Part shown: positions 1 through 64,000 of the stretch, one piece after another
Numbering within the stretch: the stretch's first letter is position 1
Layout: each line of letters opens with the position of its first letter
Notes under the pieces: generated by a model
Told to the model about the DNA's origin: nothing
The model's database searches: none
The model's input: the letters and a program-made list of their open reading frames with translations, nothing else
Assembly (NCBI GenBank): GCA_963674965.2
Contig: CAXXFL010000001.1
Span: forward strand, 480,001 to 544,000
Reading direction: 5' to 3'
From: a bacterium
GTDB taxonomy: Bacteria > RBG-13-61-14 > DATKZS01
DNA length: 64,000 nt
Made by a program: the position numbers and the translations under genes

Positions 1-198
1 CTTGACGTGGACGAGGCCAAGGTCGCGCCCGAGGCCAAATTTATCGACGACCTCGGCGTAAGCTCGATGGACCTTTGGGAACTGGTGCTGGTCATGGAGG
101 ATGAGTTCGACCTCGAGGTGCCCGACGAGGACCTCGAGAAGATAGTCAGCATCCAGGACGCCATCGATTTCGTCGAGTCTCAGATCGGCAAGGAATAA
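1..198 (+). CDS. acpP: acyl carrier protein (5' end outside window)
   Basis: Acidic ACP pattern FIDDLGVSSMDLWELVLVMEDEFDLEVPDEDLEKI; frame open from base 1. Confidence 0.9.
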   Translation, partial: LDVDEAKVAPEAKFIDDLGVSSMDLWELVLVMEDEFDLEVPDEDLEKIVSIQDAIDFVESQIGKE

Positions 199-230
199 AA
201 AACTCCTCGGGAAAGAGGCGTCATTTTCAG

Positions 231-255
231 GCGGGCCATAAGGTCCGCTTTTTTT
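231..255 (+). terminator. intrinsic terminator after acpP
   Basis: gcgggcc-ataa-ggtccgc hairpin followed by T7. Confidence 0.8.
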
Positions 256-324
256 AATAGGGTATTGGCGCCTTGCCCGCCCGTTGCAACGAGTCGCGTA
301 ACCGTGTACCTTCTAAGACGTCCG

Positions 325-993
325 ATGAAGAAGACGCTTTATCCGCTTTTTTTCATTTTGCTCGCGGCGTTTCGGGCCGGGTCCGAGCCCGGTCCGGCGG
401 CCAAGGACCCGGACCCCTCTCCCTACGACCTTATTGTGGACCATAGCGAATGGACCTCTCCATCCGGGAAGCTCATTGATTTCTGCCTGCTGGGAAAGGC
501 GGGGGAGGAGAGGGCAAGGACCGCGGCCGTCTATCAGTTCGAGCAAGGCGAGTGGAATAGAGCTTTCCTCGACAGGGACCGCAATTTTTCGCCGTGGAAG
601 ATCGAGGCCGTCGAGTTGGACGGCGACCCCATGCCCGAGGTCGCGGTGGGCGTCTATAAAACGACCGTCCGCGACCCGGTGGCGCGAAACAGACTCTTTA
701 TCTTCGACTGGAACGAGGACCATACCCTGGCCGCCAAGTGGCTGGGCTCGAGCCTTGGTCTTCCCCTTTTGGACTTCGGCTTCCAGGCCGGGGCAGACGG
801 GAAGGACCGGCTTGTAACCATCGAGCAAAACGGGGACGAACGCCTGGTCCTCCGCGCCTACCGCTGGAAGGGCTTCGGTTTCGCGCACGAAAGGGAAATT
901 ATACGGGTCGTGAACCCGAAGGATAAAAATGACGCCATCTCGCGTCTCGAGAAAAAGCTTATCGAGCTTACGGAAAAAGGAGAGAGGCCATGA
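325..993 (+). CDS. secreted hypothetical protein, translationally coupled to DUF3160 gene
   Basis: ATG 325 with signal-peptide-like MKKTLYPLFFILLAAF; DxDGD-like loop (ELDGDPMPEVAVGVYK); ATGA overlap with next gene. Confidence 0.75.
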   Translation: MKKTLYPLFFILLAAFRAGSEPGPAAKDPDPSPYDLIVDHSEWTSPSGKLIDFCLLGKAGEERARTAAVYQFEQGEWNRAFLDRDRNFSPWKIEAVELDGDPMPEVAVGVYKTTVRDPVARNRLFIFDWNEDHTLAAKWLGSSLGLPLLDFGFQAGADGKDRLVTIEQNGDERLVLRAYRWKGFGFAHEREIIRVVNPKDKNDAISRLEKKLIELTEKGERP

Positions 994-3422
994 AATCATT
1001 CATATTGCGGACGGCTTATTTGTCGATCGCGGCTTTACTGTTTGTTTCCGCGTCGGCGATCGCGGCCGTTAACCCGGACGCGATCGATCTGGGCATGGAC
1101 GTAAAGGGCCTTGACGCCGAGGCGCTTAAGCTCCATAAAAACGCGGTATACGCCAGGCACTGCAAGTATTTCACCGAGGCCCACGCCCGGGCCGCCTTCC
1201 GGGGTTACCAGGAGAACAAGTGCGGAAGCGACTTCTACTGGGGCGACCCCAAGCCCTTTGACGAGAATAAGCTGAGCAAAGCGGAGAAGGACTTTATCGC
1301 CCGCGTCGAGAAAAGGGAAGCCGAGCTCCGTAAGTCGCAAATAAAAAAGGAAGGCGGCAAGCTGGTTTTCGACAGGAACGCGGTGGTCAACATTTCCCAG
1401 TTCCGCGAGCTTTCGCCCCGGGTGATGGACAAGCTCTTCCAGAACGGCTTTGTGGCCGTGCCCAGCGAGCACGAGCAGCTTTTCCAGGTGTACGAGGGAA
1501 ACGACTACAAGCTTATACCCAACTTCATTACCACCGACTCGGTGCTTCAGCTCTATCACCTTTATTTCGACTTTACCCTGCGCCAGATCGAGGAAGAAAA
1601 GCTCCTGCCCGAGGCCCGCTCCCTTTGTATCGAGATGGCCATGAAGCTGAACGGATTGAAGAATAAATATAAAACCGGAAGTGAAAACAAAGCCTTAAAC
1701 GTTGCCGTGGTTTACTTCGCCGTGGCGGAGGACATGGCCACCATGTCCCCGGAGAAGCCCAAGGAAGGTGAGGGGGAAGAAGAAATCTACGATTACGAGC
1801 ACATGCCCGAGCCGGGTCCGCCCGAGCTTATCTCGGAGGATGACTATAAACGTCCGCCTCCCGCGTGGCTGGATACCTCGCTCCACGCCGACTTCCTGCT
1901 CCAGCGAGAGCTGATACTGAAAGCCAAGGAAACGAAAAAAGGGCCCATTATGGGCACGGTCGATTACACCATGTTCATACCTCGCGGCCATTACACTCGG
2001 AGCAAGGCCCTGGCCGCCTACTTTCGGACCCTTATGTGGATGGGGCTGCCGGGCTTCATTTTGGACGACAACGTCATGCCCGTCGAGACCCCTCTTATCA
2101 TCTCCCACGTCCTGACCGGCGACCCGACCCTGATGCAGAAGTATAACCTGATTTACGAGCCCACCTGTTTTTACGTGGGCCCTACCGACGACATAACGCC
2201 CATGCTGGTCAAAGAGGTGGCGGACGAGATATGCGGCAAGGACTCATCCCTCGACGCCTGGCTGGCCAAAAAGGACGAGATCGTAAAGGAACTGATCAAA
2301 AGGGACCCCACCAGGATAAGGATAACCAACCTTTCCCCCGAGAAGATGTCCCAGCTCGACGACCGCAACAAGCCGCAGGTCAGAGTCATGGGCATGCGCT
2401 ACATACCCGACTCGGAGATGTTCCAGCGTTTGACCCACTTCGAGCGCCGACCCTTCCCGACTGGCCTGGACGTCTTCGGCGTCATGGGGGTCGAGACGGC
2501 CCTTAAGCTCCTCAAGGACTCGAAAATCGAATGGGACGGCTATTGGCCCGCAATGGAGGAACTCCAGGTCCAGTTCAAGGACATGAAGCCGCAGAGCGGC
2601 GAGGACAACCTCTACTGGAGGTGGATGCACCTTCTCAAGACCCTTAACCAGCCGCCGCCGGCCGCCGCGCCGGAGACCTTCAAGACCCCGGCCTGGCAAG
2701 CAAAAAACCTGACCACTTCCCTGGCCAGCTGGGCCGAGCTTCGTCACGACACCATCCTTTACGCCAAGCCCGCCTTTGCCGAGGGGGGCGGGGAGGAGGA
2801 GATGCCGCCCAGGATGGTGGGCTACGTCGAGCCCAGGCCCGACGTGTTCAAGGAACTCCTCGAGCTGCAACGGCTGACCTATACGAGCCTCGAGAAAAAG
2901 GGACTTCTTACCGAGCGCCTGACCAACGTGGGCGCCGACGTGGAGGAGGTCTTCAAGAGGCTGCTCGAGATCACTGAAAAGGAAGTGGCGGGCAAGACCT
3001 TGTCCGATGACGACTACGGGTACATCAAGCGGATGGGCAACGCCCTCGAGTGGCTGACCATCGGCATCCTCACCGACCCGTATAACGACTGGTACCAGGT
3101 GACCGGGCCCGACCGGTTCGTGGCCGTTATCGCCGACGTGCACACGGCCGGGGATACCACCCTCGAGGAAGGCGTGGGCTTTCCCGACGAGATTTACGTG
3201 CTTGCCGAGATCGAGGGAGAATTGTATATCACAAGGGGGGCGCTCCTCAGCTACTACGAGTTTACATGGCCCTCGAAGGACAGGCTGACCGACGAGAAAT
3301 GGCAGCAAACGCTAAGGGACGGAAAAGCACCGCCCCGTCCATCCTGGATTGACGAGTACTGGGTGGGAGAGAAGGCCAAAGAGTTTCCCTTATATTACGA
3401 TTACTCGCCGGGGGGATACTAA
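990..3422 (+). CDS. secreted DUF3160-domain protein with N-terminal YARHG-like domain
   Basis: Signal peptide; KNAVYARHC; FITTDSVLQLYH, PRGHYTRS, LASWAELRHDTILYAK, SYYEF, RLTDEKW motifs typical of DUF3160. Confidence 0.85.
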   Translation: MKSFILRTAYLSIAALLFVSASAIAAVNPDAIDLGMDVKGLDAEALKLHKNAVYARHCKYFTEAHARAAFRGYQENKCGSDFYWGDPKPFDENKLSKAEKDFIARVEKREAELRKSQIKKEGGKLVFDRNAVVNISQFRELSPRVMDKLFQNGFVAVPSEHEQLFQVYEGNDYKLIPNFITTDSVLQLYHLYFDFTLRQIEEEKLLPEARSLCIEMAMKLNGLKNKYKTGSENKALNVAVVYFAVAEDMATMSPEKPKEGEGEEEIYDYEHMPEPGPPELISEDDYKRPPPAWLDTSLHADFLLQRELILKAKETKKGPIMGTVDYTMFIPRGHYTRSKALAAYFRTLMWMGLPGFILDDNVMPVETPLIISHVLTGDPTLMQKYNLIYEPTCFYVGPTDDITPMLVKEVADEICGKDSSLDAWLAKKDEIVKELIKRDPTRIRITNLSPEKMSQLDDRNKPQVRVMGMRYIPDSEMFQRLTHFERRPFPTGLDVFGVMGVETALKLLKDSKIEWDGYWPAMEELQVQFKDMKPQSGEDNLYWRWMHLLKTLNQPPPAAAPETFKTPAWQAKNLTTSLASWAELRHDTILYAKPAFAEGGGEEEMPPRMVGYVEPRPDVFKELLELQRLTYTSLEKKGLLTERLTNVGADVEEVFKRLLEITEKEVAGKTLSDDDYGYIKRMGNALEWLTIGILTDPYNDWYQVTGPDRFVAVIADVHTAGDTTLEEGVGFPDEIYVLAEIEGELYITRGALLSYYEFTWPSKDRLTDEKWQQTLRDGKAPPRPSWIDEYWVGEKAKEFPLYYDYSPGGY
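3391..3420 (+). repeat. 30-bp direct repeat copy 1 (3' end of DUF3160 gene)
   Basis: tatattacgattactcgccggggggatact identical to 4241-4270. Confidence 0.95.
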
Positions 3423-3549
3423 GCGGCCTCCTACCAGCGAAAAGCGCTTGACTTGGCCGCGACGATTGAAGTAGCCTGAGCTTGCCGGGAGGAATGAAGC
3501 GAGACCCGAGGGTCCGTTTCCCAGCCGGAGACTGAATCGAGCGTGGAAC

Positions 3550-3696
3550 ATGGCGAAGGCCCCATCCGCGGGCCTCGCCTGTAAACCTCTTTTAGTAGAG
3601 GCAGACGAAATGGGAAACAAGCCCACTAATATTACCCTGGCCCGTAAAAGCGGAGTCCCCGCCGCGCGCCTGGTCCCGCTCAGGATCCGGCCATGA
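3550..3696 (+). pseudogene. possible degenerate Phd/YefM-like antitoxin remnant
   Basis: 48-codon ORF ending TNITLARKSGVPAARLVPLRIRP, resembling Phd I-x-I-TR-x-GKPVARLVP; ATGA overlap with next ORF. Confidence 0.3.
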
Positions 3697-4154
3697 AAGC
3701 TCCCGCCTGCTCCTGCGGCGGCCGGCTGGACCAGGTCGAGGCCGACAAGTACCAATGCTCCAGTTGTGGTAAGGTCCATCATCTAGTGGACCGGCCCGCC
3801 GATCCAACCGACAAGCGACTCGATATAGAGAAGACCAGACGCGAACTCGAAAAGGTCGAGGAAGAAATTTATTGGCTCAATTTGTCTATAGTAGGCCCCG
3901 CGGCAAGATACATGCGGTTTCTCAGCATTGGGGGCATTATTATGAGCGTTTTCGGAATGGTTTATGACCTTTTCCGAGGCGGCCATGGAAATTCCAATAT
4001 GAGTTTATTAGTCGCCAGCGCCGCCGTGTTTTTGGTTTGCACGCTAATCTTAAAAGCCCAGAGATGGGAGAAGGAAAATCGTATCGATGACCTGAAAATC
4101 AAAAGACGGTACCTGCGAATGAAACTCAAAGCCTACAAGTCTAAAAAGGCTTAA
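3693..4154 (+). CDS. hypothetical membrane protein with N-terminal Zn-ribbon-like motif
   Basis: CSCGG...CSSCG, coiled-coil-like segment, two hydrophobic helices, basic tail; AT-richer than flanks. Confidence 0.65.
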   Translation: MKAPACSCGGRLDQVEADKYQCSSCGKVHHLVDRPADPTDKRLDIEKTRRELEKVEEEIYWLNLSIVGPAARYMRFLSIGGIIMSVFGMVYDLFRGGHGNSNMSLLVASAAVFLVCTLILKAQRWEKENRIDDLKIKRRYLRMKLKAYKSKKA

Positions 4155-4240
4155 TCGCGGATTGAATTTCAATACTGAAGCGCGCATCCAGCCTCACGGG
4201 CACTGGACGGTCCTTGGCTTTGCGAAACGGTGGTTCCACC

Positions 4241-4270
4241 TATATTACGATTACTCGCCGGGGGGATACT
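4241..4270 (+). repeat. 30-bp direct repeat copy 2 (non-coding)
   Basis: Identical to 3391-3420, 850 bp apart. Confidence 0.95.
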
Positions 4271-4282
4271 GAGGTATCCCCC
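4261..4282. terminator. hairpin between convergent genes
   Basis: gggggatac-tgag-gtatccccc perfect 9-bp stem; no clear U tract. Confidence 0.45.
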
Positions 4283-4298
4283 TTCAGCGAGGCGCTCT

Positions 4299-4724
4299 CT
4301 ACTGGGCGGCGGTTTTAGCTTCCGGCTCGGCCTGGGCCTCCCGCAACAGGTGGGGAAAAGCCCGGTGCAGCAGGTCGTCCAGGTACTCGAGGGGAAAGGG
4401 CTTGATAAGGAAATACTTGGCGCCCAGTTTCTTTGCCTCCTCCAGGATGTCGTCCCTGGGGTAGGCCGACATGAAGATGACCGGCACCTCGGCGGTGCCG
4501 TCGTTGTTTCTCAGGGCCTTGAGGAGGGTAACGCCGTCGAGCTTGGGCATGCGGATGTCGGAGATTATAAGGTCCGGCACCATGTACATCGAGAGCAGGA
4601 GCACCTCGAAGCCGTTGGCCAGGGTCTTGATCTCGAACCCCGCCTTGGTCAGGTATCTTTGGAGCGAGTACCTGATGGTCTGGTCGTCGTCGACCACGAA
4701 GATGAGTTTCTTTTTCGTTTCCAT
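4299..4724 (-). CDS. single-domain response regulator (CheY-like)
   Basis: IFVVDDD, ISDIRMPKLDG, FMSA, FLIKPF. Confidence 0.92.
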   Translation of the reverse strand: METKKKLIFVVDDDQTIRYSLQRYLTKAGFEIKTLANGFEVLLLSMYMVPDLIISDIRMPKLDGVTLLKALRNNDGTAEVPVIFMSAYPRDDILEEAKKLGAKYFLIKPFPLEYLDDLLHRAFPHLLREAQAEPEAKTAAQ

Positions 4725-4776
4725 TTTGCACCTCTTTATACAGGCTATGGTTTCTTCGGCCGCCCTTTCCGGCGGC

Positions 4777-5844
4777 TCAGTTTTTCATATCCTCCAGCTC
4801 GGCCGCCGTTTCCTTGCCCGCGCTCACGTCAAGGACGGCCTTGAGCTCGATCTCGATTTTTCCGTCCCCCCTCGATTTGAGTCCGGCCTGGTCCACGGAG
4901 ACGAGACGTCCCTTTTTGAAGAGCGACTCGATGAGAACGCCCTTGCCGCCCTTGTCCGACTTCATGATCCTCTCGGTCAGATCGGGGACCGGCATCAGCT
5001 CTTCCACGCCCCTCTCGAACTCCTCGATCACGGGCCGGAGCTCCTTTTCGCTTCCCTTATAAAAGACCACCCGCTTGTCGAGGAATTTTTCGATTTCATC
5101 CTCCGCCCCGTCGCGGAAGGGGTTGGCCGAGACCATGTGCAGTTTTCCATCCTCGATAAACAGGGGAATGACCAGGTATTTCTTCATGAGGGAAAGGGGG
5201 AATTCCCCGATCAGGACCGGATCGAGCATCTGCTCGTTCACGTGCACGAAGGGTATCTCGAGGAAGCTGGAGGTGGCCCAGTCCAGATCGTCCTCCGAGG
5301 TGGCGCCGTTGGCGATCAGTTCTTCCCTCAGGCTCGAGCCCTTTTGGGCGGACTCGATTTTGGCCTTCTCGAAGGCGGCCCCCGATATCCATCCCGACTC
5401 GAGCAGTATCTCGCCGAGCAGGACCTCGCTCGATATGGGCCGGCCCTCCCTGAGGAGGGACTTGGCCGCGGCCTGGCCCACGGTCTTGACCACTCTCCGC
5501 ACGTCGTCGAAGGGCTTGATCATAACGGCGTGGGCGCCCAGTTTGCCGGCCTCTCCCACCATGTCGTCGTTCGAGTATGAGGTCATGATGATTATCTCGG
5601 TGGTGGGCCACATCCTTTTCAGGACGCGCATGCACTCGAGTCCGTTCATGACGGGCATCTTCAGGTCCATCAGCACGGCCCTCGCGGTTTTTTGGACCAG
5701 CGCGTCCAGGGCCTCGGTCCCGCACTGCGCCGTCCTAACCTCGTAGCCCTTGCGCTGGAGGGCCCGCTCGCAGGCCACCCGTATGATGCCGGCGTCGTCA
5801 ACGATCAGCACTTCACGCTCGTAGGTATCCAAGGCTTTATCCAT
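4777..5844 (-). CDS. response regulator fused to GspE/PilB N-terminal (MshEN-like) domains
   Basis: REC (VLIVDD, MDLKMP, IKPF) then LLGEILLESGWIS...IPFVHV...KYLVIPL...MVSANPF; no Walker A motif. Confidence 0.8.
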   Translation of the reverse strand: MDKALDTYEREVLIVDDAGIIRVACERALQRKGYEVRTAQCGTEALDALVQKTARAVLMDLKMPVMNGLECMRVLKRMWPTTEIIIMTSYSNDDMVGEAGKLGAHAVMIKPFDDVRRVVKTVGQAAAKSLLREGRPISSEVLLGEILLESGWISGAAFEKAKIESAQKGSSLREELIANGATSEDDLDWATSSFLEIPFVHVNEQMLDPVLIGEFPLSLMKKYLVIPLFIEDGKLHMVSANPFRDGAEDEIEKFLDKRVVFYKGSEKELRPVIEEFERGVEELMPVPDLTERIMKSDKGGKGVLIESLFKKGRLVSVDQAGLKSRGDGKIEIELKAVLDVSAGKETAAELEDMKN

Positions 5845-5855
5845 GCTCTCATCCT

Positions 5856-7112
5856 TTATTTTTCCCGGGGTGGGGCCGCGGGCAAGTTGATCTTGAACAG
5901 GGCCCCCCTCTCGGGCACGCTGTGGACCTCGATCGACCCTCCATGGTCCTTGACTATGCCGTAGACAATGGACAGGCCCAGGCCGGTCCCCTCTCCCTCC
6001 GGCTTGGTGGTGAAGAAGGGGTCGAATATCTTCTCCTTTACCTCGTCGGGAATCCCGGGGCCGTGGTCCTCGACCTCGATCTCGGCCCCGCCGTCCTCCC
6101 GGGCCCGCCCGCGTATGGCCACGCTTCCATGCTCGTCCATGGCGTGGGCCGCGTTCAAGATAAGGTTCATGAGCACCTGCTGGACCTGGCTGGGATTGGC
6201 CCAGAGCAGGGGAAGGTCGTCGTCATACTCGGTCTCGAGCTCGATCTTCCTGTTCCTCAGCTCGTGCCCGATAAGGGTCGCCGTCCGGTCCACGATGGCG
6301 GGCAGGTATACCTCCTCCCTCCTCTTGTCGTCCGATTGCCTGGCAAAGGAAAGAAGGCCCTGCACGATCTCCTTGCATTGGTGGACCGCCTGCTCGATCT
6401 GCCTTAAGTCCTCGACGACCTCGTCCTCCTTTTGTTCCATCAGCATCACCTGGGCCAGGGCCAGGATGCCGGAAAGAGGATTGTTGATCTCGTGGGCCAC
6501 GCCCCCCGCCAGGGTCCCGATCGAGGCCATCTTCTCCGACTGCACCAGCTTGCCCTGGGCCTCCCTCAAGGCCCGGGTCCTTTCCTCGACCTTTCTCTCG
6601 AGTCCCTCGTTAAGCTCGAGAAGCTCCTGGTTCTGTTCCTCGATTTTATTCAGGAGCCGCTCGTTAAAGTCCTTTAACTGCCAGTTCTTAAGGCCCGCCT
6701 TGATGGTGACCTTGAGGTCCTCGTCGTTCCAGGGCTTGGTCAGAAACCTGAATATCTCGACCTTGTTGATCGCCTCCTCGGCCGTCTTCAGGTCCGAGTA
6801 GCCCGTGAGCATGACCCGGACCGTCTCCGGTTTTATCTCCTTGGCCTTGCTCAGGAACTCGATCCCGCTCATGATCGGCATACGCTGGTCGCTCACGATC
6901 AGGTGGACCTCGTTTTGCGCGAGCGTATCGAGTCCCGCCTGGCCGCAGTCGGCGGTGACGATATTGTATCCCTCGTGCTTGAGCACCCTCTTCAGGCTCC
7001 TCAGCACGTTAGCCTCGTCGTCCACCAAAAGGACCGTGAGCTCGCCCATGTCCCTGGGCCTGACGCGGGATTCCTCGGCTTCTTCCAGCTTGATTAAAGG
7101 ATGAACGGTCAT
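5856..7112 (-). CDS. hybrid REC-histidine kinase
   Basis: LLVDDE/SDQRMP receiver; H-box [33 protein letters not shown]. Confidence 0.93.
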
Positions 7113-10100
7113 CAGGAGGCCTCCTTCATGATTTCCGGACCGGTTATGGGCAGCCTTATGGTAAAGGTGGTCCCTTTCCCTTCCTCGCTCTTGACCTTGA
7201 TCTGGCCGCCGTGCTTTTGCACGATGCGATAGGAAATAGCCAGGCCCAGCCCGGTGCCCTTGCCAACCTCCTTCGTGGTGAAGAAGGGATCGAATATTCT
7301 GTTCATCAGCTCGGGCTTGATGCCGGAGCCGGTGTCGCTGACCTGGACGCAGACGTGATCGTCTTCCTTGTATGTTTTGAGCCTTATCTCCCCGTGCTCG
7401 GGGATGGCGTGGGAGGCGTTGATCAGAAGGTTCATGAAGACCTGGTTTAGCTCCTGCGGATACCCCTTGATGGGAGGAACGTCATCGAACTCCCTCAGGA
7501 CCTCGGCCTTGTATTTGAGCTCGTTCCACACGATGTTCAGGGTGCTCGCCAGTCCCTGCTGAACGTCGAGCCACTCGGGTTTGCCCGACTCGGGATGGGA
7601 AAACTCCCGCAGGTCGAGCACGATGGCCTTGACCCTGCTGGCCCCCTCCTGGCATTCCCTGATGATGTTCTCGAACTCCTCGAACAACTCGTCGGGATCG
7701 AGTTCCTCCCTTATCGCCCGCAGCCGGGATAAAAAGTCCGAATAGTCGTCGTCCAGCCCGTCCCCGGCCGCCTCCATGATGGCCTCGTAGCCGCAGGTGG
7801 GGGAATAATCCCTCGAGCCGGACCTCTCGAGGTCGCCGATCGAGTCGAGGACGTCGTCGTAGGTCCGGAAAAGCTTTAAAAGCTCCCGCCTGTATTCGTC
7901 GAGAACGTTCAGGTTCGAGCTGATGTAGCCCATGGGGTTGTTGATCTCGTGGGCCACGCCCGCGGCGAGCTGCCCGATGGAGGCCATCTTTTCCGATTGC
8001 AGGAGCTGCATGGTCGCGCTTTCTAGTTCCTCGTTCTTGCACATCAGCTCCTTGTTCTTGTTTTGGATGACGTCCAGGAGCTTTTGCCTGGCCACTCCCA
8101 TGGCCAGCTCGATGGCCATGTGCTTGATGGTGGCGCGCCTCTCCTCGGTGAAGTCGCTCGCGTCGGTGCTCATGAGGACGATCACGCCCTCCAGCTTTCC
8201 GTCCACCACCAGGGGCTCGGACAAAAGCGACTTGAGCCCCATGGTGGCCAGCTTTTTCCTGGTTCCGGCGGTCAACTTAAGGTCCGAGGCGTCGTCGATA
8301 AAAATGCTTTTCTTGAAAAGGGCGGACCTGCTGGCCAGGCCGCTGGCCGACCAGTCGGCCGCCGCCGCCGCTATCTCGGTCATGGACTTGGCGGAAAAAC
8401 TCTGGTGCGCCAGGAGTTTTAGCTCCTGGGAGTCCTGCACGAAAAGGGCTGCCACCGGAACGCCCATGATGGTGCAGATGCCGGTCAGGGCGTTCTGGGC
8501 CAGGCTGTTGAGGTCGGGGGCCTCCTTGATCGACTGGGAGATCGAGAGAAGCAGGTTCTTCTCGAACTCCTCCCTTTTCCGGGCCGTGATGTCACGGTAT
8601 ATGCTCTGAATACCAACGGCCTTGCCGCCGATAAAGATGGGTATGGACCTCACCTCGACGTCGATCACCCGGCCGTCCCTTCTGATGATCTCCATCTCGA
8701 ACTGGCGGGCGTAGCCGTCCTCGAGCATCCTGCTCACCAGGTTTTTGATCCGTTCGTGCTCGGCCTTGGGAAGGATGCCGTACTCGAGGACCGAGCGGCC
8801 GATGGTCGTCTCGTTGGGGTCCAGGCCCAGTAGCTGGGCCATCTGCCAATTCGACTCGATGACGGTAAAATCCAGGTCGTGGATCAAGATGGCGTCGGCG
8901 GCGTTGCGCATGTAGTTCCTGTACTTGGCCTCCGATTCCTCGAGGGCCACCGTCTTGTCGTTCAGCTCGAGCTCGAGTTCCTTTTTGTCCTGGACGTCGA
9001 CCGCGGCGTGGGACACGCCCGCCAGGCTGCCGTCCTCGTCCAGGAGCGCGTTAAGGGTGACGTAATTCCATTTCTTCCGGCCGTTCTTGTCCAGGTATTC
9101 CCTTTCCATGGACTCCTTGCCGCCGCCGGCCAGGACATCTTCGATCTTGCAGTCGGGGCAGGGACTCGTGTCCCAGCGGAAAGCCTCGTAACACTTAAGG
9201 CCGACTATTTCTCCATGAAGGGACTTGGCGTAGCGGTTGGAGAATATTATGGTGTAATCGGGGTCGATCTTGACCACCGACACGCCCGATCCCTCGAGAA
9301 TGGACTCGGCGTTTTCCGCTCGCGTGGCCATCTGCCTGAGCGAAACAAGGACGACCCTTACCGTGTAAATCCCGTTGACGAGGACAAGGGCCGATAAAAG
9401 AAGACCTATGGCCATGGAGGAGGTCGAGTCGGAAAGCACGAAGAACCAGGCGGCCGGAAACACCGTGAACAGGGCCAGAAGAAGATACGCGAGGTATTTG
9501 GCCCGCGTCACGTCGAAGGACGACTCCCATTTTATCAGGTGATTGCCGAGCGAGAAGATGGCCTTGTATTCCTCCTCGCCCACGTCCTCCCCGTCCCGGG
9601 CCTTGAACAGGGTCGATAGGGAGGCGGCCAGTCTTTTAATAAAGGACGGCGAGCGGTCGTCCCACTCCACCACGTACTCGCAGCGGCTCGAGCCGAAGGC
9701 CGTGCCGCATACCTCGACTTCTCCGTCCACCCGCGCCTCGCCCATGTCCGACTCGAGCCCGCCGGCTTCCCTGGCCTTGAGCCGGCCATCCTCGCCGAAC
9801 TCGTACTCCCTGCCGTCTATCGGGCCGGCCATGTCCACTCGCACCTGGCAGTGGCTCTCGCCAATCCGGTAGGACCCGACCCCGCTCTTGATTAAAATCC
9901 CCTCCATAACTCCCCTGGCCAAAAGGCAATGGTCCCGAGTATGAAGTCCGTCGTTGGCCCTCGAGATGGACAACCTTAATTTCCGGCCGTTGGTCTCCTC
10001 GATTTCCACCCGGTGGTTCCTGTCGATGAGCTTGGCGAAGCGGGGAAAATGGGAAAGGGTCTCCCTGGCGCCCACCTGCGTGAGAATGGCGCGGTCCAGC

Positions 10101-10342
10101 TCGGCGTCTCCGCCAAAGGCCACCCGCTTTCCGGTCTCGAGGCCGATGTTGGGGTCTCCGGTTATGGTTTTCGCCTGAGCCAGCATAAGGGTCAGCTCCT
10201 CGTTGGTCAGCCAGCCGTCGGGGCCGCTAAGGTAGTCGCCGTCGCGCCCGGCGATCTCGATAAGCGACGACGGGTCTATGCCCCGCTCCAAAAGGACCTG
10301 GAACAGCGCCCTCGTCACTCGAGTGCTTACTTCACCTTGCAT
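7112..10342 (-). CDS. multi-sensor histidine kinase (N-terminal V4R/AraC-N-like domain, 2 TM, PAS-PAS-GAF, HisKA-HATPase)
   Basis: AHEINNP H-box, NLLINA, DTGSGI, GTGLGL; PAS/PAC ends (VDVQDKK, RDITARK); GAF SLLSEPLVVDGKLEGVI. Confidence 0.9.
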   Translation of the reverse strand: MQGEVSTRVTRALFQVLLERGIDPSSLIEIAGRDGDYLSGPDGWLTNEELTLMLAQAKTITGDPNIGLETGKRVAFGGDAELDRAILTQVGARETLSHFPRFAKLIDRNHRVEIEETNGRKLRLSISRANDGLHTRDHCLLARGVMEGILIKSGVGSYRIGESHCQVRVDMAGPIDGREYEFGEDGRLKAREAGGLESDMGEARVDGEVEVCGTAFGSSRCEYVVEWDDRSPSFIKRLAASLSTLFKARDGEDVGEEEYKAIFSLGNHLIKWESSFDVTRAKYLAYLLLALFTVFPAAWFFVLSDSTSSMAIGLLLSALVLVNGIYTVRVVLVSLRQMATRAENAESILEGSGVSVVKIDPDYTIIFSNRYAKSLHGEIVGLKCYEAFRWDTSPCPDCKIEDVLAGGGKESMEREYLDKNGRKKWNYVTLNALLDEDGSLAGVSHAAVDVQDKKELELELNDKTVALEESEAKYRNYMRNAADAILIHDLDFTVIESNWQMAQLLGLDPNETTIGRSVLEYGILPKAEHERIKNLVSRMLEDGYARQFEMEIIRRDGRVIDVEVRSIPIFIGGKAVGIQSIYRDITARKREEFEKNLLLSISQSIKEAPDLNSLAQNALTGICTIMGVPVAALFVQDSQELKLLAHQSFSAKSMTEIAAAAADWSASGLASRSALFKKSIFIDDASDLKLTAGTRKKLATMGLKSLLSEPLVVDGKLEGVIVLMSTDASDFTEERRATIKHMAIELAMGVARQKLLDVIQNKNKELMCKNEELESATMQLLQSEKMASIGQLAAGVAHEINNPMGYISSNLNVLDEYRRELLKLFRTYDDVLDSIGDLERSGSRDYSPTCGYEAIMEAAGDGLDDDYSDFLSRLRAIREELDPDELFEEFENIIRECQEGASRVKAIVLDLREFSHPESGKPEWLDVQQGLASTLNIVWNELKYKAEVLREFDDVPPIKGYPQELNQVFMNLLINASHAIPEHGEIRLKTYKEDDHVCVQVSDTGSGIKPELMNRIFDPFFTTKEVGKGTGLGLAISYRIVQKHGGQIKVKSEEGKGTTFTIRLPITGPEIMKEAS

Positions 10343-10410
10343 CTGGCAACCCCGGATTATGCAACTGCCCGTCTTCCATCCCTTCTCAAAACCAGGAGGT
10401 TACTTAACTC

Positions 10411-10935
10411 CTAATCCTCGATAATGATCGCGCCCCGGCTGTCGCGCTTGACCTTGCTGATGCCCGGGTGCTTGGCCTCGAGAACGTGGGCAACGTCGGC
10501 GCGGCGCTTGAGGTCCACCAGCATCTCACGCGACTTGCCCTGCATAAGCGAGACGTCCACCGCCTTTTTGATTATCGACCTGACCTCATGGTCGTCCCAG
10601 GGTTTCTCCAGGAAACGGAAAAGCTTCCCCTCGTTGATCCCCGAGATGGCCATGTCCAGGTCGGCGTGACCCGTCAGCAGTATGCGCGTCACGCTGGGGA
10701 AGCGCTTCCTAACCTCGATCAGAAGGTCCATGCCGCTCATGCCGGGCATGCGGTAATCGGAGACGATCACGTTGAAGGGACCCTTTTCAAGAAGACCGAT
10801 GGCCTTGGTGGGGTCCTGGCACGTCGCCACCTCGTAGGGCTCGTTTCGCAAGGACCGAACCAGTGAGTTCAGAACGTACTCCTCATCGTCAACCAGGAGT
10901 ATCGAGCCGATTTTCTTTTCGTTTGTCTTGCCCAT
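10411..10935 (-). CDS. response regulator (REC with short C-terminal extension)
   Basis: ILLVDDE, VSDYRMPGMSG, LTG, FLEKPW. Confidence 0.92.
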   Translation of the reverse strand: MGKTNEKKIGSILLVDDEEYVLNSLVRSLRNEPYEVATCQDPTKAIGLLEKGPFNVIVSDYRMPGMSGMDLLIEVRKRFPSVTRILLTGHADLDMAISGINEGKLFRFLEKPWDDHEVRSIIKKAVDVSLMQGKSREMLVDLKRRADVAHVLEAKHPGISKVKRDSRGAIIIED

Positions 10936-11419
10936 CCATTCCTCCTCGCGCTTTTTCCCATAAATTCCAAATAAGAGAATTGCTTCTCCCGCGTCCGGTT
11001 CTAAGAGTAATCAAGAATAATGCCGAAACCGACCGGTCTTGTTCATTCAACCTAAACTTCTGATATCGTTATTTTAAATGGCTGATATCGGCCGAGTTGC
11101 AAATATTTTGCGCTTTTCTCTTATCGGATTCGCGAATTGTACTTTCCCGGCCCGGCCAAGAAAATTGTCTTTCGTTTTCAATCGGCTAGCGCAATAAGGG
11201 GGCGAAATCTCATAAATGATATTTCCAATTATGGAAATCCTAAATTATTACGGAGAGTAACGCCGGTATCGGCGCCACCCGCGTCGCGTCCTGGCGCGGT
11301 CCATAATCGAGTTCATTGCCCATAAAATAAAAAACTCTTTGGGCTATACTATATATCTATTCCCCGCCCGTTCGGGCGGGGAAACCTTTTTACTTCGCCA
11401 AAGATAAAACCGCCTGCAA

Positions 11420-11448
11420 TTGACGCGGCGGGAGAGTTTGGCTAGTTT
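11420..11448 (+). promoter_or_regulatory. putative sigma70 promoter of site-2 protease/trpS unit
   Basis: TTGACG-N17-TAGTTT just upstream of GGAG and ATG 11466. Confidence 0.5.
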
Positions 11449-11465
11449 ATTAATGGAGAAAAAAC

Positions 11466-12116
11466 ATGGAAGTAAATCCCGAGACATATAAATATATTCT
11501 GCTTGTGCCCCATTTCCTTTTCGCCATAAGCTTTCACGAGTTCTCCCACGCGGGGGCCGCCTACCTGCTGGGGGACGACACGGCCAAACATATGGGAAGA
11601 CTCACGCTCAATCCCATCAAGCATATCGACCCCATTGGCGCCATAGCCCTTTTTATCATCGGACTGGGATGGGCCAAGCCCGTTCCCATCAACCCTCTCC
11701 GCTTTAAAAACCCCAGGAGGGACGACGTAATCGTAAGCCTGGCCGGACCCGGCTCGAACCTGGTCCTGGCCCTGGCCTTTATCGCCCTCATCTGGATAGT
11801 CGTGTTAATCGCGTTTAAATCCACGCCTTTCCTCGAGATCGTCTTTCGCTTTTTGCTCGTGGGCGCCAGCATTAACATGCTGCTTTGCTTTTTCAACCTC
11901 CTTCCCGTTCCCCCCCTCGATGGAAGCCACGTGCTGATGGGTATATTGCCCGAGTCCGTGAGCGAGGCCTTAAGGCCGCTCATGAGCGCCGGACCCATGC
12001 TGCTTCTGGCCATCATCATGCTGGAAAGCTTCGCCCATATCCCCATCTTCAGCTACCTGGTCTTCAAGCCGGCCGACGGTTTAACCAAGCTTCTCCTTAC
12101 CGGCGTGGTTGGATGA
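11466..12116 (+). CDS. site-2 protease family (M50) zinc metalloprotease
   Basis: HEFSH, GWAKPVP, AGPGSN, FNLLPVPPLDG. Confidence 0.93.
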   Translation: MEVNPETYKYILLVPHFLFAISFHEFSHAGAAYLLGDDTAKHMGRLTLNPIKHIDPIGAIALFIIGLGWAKPVPINPLRFKNPRRDDVIVSLAGPGSNLVLALAFIALIWIVVLIAFKSTPFLEIVFRFLLVGASINMLLCFFNLLPVPPLDGSHVLMGILPESVSEALRPLMSAGPMLLLAIIMLESFAHIPIFSYLVFKPADGLTKLLLTGVVG

Positions 12117-12238
12117 GGCGGCCGGGTGGCCGGCCACTCGTCCGCGATCTTTTGCGCCGGTCCCATGTTTCATGAGAAAATAATTATTCGGCCGGCGAGC
12201 GTCGTTTCTCGCCGCTACATTAACTCGGGAGTAATCAA

Positions 12239-13222
12239 TTGGAAAGGAAAAGAATCTTAAGCGGCAACCGTCCCACCGGGGCCCTCCATCTCGGGCATCT
12301 GTGGGGGGCCCTTCAAAACTGGGTCGACCTCCAGGAAGACTACGATTGCTTTTACTTCGTGGCCGACTGGCACGCCCTGACCACGGAGTTCGAAAATACG
12401 GGGATCATCAAGCCGAGCACGGTTGAAATGGTCATGGACTGGCTGGCGGTGGGTCTCGACCCTGACCGGAGCACCATTTTCGTCCAGTCCCAAATCAAGG
12501 AGCACGCCGAGTTGTACCTCCTTTTGGGGATGACGGCCTCGGTGGCCCGCCTCGAGCGGGTACCCTCCTACAAGGCCTTCCAGGAGGAAACGGGCCGGGA
12601 CGTCTCGACCTACGGTTTCCTCGGGTATCCTCTCCTTCAGACGGCCGACATTCTCATGTACCGCCCGGTGGGAGTGCCGGTGGGGGAGGACCAACTCGCC
12701 CACGTCGAGCTGACGAGGGAATTCGCCCGCCGCTTCAACAACCTCTACGGCGAGGTCTTCCCCGAGCCCGAGGCCCTTTTGACCAAGACCGCCAAGGTGC
12801 CGGGAACGGACGGAAGAAAAATGAGCAAGTCCTACGGGAACTCCATCGCCCTGGCCGAGCCGCCCGAGTCCATCGAGCGGAAGATCAAGACCATGATGAC
12901 CGACCCGGCCCGCAAAAGGAAGACCGACCCCGGCGACCCCGATCTCTGTCCGGTTTACGACCTCCACCGGATTTACTCGGACCATGAAACCCTTTTGTGG
13001 TCGGCCGACGGGTGCAGGACCGCCGGCATCGGATGCGTCGAGTGCAAGAAAAAGCTCTGGCCGCGCGTGATCGACTCGCTCGAGCCGGTCCGGACCAAGC
13101 GCGCCTATTACCAGGACAGGCCGGGCGAGATACTGGAAATCCTGGAGGAGGGAAACAAAAAGGCCAGGGCCTTCGCCGGGGAAACCATGGCCGCCGTAAG
13201 AAAAGCCATGCAAATCGACTAG
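12239..13222 (+). CDS. trpS: tryptophan--tRNA ligase
   Basis: SGNRPTGALHLGH, YPLLQTADI, VPVGEDQ, KMSKS; TTG start. Confidence 0.97.
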   Translation: MERKRILSGNRPTGALHLGHLWGALQNWVDLQEDYDCFYFVADWHALTTEFENTGIIKPSTVEMVMDWLAVGLDPDRSTIFVQSQIKEHAELYLLLGMTASVARLERVPSYKAFQEETGRDVSTYGFLGYPLLQTADILMYRPVGVPVGEDQLAHVELTREFARRFNNLYGEVFPEPEALLTKTAKVPGTDGRKMSKSYGNSIALAEPPESIERKIKTMMTDPARKRKTDPGDPDLCPVYDLHRIYSDHETLLWSADGCRTAGIGCVECKKKLWPRVIDSLEPVRTKRAYYQDRPGEILEILEEGNKKARAFAGETMAAVRKAMQID

Positions 13223-13272
13223 GCCAAGTCCCGCGAGGTCCATGCCGTGGCCGCCGTAAGGGGGAAGCTTTT

Positions 13273-13839
13273 ATGGACAAGCCGCGCTCCAAAAACAAAA
13301 TCGCTCTGTTTTTCATCCAGCTCGCAACGATGGCGCTTTGCATGGGATCATCCTGCGGACTTGGCGAGGACGGGACGGTGCCGGCGACCAAGGCGGTGGG
13401 TCCGGAGGAGTTCGTGGTCCGGATGAAGCCGTCCCTGGGCTTTCGTCCGGCGCAATACGAAACGGTCCGCGTACTTGGCGTAAGGGCTATTTTCAGCGAC
13501 GAGGACGGAGGTTTCGAGGGGGCCATACAAAGGCTGGACAATCTGGTGGCGGGCAAAAGGGTCGTTCTTCAATACGAGCGTCCCGGGGTTAAATCGAGGA
13601 CGGCGAACGGCGCGCTTCTCGTTTGGGTCAAGGTTGACGGCCGGGACCTTAGCGAGCTTATGATCGAAAGCGGCATGGCCCGCTTTCATTCCGGCTACGA
13701 TTGCCAAAGCAAACGGGAAGCCCTGAAAAAACTGGACCTCGAGATATACGGGGAGATGGAGCCGGAAAAACGCTGGTCCTACCCCGGTTTTTACGACCGC
13801 GAGGACGGCGATTACGAGATAATCCTCGAGGAGTGGTAG
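13273..13839 (+). CDS. thermonuclease (SNase)-fold putative lipoprotein, degenerate active site
   Basis: Hydrophobic leader with Cys; ETVRVLGV, LVAGKRVVL, LLVWVKVDGRDLSELMIESGMA. Confidence 0.65.
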   Translation: MDKPRSKNKIALFFIQLATMALCMGSSCGLGEDGTVPATKAVGPEEFVVRMKPSLGFRPAQYETVRVLGVRAIFSDEDGGFEGAIQRLDNLVAGKRVVLQYERPGVKSRTANGALLVWVKVDGRDLSELMIESGMARFHSGYDCQSKREALKKLDLEIYGEMEPEKRWSYPGFYDREDGDYEIILEEW

Positions 13840-13848
13840 CCGTCGTTC

Positions 13849-13875
13849 CCCCGGGCTTTCAAGCCGGGCTTTTTT
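13849..13875 (+). terminator. intrinsic terminator
   Basis: cccgggctt-tc-aagccggg followed by T6. Confidence 0.65.
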
Positions 13876-14010
13876 AATATAATATAGTCTTCCGGCAAGG
13901 GTTTATTGCATTCGAGATAAAAAGAGCGCGCCGGGTTGAATGGTCCGCTCCTTATTCGAGGCGCGGCGTTTTTTTTTTCGAGCCGCGCTTTTAGGGTATT
14001 TTGCCGCCGC

Positions 14011-14811
14011 ATGGAAAGTCAGGATACATACAGGGTACGGCTCGAGATATTCGAGGGTCCCTTGGACCTTCTGCTTTATCTGATCAAGAAGAACGAGCTG
14101 GACGTATACGATATTCCCATCGCTCTTATCGTCGAGCAGTACAACGCCTATCTCGATCTGATGCAGGCGCTGAACCTCGACATGGTGGGCGATTTTCTGG
14201 TCATGGCCGCCACCTTGTCCCACGTGAAGTCACGCATGCTTCTTCCGTCGGTGGAGGGCGAGGACGAGGAGGAGGGGGGGGAGGACCCCCGGGCCGAGCT
14301 GGTTCGCAAAATACTCGAGTACCAGCGCTACAAGGAGGCGGCCGAGGACCTTATCGCCCGTCCCCTTTTGGGCCGCGACGTTTACACGCGGGAAACGGAC
14401 CAGTCGGCCATCCACGGCGCCGCCCAGGAGGCGGGCATTCCCGAGGTGACCTTTATCGAGGTGGGGGTGTTCGGTCTTCTCGAGGCCTTCAAGGAGGTCA
14501 TGGAGAAGGCCCAGATCACGAACTGGCACGAGGTCGCCATGGAGCGCGTCTCGATCATGGACCGGATCAACCAGGTGCTCGATCTGTTCAAGGACGTTGA
14601 CACGCTGGGCTTCGAGCAGCTTTTCACCGAGGTGACCGACCGGTTCATGGTTATCGCCACCTTTTTGGCCATCCTCGAGCTGGTCAAGCTCAAGGTGATT
14701 AAAGTACACCAGGAGACCAGGTTCGGCGCCATCGTGCTGGTCAGGGCCGTGACCATAGACGACGAGTGGCTGACGGAAAACCTGCCGGGACTGGACACTG
14801 AAAGAGGTTAG
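14011..14811 (+). CDS. scpA: segregation and condensation protein A
   Basis: FEGPLDLLLYLIKK, FLVMAATL, KSRMLLP, TFLAILEL. Confidence 0.96.
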   Translation: MESQDTYRVRLEIFEGPLDLLLYLIKKNELDVYDIPIALIVEQYNAYLDLMQALNLDMVGDFLVMAATLSHVKSRMLLPSVEGEDEEEGGEDPRAELVRKILEYQRYKEAAEDLIARPLLGRDVYTRETDQSAIHGAAQEAGIPEVTFIEVGVFGLLEAFKEVMEKAQITNWHEVAMERVSIMDRINQVLDLFKDVDTLGFEQLFTEVTDRFMVIATFLAILELVKLKVIKVHQETRFGAIVLVRAVTIDDEWLTENLPGLDTERG

Positions 14812-14815
14812 GAAA

Positions 14816-15538
14816 TTGGACCGGGAAAAGATAGAGTCGATCATCGAGAGCCTTCTTTTCGCCGCCGGCGAGGCGATCACTCTCCGGCGTCTTTGCGACG
14901 TGATCTCCGAGGCGGACAAGAAGGAAGTCAGGGCGGCGATGGAGGAACTGGCGAGGAAATGGGACCATCCCGGCCGCGGGTTGAGACTGGTCGAGGTGTC
15001 GGGCGGATACCAGTTCCAGACGGCGCCCGAGAACTCGGCCTGGGTGGGCAGGCTGTTGCAGACCCGTCCCGTCCGCCTGTCAAGGGCTTCCCTCGAGACC
15101 CTGGCCATCGTGGCCTACAAGCAGCCCGTTACCAGGACCGAGCTCGAGGAAATAAGGGGAGTCGACTCGGGAGGAGTATTGAAAACCTTATTGGAACACG
15201 GCTTCATCCGGATCGCCGGAAGGAAAGACGTGGCCGGAAGGCCGCTTATTTACGCCACCGATAAGAAGTTCATGGAATTCTTCCGCATGAAGAGCCTGGC
15301 CGAGCTTCCAACTTTGAAGGAGCTTGACGACATGCATGGGGAGGCGACGGCCGAGACCGGACCCGCGTCCGATGGGGACGCGATCGAGGAAGTCCCCGTC
15401 CATGGCGAGGAGGAAGCCGGGGCCCCAAACGAGCCCGAGGAACTGGAAGAAACGGACGCCGATTCCCGCGAGGAAGAGATGGAGACGGACGCCCCGGGAC
15501 TCGATGAAGAAGGACCGGACGACGGCGAGGGACCCTGA
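14816..15538 (+). CDS. scpB: segregation and condensation protein B with acidic tail
   Basis: IESLLFAA, LSRASLETLAIVAYKQPVTR, EIRGV, GRPLIYAT. Confidence 0.96.
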   Translation: MDREKIESIIESLLFAAGEAITLRRLCDVISEADKKEVRAAMEELARKWDHPGRGLRLVEVSGGYQFQTAPENSAWVGRLLQTRPVRLSRASLETLAIVAYKQPVTRTELEEIRGVDSGGVLKTLLEHGFIRIAGRKDVAGRPLIYATDKKFMEFFRMKSLAELPTLKELDDMHGEATAETGPASDGDAIEEVPVHGEEEAGAPNEPEELEETDADSREEEMETDAPGLDEEGPDDGEGP

Positions 15539-15556
15539 GCGCTAGCGACGATTGTA

Positions 15557-18424
15557 TTGAAGCGCCGATCGATTTTCCAACCAAGAGTAGTTTTCAACAT
15601 GTACGGCGAAAAAGAGAGAATAAGTTACCTTTTCAAGGGCCGCTGGTTCGTCAGCCTCTGGTTCGGACTGGGCTCGGCCGCGCTGGCGGTCATGGTCAAT
15701 CCCTCGGTAATTCCTTATATAGTATTGATCGGCGTTTTTCAGATGACGCTCAACCAGCCCTTTACCTGGAAAAGACTTCTGGGCGTCGATATTTCCCGGC
15801 TGGCTCGCGCCCATCTTTATACCGACGTCATTATTATTACTCTTTCCATACATTTCTTCGGAGGCCTGCACGCCGGCCCCCTTTTGATGGTCTATCTTCT
15901 ACTCATCGTTCACGCCTCTCTTACCCTGGGTCCGAACGAGGGACTGAGATCGTCCGCGGCCAGCCTCTTTTGTTTTTTCCTGATGGTGATAGTCGAGAAA
16001 ATATCGGGTATTTATTACCCTCCTCTTTACGGTCCCGGCGCGGGCTGGTCCAACTACCTGGCCATGTTCCTGTCCACCGTCACCATATTCACCGTGCCCT
16101 TCCTCACGGGCAAGTTCGTTTTCGGCGTTATCAACCGGCAGCAGTCGGAGATTAAAAGCACCCTCGAGGCCTTCCAGGGCGTTTTTATGGGCGCCATCGA
16201 GCCCGCTATCATGCTCGATCACGAGGCCCGGGTGGTCCAGGCCAATTATTCCGCCTCGGCGATTTTCAATATGGACTCCGAGGCCATGCGCGGGAAAATC
16301 CTTTACGATCTGGTGTCAGGGGAGACGGCCGACGAGTTCGCCGTAATCCTCCAGAACGTGGCCGCGGGCGAAAGGGTCGCGGGCCGAAACCTTCCCTTCC
16401 ATCCTCTGGGCGGAGAATCCAGGGTGCTCGAGATCGGCGCATCTCCCTTTGACACGGGCGCGGGAAAGCCCGGGTCCATACTCGCCCTCCTGGACGTGAC
16501 GGAAAAAATCCGCATGGCCGAGGAACTTAAAAGATACTCCGAGGAACTGTACAGGAAAGTCGAGGAAAGGACCGCCGAGCTCGAGGAATCCAGGGAGATT
16601 TACCTCAGCCTCTTCGAGAAAGCCGCCGTTCCCCTTTGCTGGCTCGATCCCGAGGGAGTTTTGCAATCGGCCAACAACGCCTTTAAAAACCTCACGGGAA
16701 TGGAGGACAAGGACCAGGGAACGGCGGCCCTGGTCGATTTGGTGGAAAACCCCAGGGAAAGGGCGGCCGTGGCGGACGCCCTTGACAGGCTGAGAAGGGG
16801 ACTTGACGCTCCCACCCGGGGCGAGGTCGAGATCAAAAGCAGGCGGGGCAAATCGTTCACGACCGAATGGTTCGTCCGTTTCGATCCTCTTACCGACCAG
16901 ATACTTGTCTCGATGATCGACATCACCGACCGCAAGCTGGCTGAGAGGGCGCTTAAAGAGAGCGAGGAAAGATACCGGACCCTGGTCGAGACCTCGCCCG
17001 ACGCCATCAACGTCACCGACCTGGCCGGTCGTTTTCTGATGGCCAACCGCCAGTCGCTAATAATGGGGGGCTTTTCGAGCGAGGAGGAACTGCTGGGCTC
17101 GAGCGCCTTCGACGCGGTAGCGCCCGAGGACAAGGACGAGGCCATTAAGGGCATGATGAAGACCCTTTCCGAGGGGACCGTGCGCAACCTCGAGTACGTT
17201 TGCCTCAAAAAGGACGGGACCCGGTATCCGGCCGAGATGAGCGTTTCCATTCTCAAGAACGCCGGCGGCGACCCGGTGGGCTATATCGGGGTGACCCGCG
17301 ACGTCTCCGCGCGGCGGGTCGCCGAGGACGCCCTTAAAAAGAGCGAGGAAAGGTTCCGCGCCCTCATCGAGCACAGCCAGGACGTCATCTCCATAATCGA
17401 CGCGACGGGCAAGATATTATACGAAAGCCCGGCGGCCATGCGCATCCTGGGCTACGATCCCGAGGAGCTCATCGGCCACAGCGCGTTCGATTTCATCCGT
17501 CCATCGGACTCCAAGGAAGTGGTCGAGCGTTTTTTCGAGGGCCTCGGTAATTACGGCTCCACCATTTACATGGACCTGACGCTCATGGCGAAGGACGGCT
17601 CGGAGAAGACGGTCGAGGCCACGGTCACGAACCTTATTGACAACCCGATAGTGGGCGGGTATATCATCAACTCGCGAGATATCACGTACAAGAAGGAACT
17701 GGAGGAAGCAAGAGAGAAGCTTCAAGAGGAACTTGTCCTGGCCCGGCAGCTGGCGGCGGCGGGCAAGATGGCCGCGGGCGTGGCCCACGAGATGAACAGC
17801 CCCCTCACCGCGATCAGCTTCTACACGGACGCCCTCGAGAAGTCGGAGGAGTTAAGCGCCGAGCAGGTCGGGAAAATCCAACGCATCAGGGAGTCGTCGG
17901 ACAGGCTTCAATACCTTATCTCCCGCCTGATCAATTTTTCCTCCGCGGACAGGGCCGAGCTCGAGCCGCTGGATATTAACGAGGTCATAAGTCAGGTGGT
18001 GGACGCCCTTTCTCACGAGTTTGCAAAGCGGCCGGAAGTGGAGTTGACTCTCGATCTGCAGGACGGCCTGGCCAGAGTTAACGGCAATAAGAAGCATCTT
18101 TTCCATATGACCTCCAACCTGGTCGTGAACGCCCTGCAGGCCATGGGGGAGAAGGGAGGCAAGGTCTCCGTCAAAACGCTCGCCGCTCCCGACGCGATAC
18201 TCCTCGAAGTAAGGGACAGCGGATCGGGGATCGAGGAAAAGGACGTCCCCAATATATTCAAGCCTTTTTTCACCAGCAAGGCGGAAGGCGAGGGCTTCGG
18301 CCTGGGCCTGGCCATCGTGGCCCAGGTCGCCAGGCTGCATGGCGCCGAGGTAAAAGTGGACTCGAAGTCCGGCGAGGGATCGACCTTTACCGTCGAGTTC
18401 CCCCTTCCAAAACAGAGCGCCTGA
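15557..18424 (+). CDS. membrane-bound multi-PAS histidine kinase
   Basis: N-terminal multi-TM region, about four PAS/PAC repeats (ESEERYR, KSEERFR), AHEMNSP, NLVVNA, GFGLGL; start uncertain (TTG 15557 or ATG 15599). Confidence 0.9.
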   Translation: MKRRSIFQPRVVFNMYGEKERISYLFKGRWFVSLWFGLGSAALAVMVNPSVIPYIVLIGVFQMTLNQPFTWKRLLGVDISRLARAHLYTDVIIITLSIHFFGGLHAGPLLMVYLLLIVHASLTLGPNEGLRSSAASLFCFFLMVIVEKISGIYYPPLYGPGAGWSNYLAMFLSTVTIFTVPFLTGKFVFGVINRQQSEIKSTLEAFQGVFMGAIEPAIMLDHEARVVQANYSASAIFNMDSEAMRGKILYDLVSGETADEFAVILQNVAAGERVAGRNLPFHPLGGESRVLEIGASPFDTGAGKPGSILALLDVTEKIRMAEELKRYSEELYRKVEERTAELEESREIYLSLFEKAAVPLCWLDPEGVLQSANNAFKNLTGMEDKDQGTAALVDLVENPRERAAVADALDRLRRGLDAPTRGEVEIKSRRGKSFTTEWFVRFDPLTDQILVSMIDITDRKLAERALKESEERYRTLVETSPDAINVTDLAGRFLMANRQSLIMGGFSSEEELLGSSAFDAVAPEDKDEAIKGMMKTLSEGTVRNLEYVCLKKDGTRYPAEMSVSILKNAGGDPVGYIGVTRDVSARRVAEDALKKSEERFRALIEHSQDVISIIDATGKILYESPAAMRILGYDPEELIGHSAFDFIRPSDSKEVVERFFEGLGNYGSTIYMDLTLMAKDGSEKTVEATVTNLIDNPIVGGYIINSRDITYKKELEEAREKLQEELVLARQLAAAGKMAAGVAHEMNSPLTAISFYTDALEKSEELSAEQVGKIQRIRESSDRLQYLISRLINFSSADRAELEPLDINEVISQVVDALSHEFAKRPEVELTLDLQDGLARVNGNKKHLFHMTSNLVVNALQAMGEKGGKVSVKTLAAPDAILLEVRDSGSGIEEKDVPNIFKPFFTSKAEGEGFGLGLAIVAQVARLHGAEVKVDSKSGEGSTFTVEFPLPKQSA

Positions 18425-18456
18425 ATAAGCCCCGGTCTTCTATCGCGAGCGAATAA

Positions 18457-18490
18457 AAAGGCGCGGCCTCGAAGGAAAAGCCGCGCCTTT
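18457..18490. terminator. bidirectional terminator between kinase and rho
   Basis: aaaggcgcggc...gccgcgccttt inverted repeat with A and T tracts. Confidence 0.8.
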
Positions 18491-18507
18491 ACTTTTGGGC
18501 GAAGTCA

Positions 18508-19941
18508 TTACTGGTTCATGGAAGAGAGGAACTCCTCGTTCGACTTGGTCCCGCTGATCTTGTCGAGCAGGAACTCCATGGCGTCGATGGTGTTGAGGGG
18601 AGAGATGACCTTCCTTAAAAGCCAGACGCGCTGGCGCACGTGCTCGGGTACCAGAAGCTCCTCCCGCCGCGTGGCCGAGCGGTTGATGTCGATGGCCGGG
18701 AAGATGCGCTTCTCCATCAGGCGCCTGTCGAGCTGAATCTCGCAGTTGCCCGTTCCCTTGAACTCCTCGAAGATGACCTCGTCCATCCTCGAGCCCGTGT
18801 CGATGAGAGCGGTGGCGATGATGGTCAGGCTTCCTCCCTCCTCGATGTTGCGGGCCGCGCCGAAAAAGCGCTTGGGACGCTGGAGAGCGGCCGAGTCCAC
18901 GCCGCCCGTCAGTATCTTGCCCGAGGGCGGAAGCACGTTATTATAGGCCCGGGCAAGTCTCGTGATCGAGTCAAGCAGAATGACCACGTCCTTTTTATGC
19001 TCGACCAGGCGCTTGGCCTTCTCGATGACCATCTCGGAAACCTGCACGTGGCGCTGGGGAGGCTCGTCAAAGGTCGAGGATATGACCTCGCCCCTTACCG
19101 AGCGCTGCATGTCCGTCACCTCCTCGGGCCGCTCGTCGATAAGGAGCACGATGAGGTAAATATTGGGATGGTTCCTCATAAGCGCGTTGGCCACGTTCTG
19201 CAGCATGACCGTCTTGCCCGAATAAGGCGGAGCAACGATAAGGGCGCGCTGGCCCTTGCCGATGGGCGAAATCATGTCGAGCACGCGGGTAAGGTAGTTA
19301 TCGTGGTCCGACTCGAGCTGGAGCCACTCGTCCGGATAAAGGGGAGTCAGGTTGTCGAAAAGTATCTTTTCCCTGCTCACCTCGGGTTCCTCGAAGTTGA
19401 CCGCCTCGACCTTGAGCAGGGCGAAGTAGCGCTCCGAGTCCTTGGGCGGACGGATTTGTCCCGCCACCGTGTCGCCCGTCCTTAAATTGAAGCGCCGTAT
19501 CTGGGAGGGCGAAACGTAAATGTCGTCCGGCCCGGGAAGGTAGTTGTAAGTGGGCGAGCGCAGGAAGCCGAAGCCGTCGGGAAGTATCTCGAGCACGCCC
19601 TCCCCGTAGATGAGCCCGTCTCGCTCGGCCCGGCGCTGGAGAATGGCGAAAATCAGGTCCGCCTTGCGCATGCCCGCCGCGCCCTCCAGGTTGATGTCCT
19701 TGGCGATCTGCAGAAGCTCGGCGATCTTCTTTTGCTTGAGTTCCTTGAGGTTGAGCTCGGAGAAGTTGACGTCCGCCGCGCGCCTTTCCGGTTTTTCAGG
19801 CTTCTCAGGTTTTTCCGAGTTCTCGGCCTGCTTGGCCTCCGGTTCCTCGACGGGATCGGTCTTCCTCGCGTTCTTCCTTGCCGTGGTCTTCTTTTCCGTG
19901 TCGTTGTTTTCTTTGTCGTTTGACTTGCTTGCGCGGGGCAT
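18508..19941 (-). CDS. rho: transcription termination factor Rho
   Basis: [46 protein letters not shown]; charged N-terminal extension. Confidence 0.98.
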
Positions 19942-20243
19942 GTCGTTCTCCTTTAACGGTCAACTTTCCCGATCGGCCGGAACCTGGTCCAGCCGCTTAA
20001 GGACGGGGTACGTTTATCCTTCAATTCCATCGATAATTTTTTGGGAATCATCCACAATGGAGCCTGTGGCGCCAGTGGCCGAAAAACCCTGGATACTTTT
20101 CGGACGGCCCCTTTTCCGTGAACCGGGGAGCCCCTTTTAAAATCCCGCTCGATCTATATTTTATGGAAATCCTGTCGTGAGTCGATAATCAAGTTAAGAT
20201 CAATCAGGGAAATGTCATGTAAGGCCTTGACGCTTACACTCTA

Positions 20244-20272
20244 ATAATGAACGCCATCAAGGTATTTGTCAA
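20244..20272 (-). promoter_or_regulatory. putative sigma70 promoter of rho
   Basis: Minus strand TTGACA-N17-CATTAT. Confidence 0.55.
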
Positions 20273-20445
20273 GTCAGGCCTAAGCCCCGAATAAGAATAA
20301 GGATGGCCGCGCCCTAAAAGTTGTCCCCCGATCGAGTTTCCCACTCCATTTAAAACAGTTACAAATATAACCCGAACATGAGCCGGGAGTCAACTCCCCC
20401 AGCGGAAAAAATGTCAATATAAGGATTTGAAGGCGGCGTGAAGAG

Positions 20446-20491
20446 AAAAAGCCCGGCCAAGGCCCCGTCTGAAAACCGGGCCCTGGCCGGC
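20446..20491 (-). terminator. intrinsic terminator after SNase-like gene
   Basis: GC-rich imperfect hairpin (ccggcca.ggccc/gggcc.tggccgg) with T5 on minus strand. Confidence 0.55.
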
Positions 20492-20503
20492 GCGAGAGGT
20501 TGT

Positions 20504-21283
20504 CTATTGCCCAGCGGGCAGGGCCGCTCCCGCCTCCCACATCCCCAGCATGCTGCGCTTGGCGAAGTTCTCGAGACGGTTAAAGAGGCTCCTGTACTCG
20601 ACGTTGGGAGGGACCACGTGGCTTCGGGCGTAGCCGTTCATCACCAGGTCGGCGTTGACGAACATGTCCGTGCCCAGGTAAACGTAGGCCACGGTCCTGC
20701 CTTTTTCGTCCTGGCGCTGGGGACCGAAAACCATCTTGATCGTTCTGCCCTTCATGAGCTTCTCCTGGTACTGGACGACCTCCTCGTGAAGCCTCGTGTT
20801 CCCCTTCAACTCGTCCGGATACTCGATGCCGGCGTAGGTCACCTTGCGCCCGTCCGCCAGCTCGAAGGTGTCGGCCGAGATAATCCTGACCACCTTGCCG
20901 TCCTCGAGCTGCGGCTTGGGCTCGCCGCCCCACTCGAGATAGCGGCGCTTGATCTCGGCCAACTGCTGAGCCGTCACGGCCGAGCCGGGAGGACCGTCAA
21001 GGGCGGGCTCGGGCCGCTTCGTTTTTTCCTTGGCGGGGGACGTGTGGTCGAAGAAGCGTATCCTGCCCATGTCGTCCTTCTCGAAGCCGATGCCCTCGGG
21101 CGTTACGTAATGGTCGACATCGTGGCGTACGATGCCCTGGTATCGAGCGGGAAGTTTGTCCACCCTGTCCGTGGCGTGATAGCTGCCGTCGGGATCGTTC
21201 CAGGTGTAGGTGACCGCGTGACCCGCGCGGCCGAGGAAGAGAAGAAGTAGGGTTAATAATAAAACCTTGGTTATACGCGTCAT
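20504..21283 (-). CDS. secreted DUF4124-like + thermonuclease (SNase) domain protein
   Basis: Signal peptide; YTWNDPDGSYHATD; VVRIISADT, DEKGRTVAYVY, FVNADLVMNGYA, AKRSMLGMW. Confidence 0.85.
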   Translation of the reverse strand: MTRITKVLLLTLLLLFLGRAGHAVTYTWNDPDGSYHATDRVDKLPARYQGIVRHDVDHYVTPEGIGFEKDDMGRIRFFDHTSPAKEKTKRPEPALDGPPGSAVTAQQLAEIKRRYLEWGGEPKPQLEDGKVVRIISADTFELADGRKVTYAGIEYPDELKGNTRLHEEVVQYQEKLMKGRTIKMVFGPQRQDEKGRTVAYVYLGTDMFVNADLVMNGYARSHVVPPNVEYRSLFNRLENFAKRSMLGMWEAGAALPAGQ

Positions 21284-21440
21284 GTTCCACCTCCGCTTAT
21301 TCAGTATTTAGCTTCCACGTGAACCGTTATTTAAAGCATTATAACAATTAGATCGCCTAAGCGCAAGAGGCAAAAGCGTTTTTCCGGTAATGCCGGCGGC
21401 GTGCTTTACTAAGCCAACGCGATGAAAAATGAGGGCAAAT

Positions 21441-21477
21441 AAAAAGCCCGCCTTTCACCTGGCTGGAAAAGGCGGGC
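21441..21477 (-). terminator. intrinsic terminator after acyl-CoA ligase
   Basis: gcccgccttt...aaaggcgggc with T5 on minus strand. Confidence 0.75.
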
Positions 21478-21499
21478 CGCGGGGGCCAGGATAGGTAGA

Positions 21500-23356
21500 T
21501 TAAAGGCCCACGTATAAAAGGTTTTCCCTTCCCATCTTCTCGAACTCCTTTTTCACCTCTTCAAAGGCCTTCGAGTCAAGAGGCAGATACGTGGCGTCTC
21601 CGCGCCGGCGATGGAAGACCACCATGTCGGGAAATTTATCCACGTTGAAATGCTGCCTTTTCAATTTCTTCGAGAGTATCTTCAAGGTCTGATGCGTCAT
21701 CTCGAAAGAGTCGACGATCCGAAAATAGTCGGGCATCCACTTGGGGTCCATCCCGCCGTTACTTTGCTGTTCCATAAGCCAGTCGTAGGCTTTTTGAGGA
21801 TCGAAGGTTTGCCCCTCGCCAAGCTGGAGCGCCACCATGACCTTCTCGTCCGCCACCTCGCACGGGGCCCCATAGGCCGCGGCCAGGTCCACGCCGGGCA
21901 TGTCCAGCATGTAATTCAACACGTTCTCGGCCGAGAAGTTCTCGCCGTCCTTCCTTATCCAGTCGTCGGTCCGGCCATCGAAATAAAGGTACTTCTTGCC
22001 GTTGATTACTCTAACGTGACCCAGGTCGCCCGAGTGGAAATAGCCGTCACGGAACTTTTTATTGCTGGCCTCATCGTTCTTGAAATAGCCGTCAAAGATG
22101 ATGTTGTCCTGCCTGGTCTTCTTGCATATCTCGCCCACCGCCTCGTCGTAGTTAAGAAGACAGCCCTTCTCGTCGCATTCACCGGGCGGGCAGGGCTCGT
22201 CCCTGTCGTTCAATATAACCACGTTTTTATTCGTGAGCCGGCCCACGCTGTCGATGGGGTCTCCCGGCATGATGACCGTGTTGATGGCCGCCTCGGTGGA
22301 CCCGTAAAGCTCGTAAACGTGGTCCATGTTGAAATAGCGGATGAGCTTTTTTCTGTCCACCGCCGTGGCCCCGTTGCCGTGGGCCACGCGGAAGCGGTTG
22401 TTGGGATGATTGGCCACCGCCTTGATTATTTCCTCCTCGCTTCCGTACTTCTTCTCCAGGGCCACGAGGATGTAATGGATGGGCTGGCCCACGTAATTCA
22501 AATAAGTCACGCCGTACTTCAGGGCGTCCTCCGTGAAGGCGCTGGCCGAGAACTTCGTCTTTAAAACGAAGCTCGCGCCGCCGATCATGATGGGAAGAAT
22601 CCCGATGAACCAGGCGTTCGAGTGGAACATGGGCATCGATATATGTCCCCTGTCGTCGAACCCCAGCCGGAGGCGGGACCAGGTAAGACCGGCCGCTCCC
22701 AGGAGCTTGGCGTGCGTGCAGGGAACGCCCTTGGGCTCGCCGGTCGTGCCCGAGGTGTAGATGACGATAAGCACGGCGAAGTTGTCCACCTTCTTGGGAA
22801 GCGCGTACCCCTTCTTGACCTCGGGAGTCGCCAGGGCCTCGCTCATGCTCTTGTAGCCCTCCGGCGCCTTGCCCTCTCCACCAGCAATGAAAACGTCGTC
22901 CTTGCCGATGGCCTCGATATCGGAAAGGTTGCGCTCGACTTCCTCCAGGCCCCCGGCGTCCGTTATCATCAGGCCGATTTCCGCCCGGTTGCAAACCCGG
23001 GACAGGGTCTCGCCCCTGAAGCCGGTGTTGATGGCGATGATGGCCGAGCCGGTCATGGCCGCCCCGAAAAAGGCGAAAACGTAGTCGGGACTATTGTCCA
23101 TGTAAACGCCCACCGCCAACTGCTCGTCGGCTTTCATCTTGCCGGCGTCAACGCGTTTTTGCTTGTAATAAAGGAAGAAGTCGGCGTACTTTCTGGCCTG
23201 GTCGTAGGTTTCCTGGTAGGTGTATTCTTTTTCGTTGAAGATAAAAAAAGGAAGGCCGCGTCTGTTCTTTTTCCGGCTTAAGAAGCTGAAGACCGAGCCC
23301 ATGTTGACAAAGCCAAGGACGTTATTCAGAAGAAACTTCTCGCGGTTGAAAGCCAT
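21500..23356 (-). CDS. AMP-dependent acyl-CoA synthetase (long-chain/FATP-like)
   Basis: IYTSGTTGEPKG, YGSTE, FHSGDLG, GRTDDWIRKDGENFS; ATG 23356 with upstream GGAGG. Confidence 0.9.
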   Translation of the reverse strand: MAFNREKFLLNNVLGFVNMGSVFSFLSRKKNRRGLPFFIFNEKEYTYQETYDQARKYADFFLYYKQKRVDAGKMKADEQLAVGVYMDNSPDYVFAFFGAAMTGSAIIAINTGFRGETLSRVCNRAEIGLMITDAGGLEEVERNLSDIEAIGKDDVFIAGGEGKAPEGYKSMSEALATPEVKKGYALPKKVDNFAVLIVIYTSGTTGEPKGVPCTHAKLLGAAGLTWSRLRLGFDDRGHISMPMFHSNAWFIGILPIMIGGASFVLKTKFSASAFTEDALKYGVTYLNYVGQPIHYILVALEKKYGSEEEIIKAVANHPNNRFRVAHGNGATAVDRKKLIRYFNMDHVYELYGSTEAAINTVIMPGDPIDSVGRLTNKNVVILNDRDEPCPPGECDEKGCLLNYDEAVGEICKKTRQDNIIFDGYFKNDEASNKKFRDGYFHSGDLGHVRVINGKKYLYFDGRTDDWIRKDGENFSAENVLNYMLDMPGVDLAAAYGAPCEVADEKVMVALQLGEGQTFDPQKAYDWLMEQQSNGGMDPKWMPDYFRIVDSFEMTHQTLKILSKKLKRQHFNVDKFPDMVVFHRRRGDATYLPLDSKAFEEVKKEFEKMGRENLLYVGL

Positions 23357-23560
23357 GTTTTGCACCTCCTGGATCGGTAGATTAAATTTTGCAGGGACTA
23401 CATGGCCAATCATAGCGTTTGGCGACTCGCCAGTCAATCAACCGACTGGTAAACGCGTCGGTCAATTGTTAGCCCGGTCTTTATCACGCTTGCTCGTCCT
23501 TAGATAAAAAGGCTTTTTCCGAAAATTATAAGTCTCGGCAAGGTGTAATTGGTCCTCTTA

Positions 23561-23812
23561 TCATTCAAGGGCCCTTGCTATCAGCTTCGCTATTTTTTCC
23601 TTATTCAGAAGAGGCCTTCCCTGGTGGGCGACCTTCTCGTTGATCACCAGGCCCGGAGTCATCATCACGTATTTGCCGATCTTGTCTATTTCCGTCACGT
23701 ACTCGATCTCCGCGTCGACTCCCGTTTCCTTTACCGCCGCCTGAGTGTCCTCCAGGAGCTTTTTACAGTTGGCGCATCCTGGACCAAGGACCTTGATATT
23801 CATCTTGGACAT
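23561..23812 (-). CDS. small thioredoxin-like redox protein (MTH895/TM0996 type)
   Basis: IKVLGPGCANC, VMMTPGLVINE. Confidence 0.9.
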   Translation of the reverse strand: MSKMNIKVLGPGCANCKKLLEDTQAAVKETGVDAEIEYVTEIDKIGKYVMMTPGLVINEKVAHQGRPLLNKEKIAKLIARALE

Positions 23813-23828
23813 CTTACTCTCTCCCTTC

Positions 23829-25073
23829 TCAATCGAAAATAAATCCGTAAATCAGCCCGGCAACGGTGGACATGAAAACCACCAGGGCAACGTAAACGGC
23901 CGTCTTCCTCGTGCCCAGCACGCCCCTTATCACCAGCATGTTGGGCAGCGACACGGCCGGTCCCGCCAGCAAAAGGGCCAGCGCCGGGCCCTTGCCCATG
24001 CCCGCGCCCATCAGGCTCTCTAGGATGGGCACTTCGGTAAGGGTCGCGAAGTACATGAAGGCCGCGGCTATCGAGGCGAAAAAATTGGTCCATACCGGCC
24101 AGACCGCCGAGACGACGTCATGGAGCGTTCCGTCCCCCATTCCCGTGAGAGCGAAAAAGGCGTCGGGCCTTGCGCCCACCAGGGCCTCCACGTATCGAGA
24201 GGGGATGATCGCCTCGTGGCCGGGACGGCCAAGCAGGAACCCAGCTATAAGTACTCCCATGAAAAGAAGGGGCATGATAAGGAGCGAATAATTATATGTC
24301 TCCCTGGTCCAGTCCTTTAGCTCATCCTTGTCGAACCACAGCCACAGAACGGGCGCGAGCAGGGCCAGGGAAGCGCCCGCGATGTACCACTTTATTCCAT
24401 GGATCATGGCCCACGTTCCCTCGGGACCTTCCGGCTTGCCCCAGTTGGCGAAAACCAAAAACGCGATCATGAGCGCGAAAAAGATTACCTCCTGCCAGAG
24501 CTTGCGGGGCGGTTCCATATCCATCGAGTCCGCGGCCCGCGAGGCCAGTCGCGCCTCATCGTCCTTTCTGAAGATAATCGACATGGCGACGCCGATTACT
24601 ATGGCGAAGACTATGGCCCCCGCGGCGCGCGCGATTCCCATTTTAACGCCCAACACCCGGGCCGTCAGAATAATGGCCAGCACGTTCACGGCCGGACCGG
24701 AATAGAGGAAGGCCGCGGCCGGTCCGATGCCGGCCCCCCGCTGATAGATGCCCGTGAAAAGAGGGAGCACCGTGCAGGAGCAGACGGCCAGGATCGAGCC
24801 CGACACGGAGGCCACGCCATAAGCCACCGCCTTTTTCGCGTCGGCGCCGAAATACTTGATCACCGACGCCTGGGACACGAACGCCGCTATCCCGCCGGCG
24901 ATGAAGAACGCCGGGACCAGGCAGAGGAGCACGTGGTCCCGGGCGTACTCCTGGAGCATGTAAAAGGCCTCCATGATGGCGCCCCTGACCCGAGGATGGC
25001 CGAGAGGTATTAAATAGGCCCCGACAAAGGCCGCGACAAGGTAGATAAATTTCTTCAGGTCGCTCATTATCAT
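23829..25073 (-). CDS. ArsP/DUF318-type permease
   Basis: AVCSCTVLP, FLYSGPAVN, MYFATLTEVP, LLLAGPAVSLP; ATGA-coupled to arsR. Confidence 0.88.
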   Translation of the reverse strand: MIMSDLKKFIYLVAAFVGAYLIPLGHPRVRGAIMEAFYMLQEYARDHVLLCLVPAFFIAGGIAAFVSQASVIKYFGADAKKAVAYGVASVSGSILAVCSCTVLPLFTGIYQRGAGIGPAAAFLYSGPAVNVLAIILTARVLGVKMGIARAAGAIVFAIVIGVAMSIIFRKDDEARLASRAADSMDMEPPRKLWQEVIFFALMIAFLVFANWGKPEGPEGTWAMIHGIKWYIAGASLALLAPVLWLWFDKDELKDWTRETYNYSLLIMPLLFMGVLIAGFLLGRPGHEAIIPSRYVEALVGARPDAFFALTGMGDGTLHDVVSAVWPVWTNFFASIAAAFMYFATLTEVPILESLMGAGMGKGPALALLLAGPAVSLPNMLVIRGVLGTRKTAVYVALVVFMSTVAGLIYGFIFD

Positions 25074-25450
25074 TTCCCCGCGCCAACGCGCGACTTGGCT
25101 CTTAAAGACTCGGCGATCATGGCGTGCTCGTCCGCCATCTTGCATACGCCGTCCTCAAGGCAATGGAGCATGGACACGAGACAGGGCAGCTTGATCGAGT
25201 AGAACACGTTCAGTCCCTCCTTGCGGGTGGAGACCAGCCCGGCGGCCCTCATCACCGCGAGATGGCGGGAGGCGTTCGATTCCTTCTCGCCCAGTATGGC
25301 CACCAACTCGGCCACGGTCTTCTCGCCGCCGGCCAGGGCCTCGAAGGCCGTGATCCTGACGGGATGGGCCAGGGCCTTGAGGATATTGGCCTTGCGCTGC
25401 GCCGCCCCCGCCAGGGCTTCCCGATTAAAAGCGTCTTTTTTCTTTTTCAT
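25070..25450 (-). CDS. ArsR/SmtB-family metalloregulator
   Basis: LKALAHPVR, SRHLAVMRAAGLV, RKEGLNVFYS; three C-terminal Cys. Confidence 0.92.
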   Translation of the reverse strand: MKKKKDAFNREALAGAAQRKANILKALAHPVRITAFEALAGGEKTVAELVAILGEKESNASRHLAVMRAAGLVSTRKEGLNVFYSIKLPCLVSMLHCLEDGVCKMADEHAMIAESLRAKSRVGAGK

Positions 25451-25485
25451 TTTTTTCACCGATCCATGTCCGCGCGCCGTCAATC

Positions 25486-25509
25486 ATTACTAATTTACTA
25501 TTTAGTAAT
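25486..25509. promoter_or_regulatory. putative ArsR operator
   Basis: attactaa-N8-ttagtaat inverted repeat upstream of arsR. Confidence 0.5.
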
Positions 25510-25712
25510 ATTATAGCACATAATAAAACCGGCGCAAGGGGGGGCGACCGGTTTCGTAAGCAACCGCCCGGGGCCGGCGAAGCCGGATGGGTGGAGTGGC
25601 AAGACGGCTGAGACCGGTGGAAAGATGAGGTCGCGAGTAGAGGTGAGGCGGCCTACCCATCCCGAGAAGCCACCACCCCCGCGACCGGGGACCGCCTCTT
25701 TGACCGGAATCA

Positions 25713-26138
25713 ATCAATTTCCCACATTGCGGTCCACCCGTCCCAAGCGCAATCGAAGACCACCCGGCGGCCGTCACCCTGTAACCATATACGAGCTCAG
25801 TTGCGTATGGCGTCCCCGGAACTCCCAATGGAGTCCTCTCCGCAATAGTAGGTGTATTGCGTAAAGCCTTCCGCTTCCCAGCCGAGAAGAGAAAAACAAT
25901 CGGGACCCGAGGCGAAAACTCCATGGGCCTTTCGGTAATTAAGCTGGGCCTCCCTTATTGCTCTAAGGTTATAATTGGGCTCCCATTGCGCCGATCTGGT
26001 ATTGAACTCCAGGAACCGGCCGATAGACAGCACGAAAAGCTGTACAAACCACGCGGCCAAAACCAGAAAAATAATTAAGGAGCTCAGAGACACTCGTTTC
26101 TTTGCCTCCGGGATGGGCGGCGTTTGCATTTGCGTCAT
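25713..26138 (-). pseudogene. degenerate type IV pilin-like gene
   Basis: RFLEFNTRSAQWEPNYNLRAIREAQ...LGWEAEG.QYTY resembles deltaproteobacterial PilA body; no G|FTLIE site; stop at 25797 with pilin-like GYRVTAAG and WEID continuing in other or interrupted frames. Confidence 0.5.
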
Positions 26139-26201
26139 AATCTCTTCTCCAAAAAGGTTTTCAATTTTCCCTCTCAAACTTTAGAAAATATCCTAAGGGA
26201 A

Positions 26202-26717
26202 TCACTTAAATGCGTTCATATTCGAAAGCCCAATCATCGCGAGGACGACGACAATCATGAACAGGAGAAAGAACGACAATATCTGGGAAAGGCTAGCGAG
26301 TTCTTTCATTTTCAACTCTTTATCTTTTTCGACTATTCTGTTCGCGGCGATGGAAAGGCCGAGGCCCGCGATGGGGAACAGCAACATGGCAATGACCGAG
26401 GTGAGCATCAATAAATCATAGATTTTCCCGCAAGCCAGCCCGGCTATCCCGTTCAAGAAGCCGCCGTCCATAAACAGGACACCGCATCTTCCTTTATCCG
26501 TCAGATAGTACATCATGGCCCATAAGTTGATTACGACGCAACTCGACAGCGAGTATAGGAAGGCGGCAGCGGAAGTGACGGATACCTTGAAGCCGGGGTC
26601 TTTTCTTTGTCTGAATTCGTCCCAGGGAAAACGCATGTACACGGTAAGGAGAGTGAACGACATTTGGCCAAGGAAAATCATCGAGACAATAATATCGCCC
26701 TTGCCCACGTCCTCCAT
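26202..26717 (-). CDS. hypothetical membrane protein (about 4 TM)
   Basis: GAGGAGG SD, ATG, four hydrophobic segments; AT-richer. Confidence 0.7.
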   Translation of the reverse strand: MEDVGKGDIIVSMIFLGQMSFTLLTVYMRFPWDEFRQRKDPGFKVSVTSAAAFLYSLSSCVVINLWAMMYYLTDKGRCGVLFMDGGFLNGIAGLACGKIYDLLMLTSVIAMLLFPIAGLGLSIAANRIVEKDKELKMKELASLSQILSFFLLFMIVVVLAMIGLSNMNAFK

Positions 26718-26803
26718 GGTTCCTCCTCTTTGATCTCAGTCTCACTCCGGAGCGTTAATTTCATTGCCTCGGCGCGGCTTTATCCCGGCCGTGTGTCCGA
26801 GTC

Positions 26804-27613
26804 TTACTTCCCCTCGAAGTTGGGCTTCCTTTTCTGCATGTAGGCGGACACGGCCTCCATGATGTCGTTTCCCTTGAGGATGAGGCAGCTTCGGGCGGCG
26901 GCGTAGGCCAGGCCGTCGCGGTTGGTCTTGTCGCGGCAGTAGTTCATGACCTCCTTGGCGCCCTGCACGGCCAGGGGGGCCGTCTCGGCTATCTCGGCGG
27001 CCAGGGTCCGGGCCGCCTCGAGGAGGGCGTCCCTGTCCTCGTACACGTCGTTTACCAGGCCGATCTTTTCCGCTCGGGCCGAGTCGATGTTCTTGCCCGT
27101 AAAGGCCAGCTCGCGCGTGGGCCCTTCCCCGATCAGGCGGGGAAGCCTGTTGAGGCTGCCGATGTCGGCGATGATGGCCAACTTGGCCTCACGAAGCGAG
27201 AAGTAGGCGTCCCTCGAGCAAAGTCGTATGTCGCAGGCCGCGATAAGGTCCAGACCACCGCCCACGCAGGCCCCGTGCACGGCCGCGATGACGGGCTTTC
27301 GGCATTCGTCCACGGCGTTGAAGGCCTGCTGGATGCGGATGACGGTGCGGTAAAGGGTATCGGTTTCGTGGGTCCCCTTTTGGCTCTCCAGGGTGCCGGC
27401 GCTTTCCATCAGGTCCAGGCCGGCGCTGAAGTTCTTGCCGTTGCCGCCTATGATCACGACCCTGACCTCGCGGTCGTCGTGGATTTGTTTAAACAGGCCC
27501 TCGATCTCGGGCCAGAAGTCGGGGTTCATGGCGTTGGACTTGGCGGGCCGGTTCATGAACACCTCGGCCACGTGGTTTTTGAGTTCATAGGTAATGGTTT
27601 TGTATTCGGTCAT
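26804..27613 (-). CDS. enoyl-CoA hydratase/isomerase (crotonase, ECH1-like)
   Basis: NRPAKSNAM, FSAGLDL, KPVIAAVHGACVGGGLDLIAACDIR, ADIGSL. Confidence 0.93.
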   Translation of the reverse strand: MTEYKTITYELKNHVAEVFMNRPAKSNAMNPDFWPEIEGLFKQIHDDREVRVVIIGGNGKNFSAGLDLMESAGTLESQKGTHETDTLYRTVIRIQQAFNAVDECRKPVIAAVHGACVGGGLDLIAACDIRLCSRDAYFSLREAKLAIIADIGSLNRLPRLIGEGPTRELAFTGKNIDSARAEKIGLVNDVYEDRDALLEAARTLAAEIAETAPLAVQGAKEVMNYCRDKTNRDGLAYAAARSCLILKGNDIMEAVSAYMQKRKPNFEGK

Positions 27614-27811
27614 TTTCACGCTCCTGAGAGGTCTTAATCGCCCGCCGCCTGGCTTTTTTAGGCGGCGCGTTTAAACAGGCTATCCGGCTCGGTGGCCTCG
27701 TGTCAAGCGGAGTGATCGTTCTTCGGTTGCCAAGCGTATTCAGTTATGCTAGAAAGGCGTTGGATAACGCACGTTATCCGATGGGGAAGAAAGATAACGG
27801 AGGCCTTTATC

Positions 27812-28858
27812 ATGCCCGAATTCGACAAGGAAAAGATCGCCGGGTACCTCGAGGAAAAGCTCGAGGCCGCCGGCCTCGAGATCACCAGCTTCTGGCAGAA
27901 CCTCGAGGGATGGTCCATGGTGACCTACGGGTTGGGCCTGTCCTACGAAAAGGACGGGAAGAAAATCCAGCGGGACATAATCATCAGGAGGGAACCGGTG
28001 GCCGGCCTGCTCGAGCCTTATGACGTGTCCATCGAGTTCCGCGTCATCTCGGCCCTGGGCAAGACCGACGTGGCCGTGCCCGGTACCCTCTGGCACGAGC
28101 CCGACCCGTCGGTGCTGGGCAAGCCCTTTTACGTTATGGACAAGGTGGAGGGCAAGGTCCACTTCTGGCAAATGAGGTTCGACCCCGAGTGGCGCCTCAT
28201 TCCCGACGACGAGGAAAGGCGGACCTTGGGCGAGGACTTCGTGGCCAACATAGCGGCCATCCACAACGCGGACTGGAAAGGACTGGGCCTCGAGTTCCTG
28301 GGCGACCCGGGCAAGGGCAAGGGCTCGGCCGAGAAGATACTGGACTACTGGGAGGACGTGATCGAGCGGGCGGGCTTTCGGGACAAGCCGGTGGTGGCCT
28401 ACGCCGCCAACTGGCTTCGCGACAACGTGCCCGACTGGGACCGTCCGGGCCTGGTTCACGCGGACTACAGGACGGGCAACTACATCGCGCGCGACGGCCG
28501 TATAGCGGCGGTGCTCGACTGGGAGATGGTTCACCTGGGAGACCCCATGGAGGACATATCTTATATAATCGGCACGGCCTGGCGCTCTCCTCGCCCGTAC
28601 CTGTGGGTCAGCCACCTCATGCCCAAGGAGGAGTTCTTCGAGAGGTACGAGGAAAAAAGCAAGATCAAGATCGACGCGGATCGGATCAAGTACTACCACG
28701 TGCTCAACAACTTCAAGGCCGTGGGCATAGCGGGCACGGCGGCCAACGCCTTTCGTACCAAGCCCAACCCGGACCTCAAGCCGGGGGTGTTCGGGGTGAC
28801 CCTGGTGGTCCAGTTCTTCAACCTCATCCGGGCCCTTGACAAGTACTTGTCCAAGTGA
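27812..28858 (+). CDS. APH-family phosphotransferase (LvaA / ACAD10-11 kinase-like)
   Basis: VAVP, LGKPFYVMDKVEG, LVHADYRTGN, AVLDWEMVHLGDPMED. Confidence 0.88.
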   Translation: MPEFDKEKIAGYLEEKLEAAGLEITSFWQNLEGWSMVTYGLGLSYEKDGKKIQRDIIIRREPVAGLLEPYDVSIEFRVISALGKTDVAVPGTLWHEPDPSVLGKPFYVMDKVEGKVHFWQMRFDPEWRLIPDDEERRTLGEDFVANIAAIHNADWKGLGLEFLGDPGKGKGSAEKILDYWEDVIERAGFRDKPVVAYAANWLRDNVPDWDRPGLVHADYRTGNYIARDGRIAAVLDWEMVHLGDPMEDISYIIGTAWRSPRPYLWVSHLMPKEEFFERYEEKSKIKIDADRIKYYHVLNNFKAVGIAGTAANAFRTKPNPDLKPGVFGVTLVVQFFNLIRALDKYLSK

Positions 28859-28871
28859 AGCGGAGGAAGAG

Positions 28872-29366
28872 ATGTATTATCCCATAGACATATATTTCCG
28901 CAGGCTGATGGATTCCCTCGAGAAGGTGATCGCGCCCCGGATTGAGGACGAGTTTACCCTTGGCCAGGTTTACGCGGTGATCGAGATGCTCGAGCAGATC
29001 AAGGGCAAGGTCGAGTACAAAAGGGACCTCATCCGGGAGGACGTGGAAAGGGGGGAGGAGATCATGGAGAAGATATCCCAGGCCCTCTCCGGCGCCGGAG
29101 CGGCGGTCCCTCCCGAGATAGAGGAAGTTGAAAAGGAAATCCGGGAAAAGGGCGCCTTGCCCGACCTGGCCCTCCGCAAGAAGGTCGAGCAGGCCGCGTG
29201 CAAGGCCATTGACGCGGCCCACTCGGCGCGGGAGGATTTGGGTCCCGAGGCGAGCGCCGGCCTCGACTCCGAGATCAGGCGGTACCTGGTCAAGGTCAGC
29301 ACCAGGGACCTGGGCCTTATGAAGCCACCACGCCTGGCCAAGATTTCCCGGCCCAAGGAGTCCTAG
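28872..29366 (+). CDS. helical hypothetical protein downstream of phosphotransferase (possible LvaB-like partner)
   Basis: GGAGG SD, 13 bp after kinase stop; LEKVIAPRIEDEF..GQ; typical codon usage. Confidence 0.7.
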   Translation: MYYPIDIYFRRLMDSLEKVIAPRIEDEFTLGQVYAVIEMLEQIKGKVEYKRDLIREDVERGEEIMEKISQALSGAGAAVPPEIEEVEKEIREKGALPDLALRKKVEQAACKAIDAAHSAREDLGPEASAGLDSEIRRYLVKVSTRDLGLMKPPRLAKISRPKES

Positions 29367-30826
29367 CGCGGGGCCTCGGCCAGTCTTTTTTCAAGGGTGG
29401 TTTTTCCGAGCAGGAACAGGGAGGGGACAAGGTCGGGTCCGCTTGCGCGGCCAAGGGCCGCCGCCCTGATCGGCTGGAAGAGGTTTTTTCCCGCAAGGCC
29501 CAGGGTCTTTCCCGTTTCCATTACGGTCTTTTGGATGGAAGCCTCGGTGAACTCCTCGAGATCGGCCAGGCGCCGCGTAAATTCCCCGATTACCCGCGCC
29601 GACTCGGGCTGGGCCAGGGTTTGCCTCGCGTCCTTGCCGTAGGGCACGGACCGGCCTAAAAATGGCCTCATCTCCCGGGCCACGTCGAGAAGGGTGGATA
29701 TCCGGGGCTTTACCAGTTCGATGGCCCGGTGAAGGCTTTTCTCGGCCAGGGCGTCCGTTTCCAGTCCCTCGTGCTCGAGGTATGGCCGGGCCTTCTCGAT
29801 GAGGTCCTCATCGGACATGGCGCGAAGGCGCTTGCCGCTTAACCATCTTAGTTTTTTCAAGTCGAAGACGGAGGCGCTTTTATTTATACGATCGAGAGAG
29901 AATTCCCTGGCAAGCTCCTGGATGGTCAGGATTTCCTTGCCCGAGGGGGATGACCACCCGAGCAGGGCCAGGTAGTTCACGATGGCCTCGGGCGTGAACC
30001 CGGCGCGGTAAAGGTCGTCCAGGGACGAGGCCCCGTGACGCTTGGCAAGGGGCTTTTTGTCGGGCCCGGTAATGAGGGGCAAGTGGGCGAACCTCGGCGG
30101 GTCCCATCCCAGGGCGTCGTAGAGCATGATCTGTTTGGCCGTGTTGGACAGGTGGTCGTCACCCCTGATGACGTGAGAGATATCCATCAGGTGGTCGTCG
30201 ATGACCACGGCAAAGTTGTAAGTAGGAATACCGCTCGAGCGATGGATGACGAAGTCGCCCACGCGGGAGGCCTCCCATTTTATCGTTCCCCTTACCTCGT
30301 CTTTCCACTCGACGGTCCCCGGCGCGGCCCGGAAGCGCCACACCGGGTTGGGGTTCCGCTCGAGACACTGGCGCGCGCCTTTTTCGTCCAGCTTCGCGCA
30401 CCGGCCGGGGTAGACGTAGGCCAGTCCCTTTCGGTTATAGGCCCTCCTCTCGGCCTCGATCTCCTCGGCCGTGCAAAAGCACGGATAGGCGCGTCCCATC
30501 TCCTTTAGCTTCTCGAGATGCTCCTCGTAGACGGCCAGCCGCTCGCTCTGGCGGTAAGGACCTCTCGATCCGCGTCCCTCCTCGGAGAACTTCTCGTGGG
30601 AAACCGGTCCCTCGTCCCATTTCAGGCCCAGCCACTTGAGGCTTAAGTAAACGCCTCTTTCGGCCTTGGGGTCTATCCGGGAAAGGTCCGTGTCCTCCAG
30701 ACGAAGCACGAAAGTCCCGCCCCAGCGGCGAGCGAAAAGCCAGTTGAAAAGCGCCGTGTGTACGTTCCCTATATGGAGAAGGCCGGTGGGTGATGGAGCG
30801 AATCGGACCCTTGTTTTTTCATCCAT
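29363..30826 (-). CDS. gltX: glutamate--tRNA ligase
   Basis: RFAPSPTGLLHIGN, LRLEDTD, YPCFC, VIRGDDH, PLAKRHG; anticodon domain present. Confidence 0.93.
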   Translation of the reverse strand: MDEKTRVRFAPSPTGLLHIGNVHTALFNWLFARRWGGTFVLRLEDTDLSRIDPKAERGVYLSLKWLGLKWDEGPVSHEKFSEEGRGSRGPYRQSERLAVYEEHLEKLKEMGRAYPCFCTAEEIEAERRAYNRKGLAYVYPGRCAKLDEKGARQCLERNPNPVWRFRAAPGTVEWKDEVRGTIKWEASRVGDFVIHRSSGIPTYNFAVVIDDHLMDISHVIRGDDHLSNTAKQIMLYDALGWDPPRFAHLPLITGPDKKPLAKRHGASSLDDLYRAGFTPEAIVNYLALLGWSSPSGKEILTIQELAREFSLDRINKSASVFDLKKLRWLSGKRLRAMSDEDLIEKARPYLEHEGLETDALAEKSLHRAIELVKPRISTLLDVAREMRPFLGRSVPYGKDARQTLAQPESARVIGEFTRRLADLEEFTEASIQKTVMETGKTLGLAGKNLFQPIRAAALGRASGPDLVPSLFLLGKTTLEKRLAEAPR

Positions 30827-30940
30827 TTATTAAATACCCGCGATCTTTCATGGTATTCGAGCCTTCCTTCCATTTCAAATGGTTTGACTTATAAAGCCAT
30901 GCCGTCATAGCATAAACGGTTTAAAGGAGCTTTACCCGGA

Positions 30941-33900
30941 ATGAAGGAAGAAGAGAAGATAATATCCATCCATCTGGCGGCCGCGGCCTTTCCTCTTTTG
31001 ATCGGCGGCGCCATGGCGGTTTGCCTTACCGGACTGGCCGGAAGCCTCGAGTCCGCTGGACTGGCGTCGGCGCGGTCATCAGCGATATTTACCGCCGCCT
31101 GCTTCGCGGGCATGGGTCTCATGGGCGTTCTCGTTGCCAGGATATGGACGCCGAGGACCAAAAGGCCATTGTTTGTAACGGCGCTCACGCTGATAGGGTC
31201 CGCCTTATTCCTGGTATTGGGGCCTTTATTTTGGGTGTCCTTTGTTCCGGGGGTGATGGGCGCCGCCGGTTCCGCGGTTGATCCGGGCTCGATTTCCATG
31301 GATATTTTCCGCCTGGTCTTTTTATCTATCCTTCTTTCGGCCGCCGTAATTTCCATTGGCGGGGTCCCACCGCTATTCGGAAGAGTCGCGGCTATTGGGA
31401 AAAAATCTTCCAGACTCATCTCTTCCATGGCCTTGGCTTCACTACTTATTGGGGCGGCCATTGGTAAATTCGCGGCCGGCTATTGGACGTCCCTGACCCT
31501 TGGTTATGAAAAAACGACGTGGGCCGGCTCCGCCATATTGGGGCTGGTTTCTTTGGTGATTATCATAATTCCCTCCCTCCGCGACGCAAAAGCCGCCTCG
31601 GAGGAGATTGAAGAAATTAAGGACGGCCAAAAGCGGGGCGCCAACGCCGTTTTCCTCTTTGCCCTTTTTCTCGCGGGAACGGGCGCGGCGATACTCCTTT
31701 CCACGTGGAGGGCGGTGCTCGTACTCGCCATAGGGACCTCGGTCTACTCGTCGGTGATCATATCCACCGCGGCTTTAACTTCGGCCGCCCTGGGGAACTT
31801 GTTGGCTCTTTTGCTTTTCAAGAAATTCAATAAGGCGAGTTTCATCTCGGGCGCTCTTCTTTTATCGGCTTCCTTTATTTCGACGCTCACCCTCTGGATA
31901 TATCCTTGGATCGCGGCCTCGGCCTTCAAGTGGGACGTCCTCTATCGGGAAAACTTCATCTCCTACATGTGGGTCAAGACCGGCGCGGCCTTCCTCCTTA
32001 TCGGCCTTCCCGGGTTGCTCTTCGGGGCATCGGTCGGCTTCGCGGCCAGGTATGAAGGCGAAAAGGACAAGTTCGAGAAGTGGGGATTGGCCGCCCTTTT
32101 CTTCGGGATAGGCCTGGGGCTTTTCACGGTTGGGGGCTTTATTATTCCATCTCTGGGATACCAGCGTGCCATCGCCGCGGGAGCGTCTCTTTTTCTGATC
32201 GGCGGCGCGGCCATGGCGGCCATATCCGGATCGAAGGTCTTGCTGAAAGTGGCGGCGCCGGCGGCTTGCGCCGCCGCCTTAGCCGCGCTTTTCATGTTGT
32301 CTCCATCCCGCTCTCTTCTTCTTTTAAACGGCGGTCCTTACCTTTACTCCTCCGCCTTCGAGGGGAGCCTGGCCGCGGGGGAGGACGTCCGGGACTCTCT
32401 TTCCAATTTTTACAGAATGCGTTTCTTCCAGGCGGGCGAGGAGGGGGCCGTTTCGGTCCTCGAGTTAAGGGTCTCGGAGGAAAAGCTGCTTCGCCTTGAC
32501 GGCAGGACCATATATTCCAGCAAGGCCGACGTGGCGGGCGGCCTGCTTCGGGCCCACCTTCCCATCTTGGCCCATCCCGCTCCCAAGAAGATGGCCATCA
32601 TGGGTCTGGGCTCGGGAGTCACGGCGGGAGGGGCGCTCCTTTATCCGCTCGAGCGGGTGGACGTGGCCGAGCCCTCTTCCGAGATGATTTATTCCCTGGC
32701 GCATTTTCTCGAGGTCTCGGGGCTGGCCTCGAAAAACGACTCGCGCTTGAGAATAATCAAGGAGGGCTTCCTCGATTACCTGGCGGGAACCGATGAAACC
32801 TACGACGTCATCAGCGCCAAGGGCCCCAGCCCTTCCATCAAGGGGGCCGGCGCTTATTATGGCCTCGAGTTTTTCGAGACGGCCAGGAACAGGCTCGAGC
32901 CGGGAGGCGTGTTCTTTTTCTCGGTACCCCTTTACGAGTTCGATCCCGACTCGGCCATGGCCCTTTTGCGGACCTTCGCTTCCATCTTTCCCAACTGCTC
33001 GATGTGGGAGAGTTCCCCCGGCGGAGACGAGTTTTTACTGGGCAAAGCGGACGACTCGAAAATAGACCTCGCCAACTTTCTCAGGCGCTCCTCACTGCCC
33101 CAGGTAAGGGAAGACCTGGCCAGGATTAAGGTCAAAAGCGGCGAGGACCTTTTCGCCCGTTTCGTGATGGGTCCGATCAAGATGGCCCAGGCCGGCGGGC
33201 AAGGTCCGAGAATCTCGGGCGACCGGCGGGTGCTCGAGTATCTCACGCCGCGCTACTCGGTCTCCCAGGCCGGGCTGAGGTACGGATTTGTGGTCAAGGA
33301 CGTCCTGTCCCACCACGAGAGCGCCCAGGCCGCGGCCAAGGAGACGCCCGATGAATTGAAGGAGCTTTTCGATTCCTTTGACAGGACCCGGACCCTTTAT
33401 TACTGGGCGGCCTTCCGCCTGATCGACCCGTCCCAGGGAGGCGATCAGATTGACGTCTCGATCAACTCGCTGAGGGAAGCGCTTTCCATGGGCCAGGATT
33501 ATTATCCTCGGGAGTACGTGGGCGCCATGCTGGCCGACCGACTGATCGAGAGAGCGGAGACGCGGCTGGCCTCGGGCGACGCCGCCGGGGCGGTTAAGGA
33601 CTGGAGCGAGGCCTTCGAGGCGGATCAAGAAGGGTTCCTTGCCGGCGACAGGCTCATAGCCTACCACGTGGAGACCAAGAACTGGAAAGAAGCCGACCGC
33701 TGGTCCAGGAAAAACCTCTATCGCTTTCCCAAGGACCCCCTGGCCCTGGCGACTCAAGCCCAGATACAGTTCGACGGCGCCAGATACAAGGAGGCGATCG
33801 AGCTTTACAATATGGCCGTCGAGTCAGCGCCCTTTGATCCTCTTTTCAGATGGCGCCTGGCACTGGCTTACGCCTCCATCAAGGAACTGGACAAGGCCGA

Positions 33901-34093
33901 GAAGGAGTTGAGAACGGTACTTCAATCGCATCCGTCCAACGTGGAGGCCTGGATACTCTTGTCCAACGTGCTAAAGGACAAGGGCGAAATCAGAGAATCG
34001 GAGAAGTACAGGAAGAAGGCCGAGAAAGAAGCCCCCGACCATCCCATGCTCAACCCGCCTCCCGCGGGCCAGGTGGAACTCGAGGAACGGTAA
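30941..34093 (+). CDS. fused multi-TM / spermidine-synthase-like / TPR protein
   Basis: About 12-13 TM N-terminus; HLPILAHP, IMGLGSGVTAG, YDVIS, LEPGG; C-terminal TPR repeats. Confidence 0.85.
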   Translation: MKEEEKIISIHLAAAAFPLLIGGAMAVCLTGLAGSLESAGLASARSSAIFTAACFAGMGLMGVLVARIWTPRTKRPLFVTALTLIGSALFLVLGPLFWVSFVPGVMGAAGSAVDPGSISMDIFRLVFLSILLSAAVISIGGVPPLFGRVAAIGKKSSRLISSMALASLLIGAAIGKFAAGYWTSLTLGYEKTTWAGSAILGLVSLVIIIIPSLRDAKAASEEIEEIKDGQKRGANAVFLFALFLAGTGAAILLSTWRAVLVLAIGTSVYSSVIISTAALTSAALGNLLALLLFKKFNKASFISGALLLSASFISTLTLWIYPWIAASAFKWDVLYRENFISYMWVKTGAAFLLIGLPGLLFGASVGFAARYEGEKDKFEKWGLAALFFGIGLGLFTVGGFIIPSLGYQRAIAAGASLFLIGGAAMAAISGSKVLLKVAAPAACAAALAALFMLSPSRSLLLLNGGPYLYSSAFEGSLAAGEDVRDSLSNFYRMRFFQAGEEGAVSVLELRVSEEKLLRLDGRTIYSSKADVAGGLLRAHLPILAHPAPKKMAIMGLGSGVTAGGALLYPLERVDVAEPSSEMIYSLAHFLEVSGLASKNDSRLRIIKEGFLDYLAGTDETYDVISAKGPSPSIKGAGAYYGLEFFETARNRLEPGGVFFFSVPLYEFDPDSAMALLRTFASIFPNCSMWESSPGGDEFLLGKADDSKIDLANFLRRSSLPQVREDLARIKVKSGEDLFARFVMGPIKMAQAGGQGPRISGDRRVLEYLTPRYSVSQAGLRYGFVVKDVLSHHESAQAAAKETPDELKELFDSFDRTRTLYYWAAFRLIDPSQGGDQIDVSINSLREALSMGQDYYPREYVGAMLADRLIERAETRLASGDAAGAVKDWSEAFEADQEGFLAGDRLIAYHVETKNWKEADRWSRKNLYRFPKDPLALATQAQIQFDGARYKEAIELYNMAVESAPFDPLFRWRLALAYASIKELDKAEKELRTVLQSHPSNVEAWILLSNVLKDKGEIRESEKYRKKAEKEAPDHPMLNPPPAGQVELEER

Positions 34094-34154
34094 AGATTGT
34101 CGAAAATCACGCGGCCTGGGCGCCGCCGCTAACTGAAAGAAGCGGTAAAAAAGG

Positions 34155-34445
34155 TTAAGGCGCCCGAAAGTCAGGCGAGCAACCGGATACCCACCCTGTA
34201 AGGATATCCATGAGGCTCGGCCGCCGGGAGTTCTCACAGGAGGTCACCTCGGCAGCGTGACGGTTGCCGTCAGGCAATTCCGCGTAAAGAACGCCCTGCC
34301 TGCCAGGAGAGATGCCCGCCGAGCAGAAAGCGCCTATCGAACTTTCCTGAAAGTCCGAAATCTCGACGAAAGAAGCGGAGCCGTCTTTCGAAAAGATGGC
34401 CCTCACATTGCGAGACTTGTCACTAAAATTAATTTTTTCAGCCAC
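34155..34445 (-). CDS. hypothetical protein
   Basis: 96-codon ORF starting GTG directly after the sulfatase stop, with GGAGG upstream. Confidence 0.45.
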   Translation of the reverse strand: MAEKINFSDKSRNVRAIFSKDGSASFVEISDFQESSIGAFCSAGISPGRQGVLYAELPDGNRHAAEVTSCENSRRPSLMDILTGWVSGCSPDFRAP

Positions 34446-36401
34446 TTACATTCCTCCCCGGATTTCTTTCGTCTTCCCGGCCTTTTTTCTTTGAGGCTTT
34501 TCATCCCCAATGTAGCCCAGAGACTTCATAAGATCGTCCACTCGATCAGGCGCCGGAGCGCCGGACTTCACAATCCTTTTTTGGGCGGCGACCGCCTCCA
34601 GTTTTTCCAGATCCTCGATCATCTCGCGGAGTACCTCGGTCCTGTCGCGGGACAAGTTGCGAAGCTCTCCCGGATCGGCCGCAAGATCGTAAAGCTCGAC
34701 TCGACTCGGGTTTTCCGAGACGATCAGTTTATAACGGCCCTTGATAAGGCTCCGGGCCGATCTGTCTTTTTCGAACAGATGCCGCGTTACGGCGTAAGCG
34801 GGACGGTCCTTTTCCGAGGATGGATCAATGAAGTAAGGCCTCAAGGACTGACCTTCCACGTCCGTCACCAAGGGCAGTCCGGCGAAATCCAATAAAGTCG
34901 GCAAAACGTCGATATGCCGGACGACCTCGTTTATTTTTTCTCCTCCCGCCGCGCCGGGGGCCTGAATCATCAGGACTACCCTCAGGAGCTCGTTATATAA
35001 AGTGTTGCCATGGCCATAGGCGCCATGCTCGACGAACTCCTCTCCGTGGTCGGAGGTGACTAAAAGTATATCCAATTCCGGGTCGAAATCAAGCGATTTT
35101 TTCAACCTGGTAAACAGCCCGTATACCGAGGCGCTCGAGCAGGCTATCTCCTCGTTATACCTGGACTTTAACATCTGGTAAGTGTCTCGTCCCACGCTTG
35201 CGTCAACGTCGAACAAGGTATCGAGTTTTATAAGTTTTTTCTCGTTCCACAAGGCCGACCCGTCCGGCGCCCGACTGAATTTGTCCTTGTAAGGCGGCCT
35301 TGGCTCGTAGGGGTAATGAGGGTCGAAAAACATAACGTAAAGCAGCAACGGACCGCCCCGGTAATCCGAGGCCCATTCCATGACCATGCGCTCCAAATTG
35401 GGCGCGTACTCGGTGTCGTCGAACCCGAAGACCTCGAATCCCTGGCCGAAGCCGAACTCGGGATGAATAAACGGGCTGGCGGAAAAGGCGGCCGTGGCGT
35501 AACCCGCTTGTTTGAAAATCTCCGCCATGGTCATATTTTCCTCGGCCAGGACCAGGCTGTCCCGTCCGATCGAGCCGTGCTGAGTAGGATAAAGAGAAGT
35601 GAAAAGGGAAGCCACCGAAGGCGGGGTCCATGACGCGTGAGCAAAGCAGTTCTGAAAGACCGCCATGTTGCCGGCCATGACGGCCATCTCGGGCGATGTA
35701 TCTCGAGTATAGCCGCCCTGGCTGGTATGGTCCGGTCTCAAGGTATCGACGCTGACGATAATGATAACGGGCTTTTTCCTCTTTTTATCCACGAGCCTCG
35801 GCGCCGATATGGCCGCGACAAGCTCGGGCTCGCCCGCTTTGAGGCTGGGCCGGCTGAGGATAAACTCCGCCGGAGAATCCGGCCTCCCGCTTTTTCCCGT
35901 CGAGTCTTCAAGCCAAAAGGGACCGGCCGCCAGGCATTGGCCGGACTGGACCGGAGGTATGGAAAAAGTGTTTCCACTACCAATGCCTTTTCCTTCACCC
36001 GGGAAAGCCATTTCCAGCTCGAGCCCGGAAAGCAGGGATGAAGGTTCCCCGGAACCGCCGGCCAGGGGAACGCATATCTCGAAGGTCAGGCCCTTTTTCT
36101 CATGGGACGAAAGTTTCTGAGTAAGCTCCGAGCCGGGACCCAGAATATAGCCTTCCCTGAAAATCGGACCCATGGAGAATTTTTTATAGGGGATTCTTCT
36201 CGCCCTGGCCGATTCGCTGAAAACGGGAGGGGCCGCCGAGTCGGGCCAGGCGGCGACGTCGGCCGTAGCCGCCGAACTGAGAGGGGCGCTTGCTTTTTCG
36301 TCGGAACAGCCAACGGCGAAAGCCGTAAAGCAAAGTAAGGCTATAAGCGCGGTTCGTTTTAGCAGGGATGGTAAAATTATTTTTTCTCCGGTTCGCGCCA
36401 T
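34446..36401 (-). CDS. sulfatase-like (alkaline phosphatase superfamily) lipoprotein
   Basis: Lipobox FAVGC; SVDTLRPDH, WTPPSVASLFT, DPHYPY, TSDHGE, ELYDLAADPGE. Confidence 0.88.
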   Translation of the reverse strand: MARTGEKIILPSLLKRTALIALLCFTAFAVGCSDEKASAPLSSAATADVAAWPDSAAPPVFSESARARRIPYKKFSMGPIFREGYILGPGSELTQKLSSHEKKGLTFEICVPLAGGSGEPSSLLSGLELEMAFPGEGKGIGSGNTFSIPPVQSGQCLAAGPFWLEDSTGKSGRPDSPAEFILSRPSLKAGEPELVAAISAPRLVDKKRKKPVIIIVSVDTLRPDHTSQGGYTRDTSPEMAVMAGNMAVFQNCFAHASWTPPSVASLFTSLYPTQHGSIGRDSLVLAEENMTMAEIFKQAGYATAAFSASPFIHPEFGFGQGFEVFGFDDTEYAPNLERMVMEWASDYRGGPLLLYVMFFDPHYPYEPRPPYKDKFSRAPDGSALWNEKKLIKLDTLFDVDASVGRDTYQMLKSRYNEEIACSSASVYGLFTRLKKSLDFDPELDILLVTSDHGEEFVEHGAYGHGNTLYNELLRVVLMIQAPGAAGGEKINEVVRHIDVLPTLLDFAGLPLVTDVEGQSLRPYFIDPSSEKDRPAYAVTRHLFEKDRSARSLIKGRYKLIVSENPSRVELYDLAADPGELRNLSRDRTEVLREMIEDLEKLEAVAAQKRIVKSGAPAPDRVDDLMKSLGYIGDEKPQRKKAGKTKEIRGGM

Positions 36402-36584
36402 AATTAATCGACCGTGATTGTCGGATGAAGTTCACGGCCCCCAGGGCACAATACCCTATTTTGGCGAAAAATTCCTTTGGAAGCAAAGGCTTTTATTTTT
36501 TTCTTCCATGGGCGGCAAGTGCCTATGCCTCGCCTTTTCCGTGCAATTTGCCCGCGCCGGTCTTTTCCAGTATCCTTTATTGAA

Positions 36585-37865
36585 ATGGATTGGTTTATTT
36601 TAAGTGAAACCGCGTTCAAGGCCGCGGTGATTTTTTATCTTATCGCCGCGGGCCTTTATCTTTTATTTTTAGCCCGCCGGAACGAGAAAGTTGGTGGGAC
36701 CGCCACCCTGGTGGCGATGGCGGCGGTAATCTTTCACACGCTGGGCCTGGCTTTCAGGTGGATTCAGGGGGGGATCGCCCATCCGCCCTTTACCAACCTT
36801 TACGAGTCCCTTTTGTTTTTTTCCTGGGGAATCGCCGTTTTCTACCTGGCCATCGAGAGGAAATACAAGTTCAAGGCGGGAGGCGCCTTTATTATTCCCG
36901 TTTCTCTTGGCGCCATCGGCGCGGCCGTGCTCAATCCCGCCGGCTCGAAAGAGATTCAAAACCTCCTGCCCGCGCTTCAATCTTACTGGTTGCACGCGCA
37001 CGTGGCGGTGGCGGCCATGGCTTACGCCGCCTTCGTGGCCAGTTTCGGGGCGTCCCTCATGTTCCTTATCAAGGACGGAGTGGACAGGAAATGGCTCGGC
37101 CATTACTCCAACCTTTTCATGGCCTTCATGCTCCTTATCTGTGACCGCTTGAATATTATAAGACACGGGGTTTTCACGCTGAACCAGGTTTCTCCCGATG
37201 GGAGCGTGACGGGACAACTGGTCGGCCTGGCCGTGCCCGGAAAGCTCCTGGCCATGGCCGTGGTTTATTTCATTATCGCGGCCGTTCTTTACGTGTGGCT
37301 GGCGAAAAAGGACGCCGAGTCCGGAAACCGTCTTTCCATCCTGGGCGTGCCCTTCGCGCCCATGGTGACGCTGATCGGCTCGGCCTCGACCGCCCTGGCC
37401 CTTTTGTTCCTGGTGAAACAGGCCCATGCCCGACCCGACCTGGCCCTGTTCGGCAACCCCTTTAAAATCATTATATTGTGCCTCGTCATCTTCATGGGGG
37501 TGGCCACATCGGTAATCGATTTGGCCCTCGAGCGAATTCAGGAAATCCTGCCGCCGGCCGAGACCCTGGACTCGATGTGCTACTCGATAATCACCATAGG
37601 TTTCCCCCTTATGACCGCCGTGATCGTCACCGGCATGGTATGGGCCAAGTACGCTTTCGGCGAATATTGGCAATGGGACCCCAAGGAAACGGCCTCCCTT
37701 ATCACCTGGATAATCTACACTGGATACCTTCACGCCAAGGTCTCGCTGAACTGGACGCCGAGAAGGACGGCCGTAATTTCCATCATCGGCTTCGCCTCGG
37801 TGGTCTTTACATATCTTGGCGTAAACGTCATCGGTCCCGGGTACCACGCCTACGCGTCTTTTTAA
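36585..37865 (+). CDS. ccsA: cytochrome c biogenesis protein CcsA/ResC
   Basis: PFTNLYES, PALQSYWLHAHV, GMVWA, YWQWDPKET, YLH, HAY. Confidence 0.93.
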   Translation: MDWFILSETAFKAAVIFYLIAAGLYLLFLARRNEKVGGTATLVAMAAVIFHTLGLAFRWIQGGIAHPPFTNLYESLLFFSWGIAVFYLAIERKYKFKAGGAFIIPVSLGAIGAAVLNPAGSKEIQNLLPALQSYWLHAHVAVAAMAYAAFVASFGASLMFLIKDGVDRKWLGHYSNLFMAFMLLICDRLNIIRHGVFTLNQVSPDGSVTGQLVGLAVPGKLLAMAVVYFIIAAVLYVWLAKKDAESGNRLSILGVPFAPMVTLIGSASTALALLFLVKQAHARPDLALFGNPFKIIILCLVIFMGVATSVIDLALERIQEILPPAETLDSMCYSIITIGFPLMTAVIVTGMVWAKYAFGEYWQWDPKETASLITWIIYTGYLHAKVSLNWTPRRTAVISIIGFASVVFTYLGVNVIGPGYHAYASF

Positions 37866-37923
37866 AAGGCCATCAATCATCTTATTCTTTAAACTCCCTT
37901 GATCATTAACGTTATTGGCTTAT

Positions 37924-37966
37924 CCGCCTCTTAGATCGGAGATGGGAAGAGGCGGTTTTCTCTTTT
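37924..37966 (+). terminator. intrinsic terminator after ccsA
   Basis: ccgcctctt...aagaggcgg followed by ttttctctttt. Confidence 0.75.
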
Positions 37967-37987
37967 GAGACTTCGTGGTTTTCACTT

Positions 37988-38016
37988 TTGAAAAATGATC
38001 GGCCTTGTGCTATTAT
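37988..38016 (+). promoter_or_regulatory. putative sigma70 promoter in AT-rich region upstream of che operon
   Basis: TTGAAA-N17-TATTAT with TG extended -10. Confidence 0.5.
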
Positions 38017-38648
38017 TCGGTTAGTATTTCGTTAGCGGTAATACGCGCGGCGCATTATGCCATATTATTCCAATTTTCTTGCCTGGCATAATAATCGTAT
38101 CGGACGCGATCGATGCGTAACTTCTACTTTGTGCTTGCATCTTGACTTTTAACCGCAAAGTTATAATTTACTTTTTTCAGGGAACAGACTTCTTGCTTCA
38201 ATACGGATGAATCGAAGCGAGATGTGACCGTTTTATTTATAATCAGGTAGAAATCGATTCTGGGCCGTCCAGTGAACACTGGATATTGATAGGTCCGGCC
38301 ATATCGTAATTATTTTCTGGCTCGGAATCGAACCGATGGAAGGGGAAGGAGTTTGAATTGGCGTTGAATTTATTGCCAAAAGGAATATGAATTGCATGTT
38401 ATCGTTCAAGATAAGAAAAAAAATGGTCTTGGGAATAGCGAAAGTGGCGATAGCTGTCTTTGTAAATGAGGTTATTTAAAGATATAAGTAACCGAAGTTA
38501 ATAAAATTTTATCCTTACTATTTACGAGGATTCTTTGAGTTTGCCCATAAGCAAGGATGCAATTTGCATTCAGGATTGAAAGCGAAATGCAATTATTGAG
38601 GTATTTTGATAATTGGCCGCTTACGCGCCGCGCCTGGGGATACCGCAA

Positions 38649-39143
38649 ATGGTAGACTGGACCAAAGGCGTGGAACAGGCCTCTCCGGCCGCGAGCCAGT
38701 ATCTGGTGATCGGCCAGGGGGAGAGGTATGTAGGGGTGGCCATCGACAACATTGTCGAGATAATCCGTATGGTTGCGCTTAGCTCGATCCCGGAGTCCTC
38801 GGATAAAGTGGCGGGCGTGGTCAACTACCGGGGAGATATCATACCCATTATCGACCTGTGGAGTCTCCTTGGAATCGCGACCCCTCCCGTGACCCCGGAC
38901 ATGGGGATAGTGATACTCTCCAAGGACGACGAGCAATTCGGACTGATGGCGGAAAACGTGCTCGACGTCAGGTCCCTCGAGGTTAAGCCAAGGCCGGACG
39001 AACTAAAGGACGACGTGGTATGGCCCATCGTCTCGGGGGTTTCCTATCTCGATGACGAGAAGGGCCTTTTACTCGTGCTCAACGCCGAGAGATTGAAGCG
39101 GCAGCAGGCGAGCGTCGCTCAAAGCCTGAGGCCGGCGGAATGA
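38649..39143 (+). CDS. cheW: CheW-family adaptor
   Basis: IVEII, VAGVVNYRGDIIPIIDL, FGLMAENVLDV; start uncertain. Confidence 0.9.
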   Translation: MVDWTKGVEQASPAASQYLVIGQGERYVGVAIDNIVEIIRMVALSSIPESSDKVAGVVNYRGDIIPIIDLWSLLGIATPPVTPDMGIVILSKDDEQFGLMAENVLDVRSLEVKPRPDELKDDVVWPIVSGVSYLDDEKGLLLVLNAERLKRQQASVAQSLRPAE

Positions 39144-40600
39144 CGATCGCGGCCATGTCCATGGAATTCGACGCCGATCTCCTGAACGGGGCGCTCGAGA
39201 CCATCGAGCGTTCCTATGGGCTTGAATTCCCCGCCTATAAAAGGGAGGAGGTCAAGTACAAGCTCAAGCTGGCCCAGATGGAATCGAGCCATCCCACCAT
39301 GCCGTCCTTTCTCGAGGCGGTCCGCGGCGGGACCCTGTCAAGGAAAGACCTGGACGCCCTGCTTAAAAACGTCACCGTGGGCGAGAGCTACTTCTTCAGG
39401 CACGACGAACAACTCGACGACGTGGCCGACCTGGTCGTTCCCGACGTAAGCTCGTCCCTTCCCGCCAGGAACGAGACGCTGAAAATCTGGTGCGCCGGGT
39501 GCGCCACCGGGGAGGAACCCTACTCCCTGGCCATCAAGCTGGAACAGAGGGCCTACGCCATCAACCGCCCTTACGAGATAGTCGGCACCGACCTCAACCC
39601 CATGGCCATCGAGAAAGCCATAAAAGGGACCTACGAGGCCTGGTCCATGCGCGACCTCGATCCGGACGTCATCAACGGATTCTTCGCCAGAAAAAACGGA
39701 AAATACGCGCTCAAAAGAAAAATCCGGAACATGGCAAGGTTCGAGAGACAAAACCTGGCGGGCATAATGACCTCTTCCCCCTTTGGGCACGGACCATTCA
39801 CCCATCTCATCCTTTGCCGCAACGTGATCTATTATTTCTCCCCCTCCCACGCGGAGAGGGCGGTACAGCGCTTTTACGAGTGCCTCGCCCCGGGCGGATA
39901 CCTGGTACTCAGCCCCAGCGAGTCGCTTCTCGAGTTCGAGCATCCCTTTCAGACCCTCAACCTTCCCCACGCCGCGGTCTATAGAAAAATGACCGACGCC
40001 GAGGAAAGAGAGGCGGCAAAAGAAGCGCTTGGCCGGGGCCGGAAGCCGGGCCGGAACGGGCCGCGAGCGAGGAGACGGCCACTTCACGCCGTCTATAAAA
40101 GGAAAGGACCCGACGAGCTCGAGCCTTCCCTGGCCATAAGCAGGGCCATGTGTTTTTACGACGGCGGGCAATGGAACCAGGCCCTCAAGGAACTCGAGCC
40201 CCTGGCCGGGAACCTGGACGCGGACCTGGCCCGGCTGGAAATCCTTCAGTCCCTTCACAACTCGGCCCTTCTGGACAACCATTGCGAATGGATGATAAAG
40301 AACCACCCGAGCCACGTCTCGGGCTATTACTGCCGGGCCCTCCTGGCCGCCGATGACGGCGACCTCAAGGAGGCCCTGTCCTGGCTGGGCAAGGTCATGT
40401 ACCTGGACTCCGACTTCGTTCCCGGCCACCTGCAACTGGCCGCGGTGTACGGGGCCATGGGGAAGCAGGAGGAGGCGGGTCGGGCGTGGCGAAGCGCCAA
40501 GACCATTCTTTCCCGCCTCTCCGGCGAGGTGCGGATACCCTTTACCAGGGGCGAGACGGCCGGGGACCTGCTCCGGCTTATAAGCTCGAGGGAGGATTAG
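39140..40600 (+). CDS. cheR: CheR methyltransferase with C-terminal TPR (WspC/FrzF-like)
   Basis: TVGESYFFRH, IWCAGCATGEEPYSLA, ILCRNVIYYF, LAPGGYL; TPR YLDSDFVPGHLQLA. Confidence 0.92.
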   Translation: MTIAAMSMEFDADLLNGALETIERSYGLEFPAYKREEVKYKLKLAQMESSHPTMPSFLEAVRGGTLSRKDLDALLKNVTVGESYFFRHDEQLDDVADLVVPDVSSSLPARNETLKIWCAGCATGEEPYSLAIKLEQRAYAINRPYEIVGTDLNPMAIEKAIKGTYEAWSMRDLDPDVINGFFARKNGKYALKRKIRNMARFERQNLAGIMTSSPFGHGPFTHLILCRNVIYYFSPSHAERAVQRFYECLAPGGYLVLSPSESLLEFEHPFQTLNLPHAAVYRKMTDAEEREAAKEALGRGRKPGRNGPRARRRPLHAVYKRKGPDELEPSLAISRAMCFYDGGQWNQALKELEPLAGNLDADLARLEILQSLHNSALLDNHCEWMIKNHPSHVSGYYCRALLAADDGDLKEALSWLGKVMYLDSDFVPGHLQLAAVYGAMGKQEEAGRAWRSAKTILSRLSGEVRIPFTRGETAGDLLRLISSRED

Positions 40601-40603
40601 CGA

Positions 40604-41155
40604 GTGACGTCGGAGGAGTTCCTGAAAATACGTCTGGCCGACCCGGCCGACGAGGAGGTCCTGAAACGGAGGGCCGAGCAGCTCGCCAGGTCCTCCCGCG
40701 TGGAGGAGGAAAGGCAAGAGGGCGTTCACGCCCTGGTGCTCTCCGTGGGGGGCGAGAGATACGCCGTCGAGCTTCCCTATATATGGGAGGTCCTTCCCGC
40801 GGCCGAGTCCACGCCAGTTCCGGGAGTTTCCGACATGGTGAGGGGCGTAATAAAGTTCAGGGGAGAAGTGGTCCCCCTTTACGACCTCCTGGGCATAGTG
40901 ACGGGAAGGCCCCAGGAAAAAGAGCCCAAGGGCTCCCACGTGGTGTTCGGACTTGGCCAGATAGACTTCGCCGCGGCGGTGGACGGCCTCGAGCCGCCGG
41001 TAAGGATCAACCCCGAGACCCTGCGGGACTCGGTGAGCAGCCCCGGCGACAGAGGCTATTCCTACGTCCAGGGTTTCACCGAGGACGGTGTGGTGGTCCT
41101 TAACATGAAGGCCATTTTAAACGACGAGTCTCTAATCGTGGACGACGAGACATAG
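40604..41155 (+). CDS. cheW: CheW-family adaptor (WspD-like)
   Basis: [11 protein letters not shown]-terminus, [27 protein letters not shown]. Confidence 0.9.
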
Positions 41156-41178
41156 GACGTCCGGCAAGGAGAGGTAAT

Positions 41179-42756
41179 ATGTTATTACGGCTACTTAGAA
41201 AATTCTCGATCGTGACCCAGCTTCTGACGCTGGCCCTGACCATCGTGGCCCTGTTCGCGGTGCCCTCGGTCTGGTATTTCTATTACAAGTACAACGACCA
41301 GTCCATAGAAAGCCTCAAGAACAAGTCGAGTTCCATCGCCCGCATCCTGGCGGTGAACGTGTCCGCGGGGGTCGAGTTCTCGGATTCCCAGACCATCGAG
41401 CAGCTCGTGTCCGGCGTTTCCCAGGACCCCATGATAGCGGCCGTTTACGTGTTCGACGCCAAGGAGGTGCCTCTTGGGTCCTACGTCTCGGAGGGGGCCA
41501 AAGGGGCCCTTAGCCCCGAGGCCGCCTCCAACCTCCTGGGGGAAAAGGAAATAGTCTTCGACGAGACGAGGGGACTGGTAGTCGCGCAAAGGGACGTAAC
41601 CAACGCCAACGAGCGCATTGGAAGGCTCCTGCTTATCTCCTCGGCCGGCTTTACTCAGGAACAACTGCTCCAGACCCTTAAGGACGTGGGCGTGGTATAT
41701 CTCATCCTGCTGGCGGCCAACATGGTCATCGTGCTGATCCTGGCGCGGGCCTGGGTCAAGCCCATCGTGCAGGCCGCGGACATAGCCCACCGCATAGCGG
41801 AGGGGGACCTGAACGTTCCCAACCTGGAGGAGAGCGGCGACGACCAGATATCCAAGATGAGCGTGGCCATCAACGTGATGGTCAAGTCCCTTACCCATCT
41901 GCTGGCCAGGATCAACCAGTCCCACGAGTCCATCAAGAAAACCATCGCCGAAATCCAGACCTCGACGGTACAGCAAAGGCACGGCCTCGAGAACCAGGCC
42001 AGCGCCATCAGCGAGATAAGCACCACCATCAACCAGCTCAAGACCACCAGCAAGCAAAGCGCCTCCATCGCCCAGCGCGTGCTGGACGACTCCGAGCGCT
42101 CGGTCGAGGTGTCCAAGGAGGGACTGACCAGCAACGACAAGGCCGTCTCCGGCATGGACCTTATCAACGACCAGATGGAGTCCATCGCCGAGTCCATCCT
42201 CAGCCTCTCCGAGAGAAGCCAGCAGATAGTGGACATCGTGGCCACCGTCAACGACCTGGCCCAGCAGTCCAACTACCTGGCCCTTAACGCCTCCATCGAG
42301 GCCGCCAAGGCCGGAGAGCACGGCAAGGGCTTCGCCGTCGTGGCCATGGAGGTAAGGAACCTGGCCGAGCAAAGCCAGCAGGCCACCGCCCAAATAAGGA
42401 ACATACTGAACGAGATTCAAAGCAACATGAACGCCGCCGTGCTGGTCACCGAGAACGGGACTCAAAAGGTGACCGAGGGGGTCGACCTGATCCGAAGCAC
42501 CGGCGACGTCATCAACCAGCTCGCCAACGTGGTCAACCAGGGGGCGTCCTCGGCCCGGCAGATTTCTTCCTCCGCCAACCAGCAGTCGCTCGGCGTGGAC
42601 CAGATCGCCCAGGCCATTACCGCCATCAGCCAGACCATGAACGAGACCACCAACAGCGCCAAGCAGCTCGAGAGGGCCGCCGAGGGGCTATCCGAGGTGG
42701 CCGAGCTTATGACCGACGCCATTGAAAACTACGCCTCCAAGAGGAGCCAGAGCTGA
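41179..42756 (+). CDS. methyl-accepting chemotaxis protein with CHASE8-like periplasmic domain and HAMP
   Basis: TM-periplasm ([16 protein letters not shown]...[11 protein letters not shown])-TM-HAMP; hairpin [37 protein letters not shown]. Confidence 0.93.
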
Positions 42757-42760
42757 GTAA

Positions 42761-45061
42761 ATGAACGACGACGACATCATAAAGCAGCTTCTGCCCCTGT
42801 TCCGGGACTCGGCCGGCTCGGCCGTCCTCCAGGCCAACAGGACGCTGCTTCTGCTCGAGGCCTCCGAGCTGCCCGACTCGGTCAGGACGGACTCGACCAA
42901 CGAGCTGCTCCGGATACTGCACACCCTCAAGGGCGACTCGGGCTCCGTGGGCCTGGACGAGGTGGTGACCCTGTCCCATGAGATCGAGTCGTCCATGAAG
43001 GCGGTCAAGACTGAAAAGGGCATCCCCCCCGGCCTTCCCGTTTACGGGACCTGGTTCGCGGCCCTGGACAAGCTGGCCGAAATCGCCACCCAGGAATACG
43101 ACCGGGAAAGGGTCCAAAAAGAGATCGAGGAAATAAAGGAAAGACTGGCCGGGTCGGGGGGCGACGTCGCTGATCGAGGCGAGGCCCCCTCAGCCGCCGA
43201 GCGCAAAAGCGGGGAGGGACCCCCGTCGAAAACCCCGGCGGAAGAGAGCGGGCGCGAGCGCTTCCGCCGCGAGGCCCCGGAGCGGGGTGACGAGGTGGTG
43301 CGGGTGTCCTTTCGGCGCCTCACGGGCCTGACCGAGAGCATGAGCGAGTTGCTTTCCGCCCGTATTTTAAGCGAGCAGCGTCTTCACGACCTGCAGGAGG
43401 ACGCGCGCGAGCTTCTGTCCCGACACCAGGAATGGAGCAAAACGGGCCAGCGCTTCATGAACTCGATGAGCAGGTCCTACCGGCAGGGCTTCATGGACAA
43501 GGAGGCCTTCCAGGAACTGAAGGAAAAGTACAAGGAAATGGACGCCGCCGGCCAGGCTATAAAGAGGACCGGCCAGGGCATGCTGGGTTCCCTCCAGACC
43601 GCCCACAAGCAGGTGCGTCACACGGGGACGGTGATGAGGACGCAGGAGGAAAACCTGCGAGGTCTCCAGATGACGCCGGTGGCCGACCTTTTCGCCTCCT
43701 TCCACCGCTGGGTCCGGGACGCGGCCCTCGAGCTGGGCAAGAAGATCGAGTTCAAGACGGAGGGCGAGTCGGTCGAGCTCGACCGCTCCATCGTGCAAAG
43801 ACTGAGGGAGCCCCTTATACACCTTCTTCGCAACGCTCTTGACCACGGCGTCGAGACCCCCGAGGAAAGGTTGGCGGCGGGCAAGTCCGAGCGCGGCCTG
43901 GTGGCCCTCCGGGCCTTCGCCGCCGGCGGGGGCGTGGTGATCGAGGTCGAGGACGACGGCCGGGGCCTGGACACGGAGGTGATCGGAAGAGTAGCGGTCC
44001 AACGGGGCATGGTGGGGGAGGCGGAGGCGCGGAACATGAGCGAGAGGGCCGTGCAGTCATTGGCCTTCCAGCCCGGCTTCTCGACGCGGGGCAAGGTGTC
44101 CAAGATGTCGGGACGCGGCGTGGGCCTGGACGTGGTGACGGCCTGGGTCGAGGACCTTCGGGGCAGGGTCGAGTGGGATTCCAGCCCGGGCAAGGGACTC
44201 CTCATCAGGCTGAGGCTGCCCCTGACCATGGCCACCATCCAGGCGCTCATTACAAGAGTGGGCGGGCAGAAGTTCGCCATTCCCCACTCGGCGGTGGACC
44301 GGGTCCTCCGGGTCAAGACCAAGAGCCTGACCACGGTCGAGGGCAGGACCTCGATCATCCACGAGGGCCAGCCGGTCGAGCTTATTCCCCTGGCCGGACT
44401 TCTGGACATGGCGCCCAGCGAGGATGAGCACCCGGCCGAGATGGCGGTGGTTATCTCTTACGGAGCCCGCGGACCCAAGGGATGGATAGTGGACGATCTG
44501 CTCGGCGAGCAGGAGATCGTCATGAAGGACTTCACCCGCTTTTTTAAAAAGGTGAAGAACATGGCCGGCGCCGCTATCATCGGTAGTGGCGAGATAGTCA
44601 TGGTCCTCAACGCCGCCGACCTGCACCAGCGGAGCTCGGGCCTTCGGATGGACCCGGCGGGCCGGTCGGGCAAGGATCGCAAGGCGGGCGCGGCCAAGAA
44701 GGTTTTGGTGGTCGACGACTCTCTGATCACGCGGACCATGGAGCAACGCATTCTCGGCAAGGCCGGGTACGAGGTTGACGGGGCGCGCGACGGCAAGGAC
44801 GCCCTCGAGCGGATGGACAAAAACGACTACGACCTGGTGGTCAGCGACATGCAGATGCCCAGGATGGACGGGGCCGAGCTGACCCGCAATTTGAGAAAGG
44901 ACCCGCGTTACGCCGAGACGCCGGTCATCATCGTTTCCTTTTTGGACTCGGAGGAGGACAAGATGCGGGGCATGGAGGCCGGAGCCAGCGCCTACCTGAC
45001 CAAGAAACAATTCAACCAGGCCAGGCTCCTCGAGCTGGTCCAGCGCCTGATAGGTGGATAA
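42761..45061 (+). CDS. cheA: CheA-CheY hybrid kinase (WspE/FrzE-like)
   Basis: Hpt LHTLKG, HLLRNALDHG, DDGRG, SGRGVGLDVV, P5 domain, C-terminal REC (VVDDS, SDMQMP). Confidence 0.95.
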   Translation: MNDDDIIKQLLPLFRDSAGSAVLQANRTLLLLEASELPDSVRTDSTNELLRILHTLKGDSGSVGLDEVVTLSHEIESSMKAVKTEKGIPPGLPVYGTWFAALDKLAEIATQEYDRERVQKEIEEIKERLAGSGGDVADRGEAPSAAERKSGEGPPSKTPAEESGRERFRREAPERGDEVVRVSFRRLTGLTESMSELLSARILSEQRLHDLQEDARELLSRHQEWSKTGQRFMNSMSRSYRQGFMDKEAFQELKEKYKEMDAAGQAIKRTGQGMLGSLQTAHKQVRHTGTVMRTQEENLRGLQMTPVADLFASFHRWVRDAALELGKKIEFKTEGESVELDRSIVQRLREPLIHLLRNALDHGVETPEERLAAGKSERGLVALRAFAAGGGVVIEVEDDGRGLDTEVIGRVAVQRGMVGEAEARNMSERAVQSLAFQPGFSTRGKVSKMSGRGVGLDVVTAWVEDLRGRVEWDSSPGKGLLIRLRLPLTMATIQALITRVGGQKFAIPHSAVDRVLRVKTKSLTTVEGRTSIIHEGQPVELIPLAGLLDMAPSEDEHPAEMAVVISYGARGPKGWIVDDLLGEQEIVMKDFTRFFKKVKNMAGAAIIGSGEIVMVLNAADLHQRSSGLRMDPAGRSGKDRKAGAAKKVLVVDDSLITRTMEQRILGKAGYEVDGARDGKDALERMDKNDYDLVVSDMQMPRMDGAELTRNLRKDPRYAETPVIIVSFLDSEEDKMRGMEAGASAYLTKKQFNQARLLELVQRLIGG

Positions 45062-46108
45062 ATGATACGGGCCCTGGTAGTGGACGACTCCGATCTCATG
45101 CGCGAGATCATGACCCGCGCCCTCGAGACCGACCCGGACCTCGAGGTGGCGGCGGCGGCGGCGGACGGCAAGGAGGCCGTGCACATGGCCAAGAAATACC
45201 GTCCCGACGTCATCACCATGGACATCATGATGCCCCGCATGAACGGTCTCGACGCCACCCGGGTGATCATGGAGGAGACGCCCGTTCCCATCGTCATGGT
45301 CTGCGCCATCGGCGACAGCGAGGAGCAGCGCATCAGCTTCGAGGCCATGGAGGCGGGCGCGGTGTGGGTGGTCAAGAAACCCCGGGGACAGGCCACGGCC
45401 GACTGGGACACCTGGTCGCGCTCCCTTTGCCAGATCGTGAAGTCCATGGCCGAGGTCAAGGTGGTTTCCCGCCGCCCCTCCCGGGCTCCCAGGGCGGTGG
45501 ACGTCTCCACGGGGGTCGCGGTCGAGAAGACGCCCCGCGTCATAGCCATGGCCGCCAGCACCGGCGGGCCGACGGCCCTGAAAAGCGTGCTCGAGAAGCT
45601 GCCGGAGGACTTCGAGATACCCATTCTCGTCTGCCAGCACATAGCTCGAGGCTTCGTGGAGGGCATGGTCGAGTGGCTCAACTTCGACCTCGAGCTGCCC
45701 GTCCGGGTGGGGGCCACCAACGACGCGGTACGGCCCGGCGTCACCTTCGCCCCCGACCACGGCAACCTTCTCGTTACCAGGGACGAGAGGCTTATCGTGC
45801 AGCCGGCGGAGGGCGACGAGAAATATATTCCCTCGGCCGACGCGCTTTTCGAGTCGGTGGCCAGGCATTACAAGTGCGAGTGCGTGGGCGTCATCATGAC
45901 CGGAATGGGGACCGACGGAGCGGCCGGCCTCAAAAAGATATGGGACGAGGGCGGCATCACCGTGGCCCAGGACGAGGCGTCGTCTTTAATCTACGGAATG
46001 CCGGGGGCCGCCGTTAAGGCGGGAGGCGTCAAATATAAAATGGACCCCGAGGAAATAGCCCGGATGCTTATTAAGCTTCCGCGCACGGAGGACAGGAAAG
46101 CGGTTTGA
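45062..46108 (+). CDS. cheB: CheB methylesterase with REC
   Basis: REC (VVDDS, MDIMMP); triad motifs ASTGG, QHI, TGMGTDG. Confidence 0.95.
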   Translation: MIRALVVDDSDLMREIMTRALETDPDLEVAAAAADGKEAVHMAKKYRPDVITMDIMMPRMNGLDATRVIMEETPVPIVMVCAIGDSEEQRISFEAMEAGAVWVVKKPRGQATADWDTWSRSLCQIVKSMAEVKVVSRRPSRAPRAVDVSTGVAVEKTPRVIAMAASTGGPTALKSVLEKLPEDFEIPILVCQHIARGFVEGMVEWLNFDLELPVRVGATNDAVRPGVTFAPDHGNLLVTRDERLIVQPAEGDEKYIPSADALFESVARHYKCECVGVIMTGMGTDGAAGLKKIWDEGGITVAQDEASSLIYGMPGAAVKAGGVKYKMDPEEIARMLIKLPRTEDRKAV

Positions 46109-46203
46109 AAGAAGGAAAAAGCGCCGCCGGGAAAAACTCTCTTGCGGCTTGAAATAAAGGAACTTGGCAAAGCCTGATATTGCAATATGAAAAGGAGAAG
46201 GAA

Positions 46204-46773
46204 ATGAGGCTGAATTTACGTTTGGTAGTGGTAATGGCGACGCTCGCGGCCCTTGGCGCCGCGGCTGGCGCGGCGGCCGAGCAGTCGCTTCCCGCCGACC
46301 TTACCGCCGCTCTTACCCTGAAGGTCCTCACCTTCGACCGGAATTTGACGGAGCGGGCCCAGGGCGAGGTGCTGGTGGCGGTCGTGTACGCCGAGGCCGA
46401 CGCGGGCTACGCCGACGACCTGAAAAAGGGGTTCGAGGCCTTCGCGGACAAGAAGGTCAATGGGCTTTCGGTCCGCTGCGTGACCCACAAGTTCGTCGAC
46501 CTGGCCGAGCTGTCGGGATGGATGGAGACGCAAAAGGTTTGCGTGCTTTTCCTGTCGCCGGGAATGCTGGGGCAGGCGGCGCAGCTGCATGGACTGGCGG
46601 TCGAGAAGAAGTGCCTGACCGCGGGGGGCGACGCCCGCTTCCCGGAGAAGGGCACGGCGCTTGGGTTCGAGATAGCGGACGGCAAGCCCAAGATCGTGGT
46701 CCATCTTAACCGCTCCAAGGAGGAGGGGGTCAATTTCGCGGCGACCCTTCTCCAAATGGCGCGAGTCATCTAA
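46204..46773 (+). CDS. YfiR/HmsC (DUF4154)-family periplasmic protein
   Basis: Signal peptide; AALTLKVLTF, CVLFLS, LGFEIADGKPKIVVHL...GVNFAATLLQMARVI C-terminus. Confidence 0.8.
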   Translation: MRLNLRLVVVMATLAALGAAAGAAAEQSLPADLTAALTLKVLTFDRNLTERAQGEVLVAVVYAEADAGYADDLKKGFEAFADKKVNGLSVRCVTHKFVDLAELSGWMETQKVCVLFLSPGMLGQAAQLHGLAVEKKCLTAGGDARFPEKGTALGFEIADGKPKIVVHLNRSKEEGVNFAATLLQMARVI

Positions 46774-46791
46774 GAGCAAAGGAGAATCGAC

Positions 46792-48897
46792 ATGGCGCGA
46801 ACCAAGGGTTGGATTCGCTTCCGGAGATGGTCTCTCCTCCTTGCCCTCGTCCTGACGCTGCCGGCTTTCGGCGCGGCTAAGGCTCAGGCGACGGCGGCGG
46901 AGGACGAGTTCGAGGACTTCTCGGAGATCGCCCTCGAGGAGCTTTTAAACGTCACGGTCATATCGGCGTCCAAGCTCGAGCAGGACTTGAGCGACTCGCC
47001 CAACGCCATCTGGGTGATCACGGCCGAGGACATCAGGCGGGCGGGCGTCCGTACCATTCCCGAGGCCTTAAGCCTGGCCCCCGGCGTCTACGTGGCCCGC
47101 ATGTACGGCACCAAGTGGGTCGTCACCATCGGAGGCTTCGCCTTCAACAACTACTCGAACAAGCTCCTGGTCCTGGTCGACGGGGTCAGCCAGTACGCCC
47201 CCCTCTTCGGCGGCGTCGAGTGGGAGTACTTCCCCGTGGGCATAGACGAGGTCGAGAGGATCGAGGTGATAAGGGGAACGGGCGGAGTGCTCTACGGGGC
47301 CAACGCGGCCAACGGCGTTATCAACATTATTACCAAGTCGCCCTCCCGCGAGCCCTCGAGCTACGTCAACGTGAGGGGCGGGACCCAAAGCCTGCGCGAG
47401 ACCAACGCGGGCGCCAACCTTTCCACCGACGACGGCGTGATATCGGCCCGGCTGGCCGTGACCTACACCGAGGACGAGGGGTTCGGCATGAAGAATGGAG
47501 AAACCATTCAGGACGGCAAGAACTTCCACGTCGTTTCCCTGCGGACCTCCATCGCCCCTACCGAGTCGGCACTTATCAGCCTGGACGCCAGGTACCGGGG
47601 CGGCCCCTTCGAGACGCCGAACGTTTCGACCGCCAAGCCGGAGGTGTGGAAAAACCTGGAGAACGCCTTTTACCGGGCCAGGTGGGACCAGACCCTGGAC
47701 TCGGGGGCCCAGTTCTATATCCAGTCCTATTACTGGCGCATGCTGCTCCAGGAAAGGGACGACACCGCCAGGTACGAGGACTCGGAGGACTCGGAAATCG
47801 CCGACGTCGAGTTCCAGGCCATGGTTCCCTTCGAGGCGGCCGGGTCGCACCGTTTCATCTTCGGCGGCGGCTACCGGACGATCAGGGACGAGCAGTTTAT
47901 CCTCAAGGACGGCGAGCAGGACTACACCGTGGCCAACGGTTATTTCCACGACGAGTGGAGCTTTAACGACCAGTGGAGCCTGAACGCCGGGCTCAAGTAC
48001 GAGTCCATAAGCCTGGTGGACCCGACCTGGCAGTGGAGAGGGGCAATACTGTACCAGCCCACCCGGGAACACGGCTTCAGGCTGGCCGCCTCGAACGCCT
48101 ACAGGTCCCCAGCCCTCACCGAGATGTACCAGAACATAGGGGCCGAGCTGCCCGACGCCCTGGTACCTCTCCTGGCTGGAAGCTGGCCCACTCCTCCTCC
48201 TTACTACATCGTGCAGGTGCTCGGGAACGAGGACCTGGAGCCCGAGCAGATACTTTCCTACGAGGCCGGCTACAGGGGCATTTGGTTCGACAGGATGAAA
48301 ATAGACGTGAGTTACGCCTACAAGCAGTACGACAACCTCATCTCCTTTTATCTGGCGGACGAGGGATTCTACGTGACTCCTCCTTTCCCGCCCACTCCCT
48401 TCGGGCCCTTCGGCCTGGTCTATGGCTATTCCCAGCAGGGAGAAGCCACCAGCCAGAACCTGGACGTGGGCATAAGCGCCAGGATTACGAGGTCCTTTAG
48501 GGTGCTGGCCAACTACTCTCACGTGGACATAGAAGTGGACGGGCCCAACGCCTTCGAGGGGTTCGAGAAGAACTCTCCCGAGAACTACGGTATGATCGGC
48601 CTGGGCTACACCCACGAGAGGGGCTTCATGGCCGACGTCTCGGCTTACTACGTGGACGAGATCGAGATTTTCAACGCCGAGGACCCGACGGCCCCTCCCT
48701 TCAAGATCGACGCCTACTGGCGCCTGGACGCCAGGCTGGCCCAGTCGGTGAAGATGAGGGACGGAGAACTCGAAATCGGCGTGGTGGGCACGAACCTTGC
48801 TGATGAATGGCATGAGGAATACGTGGATTTCTCACAGGACGTCGATCCATTTCAAGTCAGGACGGGATACTACGGGTATATCGAATACCGGAGGTAA
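46792..48897 (+). CDS. TonB-dependent receptor
   Basis: Signal peptide; ALEELLNVTVISASK, VITAEDIRRAG, LVLVDG, ERIEVIRG..GVLYGANAANGVINIITK plug; beta-barrel C-terminus. Confidence 0.92.
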   Translation: MARTKGWIRFRRWSLLLALVLTLPAFGAAKAQATAAEDEFEDFSEIALEELLNVTVISASKLEQDLSDSPNAIWVITAEDIRRAGVRTIPEALSLAPGVYVARMYGTKWVVTIGGFAFNNYSNKLLVLVDGVSQYAPLFGGVEWEYFPVGIDEVERIEVIRGTGGVLYGANAANGVINIITKSPSREPSSYVNVRGGTQSLRETNAGANLSTDDGVISARLAVTYTEDEGFGMKNGETIQDGKNFHVVSLRTSIAPTESALISLDARYRGGPFETPNVSTAKPEVWKNLENAFYRARWDQTLDSGAQFYIQSYYWRMLLQERDDTARYEDSEDSEIADVEFQAMVPFEAAGSHRFIFGGGYRTIRDEQFILKDGEQDYTVANGYFHDEWSFNDQWSLNAGLKYESISLVDPTWQWRGAILYQPTREHGFRLAASNAYRSPALTEMYQNIGAELPDALVPLLAGSWPTPPPYYIVQVLGNEDLEPEQILSYEAGYRGIWFDRMKIDVSYAYKQYDNLISFYLADEGFYVTPPFPPTPFGPFGLVYGYSQQGEATSQNLDVGISARITRSFRVLANYSHVDIEVDGPNAFEGFEKNSPENYGMIGLGYTHERGFMADVSAYYVDEIEIFNAEDPTAPPFKIDAYWRLDARLAQSVKMRDGELEIGVVGTNLADEWHEEYVDFSQDVDPFQVRTGYYGYIEYRR

Positions 48898-48899
48898 AA

Positions 48900-49373
48900 A
48901 TGTCTAAGTATTTTGACCTGAGCGGGGCGAGCGATCCCCTGGACCGGACCAAGGGGTTCGTGCCCAGACGAAACCCCGACTCGGCTGGACGGGAAAACCC
49001 TCAGGGAAAACTTAAAAAAGTCCTGATCGTCGAGGATTCCCAGATACAGGCCGAGATGTACAGGCTCGTGTTCGCGACGGACAAGTGCAAAATCATATTC
49101 GCGGAAAACGGAAAAGAGGCCCTCGAGGTCCTCACCCGCGAACTCAACGTCGATCTTATCATTACCGACATTAACATGCCGGAAATGAACGGGATCGACT
49201 TCTTGACCATGGTCAGGAGGACCGGCTTGGCCAAATGCCCCATCATCGTCACCAGCACGCCGGAAAACAAGGACCTGCTCGAAAAGGCCGTCGAGTCCGG
49301 GGCCTCCTCGTATATGGTCAAGCCATGGGACTTAAGGGAGCTTCGAGCTCTGGTTAAAAGACTGGTCGGCTGA
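48900..49373 (+). CDS. single-domain response regulator with N-terminal extension
   Basis: VLIVEDS, ITDINMPEMNG, VTS, YMVKPW; 2 bp after receptor stop. Confidence 0.9.
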   Translation: MSKYFDLSGASDPLDRTKGFVPRRNPDSAGRENPQGKLKKVLIVEDSQIQAEMYRLVFATDKCKIIFAENGKEALEVLTRELNVDLIITDINMPEMNGIDFLTMVRRTGLAKCPIIVTSTPENKDLLEKAVESGASSYMVKPWDLRELRALVKRLVG

Positions 49374-49660
49374 AAAAATCTGGACGAGACTATGAAGTCC
49401 CCCTCCCGAGCGCCGTTCATTTTCGCGCCGATCGGGCGAAAAATCCTTTCGCGCGGTCGAAAGCAAGTCGCCCCCCGCTCGCTATATCAAAATAGGTAAA
49501 TTCATTTCCCGATTCTTCCAAATTTGAATAGTAGTCACATCGGTATATCCGGTTCCGTCCGCAATGAAACTGATTGTCTTTTGCATTTTCTATCATTACG
49601 GCGAGCGACGCTGGGGGAATTTTTTCGCGCGGACATAGGACGCCTTGATTATAAAGCGCT

Positions 49661-50179
49661 CTAGTAAAGCGACGTCTCCCAGGTGGCCGGGTCCGGTCCG
49701 TTATTGAAAAGGTTGCAATTGGAGATGGCGTTGGCTCTGGCGCTGGCCGTCAGCGTGCCCGTAGCCGATGTGTTTGAGGTATATTTCCCCTCGAAAGACC
49801 CGACTCCCACGCTTCCACATGTGCCTCCCGTCTCGGTCAGGGAGCCTTGAATATTCTTATCGGTCAGCGTTCCCGTTATGATAAAGGACCTCTCTATCCA
49901 AACCCCGCCTCCCGGAAAAGATATCTCCAAAGGTATGGTTATAGTCCCGGAGACGTTACCCTGGTCGTCAACCGTAAAGTTAAAGTTAGCGTCATCCGTA
50001 AATGGCGTATCTCTCCAGATAAAATGCACCGTCCCGGAATATGAGCCGGGTTGAGGCGTGATCTGAACTCCATTGTCTCCGCCGCTATCTCCTCCATCAT
50101 CCCCGCAACCCAATGCCAGGAAACAAACGCAAAACGCAAGGAACAAGAAAGACGCAAACCGTGCCGTGATAATTCTCAT
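49661..50179 (-). CDS. hypothetical lipoprotein
   Basis: Lipobox LALGC then GDDGGDSGG linker, beta-rich Thr/Gly domain; AT-richer. Confidence 0.75.
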   Translation of the reverse strand: MRIITARFASFLFLAFCVCFLALGCGDDGGDSGGDNGVQITPQPGSYSGTVHFIWRDTPFTDDANFNFTVDDQGNVSGTITIPLEISFPGGGVWIERSFIITGTLTDKNIQGSLTETGGTCGSVGVGSFEGKYTSNTSATGTLTASARANAISNCNLFNNGPDPATWETSLY

Positions 50180-50367
50180 CGCCTCCACTCCTTTTGGTTA
50201 TGACCGTTATTTGCAGAAATTTTTCAATTCATTTGGGATTATTGCCCTCTATATTTCTTGGGAACCCAGGTAAAAAGAAATTCAAGCATAGGTGGCGTTA
50301 CTTGTCAATACAAATCACTATCAACAGAGCCTCTTGCAAAATTCCCGCTTTGGAGTGCGGCGGCTCG

Positions 50368-51815
50368 TGTACAGACCGGAGACATGCTTCACAAGTGTTC
50401 GGGCACATAGGTAACATATTTCCTCGCTTGCTCGCGCTCCTGCTATTGACCTATTTTTCCTCGACCTAAGTTTATCTATGCATCGATCACGTGGCCAGTC
50501 AAGGGCGGCGCAGCCGTCCCGCAGGGATTTACCCTTGACGGGCCTCGTGGAGATGCTATCGTCCTCATGGTCGAGAAAACCTTTTATCACGTTTGCCTCC
50601 AGCTATGGTCTCGCAGATCGACGACCATGATCCGTTGGCGGCAGTAATAAACCTCGATCACGCCGTCCACTTGTGTATTTCGCAAGCCGACCTTTTCACC
50701 AACGAAGGCCCGCCCCACCGGATAAAACTCGCCTTTGATTCTAACCGCCCCGCCCGGGTTCACCTTGCAAGTCGGCCAATCATCCCGATACCAGACTTCG
50801 GGCAGAGTCTCGGGATAGGCAAAGGGGCTCATCGCGTAACGGCTGGCCGGCGTGTTCATGTCCAGGGCCTCGTGGGGACGTTCATGGTTATAGCAGTCGC
50901 GAAAACGGTCGAAGGCTTTCTGACAGTCGTCCAGGTCGCCGAAGTTGCGTCCCCTTATCGCCTCCTCCTTAAGGGTCCGGTTGAACCGCTCGTTCTTGCC
51001 CTGGGTCTGGGGATGAAAGGGACGGCCGTGGCTGATGCCGACGCCGAGCCTGATCAGCCAGGCGCTCATGTAGTTGTAACGCGAGTTCGGCGCGCAGAAG
51101 CTCGATCCGTTGTCGGTAAGTATGCGGCTGGGCAGGCCGTAGCGCATGAAGACCGGCGCCAGGCTTGCCCGCACGGTGTCCGCCCGTTCGTTGGAGCAGG
51201 CGGTGACCGTCAACGCGAACCTGGAGTGGTCGTCCACCACGGTGAGAGGGTGACAGGAACCGGCCGCCGTCGGAAAATGTCCCTTGAAATCCATCTGCCA
51301 CAACTGGTTGGGAGCCTCTCGTTCGAAACGCTTCATGGGACCGCGAGCCTTGCGCTGGGCGTCCCGCAGCCTGCCGTTGCGGTCGAGGATCGCCGTGATC
51401 GTGCTCGGCCTTGGCACTTCGTCGTGACCAAGATCGATCAGCCGCCGCTCGATTTTGCGCCCTCCCCAGGTCGGATGCTCGTCGCGAACCGAAAGCACCA
51501 ACTGCTCGACCTCCGGGCAAACACGCTGGGGAGATCGCCTGGGACGGCGGGACCTGTCACATGCCCAGTCCTCTTCACCGCTTTGCCCACGGCTGATCCA
51601 CTTGTAGCCGGTGCGGCGACTGATACCGAATCGACGGCATAACTCGCTTATGTTGGAACCTGGCTGCATCGCTAAATAAACAAAATCCTTCCTCTGAGAC
51701 ACTTCGGTAACCTCATTCCATGGCATCTTTCTTCTCCTGTATTGACATACAGAAGAATGTACCAACTGTTACCCATGTCTCCGAACACCTGTTACCCATG
51801 TCTCCGGTCTGTACA
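50368..51815 (-). mobile_element. IS481-family insertion sequence (1448 bp)
   Basis: Perfect 19-bp terminal IR tgtacagaccggagacatg; 4-bp target duplication CTCG (50364-50367, 51816-51819); empty site visible in second MITE copy. Confidence 0.95.
50587..51726 (-). CDS. IS481-family DDE transposase
   Basis: MPWNEV, ELCRRFGISRRTGYKW HTH; WQMDFKG, TDNGS, QGKNERFNRTLKEE. Confidence 0.95.
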   Translation of the reverse strand: MPWNEVTEVSQRKDFVYLAMQPGSNISELCRRFGISRRTGYKWISRGQSGEEDWACDRSRRPRRSPQRVCPEVEQLVLSVRDEHPTWGGRKIERRLIDLGHDEVPRPSTITAILDRNGRLRDAQRKARGPMKRFEREAPNQLWQMDFKGHFPTAAGSCHPLTVVDDHSRFALTVTACSNERADTVRASLAPVFMRYGLPSRILTDNGSSFCAPNSRYNYMSAWLIRLGVGISHGRPFHPQTQGKNERFNRTLKEEAIRGRNFGDLDDCQKAFDRFRDCYNHERPHEALDMNTPASRYAMSPFAYPETLPEVWYRDDWPTCKVNPGGAVRIKGEFYPVGRAFVGEKVGLRNTQVDGVIEVYYCRQRIMVVDLRDHSWRQT

Positions 51816-52132
51816 CTCGACGCCGCTTTTCTTCCGAGCGGCTTGACGTGAGGCAAGCCGGCGTATTATTAGGCCTTGTCAAGCCAAGGCCATCGAAAGC
51901 GGTCTCAAGCGACCGCACTCCAAAGCGGCTATGCCGCAAAGAAAAGGACTTTTGCACAAAGCTCAACGTATAAATTATTCGACACAAAACGAAAATGACT
52001 TGGACCAGGTCTTTTTTACCGCTCCTGAATAAGCCCAAATTTTCTATTTCGCGTGATAAGCGAGGGATTCTATAACGCTTGTAAACGTCACCCCTCGAAG
52101 GAATTTCAAGTGACTCCACGAAAAAACCTTTT

Positions 52133-53545
52133 TCAGGATTTCCAGGTGGCGGATATCTTGAGGAAACGGATGAACAGCTCGGGGAGTTGGGCCTTATTGG
52201 GAAAGAGCCTCGCGATGCGCCATACGCGCCAAGGGCTAAGATAAAAACGCAAAAACGTCCGCTGGACCTTCTTCTTCAATACCGCGGCCGGCACCTCGGA
52301 CAGGTCGGTGGCGGGATCGAAATAATGCATGGCCTCGGCGTCCTCCTCGGTCTCGACGGGAGTAAGACCCATCTCGCGGGCCTGCTCGTATAGCTCGGTC
52401 CCCTTAAAGGGCGTGACGAACCAGAAGTTGGCCGTGTGAAGTCTGGACTCGAGCGCGTAGTCGAGGGTCAGGTCGATCTCGGCCTCGGTCTCGCCCGGGA
52501 AACCGACCATGAAAAAGCCGTCCACCATAATATCGAGACGGTCGGTCCACTCGATCACTTTTTTCAGCTTCTCGAGCTGCACGTGTTTCTTGATGAACTT
52601 CTGAAGGCGGGGAGAAGCCGTTTCCACCGCGTAGGTGATACGGTAGGTCCCGGCTTTCTTCAGCTTGCCCAAAAGCTCGGGCGTCATGATGTCGCCCCTG
52701 ATTCCGTTGGGGAAGGCGATGGTGAAATCCAGGCCCCTCTCGGCCACTCCATCGCAGATATCCACCAGTCTTTTCTTTTTCAGGTTGAAGCAGTCGTCCA
52801 CGAACAGGATTTCCCTCACCCCGAACCTGTCCCTTAGCTCGGCCATGTCGCTCAGCACCTTGTCCGCGCTCTGGGCCCGAAACTTCGTGCCGAAAATACG
52901 GTGGCAATAGGTGCACCGGTAGGGACAGGAGCGCGAGGTGGCCAGGCTGGCGTATTGCTTCCTGGCGTAGGTCGTGCCGAAGCGGGGCAGGTCCCAGTAG
53001 GCCTCGAGGTCGATGAGATCGTAGGCGGGGAGGGGAATCGCGTCCAGGTCCACCGTCTCCTCGCGCGGCTTGTTGACGACTATCTCGCCGCCGCTTTTAT
53101 ACCCGAGCCCCTCGATTTCCCCGGGCGACCCCTGGCCGGCGACGACGCGCTCGATCAGCTCGAGGGTCGTTATCTCCCCTTCCCCCTTGACCACGTAGTC
53201 CAGGTTGGGATCGAGCAGGGCCTTGTCGGGGGCCGTGCTGGCGTGAGGTCCTCCCGCGACGACGGGTACTTCCAGCTTAAGGCGCTTTACGGCCGCGCTT
53301 ACGTCGGCCATGTCCCTGGCCTCGTAGCTCATGGCCGATAGTCCGACCAGGTCGGGCTCGAACTCGAGCGCCTCTTTGGCCACGCTTTGGGCGGACATGT
53401 CGCGCTGGAGCATGTCGATAATCTTGATTTCCAGCCCGGGTACCCGGTCGCGAAGAAAAGCGGCCAGGCTCATGACCCCGAGCGGAGGCGCGTAATGCTG
53501 TCTAACCGACCTGTAACCGGCCTTGACGAGGACTATTCTGGCCAT
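52133..53545 (-). CDS. B12-binding radical SAM protein (class B methyltransferase-like)
   Basis: PPLG, PDLVGLS, GGPHA, GEGE; SCPYRCTYC; FMVGFPGET. Confidence 0.92.
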   Translation of the reverse strand: MARIVLVKAGYRSVRQHYAPPLGVMSLAAFLRDRVPGLEIKIIDMLQRDMSAQSVAKEALEFEPDLVGLSAMSYEARDMADVSAAVKRLKLEVPVVAGGPHASTAPDKALLDPNLDYVVKGEGEITTLELIERVVAGQGSPGEIEGLGYKSGGEIVVNKPREETVDLDAIPLPAYDLIDLEAYWDLPRFGTTYARKQYASLATSRSCPYRCTYCHRIFGTKFRAQSADKVLSDMAELRDRFGVREILFVDDCFNLKKKRLVDICDGVAERGLDFTIAFPNGIRGDIMTPELLGKLKKAGTYRITYAVETASPRLQKFIKKHVQLEKLKKVIEWTDRLDIMVDGFFMVGFPGETEAEIDLTLDYALESRLHTANFWFVTPFKGTELYEQAREMGLTPVETEEDAEAMHYFDPATDLSEVPAAVLKKKVQRTFLRFYLSPWRVWRIARLFPNKAQLPELFIRFLKISATWKS

Positions 53546-53560
53546 GGTGGGCGGGCTTTC

Positions 53561-55441
53561 CTATTTCTTTCCCTTGCCGATGGGCTTTCTCAGGGCCTGC
53601 CAAATCCGCTTGAAGAACCCCGGTTTTTCCGGCCCTTTCTTTGACAGGTCCGGAGGCGGGGGAGTGGCCGGGGCGGACGTCTTGGCCTGGGCGGACGCCG
53701 GGGGCACGTTAAAGGACAGGTCGCCCGCGCTATCCTCGAAATTGAGGGACGGTACCTTCTTGGCTGGAGGCGTCGCGGCGCCGGCGGCCTGTTTGGGAGC
53801 GGCCTTGGGCGGCGGGGTGGGAGCGGATATCTTTTTCTCCCGCGTGACCGTCGAGCCGATGACCTTTTGAACTTCCTTTTTCGGCGCCGGCTTCTTGGGC
53901 TGGATCAGGTCCTTTTTAAAGGTCTTCTGCATGGTGCTCGAGACCTGGAGCGTGCCGCTCTGCTCGACGCCGGTGTCCGGGTCCCGGGCCGTGACCTGGA
54001 GGATGCCCTCCATGTTGATGGTGAAAATGACCTCGACCTTGGCCTGGCCCTTGGCCGCCGGATGGATGCCCCGGAACACGAAGTCCCCGATGATCTCGCT
54101 TTTTGCCACCTGGTCCGTGTCTCCCTGCACCACCTTTATCTTGAGGGAGTCCTGGTTGTCACGCGAGGTGGTGAACACCTTCATCTTCTGGTTGGGGACC
54201 GGAGTGTTCCGTTTAAACACGTGCAGGACTTTTCCGCTTGGAAGACCGATGCCGATCCCGATGGGAAGAACGTCCAACAGCTGGATGTCGGACTGGTGGT
54301 TGACGATCGAGTCGGCCATCACCGCCGCGCCCAGGGCCACGGCCTCGTCGGGATGAACGTTCTTGGAGGGCTGCTTGCCGAAGAACTCCTCGACCCGCCG
54401 CGCCACGAGGGGAACGCGGGTCGAGCCTCCAACCAGCAGCACCGAGTCGATCTGGTCACTGGTCCAGCCCGAGTCGTCGATCACGTGCCGGGTCACCTCG
54501 AGCGTGTGATCGATAAGCGGGCCCAGCATGGCCTCGAACTGGTCGCGCGTCACCGTCACGTCCAGGTTGAGAGGGCCCTCCGGCCCCATGGCGATATATG
54601 GAATATGTAGCCTGGCCTCGCTCCGGGTCGAGAGGTCTATCTTGGCCCGCTCGCAGGCGTCCTTCAGCCGCTGGTGGCTCATGGGGTCCTTGGCCAGGTT
54701 GACGCCGTGGGCTTTCTCGAACTCGGCCACCACGTGCTCGACCAGCTTGTTGTCGAAGTCGACGCCGCCCAAAAAGGTGTTGCCGCCGGTGGCCTTGACC
54801 TCGAAGACGTTGTCCCGGAGCTCGAGGATGGAAACGTCGAAGGTCCCGCCGCCAAGATCGAATATGGCCACGCGCTGCTTGAGTCCCTTCCCGTAGCCGT
54901 AGGCCAGGGCCGCCGCCGTGGGCTCGTTGATGATCCGGAGCACCTCGAGTTGCGCGATGCGGCCGGCCTCCCGAACCGCCTGGCGCTGGCGGTCGTTGAA
55001 ATAAGCGGGCACCGTGACCACGGCCTGAGTGATCTCCTGCCCGAGCATGTCCTGGGCCGTGTTACGGATATGATCGAGGATCATGGCCTGGATTTCCTCG
55101 AGGGCGTACGAGTCCTTGCGGAGCCGGATCGAGACGTCGTCCGACTCGCCCTCCTCGATCTTGTATCTTACGTGTTTCTCGATCTCGTCGATTATGTTCG
55201 AATGGATGTCGCGGCCCACCAGCCGCTTCGAGCCGAAGACCGTGTTGATGGGGTTGATCTCGCTCTGGCGCTTGGCCGCCTGTCCCACCAGCCTGTTGCC
55301 CTTTTCGTCCACGGCCACGATGGATGGAATGGTGTAGCTGCCGCCGGTGTCCGATATGACTCGCGGCTTGCCATTTTCCACTATCGCGCAGACCGAGTAG
55401 GTGGTACCCAGATCTATTCCGACGACGGCGCCCTCGCTCAT
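53561..55441 (-). CDS. Hsp70/DnaK-family protein lacking helical lid, with Pro/Lys-rich tail
   Basis: GIDLGTTYS, TVPAYFND, NEPTAAALAYG, DLGGGTFDVS, LVGGSTRVP, linker QLLDVLP. Confidence 0.92.
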   Translation of the reverse strand: MSEGAVVGIDLGTTYSVCAIVENGKPRVISDTGGSYTIPSIVAVDEKGNRLVGQAAKRQSEINPINTVFGSKRLVGRDIHSNIIDEIEKHVRYKIEEGESDDVSIRLRKDSYALEEIQAMILDHIRNTAQDMLGQEITQAVVTVPAYFNDRQRQAVREAGRIAQLEVLRIINEPTAAALAYGYGKGLKQRVAIFDLGGGTFDVSILELRDNVFEVKATGGNTFLGGVDFDNKLVEHVVAEFEKAHGVNLAKDPMSHQRLKDACERAKIDLSTRSEARLHIPYIAMGPEGPLNLDVTVTRDQFEAMLGPLIDHTLEVTRHVIDDSGWTSDQIDSVLLVGGSTRVPLVARRVEEFFGKQPSKNVHPDEAVALGAAVMADSIVNHQSDIQLLDVLPIGIGIGLPSGKVLHVFKRNTPVPNQKMKVFTTSRDNQDSLKIKVVQGDTDQVAKSEIIGDFVFRGIHPAAKGQAKVEVIFTINMEGILQVTARDPDTGVEQSGTLQVSSTMQKTFKKDLIQPKKPAPKKEVQKVIGSTVTREKKISAPTPPPKAAPKQAAGAATPPAKKVPSLNFEDSAGDLSFNVPPASAQAKTSAPATPPPPDLSKKGPEKPGFFKRIWQALRKPIGKGKK

Positions 55442-55623
55442 ATTGTTAAGACTCTTACCTCTCCGTAAAGATTTTTAATTGTAGCAGGCGGTTATGATCC
55501 TTGTCAAAACCATCAAGCCATGAGGCTTTCTATATAGTATAGCTGAATTGTCCCGTTTTTTTAATAAAGTTTTAATCTATTTTATAGAGGGCATGAAGTC
55601 AAGTAAAGTCCAAGCCGATGATA

Positions 55624-55809
55624 GAGCCTCTTGCAAAATTCCCGCTTTGGAGTGCGGCGGCTCGACGCCGCTTTTCTTCCGAGCGGCTTGACGCGAGGCA
55701 AGCCGGTGTATTAATAGGCCTTGTCAAGCCAAGGCCCTCGAAAGCGGTCTCAAGCGACCGCACTCCAAAGCGGCTATGCCGCAAAGAAAAGGACTTTTGC
55801 ATGAAGCTC
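55624..55809. mobile_element. 186-bp MITE-like/REPIN-like element copy 2 (intact)
   Basis: Terminal IRs gagcctcttgcaaaa / ttttgcatgaagctc; 4-bp direct repeat GATA on both sides; internal inverted pair ccgctttggagtgcgg / ccgcactccaaagcgg. Confidence 0.9.
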
Positions 55810-55821
55810 GATAGATAAAAC

Positions 55822-55851
55822 AAGGCCCCGGGGAAAAACCGCCGGGGCCTT
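55822..55851. terminator. terminator after atpE
   Basis: aaggccccgg...ccggggcctt hairpin with T/A-rich flanks. Confidence 0.75.
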
Positions 55852-55872
55852 GATTTTTGGTTGATGTTAAAG

Positions 55873-56202
55873 TTACGGAGACCACTTCGTAAGGATCATG
55901 ATCTCGACGACCAGCGAGTAGATGACCAGGGACTCGATAAGGACGAGACCCAAAATCATGGGAACGAACATCTTATCGGCCGCGCCGGGGTTTCTGGCGA
56001 TACCCTCGAGCGCCGACGAGGCGGTACGACCCTGCGCGATGGCGCCGCCCAGCGAGGCGATAGCCATGCCGAGGGCCGCCGCGAAGAGGGCGTAATCCAT
56101 GAATTTGCTGATGTTGCTTCCGCCGTCCTCGGCGAGAGCGTTTCCGCCGACCAGAAGGACCATAAGGGCCAGCGACATTACCGCGAAACGTTTCATTTTC
56201 AT
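55873..56202 (-). CDS. atpE: F0 ATP synthase subunit c
   Basis: GGAIAQG, GIARNP, LIESLVIY; N-terminal leader. Confidence 0.96.
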   Translation of the reverse strand: MKMKRFAVMSLALMVLLVGGNALAEDGGSNISKFMDYALFAAALGMAIASLGGAIAQGRTASSALEGIARNPGAADKMFVPMILGLVLIESLVIYSLVVEIMILTKWSP

Positions 56203-56297
56203 TTACTTCTACTCCTTTCCTTTTTTCACTCTTTTTCGATTTTTCGCTCGATTGTATTTTTTGCCGGGGCTGGAGCTATGCCCCCAACGCTAATAAC

Positions 56298-57053
56298 CTA
56301 GTGTTCCTCGCCCTCCTCGTGGTGAGTGGCGAGAGCGAAGTAGATGGTGGCCAAGATGGCGAAGATGAAGGCCTGGAGAACGCAGACGATGATCCCGAGG
56401 CCCGTGAAGAAGGCCGGCACGAGGGGGGCCACCAGCATGAGGAAAATGCCCACGACAGTGTGGTCGGCCGTCATGTTGGCCATGAGTCGGATGGTGAGGC
56501 TGAGCACCCTGGCCGCGTGTCCGATAAGCTCGATGACGAAGTAAAGGGGCATCATGATAATAAGGACTATGTTCGGCGGCCAGGACGGGCTGAGGAAGTG
56601 CTTGATGTATCCAAGACCGTGGGCCTGTATACCGTAGATATGCGTCGCGAAGAAGACCACCAGGGCCATGGAGACCGTGATCGAGGCCTTGTCCGTCCCG
56701 GGCGCGAAGAAGGGCACCAGACCCAAAAGGTTGGCGAAGAGTATATAGAACCAGAGCCCGCAGACGATGGGAACGTACTTTTTATAACCGTGGCCGATGA
56801 TGTCCTCCATGAGCTTCATCATGAACTCCATCAGGGCCTCGAAGAGGTTGCGCACCGAGAAGCCGTCGTCGGGCAGAACGTCTTCGCCCTTGCCCACTAT
56901 CTTCGACCTGACCGCCAGCACGAGAAGGAAAAGGATCAGGGCGGAACAGCAGGCGTGAAACATTGGAATGTACTGGAAGTGCGCGGCTACAAAGCCGGCT
57001 TCTTCATGCGCGGGACCGAACAGCAGGGTGGCCCAGGTAAATCCGTGCTCCAT
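56298..57053 (-). CDS. atpB: F0 ATP synthase subunit a
   Basis: ILFANLLGLVP, ELIGHAARVLSLTIRLMANM, LQAFIFAIL. Confidence 0.96.
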   Translation of the reverse strand: MEHGFTWATLLFGPAHEEAGFVAAHFQYIPMFHACCSALILFLLVLAVRSKIVGKGEDVLPDDGFSVRNLFEALMEFMMKLMEDIIGHGYKKYVPIVCGLWFYILFANLLGLVPFFAPGTDKASITVSMALVVFFATHIYGIQAHGLGYIKHFLSPSWPPNIVLIIMMPLYFVIELIGHAARVLSLTIRLMANMTADHTVVGIFLMLVAPLVPAFFTGLGIIVCVLQAFIFAILATIYFALATHHEEGEEH

Positions 57054-57081
57054 ACTAATTACTCCTTGCCTGAAATTACAT

Positions 57082-57450
57082 CTAATCGTCGCGGTTTTTT
57101 ATCGCCTCGCGGTGGCCCAAAAGGCCCCCGATAAGCGCCGCGGCCATTATACTTGAAAGACCGATGATAAAAGGTATCGGGGCGACCAACTTAAGAGCGA
57201 CCAGCGCGATAACGGCGGCGTAAAGAAACAGGACCTTGAGCGTCAGGTTGGCCGTGAATCCTTTCTTCGAGCTTGCCCCGGTAATTAAGCTCCTTATTAT
57301 ACGCGAAAGCCACAAGAAATTCAAATACACCAAAACGCCGCCCATAAGTACCCCGGCGACGAACTTTACGGCCGGGTCGAAACCCGACCTTAAATACTCG
57401 ACCGCCCCGCCGGCGACGCCCACCGCCATCGAGTAGACAAGGACGCTCAC
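57082..57450 (-). CDS. atpI: ATP synthase protein I
   Basis: Four-TM ORF between atpZ and atpB; GG..VYLNFLWL, FIIGLS; start uncertain. Confidence 0.75.
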   Translation of the reverse strand: MSVLVYSMAVGVAGGAVEYLRSGFDPAVKFVAGVLMGGVLVYLNFLWLSRIIRSLITGASSKKGFTANLTLKVLFLYAAVIALVALKLVAPIPFIIGLSSIMAAALIGGLLGHREAIKNRDD

Positions 57451-57491
57451 GGCGACGTATCTTACGATCCGTTCACGCTCGGGTCCAATCT

Positions 57492-57758
57492 CTACCGCGG
57501 CTCATCCTCCTTGTCCATGGTCTTTTCGCGAAGTTCTTTGGCCGCGCGAAAGAAAGCCCTCGCCCCGGCCGCGATCCCGCAGAAAAGAAAGAACAACGTA
57601 AACCAGGGGCTGCTCAAGCCGTCGAAAACCTTCATGTCAACGTACCAGCCGATCCCAACCCCGATAAGGACCGCGATGCCCATCTCGAGGCCAACGCTCC
57701 CGTACTGGAGCAGCTCGAAATATTGCTTGCGGTAGCTCGATTTTCCTTTCTTTTCCAA
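57492..57758 (-). CDS. atpZ: AtpZ/AtpI-family (ATPase gene 1) protein
   Basis: VGLEMGIAVLIGVGIGWYVD..SPWFTLFFLFCGIAAG; TTG start with AGGAGG. Confidence 0.85.
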   Translation of the reverse strand: MEKKGKSSYRKQYFELLQYGSVGLEMGIAVLIGVGIGWYVDMKVFDGLSSPWFTLFFLFCGIAAGARAFFRAAKELREKTMDKEDEPR

Positions 57759-57933
57759 CGGCTCCCTCCTTGGCCCGGAACCGCCCCGGAAAACCGTAAA
57801 CGCTGGGCCAAGCTTCGCGTAAGAGTCTATTTTTCTAACATGGAAGGCGGCCCCTGTCAACAAAAGCGCGGCCGAATATGCGCCCCGTTTTAATATTATC
57901 CGTTCACTATCGGGCGGTTATAAAAAGTAAAAG

Positions 57934-59664
57934 TCACGCGATCAGGGCGGCCAGGCCGGCGATCAAAAAGGTCGCGTCGATCAGGGCCTCGGCCCCGAAC
58001 CCCTGCACCAGGGTCCGGCGGGTGAAAACGGGCACGCACGCGGCGGAGTAAAGGAGAGGAAAGAGCATGTAATACCCGAGCGGTGCATGGACCCATCCCA
58101 GGAACGTGGCCCCCGCGATCAGGATCGACGTCAGCGCCAGCGCCCCGATCAGGACCTCCCTGGTGCGGGTCACGCCCAGGACGATGGGAAGGGTTTCCCT
58201 CCCGATCATGCGGTCCGCCTGGATGTCCCGAAAGTCGCGAAGGAGAGCCCGAGCGAAGGCCAGCCCGCCGACCATGATAAGGGAAGCCAGGGCCGCGAAA
58301 AAATCGATATAGGCGAAGCCCACCTTGAAAAGGGGCAGAACCACTATAAGGGCCGACCAGCCAAAGGCCATGAAGATGTCCTTGCTGCCCGGAACGTCGG
58401 CCAGTCTACGGATGGGAACGCTTCCCGCGTCCTTTTTCGTCAGCTTCACCGGATATAGAAAACTCACGACGGCCAGGGCCACGAGAAACGCTCCTCCTCC
58501 CCGGCTTATGAAGAAGGAGATGAAGATGGCCAAAGCGGCGGCCGCCGCGCCGGCGCCCACCCACTTGTTCTTGTGCCTGGTGAAGCTCCTCGCCCGGGCC
58601 GGCACGTTGAAGGCCAGGGCCCTCGAGTCGGACATGAGGGTCATGGTATGGACGGCGAAGATAAAAAGCGCGCTGACCAGGGACTGGGCCATGGAGAAGT
58701 CCATGCCTTGCAGTTTCATGGACGCGTAGGTCAGGGCGGCTCCCCCGATGGCCACGTAAACGTTTCCCAGTATGGCCAGGCTTAAAAACCCGATCAGCCG
58801 ATGGAGGGGATCGCGGGAGGCCCCGATTTCATGGAGCCGGTCGTGTACCCTTCTTATCATCCAGTTGGGGGTGGACGCCCCGGCCGTGAGTCCGACCACC
58901 CTGTAGCGGGACATTTCCTCCGGGTCCAGTTCTTCCTCCGTCTCGACCTTGTAGGCCTTGATCCCCTCCTCCTGGGCCACCTCGGCCAGGCGGCCCGTGT
59001 TGGCGCTGGCCTTGCCCCCCACCACCACCATGGCCTCGACCTCCCGGGCCAGCCGCCGGACCTCGTCCTGGCGGTTGCGGGTCGAGTCGCAGATCGTGTC
59101 CGCCACGATCAGGTTTCCTTCCCCGAGGCCCGAGTACCTTTCCCGGATGGCCCGGGCCACGGCCTCGAAGCGCTCCCGCTCCTGGGTGGTCTGAGACACG
59201 AGGCAGACCTTTTCCGCGGCCGGAAGGTCGGCCACGTCATCCGGTCCCTGGACCAGCACGGCCTTGTCCCCCGAGTAGCCCAGGATGCCCTCGACCTCGG
59301 CGTGGCCCGGGTCCCCCAGCAGCACCACCAGGAAACCCTCGCCCGCCCGGCGCTTGGCAATGCCCTGCACCCGGGTCACGTTGGGACAGGTGGCGTTGAC
59401 GATGGGAAGGCCAAGCTCCCGCGCCTTCTTCTTTATCTCGGGACGGACCCCATGGGACCGGATAACCACGGCCCCATGGTCGGGCATGTCCCTGGCAACC
59501 TCGACGCCTCGCTCGCGGAACATGCTTATCACCTGCGGGTTATGGATCAGCGGTCCCAAGGTGTAGATGGGAGGAGGATACTCGCGGGAGGCGTCGACCG
59601 TGATCGCCACCGCCCGGCGAACGCCCATGCAAAAACCCGAGGTGTTGGCTACCTTTACTCTCAT
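57934..59664 (-). CDS. ispH: 4-hydroxy-3-methylbut-2-enyl diphosphate reductase fused to UbiA-like prenyltransferase domain
   Basis: GFCMGVRRA, IHNPQV, ATCP, HAEV, TIC, SANT, TAGASTP; C-terminal multi-TM domain with DFRDIQADRMIGRETLP. Confidence 0.93.
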   Translation of the reverse strand: MRVKVANTSGFCMGVRRAVAITVDASREYPPPIYTLGPLIHNPQVISMFRERGVEVARDMPDHGAVVIRSHGVRPEIKKKARELGLPIVNATCPNVTRVQGIAKRRAGEGFLVVLLGDPGHAEVEGILGYSGDKAVLVQGPDDVADLPAAEKVCLVSQTTQERERFEAVARAIRERYSGLGEGNLIVADTICDSTRNRQDEVRRLAREVEAMVVVGGKASANTGRLAEVAQEEGIKAYKVETEEELDPEEMSRYRVVGLTAGASTPNWMIRRVHDRLHEIGASRDPLHRLIGFLSLAILGNVYVAIGGAALTYASMKLQGMDFSMAQSLVSALFIFAVHTMTLMSDSRALAFNVPARARSFTRHKNKWVGAGAAAAALAIFISFFISRGGGAFLVALAVVSFLYPVKLTKKDAGSVPIRRLADVPGSKDIFMAFGWSALIVVLPLFKVGFAYIDFFAALASLIMVGGLAFARALLRDFRDIQADRMIGRETLPIVLGVTRTREVLIGALALTSILIAGATFLGWVHAPLGYYMLFPLLYSAACVPVFTRRTLVQGFGAEALIDATFLIAGLAALIA

Positions 59665-59846
59665 ATAGTCTCCCTTTCTTAAATTACGCCCCCTTACCCC
59701 CGATGGCAAGACGCGGGTGGAACGACTTCGACGAATGAATTGTCAGCTATAAGAAGATTGGCCTCGGGCGGCCTCTCGGAAGAATCCGGCCGCCGGAAAA
59801 ATAATCGGTTGAATCGGGGAGATTAGGGAGTAAAATTATAAATACC

Positions 59847-61244
59847 ATGGATACAATTCTGAAAATACTGGACACTGGCTTCTTTACCGTCGTTCCCTTC
59901 GTGCTGGTCCTCGGTTTCATGATCTTCGTGCACGAGCTGGGCCACTTCCTGGCCGGGCGCATTATCGGGGTGAGGATACTGACCTTCAAGCTCGGTTTCG
60001 GCCACTCGATCGTCAGCCATAAGCGGGGCCACACCGAGTACGCCATTGGCTGGATTCCCATCGGCGGTTACGTTCGCATGTTCGGCGACCCCACCGAGGT
60101 GGAGGAAGAGGAGGAGGTGGCCCTCGAGGACATCCCCGAGGAGGACAAAAAGGAAGCCCTTTTCTTCAGGCCCGCTCACCAGAAGATTTTCACCTTCGTG
60201 GCCGGCCCGGCCATGAACGTTATCGTCGCCTTCCTTCTGGCCCCCCTCGTCTACCTTATCGGTTACAACCGGCAGGTCGAGCCGGCCCCTCCCATACCCG
60301 CGGGCGTGATCGAGAAAGACTCTCCGGCTGACAAGGCCGGCGTCAAGATGCTGGATAAAATCCTCACCGTGGACGGGCGCAAGATCGAAAGCTACCACGA
60401 CCTGCAGATGATCGAAGCCCTGAACCCCGAGAAGACCCTCGATTACGAAGTCTCGCGGGACGGTGAGAAAATGTCCTTCCAGATCAAGCTCCGCACCAGG
60501 AAGGAACCGCCCGTCGGCGAGTCCGGTATCGGTCCTCCCCCGACGCCGGCTATAGTCGGAGGCATAGCTCCCGACTGGCCCGCCGCGGCCTCGGGCCTGA
60601 CCGTCGGCGACAGGATCGTCGCCATCAATGGAAACAAGGTGACGGTCTGGGAGGAAATGACCCAGCTCATCAACGACTCGGAGGGAAACACCATCGACTT
60701 CGGGGTCATAAGGGGAGACAAGGAAATAAGCCTGGCCTTAAAGCCCAGGTATAACGAGGATCACGATAAGTACCAGATAGGCATCGCCGCCAAGGTCGAG
60801 ACGGAGTTCGTGCGGGAGTCCCTGGGCGCGGCCATCGTGAAGGGCGCGGAGGACTGCGTCAGATACGTCAAGATGACCTATCAGGTCTTTTACAAACTCA
60901 TCACCTTTCAATTGTCGGGAAGGGCCGTTTCCGGTCCTCTCGGCATCGCGGCCATTACCAGCAGCGCCGCCCGGTCCGGGATCGTCGCCCTGATTCAGTT
61001 GACCGTGCTTATAAGCATAAACCTCGGCATCCTTAACCTCCTGCCCTTTCCTCCCTTGGACGGCGGCCACATACTGGTCACCGGCGTCGAGAGCGTCATC
61101 AGGCGGGAGATGAACGTCAAGTATAAGGAAGCCATGTTCAAGGCCGGTTTTTTCCTTTTGATTTTTCTTATGATCGCCGTCACGGCCAGCGACTTCTGGC
61201 GTTACAAGGGCAAGATGTACACTTTCTTCATGGACCTTTTCTAA
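59847..61244 (+). CDS. rseP: RIP metalloprotease RseP
   Basis: HELGH, IPIGGYVRM, AGPAMN, two PDZ domains, NLLPFPPLDGGH. Confidence 0.95.
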   Translation: MDTILKILDTGFFTVVPFVLVLGFMIFVHELGHFLAGRIIGVRILTFKLGFGHSIVSHKRGHTEYAIGWIPIGGYVRMFGDPTEVEEEEEVALEDIPEEDKKEALFFRPAHQKIFTFVAGPAMNVIVAFLLAPLVYLIGYNRQVEPAPPIPAGVIEKDSPADKAGVKMLDKILTVDGRKIESYHDLQMIEALNPEKTLDYEVSRDGEKMSFQIKLRTRKEPPVGESGIGPPPTPAIVGGIAPDWPAAASGLTVGDRIVAINGNKVTVWEEMTQLINDSEGNTIDFGVIRGDKEISLALKPRYNEDHDKYQIGIAAKVETEFVRESLGAAIVKGAEDCVRYVKMTYQVFYKLITFQLSGRAVSGPLGIAAITSSAARSGIVALIQLTVLISINLGILNLLPFPPLDGGHILVTGVESVIRREMNVKYKEAMFKAGFFLLIFLMIAVTASDFWRYKGKMYTFFMDLF

Positions 61245-61281
61245 GCCGCTTCGCGGCCTTCTTAGCCTTGTTAATAGAATT

Positions 61282-61983
61282 ATGAGGACACTCGCCATAG
61301 ATACGTCCACCGAGGCCGCGTCCATCGCCGTCGTTATCGGAGATGGGCCTCCAGCCGAGGTGTCCTTTCCGGGCGGAAAGAAAAGGGGAGAAAAGCTCGT
61401 GCCCGCCGTACAGGCCACGCTCGAGGGACTCGGGCTTGCGCCCCGGGACCTCGAGGCCTACGTGATCGGACTCGGGCCGGGGTCTTTCACCGGACTTCGC
61501 GCCGGTCTTTCCTTTATCAAGGGCCTCCACCTGGCCAACCCCAGGCCCGCGGTGGGAGTTTCTTCCCTCCAGGCCCTGGCCTGCAACGCCCGTTCCTGGA
61601 GGGGCCGGATCGTGGCCGCCGTGGACGCGAAAAAGGACCAGGTCTTCGCGGCGGCCTTCAATTGCGACGGCTGCTCGGCCCCCGCTCGGGTCACCGAGGA
61701 CGAGGCCCTGGGTCCCCTCGAGCTGGTCGAGCTCGCGAGAGGAAACACCCTGGTGGTGGGCGATGGCCTGAAGAAATACGGCGAGATGATAAGGGACGCC
61801 CTTGGCGGATCGGCCTTTATCGCTCCCGAGCCCCTTTGGTATCCGCGCGCCGCCTGGCTGGCCGAGCTGGCCAAGCCCCGCCTGTTAAACGGAGAATCGG
61901 ACGACGTCGAGTCCATGGTCCCCTTTTACGTCCGTCATTCGGACGCGGAGTTGAAGCTGGGAAAGCGAGTGGATTTTTCCTGA
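61282..61983 (+). CDS. tsaB: tRNA threonylcarbamoyladenosine protein TsaB
   Basis: LAIDTST, GPGSFTGLR, VSSLQALA, DAKK, PFYVR. Confidence 0.94.
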   Translation: MRTLAIDTSTEAASIAVVIGDGPPAEVSFPGGKKRGEKLVPAVQATLEGLGLAPRDLEAYVIGLGPGSFTGLRAGLSFIKGLHLANPRPAVGVSSLQALACNARSWRGRIVAAVDAKKDQVFAAAFNCDGCSAPARVTEDEALGPLELVELARGNTLVVGDGLKKYGEMIRDALGGSAFIAPEPLWYPRAAWLAELAKPRLLNGESDDVESMVPFYVRHSDAELKLGKRVDFS

Positions 61984-62117
61984 ACTTTTTCGCGCCGCGC
62001 CTTTTGCCCAACTCATCCATATCCCTCCCTTTGGCTTTCGACGGTCGGAAACGCCCGTTACTCCTTTCTCCATAATTTTTCTCTTAAAGGCCGTAAACTC
62101 CATTTTCAAAAAAAGCG

Positions 62118-62146
62118 TTGACATGCATATCCTCATAGATTATTCT
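62118..62146 (+). promoter_or_regulatory. putative sigma70 promoter of cyclase gene
   Basis: TTGACA-N17-TATTCT. Confidence 0.65.
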
Positions 62147-62182
62147 TAACTTGTCGATACTTATGATTGGCGGGATGACCAA

Positions 62183-64000
62183 ATGGCAAGAATATTATTG
62201 ACCAACGCGCCGGACCATCCGGCGTACGAATTGTCGGGAGACGTCTTTTCCATCGGCCGGCTGCCGGACAACAACCTCCCTCTGGCCGACGCCCTTGTTT
62301 CCAGGAGGCACGCCGAGATAAGGAAGGAAGGCGACAAGTATCGCGTAGTCGACCTCGAGAGCCTGAACGGCGTCTACGTGAACAACCTGAAAATCAAGGA
62401 CGAATATCTCACCCATGGCGACGTTCTTCACATCGGCGAGAGCAAGATGCTCTTCGAGGACTCTCCCTCCATCGAGGCCCCGCCTCCCATCACGGAAAGC
62501 GTGAACCCGCCGCCCCTGCCGGGATTGGCCCCGGGTCCGGCGGCGAAAAAGGAAGGTCCCGTCGATTCCTCCCTCGAGCCCGCCGCGGGATGGCTGGGAT
62601 ACGAGCCGGACGCTCCCGCTCCCGCCCCGCCGAGCCGGGGCCAGGCCGAGGCGGCCGGACCCGGGCCCATCAACCAGATGAAAATGCCCGCTCCGGACGT
62701 GGCGCCTCCCCCCGAGCCGGGACCCTCCGTTTCGGGGCCGTCTTTTCCGCCGAGCAACGCGGCCCGGGCGCCGGGCCTCGCGGGTCCGGAGATAATCAAG
62801 CCCCTTAACCAGGACAACCCCAACTTCGAGCTCGAGGCCATATCATTGGAGGAAGCCCTTAAACCTATCCGGGACGAAAGCCAGGTGCCCTACCGCAACG
62901 AGCCGGTGCGGGCGCGGAACTTCTTCATCCTCTACCAGGTGGCGCGGGCGCTGAACTCGACCAACTCCTTGAACGAGCTTCTCGATCAGACCATGACCCT
63001 GGTGTTCCAGGTGATCAACGCCGAAAGAGGGGTCATTTTCCTCTATAATGAAAAGGGCGAGATCACGCCCATGATCGCCCGCAACCGGGAGGGCGGCGAA
63101 CTGCCCGAGCTCAACGTCAGCAAGGGCATAACGCTTCGGGCCATCCAGGAAAAGGTCTCGATCATCACCTCGGACGCCCGTTACGATCCCCGCTTCCAGG
63201 CCGGGGCCTCGATAGTGACCTATAACATCCGCTCGGCCATCTGCGTTCCCCTTTGGGAGCACGGCCGCATAAGGGGGGCCGTCTACCTGGACAACCTGAT
63301 GGAGACCTACGCCTTCGGGGAGGACGACCTCGACCTTCTGACCGCCATCGCCAACCAGGTGGCCATCGCCATCAGGCAGGAGGAAATGCAGTCGAAGATG
63401 CGGGAGAACGCCGTGTTCCGGGCCAACCTCGAGCGCTTCCACAGCCCGGACCTGGTCAACCACATCATGCAGCAGTCCAGGCTGGACGACGGTTTCAGGC
63501 AGTCCCTCGAGGTCAAGGAGGTGACCGTGCTCTTCTCGGACATCGTCTCCTTTACGCCCATGCTCGAGAGACTCGACGCGCACGAGGCGGCGGACCTGCT
63601 TAAGAGCTACTTCGACAAGATGACCGAGATCATCTTCCGCTACAAGGGAACGGTGGACAAGTTCATCGGAGACGCCATCATGGCCATCTTCGGCGCGCCC
63701 GTGGCCCACGGCAACGACGCCGAGCAGGCCGTGCTCTCGGCCATCGAGATGATGCGCGAGCTCGAGCGCTTCAAGACGTCATGGTCCGAGGAGAAAAGGT
63801 TCGACGTCAGGATCGGCATCAACACCGGCAAGGTGGTGACCGGCTACCTGGGCAGCAAGCACAGGGTCGAGTACACCGTGCTGGGAGACCCGGTCAACGT
63901 GGCCTCCCGCCTCCAGTCCTTCGCCGACCCCGGCACCATACTGGTGGGACAAGCCACCTATGAAAAGGCCCGGGAGTCATTCAAGTTCAGGGACAGGGGA
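62183..64000 (+). CDS. FHA-GAF-class III adenylate cyclase (3' end outside window; absent from ORF track)
   Basis: Translated from ATG 62183: IGRLPDN..VSRRHA..DLESLNGVYVN (FHA), Pro-rich linker, IRSAICVPL (GAF), VLFSDIVSFT, DKFIGDAIMA, RIGINTG, EYTVLGDPVNVASRL. Confidence 0.92.
   Translation, partial: MARILLTNAPDHPAYELSGDVFSIGRLPDNNLPLADALVSRRHAEIRKEGDKYRVVDLESLNGVYVNNLKIKDEYLTHGDVLHIGESKMLFEDSPSIEAPPPITESVNPPPLPGLAPGPAAKKEGPVDSSLEPAAGWLGYEPDAPAPAPPSRGQAEAAGPGPINQMKMPAPDVAPPPEPGPSVSGPSFPPSNAARAPGLAGPEIIKPLNQDNPNFELEAISLEEALKPIRDESQVPYRNEPVRARNFFILYQVARALNSTNSLNELLDQTMTLVFQVINAERGVIFLYNEKGEITPMIARNREGGELPELNVSKGITLRAIQEKVSIITSDARYDPRFQAGASIVTYNIRSAICVPLWEHGRIRGAVYLDNLMETYAFGEDDLDLLTAIANQVAIAIRQEEMQSKMRENAVFRANLERFHSPDLVNHIMQQSRLDDGFRQSLEVKEVTVLFSDIVSFTPMLERLDAHEAADLLKSYFDKMTEIIFRYKGTVDKFIGDAIMAIFGAPVAHGNDAEQAVLSAIEMMRELERFKTSWSEEKRFDVRIGINTGKVVTGYLGSKHRVEYTVLGDPVNVASRLQSFADPGTILVGQATYEKARESFKFRDRG

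Follow-up and report, generated by a model that had tools for sequence, protein, structure and literature searches.

The nine genes on the + strand between 38613 and 49373 of the window (the whole 64-kb stretch of DNA analyzed here) probably form one operon encoding a single Wsp/Frz-like alternative-function pathway. The sole receptor of this pathway would have acquired its CHASE8-HAMP sensor from a widespread envelope module comprising a TonB-dependent receptor (TBDR), a YfiR-like protein and a CHASE8 sensor, and the TBDR would import a ligand. This reading is given a probability of about 0.55. Its observed basis is what the genes encode, their domains and folds, their operon-like spacing and the conservation of the triad elsewhere. 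The locus is a variant of an already catalogued TBDR/YfiR-like/CHASE8 kind, in this case with a chemoreceptor (MCP) and linked to che genes.

Based on Pfam domains, the gene order is cheW, cheR-TPR, cheW, MCP, cheA-REC, cheB, YfiR-like, TBDR and lone REC. The features of the locus are as follows.

37866..38612, + strand: upstream intergenic region, AT-rich, 747 nt, the likely promoter region of the operon (from the sequence and the gap)
38613..39143, + strand: cheW-1, 176 aa, with a TTG start at 38613 (placed at 38649 in the initial annotation); Pfam CheW, E 6e-25
39140..40600, + strand: cheR with a C-terminal TPR region, 486 aa; Pfam CheR, 2.7e-41
40604..41155, + strand: cheW-2, 183 aa; Pfam CheW, 1e-19
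41179..42756, + strand: transmembrane chemoreceptor with TM1, periplasmic CHASE8 (about residues 37-168), TM2, HAMP and MCP signalling domain; Pfam
42761..45061, + strand: cheA with a C-terminal receiver, 766 aa, with Hpt, HATPase_c, CheW and REC; Pfam
45062..46108, + strand: cheB, 348 aa, REC and methylesterase; Pfam
46109..46203, + strand: cheB-yfiR gap, 95 nt, with a purine-rich Shine-Dalgarno-like stretch; read from the sequence
46204..46773 (alternative start 46180), + strand: YfiR-like (DUF4154) periplasmic protein, 189 aa, with a Sec-type signal peptide; Pfam
46792..48897, + strand: TBDR, 701 aa, with a signal peptide, the TonB-box-like LNVTVISA, plug and barrel; Pfam
48900..49373, + strand: stand-alone receiver protein, 157 aa, REC at residues 41-152; Pfam REC, 2e-26

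The intergenic gaps along the operon are, in order, -4, 3, 23, 4, 0, 95, 18, and 2 nt, and the GC3 of every gene falls within 0.74-0.86. Together with the common strand and the Pfam domains, this spacing bears out the initial annotation, which had described nine co-oriented and closely spaced genes. The upstream region contains two sigma-70-like sites (37988-38016 and 38286-38313), a number not above the chance expectation. No terminator-like site was found on the + strand of the cheB-yfiR gap. This gap could contain a promoter, and by our own reading of the sequence the Shine-Dalgarno-like stretch lies just 5' of the ATG at 46204. An IS481-type transposase sits 1.2 kb downstream of the operon, so the 3' end of the locus may have been rearranged.

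The che genes have the domain features expected of the alternative-cellular-function (Wsp/Frz) type, as had been proposed. They encode a CheA-REC hybrid, two CheW proteins, a CheB and a CheR whose C-terminus shows TPR matches (residues 386-441), each of these matches being below its own Pfam cut-off. Residues and motifs that we take to be catalytic were all located, in keeping with the earlier claim that they are intact: H54 (HTLKG), G1 DDGRG and G2 GRGVG in CheA; D53, AASTGG, CQH and GTDG in CheB; and the SAM motif CAGCATGEEPYS in CheR. CheB also passes the NCBIfam model PRK00742 with 322.6 bits (cut-off 293). The translation of the lone REC contains its key residues, namely the acidic pair, the D in ITDINMP, and the T and K, and this protein could serve either as a CheY-like output or as a sink for phosphate. 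The absence of a GGDEF (WspR) output was likewise correctly noted at the outset, since the last gene encodes only a REC domain and Pfam finds no GGDEF domain in the nine genes. Pfam also finds no OmpA-like domain and no inner-membrane transporter gene in the operon, and there are no flagellar genes nearby.

The periplasmic domain of the MCP had been described as CHASE8-like, and it is indeed matched by Pfam CHASE8 (PF17152) at residues 45-152 with 42.6 bits (cut-off 27), followed by HAMP at residues 188-239 and MCPsignal. An AF2 model of residues 1-250 (pLDDT 90.3) contains a transmembrane helix, a PAS/Cache-like domain and a second transmembrane helix. The solved folds nearest to this model are the sensor domains of WalK, LapD-type proteins and CitA. 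WalK and LapD-type sensors are both controlled by partner proteins. Furthermore, the N-terminus of the MCP aligns over its full length with 25 sensors encoded downstream of YfiR-like genes, with F67 and P195 invariant (F67 alone lying in the periplasmic part), and it matches the NCBIfam models HK_near_YfiR_like with 57.3 bits (cut-off 194) and DgcN/YfiN with 37 bits. The output by Pfam is MCPsignal, so the protein lacks the GGDEF output of YfiBNR. A word-index search found one other CHASE8-MCP protein, P0006, and a tblastn search of plasmids with the N-terminus yielded only two marginal matches, from Peptoclostridium and Bacillus.

The product of 46204-46773 is YfiR-like, as first supposed, by both domain and fold. 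Pfam DUF4154 ('YfiR/HmsC-like') matches with 32.1 bits against a cut-off of 24.9, and solved YfiR chains match the AF2 model (pLDDT 95.3) in Foldseek with target-normalized TM scores of 0.73-0.75 and rmsd of 3.2-3.6. The best Foldseek E-values belong to single-domain or half substrate-binding proteins (single-domain SBP-like, E 3.5e-8). The signal peptide was read from the translation, and P0001, the database copy of the protein, begins at 46204. By sequence, the relationship to canonical YfiR is only remote. The window protein did not match the canonical model NF053586 (sequest_YfiR) at E<=1e-5, and the A1 profile of its family did not match P. aeruginosa YfiR chains at E<=1. HMMER recovered 1745 representative relatives of the YfiR-like protein, a family with a conserved C-terminal motif, and a word-index search for close ones returned only four, the window's own included, and tblastn against plasmids returned nothing. 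Close relatives are P0002, P0003, P0004 and P0010. The R. marinus 'substrate-binding protein' 5Z6V was considered as a close relative and rejected, because the sequence was unsupportive (profile E-value 0.05). The Rhodothermaceae YfiR-like protein of locus L018 had no match in the PDB. A complex prediction run without controls for MCP residues 37-168 and residues 26-189 of the YfiR-like protein gave a score of 0.00 (mark 0.32), which speaks neither for binding nor against it.

The TBDR possesses both a plug (residues 66-176, 76.8 bits) and a TonB_dep_Rec barrel (124.5 bits) by Pfam. It has no FecA-type N-terminal signalling extension, as the plug starts at residue 66 and no extra Pfam domain is present. 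With an ordinary plug, a TonB-box-like stretch and no such extension, import fits this receptor at least as well as sequestration of a partner protein. The best NCBIfam match is the TOL_0244 family with 282.2 bits, below its cut-off of 645, and the next family follows at 122.5 bits.

Support for the association of these three proteins comes from a survey of 30 loci containing 34 YfiR-like genes, with 23-35% identity to the YfiR-like protein of the window. The loci are from Gemmatimonadota, Acidobacteriota, Aminicenantes, Ignavibacteriota, Zixibacteria, KSB1, WOR-3, Calditrichota and others. The search pattern, LK[VI]L[TS][FY]DRN, was derived from the six-sequence alignment A4 and covers one branch of the YfiR-like family, and the lineage of the window itself falls outside the survey, given that no surveyed locus exceeds 35% identity. 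A CHASE8-type sensor directly follows the YfiR-like gene in 28 of the 30 loci (23 sensors by Pfam at E<=1e-6 and the other five by phmmer or our own profile). A TBDR directly precedes the YfiR-like gene in 22 loci (19 scripted, plus L011 and L017 through Pfam and L024 through phmmer), always in the order TBDR, YfiR, sensor (22/22). In many loci, such as L001, L019 and L026, the TBDR gene directly adjoins or overlaps the YfiR-like gene. Where the output of a TBDR-linked sensor could be read (18 loci), it was a histidine kinase in every case, while all five loci with a GGDEF output had no TBDR. Moreover, a lone REC gene follows the CHASE8 kinase in six related loci.

From these frequencies, the TBDR, YfiR-like protein and CHASE8 sensor constitute a conserved module present in many phyla. 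The proposal in the initial annotation that the TBDR, YfiR-like protein and MCP sensor belong together is thereby supported. That annotation had also called for co-occurrence in other genomes, and here the outcome is divided: the triad recurs in 22 of the 30 loci, but the che-linked version recurs in none. The che-linked form of the module is rare: none of the surveyed loci contains che genes, and one other CHASE8-MCP protein was found. The gene order also differs, with the sensor of the window followed by 3.4 kb of cheA-cheB, then YfiR, and then the TBDR. However, the 64-kb window has no CHASE8-type ORF besides the MCP and no YfiR-like ORF besides 46204-46773; given that these genes are direct neighbors in 28 of 30 loci, their proximity here goes beyond chance. 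Trees were built for the sensor N-termini and for the YfiR-like proteins by a quick method with SH-aLRT support only. In both, the protein from the window has a long branch of its own, and the core clade that excludes it is the same. These congruent positions are consistent with joint descent of the two proteins, without being proof of it, and they do not locate a source for the MCP sensor.

The module has already been named in an annotation library. NCBIfam has consecutive models for a TOL_0244 family TBDR (NF053590), a TOL_0243 family YfiR-like protein (NF053591) and a 'sensor histidine kinase, YfiR-like protein-associated' (NF053592). The first two are the best NCBIfam matches of the TBDR and YfiR-like protein of the window, and the third is matched by the MCP N-terminus, all three below their cut-offs. 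Specifically, the YfiR-like protein scores 27.7 bits against 125 for TOL_0243, a cut-off that the 31 surveyed locus proteins and three close homologues scanned all missed as well, and its C-terminal 51 residues align with one TOL_0243-family member. The MCP scores 57.3 bits against 194 for NF053592 and has an MCP output rather than HisKA/HATPase. As in the NCBIfam triad, the window encodes a TBDR, a YfiR-like protein and a CHASE8-HAMP sensor, but the sensor has an MCP in place of a kinase output and lies upstream within a che operon, and YfiR precedes the TBDR. Locus L004 contains above-cut-off triad members in the order TBDR, YfiR, kinase and then REC, and its TOL_0243-type protein scores 51.5 bits with sequest_YfiR, under the cut-off of 85. 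Similarly, a Sphingobium replicon carries an above-cut-off YfiR-like member flanked by a TBDR and a hybrid kinase, and a Pseudoalteromonas replicon carries a TBDR, a 'YfiR family protein' and then a 587-aa ORF.

MCP outputs have also been recorded for sensors of this type. An in silico list of the outputs of YfiN-like sensors includes HK, GGDEF-EAL, HPT and MCP, and a one-line note in Table S4 records a Polaromonas YfiR homologue adjoining a 'YfiN with MCP output domain' (Malone et al. 2012, PMC3375315). The Polaromonas pair thus resembles the window in having a YfiR homologue beside an MCP-output sensor, but the table note mentions neither che genes nor a TBDR, and 'TonB' does not occur in the main text and searched supplements of that paper (PMC3375315). 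Full-text searches found no literature linking a TBDR to a YfiR-type protein and no experimental test of the TBDR-linked triad or of the MCP output. The earlier view that no characterized system has this architecture therefore stands with respect to experiment in the literature found, but not with respect to cataloguing, since both the triad and the MCP output are on record. The only paper found to name TOL_0244 presents the Thalassolituus protein as an alkane uptake candidate that rises sevenfold on n-C28 (PMC6304351).

One close parallel is YfiBNR (TpbB/AwsXRO) of Pseudomonas aeruginosa and relatives. Co-immunoprecipitation and mutants show that in this classical system YfiR attaches to YfiN through the periplasmic domain of the latter (PMC3375315), and P. 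aeruginosa YfiR weakly binds vitamin B6 and L-Trp (PMC4887326). Both systems possess a secreted DUF4154 protein, an inner-membrane sensor of the TM/PAS-like CHASE8/TM/HAMP type and an adjoining gene for an outer-membrane protein, and they are further linked by the fold match to YfiR and the 37-bit DgcN/YfiN match of the MCP N-terminus. In contrast to YfiBNR, the sensor of the window ends in an MCP signalling domain feeding CheA instead of GGDEF, its outer-membrane gene encodes a TBDR rather than the OmpA/Pal-like lipoprotein YfiB, and its YfiR-like protein is distant in sequence from canonical YfiR. The che genes resemble the Wsp system of Pseudomonas, which likewise has an MCP, two CheW, a TPR-tailed CheR, CheB and a hybrid CheA-REC, and in which flagellar genes are also absent from the vicinity. 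Distinct from Wsp are the lone REC in place of a WspR-type REC-GGDEF, the fourth rather than first position of the MCP, the CHASE8 sensor domain and the two added envelope genes. Another parallel is OmpS of Alcanivorax dieselolei, a TBDR described as the sensor for alkanes and the trigger of chemotaxis, and reported to act ahead of a set of MCP, CheR and CheW (PMC9788540). Its similarity to TOL_0244 is given as 40.3% (PMC6304351). Unlike the proposed pathway of the window, OmpS is reported to trigger chemotaxis gene expression, and the reports consulted describe no YfiR-like partner.

Taking these comparisons together, we infer a scheme that extends from the protein contacts and the ligand to the regulatory sign and the output. 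The secreted YfiR-like protein would bind the PAS/Cache-like CHASE8 domain of the MCP in the periplasm and set its signalling state, and TM2 and HAMP would relay this state to the CheW/CheA-REC array. The TBDR would be the outer-membrane input, most plausibly through TonB-driven import of a ligand into the periplasm. The SBP-like YfiR-like protein would then bind the imported ligand and alter its hold on the MCP. Import and ligand binding are supported by the plug beginning at residue 66 with no extension, by the SBP-type Foldseek matches and by the weak ligand binding described for P. aeruginosa YfiR (PMC4887326). CheA would phosphorylate CheB, which together with CheR would bring about adaptation, as well as the lone REC, which would act as output or sink. 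More tentatively, and with somewhat less confidence than for the operon as a whole, the TBDR and a YfiR-like periplasmic shuttle may serve as the input of a CheA-based array, so that a cue imported or sensed at the outer membrane would undergo methylation-based adaptation. The pair may then be a general trans-envelope input device, coupled to histidine kinases across numerous phyla and, in this locus, to a chemoreceptor.

A different role for the TBDR, proposed in the initial annotation and considered unlikely here, is the part played by YfiB. A TBDR that is ligand-loaded or stressed would draw the YfiR-like protein to the outer membrane, thereby derepressing the MCP, with no import needed. 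The operon has no OmpA/Pal-like gene, which favors giving this part to the TBDR, as sequestration would otherwise need another outer-membrane partner, and the abutting or overlapping TBDR-YfiR genes of L001, L019 and L026 are compatible with a complex. However, close spacing is also frequent among genes for non-contacting proteins, a TBDR whose plug begins at residue 66 offers no extra periplasmic domain, and the full-text searches yielded no YfiR-TBDR link. To our knowledge, there is no known case of a TBDR binding a YfiR-type protein. Less probable still is a purely metabolic coupling, in which the TBDR takes up a nutrient that the YfiR-like protein binds or chaperones in the periplasm. The genes would then simply share expression with a taxis-like pathway directed to that compound, and the YfiR-like protein would make no contact with the MCP. 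The SBP-like fold of the YfiR-like model and the uptake reading of TOL_0244 in Thalassolituus, sevenfold up on n-C28 (PMC6304351), agree with such a role, which we regard as improbable because an inner-membrane transporter is absent from the operon and is not a regular neighbor across the 30 surveyed loci. It is the CHASE8 sensor, and not a transporter, that is regularly present, which argues that the TBDR/YfiR-like pair serves signalling.

Intermediate in likelihood between these two, and also doubtful, is that two adjacent units are present, with yfiR-TBDR-REC a displaced or decayed piece of the module whose kinase is lost or elsewhere, and with the CHASE8 domain of the MCP sensing alone. 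The inverted YfiR/TBDR order relative to all 22 TBDR-linked loci, the 95-nt gap before yfiR, the IS481-type transposase just downstream and the lack of che linkage in all 30 loci fit this arrangement, as does the occurrence of TBDR/YfiR pairs with no adjoining sensor in L027 and in one copy each in L005 and L009. Nevertheless, the 64 kb hold no second CHASE8 ORF, the che genes and yfiR-TBDR-REC have strand, tight spacing and GC3 in common, and the intervening gap has no terminator-like site. It is also unlikely that the sole CHASE8 protein of the region lies 3.4 kb away by accident, considering that the YfiR-like gene adjoins a CHASE8 sensor in 28 of 30 loci. Neither the MCP nor the YfiR-like gene is decaying, since close relatives exist elsewhere (P0006 for the former and P0002, P0003, P0004 and P0010 for the latter).

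In the usual view of chemoreceptors, ligands reach the periplasm by diffusion. If the single-pathway reading is true, a receptor gated by a periplasmic partner protein and an energised outer-membrane transporter would let chemosensing cover compounds whose uptake depends on TonB, or else outer-membrane conditions, and the che-linked form would provide a readout with adaptation. The wider result is perhaps the weightier one, namely that the TBDR/YfiR-like/CHASE8 module occurs in 22 of 30 loci from many phyla and is named in an annotation library. Its kinase-linked forms are found in culturable Sphingobium, Pseudoalteromonas and Thalassolituus, which are tractable hosts.

The nine plus-strand genes at 38613-49373 constitute a real, intact and unusual operon, with successive spacings of -4, 3, 23, 4, 0, 95, 18, and 2 nt. 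The gene content and co-orientation described in the initial annotation were confirmed by Pfam domains, common strand and tight spacing, as follows.

Genes 1 to 3, plus strand: CheW; CheR with weak C-terminal TPR matches; CheW
Gene 4, plus strand: MCP with CHASE8 (42.6 bits, cut-off 27), HAMP, and MCPsignal domains
Gene 5, plus strand: CheA with Hpt, HATPase, CheW, and C-terminal REC domains
Gene 6, plus strand: CheB, between cheA and the yfiR-like gene
Gene 7, plus strand: YfiR-like protein, DUF4154 "YfiR/HmsC-like" (32.1 bits, cut-off 24.9)
Gene 8, 46792-48897, plus strand: TonB-dependent receptor (TBDR), plug and barrel
Gene 9, plus strand: REC-only protein, 157 aa

The catalytic motifs searched for in these proteins were all found, and Pfam detected no GGDEF domain in any of the nine genes. 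GC3 ranges from 0.74 to 0.86 across the operon, which is preceded by an AT-rich region of 747 nt. No plus-strand terminator-like site was found in the cheB-yfiR gap, and the ATG at 46204 follows a purine-rich, Shine-Dalgarno-like stretch.

In this operon a widespread, already catalogued module takes a rare form, with a chemoreceptor as its output. Three consecutive NCBIfam accessions cover the TBDR (NF053590, "TOL_0244 family TonB-dependent receptor"), the YfiR-like protein (NF053591, "TOL_0243 family YfiR-like periplasmic protein"), and the sensor kinase (NF053592, "sensor histidine kinase, YfiR-like protein-associated"). While the module is thus catalogued, no experimental test of it was found in the literature searched. 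The window TBDR matches NF053590 best (282 bits, cut-off 645; next family 122 bits), its YfiR-like protein matches only NF053591 within NCBIfam (27.7 bits, cut-off 125), and the MCP N-terminus scores higher with NF053592 (57.3 bits, cut-off 194) than with DgcN/YfiN (37 bits). Above-cut-off members occur in order in the surveyed locus L004, as TBDR (693.7 bits), YfiR-like protein (160.5 bits), CHASE8-PAS kinase, and REC. On a Sphingobium replicon, a TBDR and a hybrid kinase flank an above-cut-off YfiR-like member (139.9 bits), and a Pseudoalteromonas replicon carries, in succession, a TBDR, a gene annotated as "YfiR family protein," and a 587-aa ORF. None of the 34 scanned proteins of the surveyed branch reached the cut-off of TOL_0243, so the module extends beyond what the curated models capture.

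A single scan of species-representative genomes, based on a six-sequence alignment and the pattern LK[VI]L[TS][FY]DRN, yielded 30 loci (L001-L030) from many phyla at 23-35% identity, whose ORFs were searched with the nine window proteins, Pfam, and custom profiles. These loci hold 34 YfiR-like genes, 29 of which are followed directly by a CHASE8-type sensor (28 loci; L025 and L027 lack one). CHASE8 was recognized by Pfam (E<=1e-6) in 23 loci, by phmmer with the window MCP N-terminus in L006, L007, L014, and L021, and by a profile built without them in L014, L021, and L028. In 22 of the 30 loci the gene immediately upstream of the YfiR-like gene encodes a TBDR; seven (L003, L008, L012, L022, L025, L028, L030) have none there, and L018 lies too near a contig end to be judged. 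All TBDR-linked sensors with readable output (18 loci) are histidine or hybrid kinases, and the five GGDEF or GGDEF-EAL sensors (L003, L008, L012, L022, L030) all lack an upstream TBDR, so output type tracks TBDR presence across the survey. In L008 and L012 the upstream gene is serS. Six loci (L002, L004, L005, L009, L011, L017) have a lone REC gene after the kinase. The module is duplicated in L009 (7730-17424), where TBDR-YfiR directly precedes TBDR-YfiR-kinase-REC-REC-(REC-kinase). L005 (431-3286, 7672-14148) has two TBDR/YfiR pairs, only one of which is followed by a sensor, and in the tree a branch length of 0 separates its two YfiR-like proteins.

The TBDR-linked surveyed loci always run TBDR, YfiR, sensor, whereas the window runs sensor, cheA, cheB, YfiR, TBDR, REC. 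The che-linked form has no example among the 30 loci, none of which contains CheA, CheW, CheR, CheB methylesterase, or an MCP signalling domain. The first 250 residues of the MCP can be aligned over their full length with the N-terminal regions of 25 sensors encoded after YfiR-like genes elsewhere, with F67 and the HAMP proline P195 invariant. Among the best 120 matches to the sensor N-terminus profile (longer proteins), a set biased to the kinase-type N-termini that made up the profile, 105 carry PF17152, none carries GGDEF, and only the window protein carries PF00015. One other CHASE8-HAMP-MCP was found (P0006), with 43% identity to the window MCP across the first 250 residues and 62% when the full alignment is counted. 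In the sensor tree both MCPs fall together as a clade (SH-aLRT 100); their long branch belongs to one of two sensor groups but is not part of that group's core. Similarly, the window YfiR-like protein clusters as a clade with its close relatives P0002, P0003, and P0010 (support 99), again apart from the matching core. These trees fit joint descent of the MCP sensor and the YfiR-like protein but do not prove it.

In the AF2 model of the MCP N-terminus (pLDDT 90.3), TM1 continues as a long helix in the periplasm, followed by a PAS/Cache-like domain with five strands, TM2, and HAMP. Among solved structures it is closest in fold to the extracellular domain of WalK, a LapD-type periplasmic domain (TMt 0.73), and CitA; partner proteins control both WalK and LapD. 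F67 falls within the N-terminal portion of the periplasmic domain, and in YfiN this region holds ten mutations that release YfiR (PMC3375315), a correspondence at the level of region.

The YfiR-like protein has a Sec-type signal peptide, as read from its sequence. A word-index search gave four close matches, its own included, and HMMER (E<=1e-3) gave 1745 cluster representatives, most of them with 25-37% identity and a length near 190 aa. Its AF2 model, from 127 relatives, has a mean pLDDT of 95.3 and by target-normalised TM-score best matches P. aeruginosa YfiR chains (0.73-0.75, rmsd 3.2-3.6). The family profile gave no sequence match to solved YfiR at E<=1, and the canonical NCBIfam YfiR model did not match the window protein at E<=1e-5. 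It is therefore a DUF4154 member with a YfiR fold, not a YfiR orthologue. Ranked by Foldseek E-value, a single-domain "substrate-binding protein" from Rhodothermus marinus comes first (3.5e-8) and halves of ABC-type binding proteins come next. The R. marinus structures (PDB 5Z6V, 6K1W-6K1Y, 8WGK, 8WGL) match the profile marginally (E 0.05), and Table S4 of Malone et al. lists a Rhodothermus yfiRN pair with kinase output (PMC3375315). The protein in these crystals may be a DUF4154-superfamily member that goes by a different name.

The nine genes would form one pathway, in which the target of the YfiR-like protein would be the MCP's CHASE8 domain and outer-membrane input would come through the TBDR. 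Co-immunoprecipitation and mutants in Malone et al. (2012, PMC3375315) established that YfiR binds the YfiN periplasmic domain and that YfiB sequesters YfiR. The authors describe the YfiR-YfiN[PAS/HAMP] core as modular and broadly distributed, and they list outputs of the kinase, GGDEF-EAL, HPT, and MCP types, with Polaromonas as the MCP example. "TonB" does not occur in the main text or searched supplements of that paper, and no paper tying a DUF4154 or "YfiR-like" protein to TonB-dependent receptors was found in the literature searched. The initial annotation proposed that the TBDR sequesters the YfiR-like protein. This is possible, as are accidental juxtaposition of the genes and purely metabolic coupling. 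The preferred reading is that the TBDR would import a ligand bound by the SBP-like YfiR-like protein, since the TBDR has an ordinary TonB-box-like stretch and no signalling extension, the YfiR-like fold is that of a ligand-binding half-domain, and YfiR itself binds small molecules. Specifically, Xu et al. (2016, PMC4887326) report binding of vitamin B6 and L-Trp, with affinity put in the ten-millimolar range, in a pocket shared with YfiB F57. The only paper found naming TOL_0244 describes a sevenfold rise on n-C28 and a comparison with OmpS of Alcanivorax dieselolei (PMC6304351); elsewhere OmpS is described as sensing alkanes and triggering chemotaxis (PMC9788540). The window TBDR ends in GYIEYRR, not in an aromatic residue, and its nearest relative in L004 in GKIEYRF.

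The operon is flanked by ordinary chromosomal genes (cytochrome c assembly, sulfatase, GltX, DnaK, Rho, RseP-like). Other features of the window include the following.

50587-51765, minus strand: IS481-type transposase (rve, rve_3, HTH_32, LZ_Tnp_IS481), 1.2 kb downstream of the last operon gene
49661-50188, minus strand, and 50194-50469, plus strand: ORFs between operon and transposase, no Pfam family found
4299-10935, minus strand: second signalling cluster, with REC; REC + MshEN; REC + HisKA/HATPase; PAS-GAF kinase; another REC
57934-59709, minus strand: 591-aa ORF
30941-34093, plus strand: 1050-aa protein

The locus may have undergone rearrangement at its 3' end. The PAS-GAF kinase (1076 aa) has an N-terminal match to the AraC-type arabinose-binding domain. 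The 591-aa ORF, with a full LytB/IspH domain (residues 18-292) and a UbiA prenyltransferase-like region (residues 448-555), may be a fusion. The 1050-aa protein has a spermine/spermidine-synthase-like domain (residues 538-687) and C-terminal TPR repeats.
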